Assembly (NCBI RefSeq): GCF_014889545.1
Contig: NZ_QKOF01000007.1
Span: 165,718 to 197,717, forward strand
Direction: 5' to 3'
Origin: Methanothermobacter thermautotrophicus
GTDB taxonomy: Archaea > Methanobacteriota > Methanobacteria > Methanobacteriales > Methanothermobacteraceae
Length of the DNA stretch: 32,000 bases
The translations under genes were made by a program, and so were the position numbers. Shown here in pieces: positions 1-32,000 of this stretch; position 1 is the stretch's first letter, and each line of letters starts with the position of its first letter. The notes below the pieces were generated by a model that was given only the letters and a program-made list of their open reading frames with translations, made no database searches and was not told where the DNA came from.

Positions 1-483
1 ATAGTGCTGGCTCAGGGTTTCAGGGTCGACCATGTTCTCCTGGCACTCGCTGAAGAAGGCCTGGATGAGGGGGAATCTCTCCCTCTGCAGATTGCTGAGC
101 CCCAGCTGGTCCCTGTGCTCGTATATGAACATGAGCTGGTTCTCCTCATCCATGACATGGAAGTTTGAGCCGAGGGAGTGGTGGTCCGGGTACATGCGGA
201 GTATGCGGTTGCAGAAGGAGTGTATGGTTGATATCTGCATCTCCTCAGCCCTTCCACCCACACGCTTGATTATCCTCTCCTTCAGTTCATCTGCAGCCTT
301 CCTGGTGAAGGTTATTACGACCAGGGATGATGGTTCAACACCCCTCTCATCTATGAGGTGGGCGACCCTCTCCACTATGATCCTGGTCTTCCCTGCCCCG
401 GGCCCTGCGACCACCAGGAGGGGACCTGTGAAGTGTTCAACTGCTCTGCGCTGTTCATCTGTGAGCTGAATCTCCCCTGTCAT
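1..483 (-). CDS. UvrD/PcrA-like superfamily 1 DNA helicase, N-terminal 161 codons (rest of gene lies beyond window start)
   Basis: Absent from the ORF track because it is open at the window edge. My own minus-strand translation from the ATG at 483..481 gives MTGEIQLTDEQRRAVEHFTGPLLVVAGPGAGKTRIIVERVAHLIDERGVEPSSLVVITFTRKAADELKERI...QISTIHSFCNRILRMYPDHH, with no stop down to position 1. Walker A GPGAGKT, motif Ia TFTRKAA and TIHSFC occur in the order typical of UvrD/Rep/PcrA helicases. Track ORFs 12..263(-), 32..469(+) and 358..753(+) are alternative-frame shadows. Confidence 0.85.
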   Translation of the reverse strand, partial: MTGEIQLTDEQRRAVEHFTGPLLVVAGPGAGKTRIIVERVAHLIDERGVEPSSLVVITFTRKAADELKERIIKRVGGRAEEMQISTIHSFCNRILRMYPDHHSLGSNFHVMDEENQLMFIYEHRDQLGLSNLQRERFPLIQAFFSECQENMVDPETLSQHY

Positions 484-579
484 GAATGGCACCCCATAAA
501 TGTTATTCTATGGTTTCCATCCACTTTTATAGTTTTTCCATTGAATTCCCGTCCTGTGAATTTACTGTGCATAGATTCA

Positions 580-678
580 TTAAGGGTACAGGGACAGCTA
601 CAGAGAACCCTTAAATCATATAAACCACTGGAGGACGATTCTGTTAAGAGGACAGGAACAGCTACAGAGAACCTTAAA
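580..678. repeat. Two imperfect ~36-bp direct repeats (64-bp period) in the helicase/cobN intergenic gap
   Basis: 580..615 ttaagggtacagggacagctacagagaacccttaaa versus 644..678 ttaagaggacaggaacagctacagagaaccttaaa (3 mismatches and 1 indel by eye). A partial third copy, gaggacaggaac, lies at 778..789. Confidence 0.7.
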
Positions 679-1357
679 GCAGGTCCGGACCCAATCCTGG
701 ATTCAGGAAAGGAAAAGCCACATGCAGTGAGATTCTACTCCTCAGGCCATTGAATTGGCCTGCTGAGGTTCCCGCATGAGGACAGGAACTGATGACGGAA
801 GCCATGGGAGGACGCCTGCGGTAGGGAGAAAGATGACCTCAATGGATTCAAAAAAACCATTCAAGGGTGTGAAAGAATGTGGTTTTTCCTGTGGCTATAA
901 ACGGGACGATAGCTGGACTCGAATTTGTTTCAAGAACTGAGGCCTGCAGGCGGCTCCAATGACAGGATCATAGGAGGTTATGCCATTGAGGCCATTCTGC
1001 ATGAGAGGGTCAGATATGGTGCCATAGAGCAGGGTAGCTTCATTGAGGAGATAATGGGTGCAAGAGCTACCCATCCGCCGGTTACGGTACAGACCACAGG
1101 TACACCTCAGATCACATTACCGGTTCAGCCCTCACACACGGGGGTGAGGTGGTGCACTCTGTTTTCTTCAGACTGAGGAATGATTGCAGCAAGACCAGTT
1201 ACCGTACTGTGATAAGAAACAACAACAAACAGGTCCACCCATTACCCTTCAAATCATATAAATTTTACATTATAATAATTAAAGTTAATTTTAAATACTG
1301 CCTCTCTTAAAATAAATCTGAATAAAATTAAAGGGAGGTGAAATTATCAGGAGATTA

Positions 1358-4300
1358 ATGGCACTGGTTGCAGTGATACTCACAGTCTCACTCGCAGGAA
1401 CTGTCAGTGCAGCTGAGGTGACAGGACACGTCAGGGAGATCTACAATGAAACATCAGGGACATACACAACCCTTGAAAATGCGCTGCCAGTCAGAAACGC
1501 CACTGTAACCATAATACATAATGGATCGGTCCTCAATGAAACACATACAGCGCCGGATGGTTCATACAGAATCAACTTCAACGACACATTCCCTGCGGTT
1601 GTCCAGATAAAGTATTCCAGCTACAGGACAGCCACCTACACCATCAACGGCTCATGCACCATCAACCACACCTTCATGCCAGATATAGCCATAATAAGTT
1701 CGGTTCCAGAGAAGGGCCGCATCCTCAAATCAATGAACAACCGGAGGATAATCTACCATGACATGTGGGATCCATCATCAGCGGCAAACGACTGGATAAT
1801 GGAGTACGTGAACTTCGCCTACCTGGACATGGCCATGCCCGGGACAGGATGGGGCGACTCATGGTACCCCTACCTCCTCAGGAGCCCTGCAAACCAGAGG
1901 AACATGATAGCAGCGGCCTTTGGTTACCCCACAGATACAGACAGCGACCCCTGGGGGGGCACGGGGCTGAACCTCCTGGGCGGAACCCCTGGAAACGACA
2001 CAGCAGACACCATCGAGAACACCTACATTGCAAGCTACTATGCCCTTGCATCAGGGACAGCTGCCAGGGAGAACCTGGAGAACATGGTCAGGTACATCCA
2101 GTACCTCATGGGTGAGACCACCTTCAACCCCGTGGAGAATGGCCAGGGCCCTGTCATGGCATCCCCTGACTGGGGACTCTACCACCCTGACCGTGGTGTT
2201 ATGAGCGTCTCGGCAACCAGGGAACAGATAAGGGCCTGGATAGAGGGCAACCCCGGGTTCATCCCACCCTATGACAGCCTGAGGTGGATAGATCAGAACT
2301 TCTCATCATGGGCAGAAAACCAGCGGGCAGATCTCTACAGGAACTTCGAGAACTGGTACAGTGCAAACAAGAACATAACAGGACCCTTCATTGTTGTTGT
2401 AAGTTACGGTCCATCAGCTACAGTGGACGCACTGATCAGGGAGGCCGAGAGGCAGGGAAGGGCCGCCTTCAACCTCTACCAGGGCGCCACCAGCCCTGCG
2501 GTGAGTTCACTCCTCGAGGAGCTCACACTGGGTGTCAACGGTAAGGGGCCCCTGAACCGCAACATAAGCGCCGTCATATCCCTCTACTCATGGTCCCTCA
2601 ACTACGCAAACCTGCCATCCGGCGGGGCCCTCAGCGAACTTGAGAGGATCAACCTGCCCGTACTGAAGGCTGTGCAGCTATACAGCAACTCAAGCCTGAC
2701 AAACCCCATGGGTGCACAGTACGAGTGGACCTGGCAGGTCACAATACCTGGATTTGAGGGCGTTTTCTCACCCGTGGTTGTATCATACACCGATTCATCA
2801 CAGAATGAAGTCGTGGTTCAGTCAGGGGTCCAGAAGATGGTCAAACTGGCTGATGCCTGGGCCAGGCTCAGGGAACTTGAAAATTCAGAGAAGAAGATTG
2901 CGGTGATACTCTACAGCTACCCCCCTGGTAAGGATGGATTCACGGCATCATACCTTGACGTCTTCAGGAGCCTCCATGAACTCCTTGTGAAGCTCAATGA
3001 GAGCGGCTACAGGGTTGAGAGGATACCATCACCTGAGGAGCTCTACACCATCGTCTCAGAGTTCGGTAATAAGGGCACCTGGGCCCAGCCACTTCTTGAG
3101 AGGTATGTGTCAGAGCACAGGAGGGAGCTGGAAGCCAGAGGTCAGCTGCTCGACATCCAGAGGTACCTTGAATGGTTCAACGCCCTCCCTGAGAAGCTGC
3201 GCTCAGAGGTCATATCAAGGTGGGGCCAGCCCCCAGGCAACATAATGACGGTTAACGGGTCCATCGTCATCCCTGGTCTGATGCTGGGGAACATCTTCAT
3301 AACTGTCCAGCCGGCCCGTGGCTGGGATGAGGTCACAGACTACCATAACCCATATCTGCCACCCCACCACCAGTACCTGGCCTTCTACCGCTGGATCGAT
3401 GAGGTCCTAGGCGCCGATGCCATGGTCCACCTGGGGACCCATGGAACCCTCGAGTTCCTCCCGGGAAGGATGATCGGCCTCATGGAGGATGACTGGCCCT
3501 TCCAGCTCACCAGTCTGCCCAACATATACCCATACATAGTCTCAAACCCTGGTGAGGGAATGGTGGCAAAGGACCGCAGCGGTGCACTCATCATAGACCA
3601 CATGACACCTGCAATGGTCCAGAGTGGCCTCTACGGTGCACTCATTGAGATCCACGACCTCATCCACCAGTACGAGAACGCCCTTAAGGTCGGTAACAAC
3701 CAGATACTCCCTGCACTGGAATCCCGGATAAAGACTGAGGCCTCAGAGATGGGCTTCAACATGACCGGTAACTTCACAGAGGCCCTCGAGAGACTCCACC
3801 TCAGTCTACATGAGATAGAGTCAGACATAATACCCCTGGGACTCCACAGCCTCGGCAGGGTCCTTGAGGGTGACGAGCTCCTGGAGGAGGTTCTCACCAT
3901 AGCATCATCAAGGTCAGATCTCCTCGAGAATATCAGGAAACAGCTCTATCCGGGTCTGCCAGCCTACACTGAGATGCTGAAGGACCCACTGCGCTACAGT
4001 GACGAGATAGCCTCAGTGAAGAACCTTGCACGTCTATGGATAGGCAGCATCATAAACGGTACTGTGCCCTCCGGGATAAATGCCACGGACCTTGAGTTCA
4101 TCAATGACACCATCATGAAGATACGTGGAAACACCGAATGGCAGAGCATCCTCGCAGCGCTCTCAGGTGGATTCATAAGACCTGGACTTGCAGGGGACCC
4201 TGCCTGGTGTGACGTACTTCCAACAGGCGCCAACTTCTACTCAACAAACCCCAGGAAGATGCCCACAAGGGCTGCATGGGAGACCGCAGTGAGGATAGTT

Positions 4301-5818
4301 GATTCGATGCTTGCAGAGTACTACCAGAAGCATGGCAGCTTCCCTGAACTCATCGGTATGGTTATGTGGGGCACTGAACTCCTGAGGACCGACGGGATAG
4401 CCATTGCAGAGTTCCTATACCTTCTCGGAGTTAAACCCCAGTGGAACAGTAACGGTGACGTCAACCCAGCCCCGGTCCTCATGAATGCATCAGAACTCAT
4501 GATAACAGTGAACGGTACCCGGATACCAAGGCCACGTATAGACGTATTTGTAACAGCAGTCACAGGTAACCAGCTCTGGATAGACCTCATGAATAAGGCC
4601 GTTGAACTTGCAGCTTCAGCCAGTGACACCGAGAACTATGTGAAAAAACATTACAGTGAATGCGGATCCCTTGACCGTGTATTCGGTCTCAGGGGACTCG
4701 TACTCGAGGGTACTGGTGTATCTGATATGACACCTGCAACCTCAAGGTGGAACACCAGCAGTGAACTCGCAGACGTCTACCTGTCAAGGGTATCCTATGC
4801 CTGGAGGTCCACCCCAGGAGGCGTGGATATACAGCAGAACCGGGGCACGTTCCAGTACCTCCTGGGTAAGGTGAACCTGGTGACACAGAACCTGGACAGC
4901 ACATGGAGGCTGATGGACACCGACGACTACTATGACTGGTTCGGTGGAATGGTCCTCGCATCAAGGCACCTGGGAGGTAACCCCGATACAGCTCTTATAG
5001 ATATAAGGAACAGGAACACGGTTACAGTGAGAACGGTGGCCGAGGAGATTGAACTTGAGATCAGATCCCAGCTCCTCAACCCGAAGTACATGGATTCCCT
5101 CCTCAATTCACCCAGCGGGTGGCTTGAATATGCTTCAAGGTACAAAAATGTCTTTGGAATTGCAGTTACAACCGGCAGCGTCAGCAATGAACTCTGGGAC
5201 CAGCTCGCAAGGAACCTTCTGAGTGACCGCTTCAGGGCATCCGGGGGCTATGAGGCCACTGCAACACAGTCCATGATTGCCTGGGTCCTTGAAGCCGCAA
5301 GGAGAAACATCTGGAGCGCCGACGGTTCCCTGGTGAGGGATCTTGCAAACCGTTACATTGAACTCGCAGGAGAGTACGGTGTTGTCTGCTGCCACCACAC
5401 CTGCGCAAACATTGTCTTCAATAACTGGGTGGTTAAGGTCTCATCCCTCAACCAGGCATCCCTCAAGAAGTTTGCAGCTGCACTGGCTGCAGCCACAGGG
5501 AAGTCCATTGATGTCCCTGGCTCTGATGGTTCACAGCCAGGATCAGCAAATGATGGTAGTGGGGTCGGCGAGACAGGTAAACCGGATTCAGGTTCCGCAG
5601 GATCTGCAGGTAGCAGTTCATCAGGCAGTGCATCCACTTCATCATCAGATGCTGCTGGAGAGTCATCATCCAGTGAAGGGAGAGAATCAGGGAAGGCCTA
5701 TGAGGTTTCAGCCTCAAATAGCAGCGGTTCAGCAGAGAGTCAGGTGCCCCTCTATGCAATTCTGGGTGTCGTGGCACTTGTACTGCTCGTAGGATTTGGT
5801 TACTTCAGGGGTAAATAA
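1358..5818 (+). CDS. cobN: CobN / Mg-chelatase H-subunit family protein with predicted signal peptide, N-terminal beta-rich module, Ser/Gly-rich linker and C-terminal membrane anchor
   Basis: 1486-aa track ORF. CobN-family hallmark stretches are HLGTHGTLEFLPG, NIYPYIVSNPGEGMVAKDRS, IDHMTPAM and LPTGANFYS. The N-terminus MALVAVILTVSLAGTVSA/AEV is signal-peptide-like. Residues ~20-110 (PVRNATVTI...TAPDGSYRI) resemble a carboxypeptidase-regulatory-like beta module. The C-terminus has a ~110-aa S/G-rich tract, then LYAILGVVALVLLVGFGYF and a basic RGK tail. A GGAGGTGA motif lies at 1334..1341. Confidence 0.9.
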   Translation: MALVAVILTVSLAGTVSAAEVTGHVREIYNETSGTYTTLENALPVRNATVTIIHNGSVLNETHTAPDGSYRINFNDTFPAVVQIKYSSYRTATYTINGSCTINHTFMPDIAIISSVPEKGRILKSMNNRRIIYHDMWDPSSAANDWIMEYVNFAYLDMAMPGTGWGDSWYPYLLRSPANQRNMIAAAFGYPTDTDSDPWGGTGLNLLGGTPGNDTADTIENTYIASYYALASGTAARENLENMVRYIQYLMGETTFNPVENGQGPVMASPDWGLYHPDRGVMSVSATREQIRAWIEGNPGFIPPYDSLRWIDQNFSSWAENQRADLYRNFENWYSANKNITGPFIVVVSYGPSATVDALIREAERQGRAAFNLYQGATSPAVSSLLEELTLGVNGKGPLNRNISAVISLYSWSLNYANLPSGGALSELERINLPVLKAVQLYSNSSLTNPMGAQYEWTWQVTIPGFEGVFSPVVVSYTDSSQNEVVVQSGVQKMVKLADAWARLRELENSEKKIAVILYSYPPGKDGFTASYLDVFRSLHELLVKLNESGYRVERIPSPEELYTIVSEFGNKGTWAQPLLERYVSEHRRELEARGQLLDIQRYLEWFNALPEKLRSEVISRWGQPPGNIMTVNGSIVIPGLMLGNIFITVQPARGWDEVTDYHNPYLPPHHQYLAFYRWIDEVLGADAMVHLGTHGTLEFLPGRMIGLMEDDWPFQLTSLPNIYPYIVSNPGEGMVAKDRSGALIIDHMTPAMVQSGLYGALIEIHDLIHQYENALKVGNNQILPALESRIKTEASEMGFNMTGNFTEALERLHLSLHEIESDIIPLGLHSLGRVLEGDELLEEVLTIASSRSDLLENIRKQLYPGLPAYTEMLKDPLRYSDEIASVKNLARLWIGSIINGTVPSGINATDLEFINDTIMKIRGNTEWQSILAALSGGFIRPGLAGDPAWCDVLPTGANFYSTNPRKMPTRAAWETAVRIVDSMLAEYYQKHGSFPELIGMVMWGTELLRTDGIAIAEFLYLLGVKPQWNSNGDVNPAPVLMNASELMITVNGTRIPRPRIDVFVTAVTGNQLWIDLMNKAVELAASASDTENYVKKHYSECGSLDRVFGLRGLVLEGTGVSDMTPATSRWNTSSELADVYLSRVSYAWRSTPGGVDIQQNRGTFQYLLGKVNLVTQNLDSTWRLMDTDDYYDWFGGMVLASRHLGGNPDTALIDIRNRNTVTVRTVAEEIELEIRSQLLNPKYMDSLLNSPSGWLEYASRYKNVFGIAVTTGSVSNELWDQLARNLLSDRFRASGGYEATATQSMIAWVLEAARRNIWSADGSLVRDLANRYIELAGEYGVVCCHHTCANIVFNNWVVKVSSLNQASLKKFAAALAAATGKSIDVPGSDGSQPGSANDGSGVGETGKPDSGSAGSAGSSSSGSASTSSSDAAGESSSSEGRESGKAYEVSASNSSGSAESQVPLYAILGVVALVLLVGFGYFRGK

Positions 5819-5828
5819 CCCCAATTCC

Positions 5829-5836
5829 TTTTTTTT
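5829..5836 (+). terminator. Oligo-T tract (T8) just after the cobN stop; candidate archaeal intrinsic terminator
   Basis: The sequence taaccccaattccTTTTTTTTaagg lies 11 nt after the stop at 5818. It is followed by a 6-bp inverted repeat (gctcat...atgagc) between the convergent genes. Confidence 0.5.
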
Positions 5837-5895
5837 AAGGCTCATAAAATTAATCATGGCCATGAGCTGCATCAGCTCTTAAACTAAGCATCATT

Positions 5896-6756
5896 CTAAA
5901 GGCAGCCCACCTGTTTCCTGAGTTCAGTCAGAACACGCAGCAGAAGTTTGCTGGTGAGGTGCCACTCCCCTCCCCTCAGCTCCACGAGGCCCCGGAGCTC
6001 AAGCCCCTCAATTTCCTCATCACCAACAGCCCCCTCTGGTATGGGGGCGTCACAGAGATCAGAGAGGATTCTCTTCTCCACGGGACTGAGCTGTGATAGC
6101 TCCACCATCCAGGGAAATGCGATCTGCTGAAACTTGGCAGTGAAGTTCTCCTCCAGCAGCGCCGGCCCATAGATGACCCCATCTGAGAGGACGTTCAGGA
6201 AGCTGTCAATGAAGAGGGGAAGCCCCTCTGTGAGTCTGTAGATGTAATCCAGACCTGCAGCTGTGGCCCTGAATTTGGGTGCCTTCATGCGGATGTAGTT
6301 CTCTGTTTCCCTATCCCTAAGGGGTGGTATGTTGACGATGGCCAGTTCAGGTATTCCCTCTTCAATCAAATCCAGTAAGTGTCTGCTGTAGGTGGTGGAG
6401 ACCGCGCATCCCATTGAGTACATACTGCTCATCTTCCAGGCCTCCCTGAAGGCTGATGGTTCAGGTGGCATTGAATCTATGAGGATGTTCCACTCAACAG
6501 TCCTGGCCAGCGCCATTATCCTCCTGAAGTCTGGTATCCCCTCATGGACCTCCCTTATATCGGCGCACCTCATATCGATTAGAGTTGTCCTGCTGGGGTT
6601 CTCCCCATGGAGTTTCCTAAGAATAGCTGTTTTTCCGGAGCCCCTCATACCTGTTACAATCACGAATCCAGGGTCATTGAGGCATTCCCTGATCCTTACA
6701 AGTTCCCTTTCCCTTCCAAAAAACACATCAGTCCTGTTCAGGGAGATTATGGGCAT
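5896..6756 (-). CDS. Archaeal AAA-type ATPase (Arch_ATPase/ORC-Cdc6-like P-loop) with C-terminal winged-helix-like tail
   Basis: 286-aa track ORF. The N-terminus FFGRERELVRIRECLNDPGFVIVTGMRGSGKTAILRKL matches the F-G-R-E-x-E-L then GxxGxGKT pattern of the archaeal ATPase family. The C-terminus LSPVEKRILSDLC...LELRGLVELRGGEWHLTSKLL is wHTH-like. The Walker B position reads TLIDMR, with no acidic pair. Confidence 0.7.
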   Translation of the reverse strand: MPIISLNRTDVFFGRERELVRIRECLNDPGFVIVTGMRGSGKTAILRKLHGENPSRTTLIDMRCADIREVHEGIPDFRRIMALARTVEWNILIDSMPPEPSAFREAWKMSSMYSMGCAVSTTYSRHLLDLIEEGIPELAIVNIPPLRDRETENYIRMKAPKFRATAAGLDYIYRLTEGLPLFIDSFLNVLSDGVIYGPALLEENFTAKFQQIAFPWMVELSQLSPVEKRILSDLCDAPIPEGAVGDEEIEGLELRGLVELRGGEWHLTSKLLLRVLTELRKQVGCL

Positions 6757-6775
6757 AAATACACTTATTCATGTT

Positions 6776-7378
6776 TTAGAGTACTGCGAGTTCGCCGGCT
6801 GAGGTTATTTCAAGCTTTTCCCGGTCGATGAAGCCCATGTCACGGAGTTCCCTTATGTGGTTGTAGGTCATCCCCCTGCTTATGCCTATCTTAACTGCAA
6901 GGTTTTTAACGGATTTTTCACCGGCCTTGAGCTCCTCAAGGACCTGTTTCTTTGTCTTGGAGATTCCGAAGCTCAGTATTGGGAGGTCTATCAGTTCATT
7001 GTCCTCCTCAGTCACATAGACTATGCGCTGGACGTCGTGGTTTCTTGCGTAGCAGCCAAAGAGTGCGCCGAGTGCCTGGGTCTTCCTGCCCCCGCTTATG
7101 TTCACAACCACACGCCTTCCATGGGCCCTTTCCTCGTCTATGATCTCCACCATATCCCTTGCAATGCTCACAACGTCATAGAGGCTGGTCTCAAAGGTTG
7201 TTATCTCGACGAAGTTGCCGAGGGTGTCCCTGAGAACCTGCTCCACCTGCTCCTTTTCCCTGGGAGCCTTGTCCTCCTTGAGTAAAACCACCTTTCGCGG
7301 TGAGAACTGTGTTATGCAGAACATCACCGGTTCAATGGAGTATATCGTGGATATAAGCGTGGTATCCATTATTATCAC
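6776..7378 (-). CDS. CARF/Csa3-like ligand-sensing domain fused to C-terminal wHTH DNA-binding domain (transcription regulator)
   Basis: 200-aa track ORF with a GTG start (ATG at codon 4) and AGGAGG just upstream. The N-terminal ~135 aa has a Rossmann-like alternation with [21 protein letters not shown], similar to the D/N-x-S/T-x-G-x-R/K loop of Csa3/CARF proteins. The C-terminus [45 protein letters not shown] is a clear HTH. The stop lies 19 nt before the ATPase start, suggesting an operon. Confidence 0.55.
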
Positions 7379-7733
7379 GTCCCTCCTGTTTTCCTATCCC
7401 AAAGTTTTGTTCACGGAAAACAATTCATCATATTTGAGTTTATATTCTCTGATTACTCTATATATAATTTTCCTATTTTGATTTTACATTCATAAAAAAC
7501 GCTTTTTTCTATCAGATCATGAGGTATCCTGCAGGATTAAATTTACAGCTAGCAGCATTCATCATCATACCCTGAATTTTAATTCATCCCAATATGGAGA
7601 TGATGAGATTTCTCTGAGGATACCATGACAGTGAAGGATTGTATAATGAAGTTAATGAAGGCGGCATCCTACCAGTGAAAAAAATTTCTTATCGATGTGG
7701 CTGATATTTGATTATGTCAATAAAAAATGTTAA

Positions 7734-7748
7734 CATTTAAATATAATG
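7734..7748 (+). promoter_or_regulatory. TATA-box-like element upstream of the DUF2085 gene
   Basis: catttaaatataatg lies ~35-45 nt upstream of the ATG codons at 7781/7793, inside a 400-bp AT-rich divergent intergenic region (7379..7780). Confidence 0.35.
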
Positions 7749-7780
7749 AGATGCCTATCATATTTTAGATCCATTGATAC

Positions 7781-8119
7781 ATGGTGGTGTGTATGAGGTT
7801 CAGGTACATATGTCACAGAAAACCGGAGCGAACATTCTCATTCAGGGGGCACTACTTCCCTGTTTGTTCAAGGTGTACCGGCATATACCTGGGGGCCTTC
7901 ACCTATTTCCTGTATGCATTCCTCATACCTGTGAAGTATAATGCATCAGCCGTTCTCATGGCGTCCCTCCTTGTGCTGCCGACCTTCATTGACGGATTCA
8001 CCCAGCTGATGGGTTACAGAGAAAGCAACAATGTTCTGAGATTCTCAACTGGGCTGCCAGCAGGTATTGGACTGGCAGTGCTTACAAAGGTCCTCAAACA
8101 TCTCATACTCCACCTCTGA
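7781..8119 (+). CDS. DUF2085-family small membrane protein
   Basis: 112-aa track ORF. It carries the signature [28 protein letters not shown] followed by 3 hydrophobic helices. The ATG at 7793, preceded by GGTGGTG, is an alternative start. Confidence 0.8.
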
Positions 8120-8152
8120 TACTCAATGGATCAAAAAGAGGAAGTATTCTAA

Positions 8153-8638
8153 ATGAGCTGGTGGAAGGAACAGAGTTCAGCCACCAGGGCCGGCGTCCTC
8201 ATAGGTGCACTGTGCCTTGGTATGATACTGATAGTTGCGATAGCTGGAATGATGGCCCCGGATAACACACAAAGCGGAGCAGAATCCATAGAGGATAGTT
8301 CTGGAGCCACAGAAACTGGATCAGGTGTGAAGGTTGAGGATCTTCACGTTGTCGCAGAGGGCTATGGAAGCTACTCTGTGAAGGGAAAGATCACACCCCT
8401 CAGTGACTTCTCATACCTGGAGATGCACCTCAAGTGGTATGACTCAGAGGGAAACCTTCTTCAGGACAATCCCCTCGCATGGAACATAAACGATGCCAGG
8501 ACCGGACAGGCAGTTAAGTTCAGTGCAGTGGACTACATTGACACCGGGACACCAAGCAAGGTTGAGGTACTTATCTTCAGTGATTCTTTCAGTGGTGATG
8601 AGAGCTCAGCCATCTACAGGACAACATTAAAAGTTTAA
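8153..8638 (+). CDS. N-terminally membrane-anchored extracytoplasmic protein, unknown function
   Basis: 161-aa track ORF. It has one N-terminal TM helix (GVLIGALCLGMILIVAIAGMM), an S/G/E-rich linker and a beta-rich ~100-aa domain (LKWYDSEGNLL, possibly FxLYD/DUF4352-like). That domain assignment is weak. Confidence 0.6.
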   Translation: MSWWKEQSSATRAGVLIGALCLGMILIVAIAGMMAPDNTQSGAESIEDSSGATETGSGVKVEDLHVVAEGYGSYSVKGKITPLSDFSYLEMHLKWYDSEGNLLQDNPLAWNINDARTGQAVKFSAVDYIDTGTPSKVEVLIFSDSFSGDESSAIYRTTLKV

Positions 8639-8648
8639 ATGGAGGTGA

Positions 8649-8969
8649 ATGGATATGAAGGATGCTCCAGAAACATCAAGGACACTGGAACTCGTCCTTG
8701 GAATAATAGGTGGAATATTCGGTCTGCTTGGAGGACTTTTTGCCATTGTGTTCTCGGTGTTCGGGGCCGAGCTTCTATACCTTGGTATGAGCGCAATTCT
8801 GGCCTCGATTGTGGGTATCATCGGATCTGTTTATGTCAGGGAGAACCCCCTCAGGGGTGGTGCTGTGCTTATAATAAGTGCAGTATGGCTCCTCATAAGC
8901 ATATCCGCCTTTGCGATTCCCGGCACAGTTTTCCTTGGTATTGCAGGAGTTCTTGCCCTTGTAAGGTAG
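8649..8969 (+). CDS. Small multi-pass membrane protein (Gly-rich TM helices)
   Basis: 106-aa track ORF. GGAGGTGA at 8641..8648 favours the second ATG (8655). There are three hydrophobic segments (LVLGIIGGIFGLLGGLFAIVF, MSAILASIVGIIGSVYV, VLIISAVWLLISISAFAI...). Its last 11 codons plus stop are duplicated downstream. Confidence 0.7.
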   Translation: MDMKDAPETSRTLELVLGIIGGIFGLLGGLFAIVFSVFGAELLYLGMSAILASIVGIIGSVYVRENPLRGGAVLIISAVWLLISISAFAIPGTVFLGIAGVLALVR

Positions 8970-9032
8970 GACTCCCCGCAAAAATTTTTTCCATTGGTAT
9001 TGCAGGAGTTCTTGCCCTTGTAAGGTAGGACT
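8935..9032. repeat. Perfect 39-bp direct repeat (59-bp period) duplicating the 3' end and stop codon of the 8649..8969 gene
   Basis: ttggtattgcaggagttcttgcccttgtaaggtaggact occurs at 8935..8973 and again at 8994..9032. The flanks are similar but diverged: ttcc before each copy, and c.c..caaaa(a)ttt after each. Confidence 0.95.
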
Positions 9033-9066
9033 TCTCTACAAAATTTCTTTATGTGGAGGTATTCTA

Positions 9067-9780
9067 TTGAAATATTACAGGTTGAAATGTTCTAAGTGTG
9101 GATCAGAAAACAGTAGAGGGGCGAAATTCTGTTTAAACTGCGGATCAACTCTATCCCGTGAAGGCGGGGATAAAGGATGGTGGAAGAGGCAGAGCAGAAC
9201 CTCAAAGTTTCTTATCATCTCACCCATCGCCCTCCTCTTACTTGTCCTGGCCGTGGGTGCACTCACAGAACCATCCTATGACAGTGATGTTAATTATGAT
9301 AACGATTATGATAACGATTATGATAACGATGCTGCAAGCGTCTCAGGCGCATCCAGCATGAACACATTCTCTGAAAACGGAATATCATTCAGCTATCCAG
9401 ACACATGGGAAATCTACACACCCGATGAGAGTAGTGATGATAACGTTGTTTCCCTCAAGTCCTATCAGCAGGGCATGGCTTCAATTCTTTCCGTGTACAG
9501 GATGCCAGCCACGGGGGACCTTGAGACCGAACGCGATGCGTGTATTGAAGCCATCTCTAAAAATGGGGATGATGTAACCTATGTTAAGAAGACCACTGTG
9601 GACGGCAACAGGGCCTACATCATAGGATCCTCATACTACTATGAGGGTGATGAAGGTGAACAGGAGTACGTGGTATTCATTGAAGGGGACTATGCCTATA
9701 CTATCCTCTTTACAACCGATGACCTATCACTTATACAGGATGACATAGACAGCATAATATACAGTTTCAGGGTTGATTGA
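9067..9780 (+). CDS. Zinc-ribbon / single-TM / extracytoplasmic-domain protein
   Basis: 237-aa track ORF with a TTG start 7 nt after GGAGGT (9054..9059). It has an N-terminal CSKCGSENSRGAKFCLNCG ribbon, a TM helix FLIISPIALLLLVLAVGAL, an acidic NYDNDYDNDYDND tract, and a ~140-aa domain beginning FSYPDTWEIY (PsbP/DcrB-like impression, weak). Confidence 0.7.
   Translation: MKYYRLKCSKCGSENSRGAKFCLNCGSTLSREGGDKGWWKRQSRTSKFLIISPIALLLLVLAVGALTEPSYDSDVNYDNDYDNDYDNDAASVSGASSMNTFSENGISFSYPDTWEIYTPDESSDDNVVSLKSYQQGMASILSVYRMPATGDLETERDACIEAISKNGDDVTYVKKTTVDGNRAYIIGSSYYYEGDEGEQEYVVFIEGDYAYTILFTTDDLSLIQDDIDSIIYSFRVD
9292..9330 (+). repeat. 12-nt in-frame tandem repeat (aacgattatgat, about 3 copies) encoding (N-D-Y-D)n
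   Basis: aattatgat aacgattatgat aacgattatgat aacgat, read directly at 9292..9330 inside the 9067..9780 CDS. Confidence 0.9.
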
Positions 9781-10330
9781 GGTGTCTGATAGGACCATCC
9801 TGGTAATTGTGGCTGTCATGGTTATCCTCGCCGGGGCGGCGGTGGCACTGCAGCTCATGGACACCTGCAGCACTTCAGGTGCCGGTGACGATGTTATCAT
9901 CAAAAAAGCAGATGATGGCTACTACCTCAACCTCCAGGCCGCCCTGGAACTCGCAGAGATGGACACCGGCAATGGGACCGTGAACTACAGGAGCTTCAAC
10001 TTCACAGGACCACAGCGCCTCTACATCTACTCAAGGGCCGTGGTAATGATAGGATTCAATGACACTGGCATGATACACGTCAGGAATTACGGAGGACCGG
10101 AGGACCCCTACGGCTACCTTGACACCGCCACCCTCACAGAGAGCGAGTACCTTGACATGGCAGAGCGCACCTACACATGGATGGAATCCCATGGCAGAAG
10201 CCCCAACCATGTTGGGATCTACGTGGAGGGGTCACCTGATATAACGCCAGACCTTGCAGAGAAGATCTTCAGGGAGGTCCTCATTGAATACAGGAGGACA
10301 GGTAAACTCCCTGAGATTACAGGTGTCTGA
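9773..10330 (+). CDS. Membrane-anchored protein with C-terminal pseudomurein-binding-repeat-like motif
   Basis: 185-aa track ORF whose TTG start overlaps the upstream stop by 8 nt. It has an N-terminal TM helix ILVIVAVMVILAGAAVAL. The C-terminus LTESEYLDMAERTYTWMESHGRSPNHVGIYVEG...LIEYRRTGKLPEITGV matches my memory of the PMB repeat pattern (x-eYldmA-rv-x-ie-x-ngr-x-Pn-x-V). Confidence 0.55.
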   Translation: MIEVSDRTILVIVAVMVILAGAAVALQLMDTCSTSGAGDDVIIKKADDGYYLNLQAALELAEMDTGNGTVNYRSFNFTGPQRLYIYSRAVVMIGFNDTGMIHVRNYGGPEDPYGYLDTATLTESEYLDMAERTYTWMESHGRSPNHVGIYVEGSPDITPDLAEKIFREVLIEYRRTGKLPEITGV

Positions 10331-10447
10331 AAAACATTTCCTTATTTTTATTTCTAAGGATCTGAAATGATATCTGATAGGAGTATTCATATTCCATAAA
10401 GGAGCAATTCATAAATCAAGGCATCTGATATCGAGGGAAGCGATAAA

Positions 10448-11149
10448 TTGAAGATTAAATTGATGTTAACTCTGCTGATTTTGTTAACCCTTATCAGTGT
10501 AATCCACCCTGTGAGCCTTCTCACCCCCTCAGGGGGCAACCATGAGGCCCGGGGTGAGGTCATCGGCTCGGATGAACTTGGCACCGTTGAAAGGCTGGGG
10601 CCCTACGGTAACCATGATTCACCCATCAGGATAGCCATCATAACAGGCGTCCACCCCCTGGAGGGGGATGCCCACAGTGCCATGATACAGGCTGTGGAGG
10701 AGAACTCAGACCGCCTCAGGTACATGTACGTCATCTACCACGTGAATGTAACCCGGGACCCCTCAGACTATGAGAGGGGGAGGATGGCGGGCCAGGTACT
10801 CGCAGGAAGGTACGTGGTCCCTGACGTGTCAGCCGGGGACTACGCCCTCGCAGTTGATGTGCACTCCAACAGGGGCAACTACGCCGTGAGGAGGTTCGTA
10901 TTCACACCACTCCCTGAGGAGAGGAGCAGAGGGATAGCCATGGAACTCTCATCAAGGATCAGCTGGTTATCCTACCACTTCCCGGAGTCCCAGACAAGCC
11001 CCGCCTATGTTACGGAACCCCTGATAAGGAACGGGATACCTGCAATCCTCTACGAGAACTACATGTACCAGGACCCATCCAGGACACTTGAAGATGCCAG
11101 GGAATTCCTGATGACCCTTGACTCCATTGACGTCTCCATGTTCAACTGA
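10448..11149 (+). CDS. Secreted M14-like (HxxE...H) zinc carboxypeptidase/deacylase-fold protein
   Basis: 233-aa track ORF (TTG start; an ATG lies 5 codons in). The signal peptide is MLTLLILLTLISVIHPVSL. IAIITGVHPLEGDAHS supplies an HxxE motif and AVDVHSNRG a downstream His, as in AstE/AspA and gamma-glutamyl carboxypeptidase families. The assignment is pattern-based. Confidence 0.45.
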   Translation: MKIKLMLTLLILLTLISVIHPVSLLTPSGGNHEARGEVIGSDELGTVERLGPYGNHDSPIRIAIITGVHPLEGDAHSAMIQAVEENSDRLRYMYVIYHVNVTRDPSDYERGRMAGQVLAGRYVVPDVSAGDYALAVDVHSNRGNYAVRRFVFTPLPEERSRGIAMELSSRISWLSYHFPESQTSPAYVTEPLIRNGIPAILYENYMYQDPSRTLEDAREFLMTLDSIDVSMFN

Positions 11150-11243
11150 GAGAACAGCAACCACCAGGTCAATCATGAGGTCACCCACCTAAAGAAGAAG
11201 CACCACCAGATTAATATACGTGGTGGATGAAATATTATAGTCG

Positions 11244-11426
11244 ATGATACACTACAGAATGGACCAGCCAGAGAGGGTGAGGTGCAGTGTCTGCGGCGGC
11301 ATCGCAGAGGAGGTCGAGGAGACCTACCCCGAGGAGGGCGACTTCATCCTCTTGATCTACAGGTGCCGTGACTGCGGCCATCTCGAGAAGCGCCAGTACG
11401 GTAAACCCGTGAAGATAATTGATTGA
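11244..11426 (+). CDS. Small zinc-ribbon protein
   Basis: 60-aa track ORF with two CxxC pairs (CSVCGG ... CRDCGH). Its stop lies 9 nt before the next gene, with GGTGAT as that gene's ribosome-binding site. Confidence 0.6.
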   Translation: MIHYRMDQPERVRCSVCGGIAEEVEETYPEEGDFILLIYRCRDCGHLEKRQYGKPVKIID

Positions 11427-11435
11427 GGTGATTTA

Positions 11436-12122
11436 ATGGTTGATGTGTGCGGTGTTAATGGATACGATGAGATCTCAGGGAAACTGAAGGATCTTCTGGG
11501 CCTTGAAAAATCCCCTGTGGCAATTAAACTCGTCCTGAGGGAGGATGACCTCCCTGAGGGTGTTGAGAAGATAGAAAAACCTGCAAGGCACTGTGAAATG
11601 GTCCAGATGGCTGCAGCAGGCGAGGTGTTCTATGCCACTGCAGAGGCCCAGGCATGCAAGGGTGGTGCCGATGCCCTCGGAATCGATGAGGCCCCTGAGA
11701 AGGTCAGGACAGGGGAGTTCTACTACAACCTCGGAAGGTTTGCAAGCTTTGCATCAGCCAAGAGGACCTTCGATGGGATACCATCCATTGACCTCAAATT
11801 CTATGCAGCAGTCTACGCACCCCTGGAGAAGGCCACATTCGACCCCGACGTAATATTGATAATCTGCAACCCGGCCCAGGCCATGAAGATCTCACAGGCC
11901 CTCGTCTACACCCTCGGGGGCCGTGTGGAGGCAGACTTCTCGGGTATACAGTCACTGTGTGCAGATGCCGTTGCAGGGCCATACATGAGGAAGAGGCCAA
12001 ACATAACCATGGGCTGCAGCGGATCAAGGCAGTACGCTGGTGTAAGGGACGATGAACTCATCGTCGGCCTCAACGGTGAAAACCTGGGATGCTTTGTTAA
12101 CGCCCTTGAGGCCATAAGTTAA
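11436..12122 (+). CDS. DUF169-family protein (uncharacterised, conserved in archaea)
   Basis: 228-aa track ORF. The stretch KSPVAIKLV...PARHCEMVQMAAAGEVFYATAEAQACKGGADALGI fits the DUF169 pattern as I remember it. Confidence 0.65.
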   Translation: MVDVCGVNGYDEISGKLKDLLGLEKSPVAIKLVLREDDLPEGVEKIEKPARHCEMVQMAAAGEVFYATAEAQACKGGADALGIDEAPEKVRTGEFYYNLGRFASFASAKRTFDGIPSIDLKFYAAVYAPLEKATFDPDVILIICNPAQAMKISQALVYTLGGRVEADFSGIQSLCADAVAGPYMRKRPNITMGCSGSRQYAGVRDDELIVGLNGENLGCFVNALEAIS

Positions 12123-12141
12123 GACAATCCATGGGGATGAT

Positions 12142-12354
12142 ATGGTGGTTGAGACGAAGACCTTCAGGATCCTTGAGGATGTTGCAGACCTTGAGGAGAA
12201 GATAAGGAAGTATGAGGGTGAGGCAGACCAGGAACTTGTAATCAACTGGATCTACGACACCCTCGAGATCCTCAGGAGTGTTGGTAAACTCCTCGAGGAG
12301 GTGGAGGACCGCCTGGATTTACTTGAAGAGGAGACCGAGGAAAAGAAATTCTAG
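12142..12354 (+). CDS. Small acidic helical (coiled-coil-like) protein
   Basis: 70-aa track ORF with an ATG start 19 nt after the DUF169 stop. It is highly E/D/L-rich, and oligo-T tracts (ctattttttctg) follow the stop. Confidence 0.5.
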   Translation: MVVETKTFRILEDVADLEEKIRKYEGEADQELVINWIYDTLEILRSVGKLLEEVEDRLDLLEEETEEKKF

Positions 12355-12397
12355 GTCTCCACCTTTCTATTTTTTCTGTGAAAGATAGCATTCCATT

Positions 12398-12503
12398 GAG
12401 ATCATTCTGTATCTTTATCTACATCCCTGAAATGGTCCCTGATCCTCAAAGAGATCATTCTGTATCTTTATCTACATCCCTGAAATGGTCCCTGATCCTC
12501 AAA
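12398..12503. repeat. Perfect 53-bp tandem duplication spanning the last 15 codons plus stop of the minus-strand NTP-transferase gene
   Basis: gagatcattctgtatctttatctacatccctgaaatggtccctgatcctcaaa occurs at 12398..12450 and 12451..12503, checked base by base. The stop codon (tca on the plus strand) is at 12455..12457. Confidence 0.97.
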
Positions 12504-13171
12504 TAATCACTGTAATGGTTTATGTTAACAAGTTCAATGGGGTCAGAGGCCTCTACACCGTAGAGCCTCACACCATCCTCCAGCATCATCCAGAGGAGGG
12601 GGTTTATGTTACCATCCCCCCGGGGCAGGTACTCCCTGAGGAGATCGGCGCCTGCTGCAAGGGGCATCCCGATCCCCCTGGCACTCTCAAGCCAGCCACT
12701 CTCACCCCTCGCGAGGATTGAAACCGTGCAGGGATCAGCATGTTCAGCTATCCTCCTGAGGGTTGCAGGTGATACTGCTGGCTGGTCCCCTGCAGCGCAG
12801 AGAATTATATCTCCAGCTGCAGCCTTTACACCCCTCAGGAGTGACGAGGATAAAGGGACATCCACGGGGTCGTTTCTCACCACACGGACATCCAGACTGG
12901 AGAGGGCCTCCTCCACCTCCCCTGCCCTGTGGCCTGTCACGACTATGCACTCATCAACCCCCGCAGAGAGCACAGCCCTGACTGTAGCCTCTATGACGGT
13001 AACCCCATTGAGGGGGAGGAGGAGCTTGTGGACCGGTTCGAGGCCAAGTTCAGCCATGTCCCTCATCATCCGGCTCGCCCTGCCGGCTGCAGCAACGACA
13101 GCAGATATCACATTAACCACCCCAGGCGGGTTCAAGCCTGTATAGCCTGGCGTATATCCTTGTATTGGCAC
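12455..13171 (-). CDS. MobA/MocA-like nucleotidyltransferase (NTP_transf_3 type)
   Basis: 238-aa track ORF. The stretch ISAVVAAAGRASRM...KLLLPLNGVTVIEATVRAVLSAGVDECIVVTGHRAGEVEEAL...LCAAGDQPAVSPATLRRI fits the MobA-like L-A-A-G-x-S-x-R-M / G-D-x-P pattern. The true start is probably GTG at 13120 or 13111, beside the upstream stop within GTGGTTAATG, rather than 13171. Confidence 0.75.
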   Translation of the reverse strand: MPIQGYTPGYTGLNPPGVVNVISAVVAAAGRASRMMRDMAELGLEPVHKLLLPLNGVTVIEATVRAVLSAGVDECIVVTGHRAGEVEEALSSLDVRVVRNDPVDVPLSSSLLRGVKAAAGDIILCAAGDQPAVSPATLRRIAEHADPCTVSILARGESGWLESARGIGMPLAAGADLLREYLPRGDGNINPLLWMMLEDGVRLYGVEASDPIELVNINHYSDYLRIRDHFRDVDKDTE

Positions 13172-14291
13172 CTGAACCCGTCGTCCACATCTCTATGAGT
13201 ACCGGGTATTCCCCTGTGTTCCGGACCTTTATACCCGTTGCCGGGTTGAAGCCGAAGAGGACCGCATGGAACTCCCAGGTCATACCCCTCGGAAGGGGCA
13301 TGCCAGCTGAGGTCACGATGGCCCTCAGTGCCCTTGCAGGGGGGCATGAACCATGGGATGCATAACCGCCGGGGGCTTCAGGATCCCTTGATGCCGTGAA
13401 TCTCACGGTCTCCTTACCAGAGGCCTCACTACCCGGAGGGATTATTGTTCCATTCCAGGCCTCTGCGAAGGCCCTCGCATTGAAGGCCCTCTTATTATCA
13501 TCATACTCCGGGTAGGATCCAAGGAAACTCACTGCACTGGATACCAGGACCCGCCGGCTATCATCGGTGTAGACCATCACAGGGGATCCTGATGGGTAGT
13601 TCTCCATGTACTCGAGCGCAGAAGCGCCAAAGAGTTCCTCTATCATCCCTGGCGGGACAGGAAGCCTTCCATCACTGAAATTTGAGAGCTGATAGTCCAG
13701 CGTAATCCTGTCACCCTCATCGGCCCTCCTGTACCATCTCTTTATCCTGTCAATCGATTTGTATCTGTGGGGGACTGTGCTGTTGCTTATGCTCCCTGCC
13801 GGTACAAAACGGACCCTCTTTCCATTTTCAACTATCTCCAAACCATCCTTCCTTTTAACCCCATAGGTGTAGGGTGTCTTGTAGGCCCAGAGGAAGGTGG
13901 GGGGCTCCTCCACCACGAGCCTCCCACCCTGGACCCTGAGGGACCCTGGACCGCTGACAGTGGACCTGCCACTGGCATCCACACCCTCTGTCATCTCAGA
14001 TATGGGGACGTGTACAGTCCCTGTCAGGATGGCCTGGATGAGGTTTGATGGGTTGAGGTAGTTGAACTCGTCAAGTATGTAGTCGGGGTGGAGTATGAGT
14101 GGCACGCTCCTAACCCTGGACTCATCGATGACATCCTGGCCCTCGAGCACGGTACTCCCCATGGGAAGTGCCGCTATCTCCTCAGGGTCCTGTGGTTCAA
14201 CCCTTCCCTCAAGGTACCATCCAGCAGCCGCCGCTAGTGCAACCAGAACAATTAAAAGGATCAGGTGTTTACCTGATAGCTTCCTCACCAT
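13113..14291 (-). CDS. N-terminally anchored extracytoplasmic protein with VanW-like C-terminal domain
   Basis: 392-aa track ORF with the TM helix HLILLIVLVALAAAAGWYL. The C-terminal region GTIIPPGSEAS...GGYASHGSCPPARALRAIVTSAGMPL...GIKVRNTGEYPVLIEMWTTGSGANTRIYARLY parallels the VanW pattern (PGeefS ... GGGvCQvSttLYnA ... F-x-N-x-t-x-yPvlI ... v-x-iyG). GGAGAGGGGGG lies upstream of the ATG, and the start overlaps the upstream gene by 23 nt. Confidence 0.5.
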   Translation of the reverse strand: MVRKLSGKHLILLIVLVALAAAAGWYLEGRVEPQDPEEIAALPMGSTVLEGQDVIDESRVRSVPLILHPDYILDEFNYLNPSNLIQAILTGTVHVPISEMTEGVDASGRSTVSGPGSLRVQGGRLVVEEPPTFLWAYKTPYTYGVKRKDGLEIVENGKRVRFVPAGSISNSTVPHRYKSIDRIKRWYRRADEGDRITLDYQLSNFSDGRLPVPPGMIEELFGASALEYMENYPSGSPVMVYTDDSRRVLVSSAVSFLGSYPEYDDNKRAFNARAFAEAWNGTIIPPGSEASGKETVRFTASRDPEAPGGYASHGSCPPARALRAIVTSAGMPLPRGMTWEFHAVLFGFNPATGIKVRNTGEYPVLIEMWTTGSGANTRIYARLYRLEPAWGG

Positions 14292-17271
14292 ACCTGTATC
14301 CCCCCTCTCCTATTATGAGTACAGTGTCATCTGGTCCTGCAATTTCAAGGGCCCTCCTGACGGCCTCGGCCACCTGCTCCCTGCTGGCCCCCAGGGTGCC
14401 TCCACCGGCCCTCATCCTGCTGGATTCTATGTGGACCGCCTTCTCCCCGAGGATGCCCGAGGCCCTCCTGGCGGCATAGGATGCAGGTATGACCACATCT
14501 GCATCCTTGAGGATCGCTGCCATCTCCCTGTCCCCTTCGATTCCGCTCTCTGATGCCACGGTGTTGACCACTATAAGTCTCCGGTCACCCCTGAGCTCCT
14601 GCATGACGGCCCTGACACCTGCAGGGTTGTGGGCGTAGTCCAGGATGACCCTGGGCGACTCTAAGATCTCCTGGAACCTTCCGGGGACGCCTTTGAATGA
14701 TTCGATGCCCCTGACGATGTCATCGATCTCCACTCCCAGGGTCCATGCGGCTGCAGCCGCTGCAAGGGCATTGTAGACATTGAACATCCCGGGGGTTGCA
14801 AGTCTAACCTCCCTCATCTCCTGTCCGATCAGGAGCTTGAAGCCACCAGGGGTTGCATCGATGGCCATGACGTCTGGCTGGGGCCTCCTGTACCCGCAGA
14901 TGCACTGGTAGTCGCCGAGGTGCCCCATGGTCCTCCTGGTGTACCTCAGGGGCTTTCCGCACCTGGGGCACTCCCTGCCCTCAGGCACCACTCCCCTGGA
15001 CTCAGAGCTCTGTATGCCATAGAAAACCACCCTTTCACCAGGGAGTCCATCTGCAAGGGAGGCCACAACAGGGTCATCTGCATTGAGCACGAGATCCTCT
15101 GCAACCTCCACCATTTCAGCCTTGCATTCTATGTAGTCAGAGAATCTCCTCCCGCCCGACAGGTGGTCCCTTGATATGTTTGTTATAACACCCAGTGAGA
15201 CGCCGGAGAGCATGGCTGAACTTCCTATCTCACCCTTCCTCCCGAAGGTGCCTATCTCAACAACTGCGAGGTCACCCGGGAGCCTGGCCTGCAGGGCGGG
15301 TACAAGTTCCGTGTTTCCCTGGATCTTCAGGTGGTGCTCCGGGACCCTCATCCCTGCAGCCCTCATTATGGATTTGAGCATGGCAGTGGTTGTTGTTTTC
15401 CCGTTTGTCCCTGTAACACCCACCACGGGTTTATCGACCGGGCACATGTTGAGTACGTCCTTAACACCTATTATGTCTGCTTCAAGGCCCTCTATGAGTT
15501 CACGGATCCTCCTGTTATTCTCCAGGGCCGGTGTTATGGCCACAGTCCTCGCCCTCCTGAGTATATCAGGGTCATGGCCTCCGAGGTCGAGGTGTATCCC
15601 CTCCTCCCTCAGCACATCCGCCAGGGGTGTATCCTGCCGGAGATCCGAGACCACGACCCTGTGGCCCCTGGCCCTGAGGTTTCTTGCCATGAGGCTTCCC
15701 ACGTTTCCCAGGCCCCCGAGGACGACCACACAGTCATCCATGGACTTCAGGGCCTCCTCGATGTCGGACCTCACATTTTCGTAGGCGTTGACAACCCCGG
15801 GGCCTATATGAAGGATGGTATCCCCTGGTTCTGCAATCTCAAGGGCCCTCCTTATGCTATCATATACGCTCTCTGTCTTTATGGTCCTCTCCTCACCGGC
15901 GCCCCTGGCAACCTCATCGGCGGCCTCCATGTCAGTGACTCCGGTTGTCTCGTTCTTTGCACTTACGATGATGGTGTCGGCCCTTTCAGCCAGGACCCTC
16001 CCTATCCTCTCCTTGTCCCTCACCGTGAGGGTGTCCGGGTTGTCCAGGCTCACTATGAGTCTGCCCTGGAACTCCATGCCCTCGAATAGTTTCTCCATGC
16101 TCTCGGGGTTGTGGGCTGCGTCCATGTACACCCTGACACCGTCAACCTCATCTATGAATTCGAATCTGCCCCTGATGCCCCTGAAGTCCTCGATACGCCT
16201 CTTTATATCCTCCATGTCAAATCCGAGTATGAGTGCGACGGTTATGGCTGCAAGGGCGTTTTCAACGTTGAATATGCCCGGAACCCTGAGGTTTATCCTC
16301 TCCCTGATGGGCCCCACAGAGGCCATACCGTCATGTTCCCTGCAGTTGAGGACTCCGCAGGTGCTGCAGATGGCTGTGGGTATCTCAGAGACATCCAGCG
16401 TGAAAGTTGAGCCTGCAAGTCCCCTAAGCTCTATATCGGAGGCCCTGACCTGGATCCTGGCTGAGCCAGTGAATCTCCTGCCCATAAATTCTACCGTCCT
16501 CTTCTCACCCACACCATAGACCGCCTTTGCCACTTCAAGGTCGTCCAGGAGTCTTGATATAACTGGATCATCGCCGCAGAGTGCCAGAACACCTCCGGGG
16601 GCTATTAGATCCTTTATTGAGAAGTTCCTCTCAATGTACTCATCGTAGTCACTGAATTCGTCCATGTGATCGGGTGTGAGGTTTGTCACAACCCCTGCTG
16701 AGAGTTCGAGGCCCTCGGCCATCCTTATTGTGCCGTGGGGGAGTTCGAACACCGCAAGATCCCTGTCGCATGTATCCCCCTTCACCACGAGTTCCACGAG
16801 GCCCTCTATCACCAGGGAATCCTGGAGTGATGAGAATGATACTGTCCTGTAGCGTGAGGAGAGGATGTGGTCTATCATGTTGGTTGTTGTGGTCTTCCCG
16901 TCGGTTCCCGCCACTCCGACCATGGGGATCCCTATGAGCTCGTTGAGGGTCCTCCCTATATCTGAGCTTGTTATTTGGACCAGGTCCCCGGCATCCCTTA
17001 CCATTTTACGTACCGGTGCGTCCTGGGGGATGTTGGGTGATATGAAAACAGCGTCTGCCCAGAGTATATCCTCCATGCTGTGACCCCCGAACCTGAACTT
17101 CACACCCTCATCCTTCATCTCAGCTATCCTCTTCTGGGCCTTCGGGGGGAGTTCATGGAGTTCCCTGACATCGTTAACAAGGACCCTGTTGTTGAGGTGG
17201 TTGAGCAACCTCGCTGCAGGCCTACCTGCGTTTCCAGCTCCAATCACAAGCACTTTCCTGTTCCTGATCAA
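14269..17271 (-). CDS. Tandem double Mur-ligase (two MurD/MurT-like units fused in one polypeptide)
   Basis: 1000-aa track ORF with a TTG start. Unit 1 has VLVIGAGNAGRPAARLL (MurD-type Rossmann N-domain) and GVAGTDGKTTTTNMI (P-loop). Unit 2 has VVVLGGLGNVGSLMARNL and GVTGTNGKTTTTAML, plus a Cys4 ribbon CPRCGKPLRYTRRTMGHLGDYQCICG. Both halves carry DxAHNP-type motifs (DAAHNPESM and DYAHNPAGV). Confidence 0.85.
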   Translation of the reverse strand: MIRNRKVLVIGAGNAGRPAARLLNHLNNRVLVNDVRELHELPPKAQKRIAEMKDEGVKFRFGGHSMEDILWADAVFISPNIPQDAPVRKMVRDAGDLVQITSSDIGRTLNELIGIPMVGVAGTDGKTTTTNMIDHILSSRYRTVSFSSLQDSLVIEGLVELVVKGDTCDRDLAVFELPHGTIRMAEGLELSAGVVTNLTPDHMDEFSDYDEYIERNFSIKDLIAPGGVLALCGDDPVISRLLDDLEVAKAVYGVGEKRTVEFMGRRFTGSARIQVRASDIELRGLAGSTFTLDVSEIPTAICSTCGVLNCREHDGMASVGPIRERINLRVPGIFNVENALAAITVALILGFDMEDIKRRIEDFRGIRGRFEFIDEVDGVRVYMDAAHNPESMEKLFEGMEFQGRLIVSLDNPDTLTVRDKERIGRVLAERADTIIVSAKNETTGVTDMEAADEVARGAGEERTIKTESVYDSIRRALEIAEPGDTILHIGPGVVNAYENVRSDIEEALKSMDDCVVVLGGLGNVGSLMARNLRARGHRVVVSDLRQDTPLADVLREEGIHLDLGGHDPDILRRARTVAITPALENNRRIRELIEGLEADIIGVKDVLNMCPVDKPVVGVTGTNGKTTTTAMLKSIMRAAGMRVPEHHLKIQGNTELVPALQARLPGDLAVVEIGTFGRKGEIGSSAMLSGVSLGVITNISRDHLSGGRRFSDYIECKAEMVEVAEDLVLNADDPVVASLADGLPGERVVFYGIQSSESRGVVPEGRECPRCGKPLRYTRRTMGHLGDYQCICGYRRPQPDVMAIDATPGGFKLLIGQEMREVRLATPGMFNVYNALAAAAAAWTLGVEIDDIVRGIESFKGVPGRFQEILESPRVILDYAHNPAGVRAVMQELRGDRRLIVVNTVASESGIEGDREMAAILKDADVVIPASYAARRASGILGEKAVHIESSRMRAGGGTLGASREQVAEAVRRALEIAGPDDTVLIIGEGGYRYGEEAIR

Positions 17272-17479
17272 TTACATGCACCCATAAACCTTTTTATCAA
17301 ACAAGCTCTCCTTCCTGATGAACTGTGAATAAGAGTAACACCATATGCCAATGATAGTAGCTTTACCTTACCGGTCAGACAGTCTACCTAAAGATATGTG
17401 CTCATCCTATATAGCTATCAGGATCCCGGACCAATCCCTGGAGGTGCCCATCACCACCAGTGGGTCCTGTCAATGTGAT

Positions 17480-18694
17480 CTAGGCACATGATACAATGGC
17501 CTCGAGTTCCTCCTGGATCCTGATAAGCACATCCTGTCCGTTACCTGCCACAAGTATCCTCCCATACTCCCTGGAGAACTCCCTGACCATCCCTGGAATC
17601 TCCCGGGGGTCATGGGTGGTGAGGACCTCCGATGGGATCCTGAGTTCCCTCAGGTGCTCAAGGGCCATCTCAACCGTGTCCTCAAGCCCCGGAAAGAGTA
17701 CAAGGATTTCAGGTGGAGACTCTGCGATTTCATCAAGGATCCCCAGACGCCACTCCTCTGATCTTCGTGGTGTGCCCAGGAATACGACATCAAAATCAGA
17801 TTCACTGAGCAGGGCCCTCATGGCGTGGGGGTTATCGGTTTTACCTGCAACCACCACTGCACCATTCACACTGAACGATCTTATGCGGCCCGCCACCGGT
17901 CTGAACCCTGAGAGGTACCTGGCGGTGACCTCAGATGGTATTCCAAGAAATTTCAGGGCCTCCTCAGCGGCCCCTGCGTTGAGTCTGTTGAACTTCCCCT
18001 CCAGGACGAGTTCACCCCGGTAGGGGGTGTATCTCATGACCCTCCTGGCCCTCACTGTGAGTTCCCTGAGGTGGGGTTCGTCTTCAGATATGACCACATC
18101 CCTGCCCTCAAGGAACCCGGCCACCGAGTCCCTGTAGTTCTCCATGGACCCGTGAAAGTCCAGGTGGTCCTCTCCCAGGTTTGTGAGGACAACCAGGTCA
18201 ATGTCGAAGCACCTGGATGCGAATTCAAGGGTCATGTCGCAGACCTCCACCACCATGTAATCGAATTCCTCCTCAGATGCCCTCAGTATGACCTCAGTGT
18301 ATCCATCGAATCCGCCTCCTGCGTTTCCGCCGAGGAGGACCCTCCTGCCTGCACTCTCAAGTACATGTGCTATCATTGACGCCGTCGTGGTCTTCCCGTT
18401 GGTCCCTGTAACTGCAACTGTGACCGGCTCCCTGTGACCCCTGAGTACCCTGCAGAGGAGCCTGTCACTGAACCTTTCCCAGAGATCTGTGCCAAAGAGT
18501 GAGGGGCTCAGTACAACGGCATCAGATGAGGCTATCCTCTCTGTGTCATGGAAGCCAAGGTCAACGTCCACGCCCTCCATGTTCAGTTCAATATCATCCC
18601 TTATATCACTGGCGTATACGCTGTGGCCCCTCCTCCTGAGGGATTCAACAGCCTTTAAACCCTCAACTCCAAGTCCCAGAACCGCAATCCTCAT
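17480..18694 (-). CDS. MurD-like Mur-family ligase (single unit)
   Basis: The track ORF runs to 18760, but the ATG at 18694 is preceded by GGTGA with a 4-nt spacer and starts MRIAVLGLGVEGLKAVESLRRRGHSVYASD (Rossmann N-domain). It avoids overlap with the upstream 88-aa gene. The P-loop is VAVTGTNGKTTTASMI. Confidence 0.85.
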   Translation of the reverse strand: MRIAVLGLGVEGLKAVESLRRRGHSVYASDIRDDIELNMEGVDVDLGFHDTERIASSDAVVLSPSLFGTDLWERFSDRLLCRVLRGHREPVTVAVTGTNGKTTTASMIAHVLESAGRRVLLGGNAGGGFDGYTEVILRASEEEFDYMVVEVCDMTLEFASRCFDIDLVVLTNLGEDHLDFHGSMENYRDSVAGFLEGRDVVISEDEPHLRELTVRARRVMRYTPYRGELVLEGKFNRLNAGAAEEALKFLGIPSEVTARYLSGFRPVAGRIRSFSVNGAVVVAGKTDNPHAMRALLSESDFDVVFLGTPRRSEEWRLGILDEIAESPPEILVLFPGLEDTVEMALEHLRELRIPSEVLTTHDPREIPGMVREFSREYGRILVAGNGQDVLIRIQEELEAIVSCA

Positions 18695-18713
18695 CGATTC
18701 ACCGTTCCTGCCC

Positions 18714-18980
18714 TCAGTTATCATCCCTTTCATCAGAGACTCCCTTATCCTCTTCATCATCGGATACTCCGTACTCCTCCTTGAGCTGGGCTATTATATC
18801 CTCATTCTTTGACACCTCTGGCTTCACCGTCCCTTCATCCCCACTAACCTTCTTTCTCCTTCCTATAAAAACAATCAGTACGATTATGACTGCAATGGCC
18901 GCTATAACAGCTGCAACGGTTATGATAACGTCAATGCCTATTACTGGAGTCTCTGTACCGGCTCCGGGTCCCATTGTCAC
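18714..18980 (-). CDS. Small single-pass membrane protein with acidic C-terminal tail; first gene of the ligase operon
   Basis: 88-aa track ORF with the TM helix IDVIITVAAVIAAIAVIIVLIVFIG followed by RRKK and an E/D-rich tail. Its stop lies 19 nt before the ligase start, and a TATA-like element lies upstream. Confidence 0.55.
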   Translation of the reverse strand: MTMGPGAGTETPVIGIDVIITVAAVIAAIAVIIVLIVFIGRRKKVSGDEGTVKPEVSKNEDIIAQLKEEYGVSDDEEDKGVSDERDDN

Positions 18981-18990
18981 ACCTCAAAAT

Positions 18991-19018
18991 TTTATATAAA
19001 CGATCATACAATATATAT
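18991..19018. promoter_or_regulatory. Divergent promoter region with two TATA-like boxes
   Basis: tttatataaa (18991..19000) ends 24 nt before the ATG at 19024, which implies a leaderless or near-leaderless mRNA. atatatat (19011..19018) lies ~31-38 nt upstream of the minus-strand start at 18980. Confidence 0.5.
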
Positions 19019-19023
19019 CTTAC

Positions 19024-19587
19024 ATGATAATCAGGGATTTAAGGGGGCAGGGGGGTGCAGAATACATACTGCTCTTCGCAGCGATAATAGTGATAGCTGT
19101 TGCAGCCCTCTACATATACAGCTCCTACTTCAAATTCGCAGGGAACGAGACCGTGGAGGTCAAACTCACCATAACGAATATCGGACCATCCAAGAGCAAG
19201 TTCATCTATGAGGCCAACAACACCACGGGTGGTGGGAGCAGGCACATAGTATCAGGGGACCCAGGTAACAGATTCTTCCTTCTCCAGCCGGGTGCAAGCA
19301 GGACCTTCAACCTTGGGAGGATGAGTGGGGGTACAAGCTTCACCATTGAGGGGGGAGTGGGAGACCCCCGCGGCGGAACAGATGACCTGAGGGGTATAGG
19401 TCAGAGGGGCCGCTGGACCCTCACAATCGGCAACCAGACCTACTCATGGGTTATAAGCGGACCCTACGACTACCGCAGGAACCCCACCGGCAGTGTGCTG
19501 ATGTCCTTCTCAATAAGTGGAGGTGGAGGTTCACCCTTCAAATTCAGCAGTGACCAGGTTCAGGTGAGGGGAAACGTATCAGGCTGA
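19024..19587 (+). CDS. Class III signal peptide (archaeal type IV pilin-like) protein
   Basis: 187-aa track ORF. The N-terminus MIIRDLRGQGGAEYILLFAAIIVIAVAALYIY fits the K/R-G-Q...E-hydrophobic prepilin-peptidase substrate pattern. The mature part is Gly-rich and beta-rich. Confidence 0.7.
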   Translation: MIIRDLRGQGGAEYILLFAAIIVIAVAALYIYSSYFKFAGNETVEVKLTITNIGPSKSKFIYEANNTTGGGSRHIVSGDPGNRFFLLQPGASRTFNLGRMSGGTSFTIEGGVGDPRGGTDDLRGIGQRGRWTLTIGNQTYSWVISGPYDYRRNPTGSVLMSFSISGGGGSPFKFSSDQVQVRGNVSG

Positions 19588-19661
19588 GAGATCTGAAGCT
19601 AGAGCAGCAGAAATTCACTGTGATGGGGAACCCGTCAGGATTAGATGAGAAAATGTGAGGG

Positions 19662-20162
19662 GTGATGTGTTTGAGCAGATATGAGAGGGCCACATTCGGT
19701 GCTGGATGCTTCTGGGGGGTTGAGGATGCCTTCAGGAAGGTTGAGGGTGTTGTGTCCACCAGGGTGGGATACATGGGGGGTCACACTGAGAACCCCACCT
19801 ATGAGGATGTATGCACCGGCCTCACAGGACATGCCGAGGTGGTTGAGGTAACCTTTGACCCTGAGGTTGTGGGTTACAGGGACCTCCTTGACGTCTTCTG
19901 GAGCATACATGACCCGACAACCCTCAACAGGCAGGGCCCGGACGTTGGGGAGCAGTACCGCTCGGTCATATTCTACCACAGCGATGAACAGAGGAAGGAG
20001 GCCCTGGAGTCAAGGAGGAGGCTTAAAGAGTCCGGGAGGTTCATGGACAGGATAGTTACAGCCATAGAGCCGGCAGGCACCTTCTATGAGGCCGAGGAGT
20101 ACCACCAGCAGTATCTTGAGAAAAACCCCCAGAGGAGATGCTACATAAGGAGATTTTACTGA
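19662..20162 (+). CDS. msrA: Peptide-methionine (S)-S-oxide reductase
   Basis: Track ORF starting at a GTG, with ATG at 19665 more likely. It carries the diagnostic [31 protein letters not shown]...[24 protein letters not shown]...YHQQYL. Confidence 0.95.
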
Positions 20163-20185
20163 ACCTAGACAGGATGGCTGATTAA

Positions 20186-21856
20186 ATGAAAAGGATATGT
20201 GATGATGTATCCCTGGTGCTCTGCGGTGAGGCAGGGCAGGGCATACAGACAGTGGAGACCCTCCTGATAGGGGCCTTCAAGGCCACCGGCTACCACATAT
20301 TCTCCTCCAAGGAGTACATGTCCCGTGTCCGTGGAGGAGAGAACTCCACACTGATAAGGGTGTCATCCAGGCCGGTGCGGGCCTTCATAGAGAGGGTGGA
20401 TGTGCTATTTGCACTGAGCCCGGGTGCAGTGGAACACATGGGTGACCGTGCGAAGGAGACACTGGTCATTGCAGATGATGGCTTTGATGAGGAGGGCGCC
20501 ATAGGGTTGCCGATAATAGCCGAGGCAGAGAAACTTGGGGGCAGGATATTCGCCAACGTCGTTGCAGCGGGTGCAGCCGCAAACCTCTTCGGTGTTAATG
20601 AGGAAACATTTGATGGGGCTGTGAGGTCCCTCTTCGAACGTAAGGGTCCAGATATATTGGAGGCTGACCTGAGGGCCGGTAGGAAGGGCTATGAACTCGG
20701 TGAGGAACTCAGGGGGCACCTGGAGATCAGCATTGAGCCCCAAACATCGGTGAGGGAACACGTGGTCCTCAACGGGACAGAGGCCGTTGGCATAGGATGC
20801 ATCGCAGGGGGCTGCCGCTTCATGTCATCCTACCCCATGACACCCTCAACTCCACTGCAGATATTCATATCAGAGAATGCCGATGAATTCGATATGGTCT
20901 TCGAGCAGGCAGAGGACGAGATTGCAGCCATTAACATGTGCCTGGGGGCCTCCTATGCAGGTGCAAGGTCCCTTGTTGCAACCTCAGGGAGTGGATTTGC
21001 CCTCATGGAGGAGGCTGTGGGCCTTGCAGGTATGATAGAAACGCCTGTGGTTATATACATAGGCCAGAGACCCGGGCCGGCCGTCGGTCTTCCCACCAGG
21101 ACAGCCCAGGAGGACCTGAACCTCGCCCTCTACTCCGGGCCGGGTGAGTTCCCCAGGGCAATTCTGGCTCCCGGGAAACTCGAGGATGCCCCTGATATAG
21201 CAGCCCATGCCTTCAACCTTGCAGAAAGGTACCAGGTACCCGTATTTCTGCTCTCAGACCAGTACCTGGCGGACCTCTACTACAACCTCCCTGCTCCTGT
21301 GGTCAGCGTGGAACCCGAGTACCATTTAGTCAGGACATGGGAGGGGTACAGGAGATTCGAGTTCACAGATGACGGTATCTCACCCAGGGGTATCCCGGGC
21401 CATGGTTCCGGGATGGTCAGGGTGGACTCTGATGAACACGATGAGGAGGGCCTGATAACTGAGGACATGGATGTCAGGAGGCGGATGGTTGAGAAGAGGA
21501 ACATGCGCCTTGATATGCTGAGGGATGATGCCCTGAAACCCGAGGTCATCGGTGATAATTCACATGCCCTGATATGCTGGGGCTCCACCTACTGGCCGGT
21601 CCGGGAGGCCATAGAGTCCTCGGATGCCGATGTGGCCATGGTGCACTTCAGTCAGGTATACCCCCTCCCACATGACACCCTGGAGCTCCTTGAATCCTTT
21701 GAAAGGACCGCCGTGGTTGAGAACAACTATGGGGGCCAGTTCGCGGACCTCCTTAAGCTCGAGGGATTTGAGGCCGATGCCAGGTTGAACAGGTATGATG
21801 GTATGCCCTTCAGTGTTGAGGGTGTTGCAGGGTTCATTGAGGAGGTTCTACTATGA
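20186..21856 (+). CDS. 2-oxoacid:ferredoxin oxidoreductase, fused gamma-alpha subunit
   Basis: 556-aa track ORF. The N-terminal ~180 aa ([21 protein letters not shown]) is gamma-like. The rest ([47 protein letters not shown]) is alpha-like. It has a 4-nt ATGA overlap with the beta gene. Confidence 0.85.
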
Positions 21857-22719
21857 GGCCAGAGGATTATGACATGGAAACTGACATCGCATGGTGTCCT
21901 GGATGCGGTAACTTCTCCATCCTGAGGGCCCTTAAAATGGCCCTTGCAGAACTTGAGATACCCCCTGAGAGGCTTGTACTTGTCTCGGGGATAGGCCAGG
22001 CCGGGAAGCTCCCCCAGTACATGAGGTGCAACCACTTCAATGGACTGCATGGCAGATCACTCCCGGCTGCGGTGGCCATCAAGGCCGTGAACCCTGAACT
22101 CACCGTTATCGATGTGAGCGGTGACGGCTGCATGTACGGTGAGGGCGGGAACCACTTCATCCATAACATCCGGAGGAACCCTGATATAACCACCATCGTC
22201 CATGACAACATGGTCTACGGCCTCACCAAGGGCCAGGCGTCCCCCACAAGTCAGCCCGGCTTTAAGACTCCGGTGCAGGTCCATGGGGTCTTTGAGGAAC
22301 CATTCAACCCCATAGCCGTGGCGGTTGCCCTGGGGGCCACCTTCGTTGCAAGGGCCTTCTCAGGGGATGTTGAGAGGACACGTGACATACTGGTTGAGGC
22401 CATCAGCCACCATGGATATGCCCTCGTGGATATATTCCAGCCATGTGTGACCTTCAACCGTGTTAACACCTTCCAGTGGTTCCGTGAGCACACCTACTAC
22501 ACTGAACATGACCCTGAAGACAGGTTGCTGGCCTTTGAGAAGTCCCTTGAGGGATACGGTGGGGGTAAGTTTCCACTGGGGGTCATATACAGGGTTGAGG
22601 GTGAGAGGACCTTCGAGGAGAACCTGAGTATATACCGGGAGGATTCCACTCCACTCTGGAGGAGGAGCCATGACCCTGAAAAACTGAAGCGTCTCATTGA
22701 ATCAAAGAGGAGGGTGTAG
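21853..22719 (+). CDS. 2-oxoacid:ferredoxin oxidoreductase, beta (TPP-binding) subunit
   Basis: 288-aa track ORF with [17 protein letters not shown], and [20 protein letters not shown] (the GDG-x-N TPP motif). Confidence 0.9.
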
Positions 22720-22833
22720 CTTCAATTTAATTGATGCTGTATTCAATTATCGATGGGGGAAAATAGAAAATTAATGAAGGTATAAAGGTGATTGTGAATA
22801 AAAGTTCCACACACCCATTGGAGTGGTGATACC

Positions 22834-23172
22834 GTGAAAGAGAACATCAAACTCTACATAACCAGTGGTGAGGTTGAGGACTACCATGTTTTTCTTGAGA
22901 GGCTAGGGCAGTCCGGTCTTTCCTGGAGACCAGCGGATCCCGGGGATGCCGATGCAGTCATAGTACTTGCAGGTCTCTGGGGAAGCCAGAGGGATGAGAT
23001 AATGGGTGCTGTGGATCTTGCACGTAAATCATCAAAGCCCGTGATAACAGTGCGGCCCTATGGTCTTGAGAATGTGCCGCCTGAACTGGAAGCTGTGAGT
23101 TCTGAGATCGTCGGCTGGAACCCCCACTGCATAAGGGATGCTGTTGAGGATGCCCTGGACTCAATCCATTAG
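22834..23172 (+). CDS. MTH538-type TIR-like / flavodoxin-like single-domain protein (DUF1863 family)
   Basis: 112-aa track ORF with a GTG start 4 nt after GGTGAT. The sequence [13 protein letters not shown]...[40 protein letters not shown] matches my recollection of the Methanothermobacter MTH538 structural-genomics protein, which defines the TIR-like DUF1863 family. Confidence 0.6.
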
Positions 23173-23240
23173 GGAACATAGGATCCCTATCTGCAAACTG
23201 AAAGATGAATCCATCAGGAACATAGGATCCCTATCTGCAA
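23163..23240. repeat. ~34-bp direct repeat (45-bp period) duplicating the last codons and stop of the TIR-like gene; the perfect 24-bp core contains a small hairpin
   Basis: 23163..23196 aatccattagggaacataggatccctatctgcaa versus 23208..23240 aatccatcaggaacataggatccctatctgcaa. The core ggaacataggatccctatctgcaa is identical in both (23173..23196 and 23217..23240). It contains atagg-atc-cctat, a 5-bp stem. Confidence 0.95.
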
Positions 23241-23362
23241 CCGCTGAAGCAGGTCTATAAAGAAGCACATGAGATCAATACACAATCATAGAACCAGAAA
23301 CCATCAATAAAAATGACTTAAAGCTATCAGGATTTAAAAAAGAAAGTTTGGGGTGGCCATTT

Positions 23363-23950
23363 TCAGGCCGATGATTTAACCACAAACATACCGGGCTTAC
23401 TTGAAGTGGGGTGGTATATCTTGTTGTAGCCACTGTAGTCGTAGTCAACCCAGCGCCCCCCACTGTACACCTGTACAGTACGGTGACGTGGTGACATGCC
23501 TGTGGCGTACTGTATTATACGCACCGTCTTCCCGGATGATGTGAGTTTTCTGTATAAATATTCACTCATGGCCCAGCAGTCCCCTATGTCTGGATCATAG
23601 CGATACGTGCTGGTACTGTAGGCTGCCCGCACCCGCTTCTTCCTGTAGGTCTTCTTTGAGTACCTTTTCTTCACGCTGGTACGGTATGTAGCCCTGACCT
23701 TCTTCCTGTAGGTCTTCTTGTACTTCTTGTACTTCTTGTACTTGTATGCGGCGTCAACCTTGACAGGTTCAGCCTTTATATTATCAGTTTTCGTTACTAT
23801 TTTTGCGTTTTCTGTTCCACTATTTACTGCCTCACTGATGGGCACTGAACCCACAGTGAACATCAGTGCAAAGAGCACTGTGACTGCTTTGAATCGCGTA
23901 ATTTTATCGCCTCCAATGTCCAATACTAACCCTAAGGTCACTAAGGACAC
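23363..23950 (-). CDS. Secreted protein: signal peptide, K/Y/R-rich basic repeat region, C-terminal transglutaminase-like Cys-His-Asp core
   Basis: 195-aa track ORF with an uncertain GTG start. The signal peptide is FKAVTVLFALMFTVGSVPISEA. Basic repeats include YKYKKYKKYKKTYRKKVRATYRTSVKKRYSKKTYRKKRVRAAY. The C-terminus IGDCWAMSEYLYRKLTSSGKTVRIIQYATGMSPRHRTVQVYSGGRWVDYDY has the G-x-C ... H ... D spacing of transglutaminase-like cysteine peptidases. Confidence 0.55.
   Translation of the reverse strand: MSLVTLGLVLDIGGDKITRFKAVTVLFALMFTVGSVPISEAVNSGTENAKIVTKTDNIKAEPVKVDAAYKYKKYKKYKKTYRKKVRATYRTSVKKRYSKKTYRKKRVRAAYSTSTYRYDPDIGDCWAMSEYLYRKLTSSGKTVRIIQYATGMSPRHRTVQVYSGGRWVDYDYSGYNKIYHPTSSKPGMFVVKSSA
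23636..23746 (-). repeat. In-frame coding repeats: 21-nt unit twice (63-nt period) and 9-nt unit about 3.7 times
   Basis: cttcttcctgtaggtcttctt occurs at 23636..23656 and 23699..23719, encoding KKTYRKK. cttcttgta repeats three times, followed by cttgta, at 23714..23746, encoding (YKK)n. Confidence 0.9.
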
Positions 23951-24355
23951 TGAGTCAATGGTTACATCATCCTAGTATATAAATGTTTCCATAAAATAAA
24001 AGCTCTCTGAGCTTCTTTAATCCAGAAAAGCCTTCAGAATCCTTTTCTAATATCCAGATACTCTCTGAGAGTCCATGGCATTTTATTTAAGGAGAGGGGT
24101 CTCTGGGGAATCCCATTTGAGGTTTTGGACAGTAAGCACTGTCTGATCGAAAAGCAATTCAGAGGACAAATCCAGTATAAAGAGCCATCCATATATCCCA
24201 TTAATGTTAAAAGAAGATCCAGAAGGTTTAATATGTTAAAAACGAGGTGATAATTGAAATTTGAATTTAAAACTTTTCTGATAGCTCAAATAGCCTCAAA
24301 GACAACTTTAAACACACAAAATTAAAAATAGAATTATTTCTGTGTCCCTGAAAAA

Positions 24356-26869
24356 TCAGCCGGCCTTTTCTATGATGGATGTTCCGTCAGACTTTTCAAC
24401 CCTGTAGATATGGTCTGCAAGGTTTTCAAGTTCCTCCTCATGTGATACAAGGATTATCTGTCTGGATTCAAGTTCATCAAAGATGTCCCTGAGCTTGTAG
24501 AGCTGTTCCTTGCTGAATCCATCGGTGGGTTCGTCAAGTATGAGGATGTCTGACCTCACATCGGTGAGCCTCTGTACCACCATGTTCAGTGCAAGCCTGT
24601 ATGCAAGTGCTATGCTGGTCCTCTCACCACCACTGAGGTATTCAAGGTTCTGCTCATAGCCGTCCTGCTCGATGATGGGTGTGAAGTCCTCATCAACCCT
24701 CACAGATTTGCTGGGGTCATCCACGAGGACCCTGAACCATTTCTGGAATCTCTCATTGAACTCATGGTTTATCTGTGCCATCACATGGGTCTCAATGTCG
24801 GCGAGAGCAGGGATGAAGTACTCCTCGAGCCAGGTCACATAGTTTCCCAGTTCCCGTGCACGTTTCCTGAGTTCTCTCTTTTTAGCAATTTCAGACTCAA
24901 GGTTACCAATCTGTCTCTGCTTCTCCTCGATTTTTCCTTCAACTGCACCCCTTCTGTCTCTTTTTTCATCTCGAAGATTTTCCATTTCACCGATACTCTG
25001 GGTTAGCTCATGTATACTGGACTCAACTTCATCCCTGTTTTTGAGTGCCTCTTCATTTTCCTTGATTTTAGCTTTCTTTTCAGCGATTTTATTTTTATTT
25101 TCATCAATTTTCTTGAGGTTATCTCTGTATTCCCTGCTGGTCTCAGGGTTGAGTTCACTGATCCTGGTCCTGAGATGATCCATCCTGTCCTCTGTTGCTG
25201 CAAGTCTGCCAGAGCATTCTGACTCACGCTCACGCAGGGATTTCAGTTCATTCTCCACACTGTTAAATTCAGATTCTGCGTCCTTCAGTTCCTCGATTAT
25301 CCTCTCAGTCCCTGCAATCTCTTCCTCAATCTCCCGGATCCTTTCTCTGGTTTTATCAAGCCCTTCACGCTTTCTACGGCACTCATCAATCCGTTTCGCA
25401 AGGTCCTCCCTGAGCAGCCTCAGTTCATCCCGGGCCCTCTTATATTCCCCTATACGCTTCAGGAGTTCATTTTTATCCAAGATTTCATTTCTGAGCTCTG
25501 ATATCCTTGATTCAACTGATTTCCTTCTTTCACGGGCCTCGCTGAGTCTATCATCTATGTAGTCCGGGTCAACCTCCTGGTCACATGTGGGGCATATCCC
25601 CCTGGTTCCGATGGATTTGTAGTCCTCTATCTTACCCTTGATCCCGCCGAGTTCCTGCTGGAGAGCCGACACCTCAACCTCAAGCCTCCTGATCCCGGCT
25701 TCAACTTCATCCTCCCTGTATCCAGGATCCTCAATGGACTCCATGACCTCTATCTTTGATTTTATTCGGCCAGTGTACTCTTCAATCCATGATATTTCAT
25801 CCTCAAGTTCCTTCCCTGTCTTAAGGAGATTTTTGAGTTCACTGGTAAGGTTCCTGAACTGGATTGAGGCTTCCCTGAACCTCCGGGAGTCCTCCATGAG
25901 GGATTCCCTTTTCATCTCAATTCCCTGTATCCTTTCCCTGAGTGACCCGAGTTCCTCCTGGACCTTCTCCCTTCTATCCTTGCATCTCTGGAGTTCATCA
26001 ACGGATCTCTGATACTCCTCCTCTATATCCCTGTTCCTTTCCATGAGTCTCTCTGAGGATGACATCAGGATTTCCATCTCATTTTTAAGGGATTCTATCT
26101 CCTTCTCGGCACTATCAATCCTGTTCTTCTCTACCTGAAGACCCTCCATCTCTGATTCAAGTTTACGTATCTCTTCCTCAATTTTTTCTATATCCCCGTC
26201 AAGGAGTTTCTTCTCTGCTTCAATCTCCTTCTTCTCGCTCAGAAGGTTCTCAAGTTCTCCCTCCTTATCCTCAAGGTCATAGGACCTATCTTCAAGGCTC
26301 TCTGATTCCCTTCTTATTCTCCTGGAAACAAGCCTTGCATTATCAGCCGCCCTGCTGTACTTCTCAATGTCAAAGGCCTTCCTGAGCCTTTCAAGACGGT
26401 CATTCCTGGGGGCCTCAATTATGCTCTTCATCTGCTCCTGTGGGGTGAAGACAGCGTAACGGTATATCCTGCTCTTGGCCCTGGGGTTCAGGGGTTCCCT
26501 GTAACCGAGTATCTCAAGTACCTCGGCCTTCAATTCCTTTGCAGAGAGTTTCCTGACCCCACGGGGTGTTCTGATGTGGAGTTCGCCCTGCTGAACCCCG
26601 CTGGACCCCCTCCTGAGTTCCCTGTAAACCGTGTACTCCTCTCCCTCAACGGTGAAGGTGAGCTTAACCGAACCTGAATTTGATGTGGCCCTCAGGAGGC
26701 TGTCACCCCTCTGATCACCCAGGCCGAAGAGGGCGAATTCTATTGCAAGGAGCAGAGTGGTCTTACCTGAACCAATATCACCCTCAAATAGGGTCACCCC
26801 CTCATCAAACTCAACCCTTCCCGACTCATAGCTCCTTATGTTCCTGATTTCAAGTGAATTGATGATCAA
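24356..26869 (-). CDS. rad50: Rad50 DNA double-strand-break repair ATPase
   Basis: 837-aa track ORF. Motifs are Walker [14 protein letters not shown], a long E/K/R-rich coiled coil with the zinc hook CPTCDQ in the middle, signature motif LSGGERTS, Walker B ILILDEPT, and VSHEEEL. It has a 4-nt overlap with mre11. Confidence 0.95.
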
Positions 26870-28128
26870 GTACCATCACCACCCAGATCCAGGTCCAGGA
26901 CATCCTCGGCATCCTCGGTGATCCTCTTCTCATATTCGCTCCTGTTCTCACCCGGGGCCTTCTCATTCTCAAGTCTCCTCAGGAGCTCAACCGCAATGGA
27001 ATCACCCTCATCCATGAGTCTCCTGTTTTTGATGTCAAGCCCTGCAAGTTTCTCCCTGAAGATCCTCCTCTCCATTCTGGGCACATCACTCTCCACCACC
27101 CTGACCTTCTGGATCTCGCGGGTGCTGAGGCCGTACCTGTTTATCTGGACGACACGGGCCCCCATGGATTCAAGTCTTTCCCTTATACTCGCCGAGTTTA
27201 TGTCCGATGTCCTTCCTGAGCTGAGCTCACCCCTTATCTTGAGCATCACAACCTTCCCTGTAACATCATGGTCCGCTATCTCCCGCCCTATCAGGGAGAA
27301 TGCGTCCTGGGAGTTCCTCCCTGTAACATCACATTCAATGTACTCGAACTCGGCCGGCCTTATCTCCCTGAACTCAGGTTCCCTGACCTTATCAGTGAAT
27401 TCCACCAGATAGTAACCCCTGACCTCTCCCCTGGCGTTTTCCTCGAGGTCACCGGCGTATGAACCAAAGAGTGTGCCCGGGTACACGATGGGACCGTAGC
27501 CCTCCTCATGGTAGCATCCACTCCTGTGGACGTGTCCACCGGCATAGTACTCGAATCCCCTGGGGAAGAGGTTCAGGTCCACCGATTCCATGTCTGCAAG
27601 GTCAGCCGGTTTGAACTGGGTTATGGCGCTGTGGAAAAGGAATATCCTGAACCCCTCCTCGGCCTCCAGGGCATCCCTGTCGAGTTTCATGAAGTAGTCG
27701 ACCTCAAGGGTCCTTGATCTGCCTGAAAGTCCTGTGATCTTTGCGCCTGTCTTCTCGTCCACCGTGAACTCAAGTCCAAGCCTCTTACCTGGGATGGGGC
27801 GAACGACCTTCTCTATCACCCCTGCACTTTCAAGGATGTCTATCATGGATGTGTTGGATGGGCTGTAGTCGTGACTCCCGTAGTTGACGTATATGGGGAC
27901 CCCCGCCTCCCTGACCCTCCTGAGTTCAAGGGTGGCCCTCTTGACGGTCTCCATGTTGGGTATGTTGGAGTGGAAGAGGTCCCCTGCTATTATTATGAAG
28001 TCAACGTCATTCTGGAGTGCATCATCCAGGGCCATCCTGAAGGCCTCAAATTCAAGTTCCCTGAGGTCAGGCTGTTTCTGAGCCCCCAGGTGGCAGTCTG
28101 AGAGGTGTGCGAATCTGTACATGCCCAC
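26866..28128 (-). CDS. mre11: Mre11 nuclease (calcineurin-like phosphoesterase)
   Basis: 420-aa track ORF with [24 protein letters not shown] and AGGHVH phosphoesterase motifs in the canonical order. Confidence 0.93.
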
Positions 28129-28130
28129 AC

Positions 28131-29657
28131 CTACCCTATAAACTCAATCTCCTCATCTTCACTATCCTCTGATTCCAGTCCCGCTGATTCAATGAACTCC
28201 TCAAAGAGGGGTATCTTCACAGGGACTGCGAACTTTGTGAATATGCTGCTCACTATGGCTTCACCCTTATCAAGGCTTGCTATGGTCCTGTTATCATCTG
28301 ATAGATCCTGTGAGGCACTCCCTATTATCTCAGCCCTCTCCTGGGCCATCTCATTTCCCAGGATTATCTTGGTGTTCATGTTGGCAAGGACAGTCCTGGG
28401 TATCAAACTCACGAGCTGGGTTATTGCAATTAGTCCTATGTTGAATTTACGCCCCTCCCTTGCTATGGTGCTGTAGATGTTGTTTCCCTGCCTCTCAATG
28501 ACCTCCTTTCCGAGGACGCGGGGGGCCTCCTCTATCACTATCCCTATGACCGGTTTTCGCCGGAGCTTCCCATCGGCCTTGTACTGCTGGTACCTCCTGA
28601 AGATCTCGGCTGAGATGACACTTCCAACCAGGAGTTCGGCCTCACCCATGAGTCTTGAGGTGTCCACCACGACGATCCTTCCATCCTCAAGGCTGGCCGC
28701 GATGTCCTTTATTGTTGACTCGCCTCCACGCTCCCTGAAGACTCCTCCCCTTGACTTTATTTTGCCGTCATCAAGGTACACTCCGAGGATGACGTCGAAG
28801 ATCCTCCTCAGCACGTTGAGTGTCACCTGCTGTACGCCGGGTAGTTCCTCTCCCTTCACGATCTTCAGGATCCATTCATCCCCGTATTCGTTGTAGTACC
28901 TTGCAATTGCCTGCTCCTGTGCCTGTGTGAAGGGAATTATGCCCTCAAAGTGCTCGGGGCGGAGTGACCTTAGGTTTATGGTGAGGGTGTTCCCGCCCAC
29001 AGGGGCATCAGGGGAGTAGTAGACCACATTATTTGAGGGGTGCCTCCGGAGGCCGGCCTCGTTCCTCCCGTAGTACTCATCGTGTGGGTCCAGGACGAGA
29101 ATGCCCACCCTGTCCATCTCTGCAAGGCTCCAGAGCATCACCTTCACAAGGTTACTCTTACCCCTCCCTGTGGTTGCAGGTATTAGGATGTGGTGGGTTA
29201 TGGCGTCAACTGCATCGACGTAGACCGGTGTATCCAGGACCTTCGAGCCGCTCCTCACGTGTCCAAGGAATACAGGGTTTCTGGGCTTCTCAAGGAAGTC
29301 CAGGTCCCCCTCTCTGATCCTCCGGACCTCCCTGAAGAATCTGGGGAGGCGTTTGGGTATCAGTGGCTCCCCCTCCCTCACATGGAGTATGGGGCGGGCC
29401 TCTGCAATGATGTAGTTCCTCAGCTCCGGTTCGAGGAACTCCACGTCCCCGCTGTAACCCTCAAGGTTGAACCCCGATGCCAGCTCCCTCATGCCCTGGG
29501 GTATCTGGGACCTGTACCTGAGGTCCTTGACCTGGAGTATTGTGTATCCATCGCCCTCTGCAACCAGCAGGTCGCCGAGTTCTACGGGTTCACCTGATTT
29601 CTGCCTTATGAGTACCGCGGCTGTTTCACCGCCTATTATCTGGCCTACAGCTTCCAT
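28131..29657 (-). CDS. herA: HerA hexameric DNA translocase/helicase (FtsK-HerA superfamily)
   Basis: 508-aa track ORF. It has Walker [13 protein letters not shown] and Walker [11 protein letters not shown], with an N-terminal barrel-like region. The ORF lies between nurA and mre11, and its start overlaps the nurA stop by 13 nt. Confidence 0.9.
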
Positions 29658-30721
29658 TGATCCTCACCTGCATACCTGTTAAGTTCATCATGGTAGTTCA
29701 TGGTATCGATCTCCTCCCTTATGCCCTCAAGGACCTCCCGGTCCCTGACCTGTGAGAGGAGCCTCCTCCTGTATATCTCCACCTCATCACCTGAGACCCT
29801 GGCCCTCATATCCACATCAACCAGGCCGTAGGGGTATCCAGGGAAGCATGCATCCCTCGCATTGAGGGATAGGGCTGATGCGACCTCCATGGCATCATCC
29901 CTTCCGCACTCGCCGAGGATGTCCATCCTGAATATCCTCCCTGCCGGGTTCAGTTTAACTGCAGTGATGGTGGTCGGCCTGTCCGTCCTGATGGCGACTG
30001 GGTGGTAGCACCAGCCCCCCTCCATGTAAGATTCTGCGGCGAGTCTCCCCACCGCAGCTAGGAGTGAGATGGATGTGGTGGTGTAGAGGGTGCATGTCTT
30101 TGAGAGTCCAGCCACATGGATGTCCCTGGCCTCATCCATGAGTTTCATGATGTAGCGGTTCTCCCTCTCGAATGATGCCTGGAGTGACCCGTCCCTCACC
30201 AGGATGTCCCCATCATCGAGTTCATTGAGGGCCCCTGTGGCCATGGTCCACTCTGCGAACCTCCTCGGGAGGCCCCTGAGGGTTGACTCATCAACCAGCT
30301 CTGCATCTGCAAGCCCAAGCTGGAGGTCATCCTCATCTGGAAGGAACTCCCGGTACTCCTCCCTGATTGGGTGTAGCTGGAACCTGCATGTCCCATCCTC
30401 TGGATGGATCTTCATGACCGAGAAGAACTCGATCCTTGATGGCATCTCTGGCTGGATCCTCGCATCTCCCCTGAAGAGGCTCAGGGCGACCCTGTTGATC
30501 TGGACTGATATTGCCGGTCCCTCCAGTATGGGGCTGTTACCCCCATCTATGAAGGCCAGGAGCCTCTTATCTCGCCCCTGAATGGGTATGAAGCCATCCG
30601 CGGTGAATTCATGGACCCTGTATCGTGATGATCTGAAGTAGGGCCTCCCAAGATCGGCTCTGACACTCCCCTCCAGGGTCTGTGCAATCCTATCAAGAAC
30701 GTCCAATAAAAAATCCCCCAT
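29645..30721 (-). CDS. nurA: NurA 5'-3' nuclease
   Basis: The track ORF extends to 30874 (409 aa), but the first 51 codons overlap the upstream gene and run through an AT-rich promoter-like stretch. The ATG at 30721 ([14 protein letters not shown]...) gives 359 aa. It has NurA-type features ([17 protein letters not shown]) and sits in a nurA-herA-mre11-rad50 context. Confidence 0.8.
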
Positions 30722-30753
30722 GTAAATGTTTAATATTGAATAAGAAATGAATG

Positions 30754-30760
30754 TTATAAA
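30754..30760 (-). promoter_or_regulatory. TATA-box-like element for the nurA-herA-mre11-rad50 operon
   Basis: The minus strand reads ctaTTTATAAcat, ~33-39 nt upstream of the ATG at 30721, within the only AT-rich stretch between 30722 and 30857. Confidence 0.4.
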
Positions 30761-30857
30761 TAGTTTGTGGTTTTCTGCTGAAGTACTCTGTCCATTGCAA
30801 AGCCCCTGCTCCTTCTCAGGAGAGGGGTCGCCATGGCATCCGATGGCACCGCGGGAC

Positions 30858-31388
30858 TCACTCCTCTGGTTCAACTATAACAGCTGTACCGTAGGCCAGG
30901 ATCTCCTGCATAATATCTGAGATTGAGTCTGAATCAAATCTCACACTGATAACCGCATTGGCGCCCATTTCACGGGCATGATCCAGCATCCTTTCAAGGG
31001 CCTCCTGCCTTGAGTGCTCCATCATGGTGACGTACTCCTTGATCTCACCGCCCACAATGGACCTTAAACCGGCACCTATCTGGCCCCCCAGGCCCCTGCT
31101 CCTCACTGTAAGGCCGTATACAAATCCAAGTACCTTGACGGCCCTGTAACCAGGGACATAGTTGCTTGTAACGTATATAATATCCCCGTGCTCCTCAACC
31201 ACCACAGGTTTTTCCCTTCGCTCCTCCAGCCTTGTGCCGCACTCATCGCAGAAGTTGGCTTCAGCCCCATACTCCTTGCCACAGTTTGGGCAGAACTTCT
31301 CGGCTTTCTTGGGCTCAGATCCTGCAGTTGCAGGTCCCATACCCTTCTTCTCGGCGAGTCTCCTCTTCATCTCTTCACTTGTAACCAT
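30858..31388 (-). CDS. Zinc-ribbon fused to YbjQ/UPF0145 (DUF74) domain protein
   Basis: 176-aa track ORF. The N-terminus has CPNCGKEYGAEANFCDECG. The C-terminal ~105 aa (VTSNYVPGYRAVKVLGFVYGLTVRSRGLGGQIGAGLRSIVGGEIKEYVTMMEHSRQEALERMLDHAREMGANAVISVRFDS) is typical of the YbjQ family. Confidence 0.8.
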   Translation of the reverse strand: MVTSEEMKRRLAEKKGMGPATAGSEPKKAEKFCPNCGKEYGAEANFCDECGTRLEERREKPVVVEEHGDIIYVTSNYVPGYRAVKVLGFVYGLTVRSRGLGGQIGAGLRSIVGGEIKEYVTMMEHSRQEALERMLDHAREMGANAVISVRFDSDSISDIMQEILAYGTAVIVEPEE

Positions 31389-31435
31389 AATAACACCATA
31401 ATTAATTTCTACTGCAAGTGTATAATAAGGTTACC

Positions 31436-32000
31436 ATGAAATCAGGGAAAGCCTATGTTGAACCATTCACCAGAAGAGGCACTATCTGGGGGCTTATAAT
31501 CCCCTACATCCCCCTCATCATTCTTACCTTACTCCTCATCCTCAAACCATACTACCTCTTCCCGACCCATGGCGACCTTGACTTCCACCTTGTGAGGGCC
31601 AGGGAGATAATGCTGGACCCAAGCAGGGGCCTCCTCTGGGATTACCTGGTCTATTACCCCATGGGAAGACCCCTGGGCCATCCGCCGCTCATCCAGGCAG
31701 TAATCGCGGGACTGTGGACCCTGGGGGGTGTCAGGTTCGCCCACTCCATAATGTGCGTGACCCAGATACTTCTCACAGTATTCACGGCATCATGGGTTGC
31801 CTCAAGGTGGTATGGCAGGCGTGCGGGGCTCATCGCAGGTACACTGGTCCTTGCATCCCCCCGCCCTGACACACTCTCTGTTATAATGCCAGCAGCCTAC
31901 ATACCCGTCCTGGTTGTCCTGACAGTGTACCTCCTTGGGGAGGACCGCTTGTCTGCAGCGGTGACAGGGACCCTGGCGCTCTGGACCCACTTCATAGCCC
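31436..32000 (+). CDS. Polytopic membrane protein, N-terminal 188 codons (continues beyond window end); possibly a GT-C-type glycosyltransferase
   Basis: Absent from the track because it is open at the edge. My translation from the ATG at 31436 gives MKSGKAYVEPFTRRGTIWGLIIPYIPLIILTLLLILKPYYLFPTHGDLDFHLVRAREIMLD...LIQAVIAGLWTLGG...ILLTVFTASWVASRWYGRRAGLIAGTLVLAS...YIPVLVVLTVYLLG, with no stop to position 32000. It has several TM helices with an acidic first loop. The functional guess is weak. Confidence 0.6.
   Translation, partial: MKSGKAYVEPFTRRGTIWGLIIPYIPLIILTLLLILKPYYLFPTHGDLDFHLVRAREIMLDPSRGLLWDYLVYYPMGRPLGHPPLIQAVIAGLWTLGGVRFAHSIMCVTQILLTVFTASWVASRWYGRRAGLIAGTLVLASPRPDTLSVIMPAAYIPVLVVLTVYLLGEDRLSAAVTGTLALWTHFIA

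Follow-up and report, generated by a model that had tools for sequence, protein, structure and literature searches.

A known pseudomurein peptide-assembly operon of Methanothermobacter thermautotrophicus and the probable distant VanW relationship of its membrane-anchored PmurA

The window, i.e., the whole stretch of 32,000 nucleotides that was analysed, carries five co-directional open reading frames on its minus strand. In the order of their transcription, they encode an 86-aa single-pass membrane protein (18714..18974; RefSeq WP_192962489.1), the pseudomurein peptide ligase pMurD2 of 404 aa (17480..18694), a 1000-aa fusion of pMurD1 and pMurC (14269..17271), PmurA, a 392-aa protein of the Mfer335 family (13113..14291), and PmurB of the Mfer334 family, a MobA/GlmU-like nucleotidyltransferase of 221 aa counted from a GTG (12455..13120). 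The first gene is separated from that of pMurD2 by 19 nt (18695..18713), and a gap of 208 bp (17272..17479) precedes the fusion. The genes of the fusion and PmurA overlap by 23 nt (14269..14291); the stop codon of PmurA and the GTG start of PmurB overlap inside GTGGTTAATG (13111..13120), whereby these two genes share 8 nt. All these genes and junctions had been listed by a sequence-only reading and are present as described there. The fusion starts with a TTG, since the ATG of other strains reads AGG in the present strain, as is seen in an alignment of five genomes.

The system is not new. The operon was described as pseudomurein “Gene Cluster 1” by Subedi 2021 and as “cluster B” by Lupo 2025 and serves the peptide part of the wall; exactly this cluster appears in three papers (PMC10117817, PMC11915815, PMC12996149). 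NCBIfam covers four of the gene products by curated models: pMurD2, the pMurD1/pMurC fusion, PmurA (Mfer335) and PmurB (Mfer334). The earlier proposal of an operon for pseudomurein stem-peptide assembly was thus right. Type 1A of Gene Cluster 1 (PMC10117817; cluster B in PMC11915815) comprises the same genes in the same order, i.e., pMurD2, pMurD1/pMurC, the Mfer335 homologue and the Mfer334 homologue, and its pMurD1 and pMurC are noted there as being annotated as fused or overlapping. It was defined on M. thermautotrophicus, the species studied here, and on M. marburgensis. As in the published cluster, Mfer335- and Mfer334-family genes are adjacent and share the cluster with C/D-type pseudomurein peptide ligases, here pMurD2 and the fusion. 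There is no essential difference; only the upstream 86-aa membrane gene is absent from the published version. That the locus is a type 1A Gene Cluster 1 (cluster B) complemented by an extracytoplasmic VanW-type PmurA and a lineage-specific 86-aa protein is, as a whole, an account that we hold with high confidence. Its one new lead is the distant relationship of PmurA to VanW.

The distribution of the cluster fits its function. Two of 80 related loci bear labels that look mis-binned; the other 78 are labelled either as Methanobacteriales-type or as unresolved archaea. PmurA is directly followed by PmurB in 76 of the 80, and pMurD2 lies directly upstream in 69. Since the core order is found again in 80 genomes, the arrangement is not due to chance. 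A profile search of 1.84 billion (1.84e9) proteins retrieved nothing beyond the PmurA family itself, whose most divergent member resides on a Methanopyrus-like contig of 62.5% G+C. Neither in the 80 loci nor in this search was the cluster found outside pseudomurein producers, to which the literature also confines Gene Cluster 1/cluster B. The conservation of synteny and the restriction to pseudomurein producers, which the sequence-only reading had proposed to test, accordingly hold. The idea of a nearly self-contained module does not: a pMurE gene is not found within the window, and pMurE, a MraY-like transferase and an ATP-grasp enzyme are located in a second cluster (PMC10117817, PMC11915815).

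The domain content, three Mur-ligase modules and a nucleotidyltransferase, is confirmed by P-loops and by Pfam and NCBIfam models. Each of the three modules displays the P-loop GT(N/D)GKTT. One of them is pMurD2. It contains Mur_ligase_M and matches NF053647 with 555.4 bits (cutoff 550) over model positions 1-405 of 405; its P-loop reads GTNGKTT, and the match begins at the very residue, an internal ATG, from which the 404 aa are counted. The C-terminal half of the fusion (aa 513-1000; 14269..15735) is of the pMurC type. It matches NF053645 at positions 2-491 of 492; against a cutoff of 560, the score is 623 bits when the entire fusion is used and 490 bits when this half is taken by itself, the runner-up model reaching 131 bits. 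PDB 6VR7, which is pMurC (Mfer336) of M. fervidus, aligns with residues 514-999 at E 5e-162. The translation of this half reveals the P-loop GTNGKTTT and, in the central domain, a zinc-ribbon insert of four cysteines (CPRC...CIC); the insert and the Asn of the P-loop are shared with Mfer336/6VR7. The N-terminal half (aa 1-512; 15736..17271) finds its best match in NF053646, at positions 2-459 of 465. The score is 373 bits for the half by itself and 491 bits in the context of the fusion, both below the cutoff of 610; the runner-up model scores 138 bits. In this half, the P-loop reads GTDGKTT, and a CxxC...C..H motif is inserted. On grounds of best hit and synteny only, this half may be addressed as pMurD1-type.

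With bacterial MurC and MurD of the dcw cluster, these ligases share the three-domain architecture, the P-loop and the ATP-dependent stepwise extension of a peptide on a UDP-linked substrate, and MurD and MurC models yield sub-threshold to moderate matches. According to the literature, the archaeal substrate is a UDP-linked glutamyl peptide, not UDP-MurNAc, and pseudomurein contains L-amino acids only, with gamma and epsilon bonds. The zinc-ribbon inserts are archaea-specific, and two of the modules are here joined in a protein of 1000 aa. The label “MurD/MurT-like”, which had been assigned from the sequence, was imprecise: the Mur-ligase part of it stands, but MurT models reach 40 and 158 bits, far below their cutoff of 800.

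The central and C-terminal domains of Mur ligases also occur in enzymes that have nothing to do with cell walls, and weak cross-matches are indeed observed. The three modules might thus be imagined to make coenzyme F430 (CfbE-type), a folyl- or F420-polyglutamate (FolC-type) or a cyanophycin-like polymer. The scores, however, are far below the cutoffs for CfbE (NF033197; 29 and 99 bits, cutoff 250), FolC (TIGR01499; 25 and 101 bits, cutoff 163) and cyanophycin synthetase (184 bits, cutoff 850), whereas the pMur models match end to end. pMurC has further been reported to be active on a UMP-Glu substrate analogue, and the cluster is confined to pseudomurein producers. The check for a CfbE- or folylpolyglutamate-type identity, which the sequence-only reading had itself raised against its proposal, is thus negative, and a role in F430, folate or cyanophycin-type synthesis is effectively refuted; we consider it hardly conceivable.

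PmurB matches NF053639 with 262 bits (cutoff 260) and PF12804 with 86 bits (cutoff 27), and PDB 6PLJ is about 92% identical to it. The PF12804 fold is common to MobA, GlmU and MurU-type nucleotidyltransferases, of which MurU served as structural comparator in Cha 2026. As acceptor, N-phospho- or gamma-phospho-glutamate has been proposed for PmurB, in place of a sugar phosphate or molybdopterin. In vitro activities have been reported for PmurB, pMurC and pMurE (Cha 2026, PMC12996149), and those of PmurB pertain to the formation of UDP-Glu (PMC12996149). For the natural substrate in the forward direction, this role of PmurB is a proposed one. The claim that the non-ligase members of the operon lack an assigned role thereby does not hold, as PmurA, too, has been given one, that of a glutamate kinase (see below).

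The region upstream of the operon (18975..19023) appears to be a shared divergent promoter region and is nearly invariant in five Methanothermobacter genomes. It contains two TATA-like elements, TTTATATAAA at 18991..19000 and ATATATAT at 19011..19018, and a ribosome-binding site, GAGGTG, at 18980..18985. In the 208-bp gap, all five aligned Methanothermobacter genomes have TATATA at 17408..17413, and a block that hardly varies between them (17272..17296) abuts the start of the ligase. This pattern makes the gap a candidate for an internal promoter with a leader. The gap produced no significant Rfam match and no covariation-supported fold. A 10-codon mini-ORF at 17268..17300 was discarded, as it is not conserved between the five genomes.

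The first gene of the operon can be read as 88 aa from a GTG at 18980 (18714..18980); RefSeq starts at the ATG at 18974, which yields 86 aa. The protein begins with MGPG; its single transmembrane helix is accompanied by a basic stretch and by an acidic tail that contains LKEEYG. Could it contribute to the pseudomurein machinery, e.g., as a membrane tether of the ligases or as a regulator? The gene heads the operon, lies close to pMurD2 and has a conserved promoter ahead, and six other genomes (L001, L005, L014, L095, L096, L097) retain it upstream of pMurD2, although the identity drops to 40%. Against this, it is absent from that place in most Methanobacteriales loci, being detected in 3 of about 60 assessable ones (L001, L005, L014), its homologues are restricted to Methanothermobacter and a few related genomes, Pfam and other domain searches yielded no match, and both published catalogues (PMC10117817, PMC11915815) lack it. 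We rate such a function as rather doubtful. The tiny membrane protein, which had been taken for a regular member of the module, is a lineage-specific addition to the cluster.

PmurA matches NF053640 with 540 bits (cutoff 400), occurs in one copy per genome, within the biosynthetic operon, and consists of an N-terminal transmembrane anchor (aa 7-28; 14208..14273), a beta-rich region without detectable relatives and a C-terminal VanW-like domain (aa 265-388; 13128..13499). The AF2 model (pLDDT 91.3) shows the helix at aa 7-28; Foldseek found no match in the PDB or BFVD. By hydropathy and charge count, the net charge is +3 before the helix and -4 after it. This asymmetry predicts that the N-terminus is inside and the remainder of the protein outside the cell.

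The relationship to VanW is remote. PF04294 recognizes PmurA with 15.5 bits (E 0.012) at model positions 2-31 only, the gathering cutoff being 27. Weak matches of this kind are seen in 12 of 40 family members (best E 0.0019), and the family consensus reaches 17.1 bits. Profile-profile comparison supports it. Aligned with VanW profiles by hhalign, PmurA reached a probability of 86% (E 5e-6) over 109 columns, in a further run 69.8% (E 4.1e-5) and with an independent VanW subset 70.5% (E 3.9e-5); shuffled and reversed controls stayed at a score of 24.3 or less, as compared to 39.2 for the real pair. The order of secondary structures is colinear save one helix, and C316 of PmurA is aligned with the catalytic Cys of VanW (motif GGGxCQ). 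The label “VanW-like” of the sequence-only reading can therefore be kept in the sense of a probable remote homology, but not as a match at the level of Pfam.

VanW domains were identified in 2024 as L,D-transpeptidases; they are cysteine enzymes with a fold that has no relative in the PDB (Bollinger et al. 2024, PMC11348318). Like the VanW enzymes Ldt4 and Ldt5 of C. difficile (PMC11348318), which combine a membrane anchor with an extracytoplasmic catalytic domain, PmurA is predicted to be anchored with its bulk outside, and it has its Cys at the N-terminus of the equivalent helix in a remotely homologous, colinear domain. Both folds lack PDB relatives, and both proteins are encoded among genes of cell-wall synthesis. 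PmurA differs from Ldt4/Ldt5 by the lack of PG_binding_4 and G5 domains and of the helix formed by VanW residues 95-105. Also, the putative substrate would be an all-L pseudomurein peptide. We found no literature that links VanW domains to pseudomurein.

In place of the His (ERxxH) and Asp (GxDA) of the VanW triad, which are not conserved at the aligned positions, PmurA offers an invariant His, which precedes the Cys by three residues, and two Arg that follow the Cys. The motif is H313-G-x-C316-P-x-x-R320-x-x-R323 (H313 to C316 at 13344..13355). All 117 family sequences have H313, C316 and R320, 116 of them have R323, and C316 is the sole cysteine of the protein. This degree of conservation argues for catalysis rather than simple binding. 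D207 is invariant, too; like H313, it occupies a position other than those of the VanW His and Asp.

In the published pathway, PmurA is a cytoplasmic, ATP-dependent glutamate kinase that performs the first step towards UDP-Glu (Subedi 2021, Cha 2026). Mfer335 was among Subedi's candidates for the phosphoryl transfer (PMC10117817), the gene adjoins that of PmurB in the loci counted above and is translationally coupled to it, and recombinant PMurA converted ATP to ADP and AMP (PMC12996149). The expected product, Glu-P, was however not detected (PMC12996149). Neither Pfam nor NCBIfam reveals a kinase or NTPase family match, a Walker A motif is missing, and the only pattern that comes near it, GSEASGKE, is not conserved. 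The helix and its flanking charges would place the domain outside the cell, where there is no ATP, and the sole homology detectable is that to an extracytoplasmic cysteine transpeptidase domain. A kinase thus appears improbable to us. The N-terminal anchor, with the bulk of the protein outside, and the diverged VanW-type domain with its invariant Cys/His/Arg motif suggest instead that PmurA acts on the exported peptide. As an extracytoplasmic enzyme, it could cross-link or process the peptides of pseudomurein, as far as sequence and model tell. This view departs from the literature.

What such an enzyme would do can be envisaged in two ways. PmurA might be the missing extracytoplasmic cross-linker of pseudomurein and belong, as a diverged archaeal member, to the VanW superfamily of cysteine transpeptidases. 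It would then cleave off the terminal L-Ala of the exported stem peptide via a thioacyl intermediate at C316 and pass the peptide on to an amino group in the stem next to it; we put this forward tentatively. Alternatively, the VanW-like domain is real, yet belongs to a hydrolase, i.e., a carboxypeptidase or endo-isopeptidase of wall remodelling, or to a non-catalytic protein that binds or scaffolds pseudomurein. The missing His and Asp would comply with this possibility, four of seven foreign VanW proteins did not show L,D-transpeptidase activity in the Bollinger assay (PMC11348318), and the YkuD-type L,D-transpeptidases include carboxypeptidases and endopeptidases (PMC12729407). A single copy inside a biosynthetic operon, however, suits synthesis better than remodelling. 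We regard this alternative, too, as conceivable rather than likely.

Taken together, the following sequence of events may be proposed. The operon is probably transcribed from the TATA-box promoter near 19000, possibly with a second promoter in the 208-bp gap. In the cytoplasm, PmurB would help to form the UDP-activated glutamate starter, to which pMurC, the C-terminal half of the fusion, would add alanine at the expense of ATP; both steps are reported in the literature. pMurD1, the N-terminal half, and pMurD2 would catalyze two of the remaining ATP-dependent additions, probably those of the terminal Ala and the gamma-linked Glu. Lysine would be added by pMurE, which according to the literature is encoded in the second cluster, as is the MraY-like transferase. 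PmurA, held by its single helix with its bulk outside the cell, would finally cross-link or trim the exported peptide.

Should PmurA prove to be the cross-linker, the published pathway would be wrong in two respects, in considering PmurA a glutamate kinase and in considering transglutaminases the cross-linkers. A homologous family of cross-linking enzymes would then be common to bacterial peptidoglycan and archaeal pseudomurein.

The five co-directional minus-strand reading frames that the sequence-only reading had described are where it placed them, and their junctions can be read directly from the sequence: a gap of 19 nt (18695..18713), a 208-bp gap (17272..17479), an overlap of 23 nt (14269..14291) and the stretch GTGGTTAATG (13111..13120), which holds both the stop of PmurA and the start of PmurB. 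By exact-sequence look-up, the window belongs to a strain of Methanothermobacter thermautotrophicus (locus tags DNK57_08250 to DNK57_08265). The small membrane gene more likely starts at ATG 18974 (86 aa); GAGGTG lies 6 nt upstream, and RefSeq annotates the same length. pMurD2 starts with the ATG at 18694, where the match to its family model begins. In the fusion ligase the ATG of other strains is AGG in this strain, which implies that translation must start at the conserved TTG 17271, the choice of RefSeq, or at GTG 17253. The last 16 codons of PmurB, its stop codon and 5 nt are covered by a perfect 53-bp tandem duplication (12398..12503; 2.0 copies, 100% identical), the second copy lying directly past the stop codon and leaving the protein unaltered. 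The duplication looks very recent.

For four of the five operon products curated equivalog models exist in NCBIfam. pMurD2 scores 555 bits with NF053647 (cutoff 550), PmurA 540 bits with NF053640, the "Mfer335 family" (cutoff 400), and PmurB 262 bits with NF053639, the "Mfer334 family" (cutoff 260). In the 1000-aa fusion, the C-terminal half matches pMurC (NF053645; 623 bits, cutoff 560) and the N-terminal half pMurD1 (NF053646; 491 bits, cutoff 610). When the halves are scanned separately, the scores are 490 bits for pMurC and 373 bits for pMurD1, both under the cutoffs; each half nevertheless matches its model end to end and is >230 bits ahead of the next one. The pMurC half aligns to the crystal structure of Methanothermus fervidus pMurC (6VR7) with an E of 5e-162 and has the same zinc-ribbon cysteines and Asn-containing P-loop as described for that enzyme. 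PmurB is ~92% identical to PDB 6PLJ, which was deposited under the name "nucleotidyl transferase". The possibility, raised beforehand, that the ligases are enzymes of the CfbE or FolC type is not borne out: the NCBIfam models for CfbE, FolC, MurT and cyanophycin synthetase all stay far under their cutoffs on the ligases. TIGR04561 was rejected as the family of the small membrane protein, since the match (21 bits; cutoff 30) is only compositional.

The operon is already known. It has been catalogued, partly crystallised and partly assayed, and in itself adds nothing new. Subedi et al. 2021 (PMC10117817) defined the arrangement as pseudomurein Gene Cluster 1, showed its restriction to pseudomurein producers and placed M. 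thermautotrophicus and M. marburgensis in type 1A, with the two ligase genes annotated as fused or overlapping. The same gene set was recovered independently as cluster B by Lupo et al. 2025 (PMC11915815). In vitro, PMurB was found to perform a nucleotidyl transfer involving Glu, PMurC to add Ala or Thr to a UMP-Glu analogue and PMurE to add Lys; for PMurA and for PMurD, ATP hydrolysis was seen but no product (Cha et al. 2026, PMC12996149). The proposal of a pseudomurein peptide-assembly system is right in substance, the curated family models and the published cluster descriptions being in agreement. In view of this published work, it no longer holds that roles are lacking for the non-ligase members, as the same proposal had stated.

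A synteny scan with the PmurA alignment as seed and one genome per species yielded 80 loci, onto which the proteins of the window were mapped. PmurB follows PmurA immediately in 76 of them, and pMurD2 is found upstream in 69. The other two ligases are variable. They are fused as in the window, i.e., both matches fall within a single stop-to-stop ORF, in 13 loci of the 80. Another 13 loci, of Methanobacterium type, show a different fusion of the same ligase set, with pMurD2 and pMurD1 in one open reading frame and pMurC separate (L015, L021-L024, L026-L029, L031, L035, L038 and L042). The ligases are separate genes in 2 loci, and pMurD1 and pMurC are missing from the cluster in 42; for such genomes the literature puts both in cluster 2. 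This leaves pMurD2-PmurA-PmurB as the conserved core. The gene for the 86-aa membrane protein precedes pMurD2 in only 3 of the scanned loci (L001, L005 and L014), and a database search returned homologues from Methanothermobacter only. The gene is real, its LKEEYG motif being retained at 40% identity, but lineage-specific. To call the operon "nearly self-contained" was an overstatement, since the window holds no pMurE gene; according to the literature, pMurE belongs to cluster 2, together with the MraY-like transferase and the ATP-grasp enzyme (PMC10117817, PMC11915815).

Some loci deserve a remark. Two metagenome-assembled genomes, labelled 'Methanomicrobiales archaeon' (L010, JBNGDB010000006.1; 31.8% G+C) and 'Bacteroidaceae bacterium' (L075, CAVDAS010000079.1; 28.8% G+C), contain a typical Methanobacteriaceae pMurD2-PmurA-PmurB-DUF169 cluster; mis-binning or mislabelling of the contigs is the probable reason, rather than a true exception to the restricted distribution. 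The PmurA homologue that diverges most is encoded on Methanopyrus-like contigs of 62.5% G+C (L093 and L094; GCA_054046225.1 and GCA_054003095.1). It retains the motif HGCCPPARALR and is not found beside a Mur ligase or PmurB, its neighbours being MoaA-like, AlaRS and HypA/B genes.

The surroundings of the operon also contain wall-related genes. A DUF169 gene (11436..12122, plus strand; PF02596, E 6e-70) is convergent with PmurB. Of 80 Methanobacteriales loci, 70 have it close to PmurB, almost always immediately downstream and in convergent orientation, with identities of 41-94%; no mention of this microsynteny was found in the pseudomurein literature consulted for the cluster. Two further wall-related genes (9773..10330 and 10448..11149, both plus strand) lie 1.3-2.7 kb from PmurB. 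One product is TM-anchored and bears a pseudomurein-binding repeat (PF09373, E 9e-15); the other, of 233 aa, has a signal peptide and an HPLEGDAH (HxxE-type) motif and gives no Pfam match. The latter may be the 'Zn peptidase' OG0000169, which in strain Delta H lies three genes away from the NTP transferase according to Lupo 2025 (PMC11915815). Farther away are a 1486-aa CobN/Mg-chelatase-domain protein (1358..5818, plus strand; PF02514, E 3e-230), whose N-terminal signal-like segment, Ser/Gly-rich tail and C-terminal hydrophobic anchor are unusual for a chelatase subunit, and a Rad50-Mre11-HerA-NurA operon (24356..30874, minus strand).

The divergent region of 49 bp upstream of the first gene contains two TATA-like elements and hardly varies among five Methanothermobacter genomes. 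The operon shares this promoter region with a plus-strand gene (19024..19587), whose product of 187 aa has a signal peptide of class III, the type IV pilin-like kind (PF04021); the pairing is retained in L001, L005, L014, L096 and L097. The 208-bp gap is likewise present in all five genomes, with a length of 135-210 bp. It had been suspected of holding an internal promoter. This idea receives modest support from two conserved elements in a gap that is otherwise unconserved: a TATATA without any variation (17408..17413), and some 45 nt around the ligase start that are nearly invariant (17250..17296, minus strand; …GGTTTATGGGTGCAT.AATTGATCAGGAACA.GAAAGTGCTTGTG). Rfam revealed no family in the gap and just two chance-level CD-box matches elsewhere, and RNAalifold detected no covariation in it. 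A scan for sigma-70 promoters and terminators gave counts at chance level and was discarded, the method not being applicable to archaea. A mini-ORF (17268..17300, minus strand), in which a strong Shine-Dalgarno-like GGAAGGAGAG is followed by 10 codons from TTG (MIKRFMGACN), ends with a TGA that overlaps the fusion ligase's TTG start. A closely related metagenomic contig, L096, has the element too, whereas M. marburgensis and two further genomes have lost or altered it. A leader peptide with its own ribosome-binding site was rejected, as it is not conserved in four other genomes; the element is probably not functional.

Only for PmurA did the checks turn up something new. A Walker-A or 'NTPase' reading of the protein was abandoned, the motif being absent. 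None of its 107 database homologues carries a Pfam domain, among 1.84 billion representative proteins a profile search recovered the family itself alone, a PDB sequence search with the profile gave zero matches, and Foldseek found nothing matching in PDB and BFVD. The AF2 model, a confident one (pLDDT 91.3), displays an N-terminal helix (7-28) followed by beta-rich domains. Net charges of +3 ahead of the helix and -4 behind it predict an N-in/C-out topology that puts most of the protein outside the cell. In 117 family members H313, G314, C316, P317, R320, D207, R209, N271, W279 and N358 are invariant, R323 is kept in 116, and C316 is the sole cysteine of the window's PmurA. The competing proposal of a kinase function is based on gene adjacency and on an ATPase activity without product; it agrees poorly with the predicted topology and the absence of any nucleotide-binding motif.

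Among the unknown genes of the cluster PmurA is the most conserved, and its remote homology to VanW domains, recognised as peptidoglycan transpeptidases no earlier than 2024, is reproducible. The earlier label "VanW-like" holds at the level of profile-profile comparison, above controls, but not by the Pfam threshold. Pfam VanW (PF04294) is the sole recurrent weak match (12 of 40 family members, best E 0.0019; E 0.012 for the window's PmurA and 0.0038 for the family consensus), and all these matches are below threshold and reach only the start of the model. For profile-profile comparison, genuine VanW proteins were collected. A narrow alignment (VanW-B/G-type, 62-72% identical) gave an E of only 0.086 in hhalign and was replaced by a diverse set drawn from plasmid records, which yielded 86% probability, E 5e-6 and a score of 39.2 over 109 columns. 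The reversed profile scored 13.4, 40 column shuffles <=16.6 and 40 block shuffles <=24.3. A second profile-profile tool reported 69.8% (E 4.1e-5), and an independent subset of long VanW proteins 70.5% (E 3.9e-5). With hmmsearch, the profile of the C-terminal domain was marginal against 120 VanW proteins (best P ~0.002); residues 30-240 showed no similarity to the N-terminal domains of bacterial VanW proteins (P 0.32). All alignments pair C316 with the cysteine of the GGGxCQ motif of VanW, and the predicted secondary structures are colinear, bar one additional helix in VanW. Full-text literature searches found no published link between VanW and pseudomurein, apparent matches being the author name Vanwonterghem.

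To our knowledge, no pseudomurein cross-linking enzyme has been described so far. In the classical pathway of Hartmann and König, cross-linking reportedly releases the terminal alanine; if correct, this would be the chemistry of a cysteine transpeptidase. Extracellular cross-linking enzymes were reported as not found in pseudomurein archaea (Subedi et al., PMC10117817); the literature states that these organisms have no homologues of the bacterial ones, and has invoked transglutaminases instead. VanW domains, in turn, were shown to be L,D-transpeptidases whose fold resembles no solved structure; they have a Cys-His-Asp triad and a membrane-anchored extracytoplasmic topology (Bollinger et al. 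2024, PMC11348318). We therefore infer that the stem peptide, once exported, is the substrate on which PmurA acts outside the cell. It would be a VanW-type extracytoplasmic cysteine enzyme, which is a new hypothesis and a testable one. The main weakness is the active site: the His and Asp of VanW are not conserved at the aligned positions of PmurA, which instead has a His 3 residues ahead of the Cys and, one and two helical turns behind it, two Arg; these residues may form an active site. The specific cross-linking role is less likely than not.

The VanW link, a by-product of checking the operon, makes the search for the cross-linker experimentally concrete. If it is confirmed, PmurA could be targeted to inhibit methanogens of the gut and rumen, and the link would bear on whether murein and pseudomurein have a common ancestry that extends beyond the cytoplasmic ligases.
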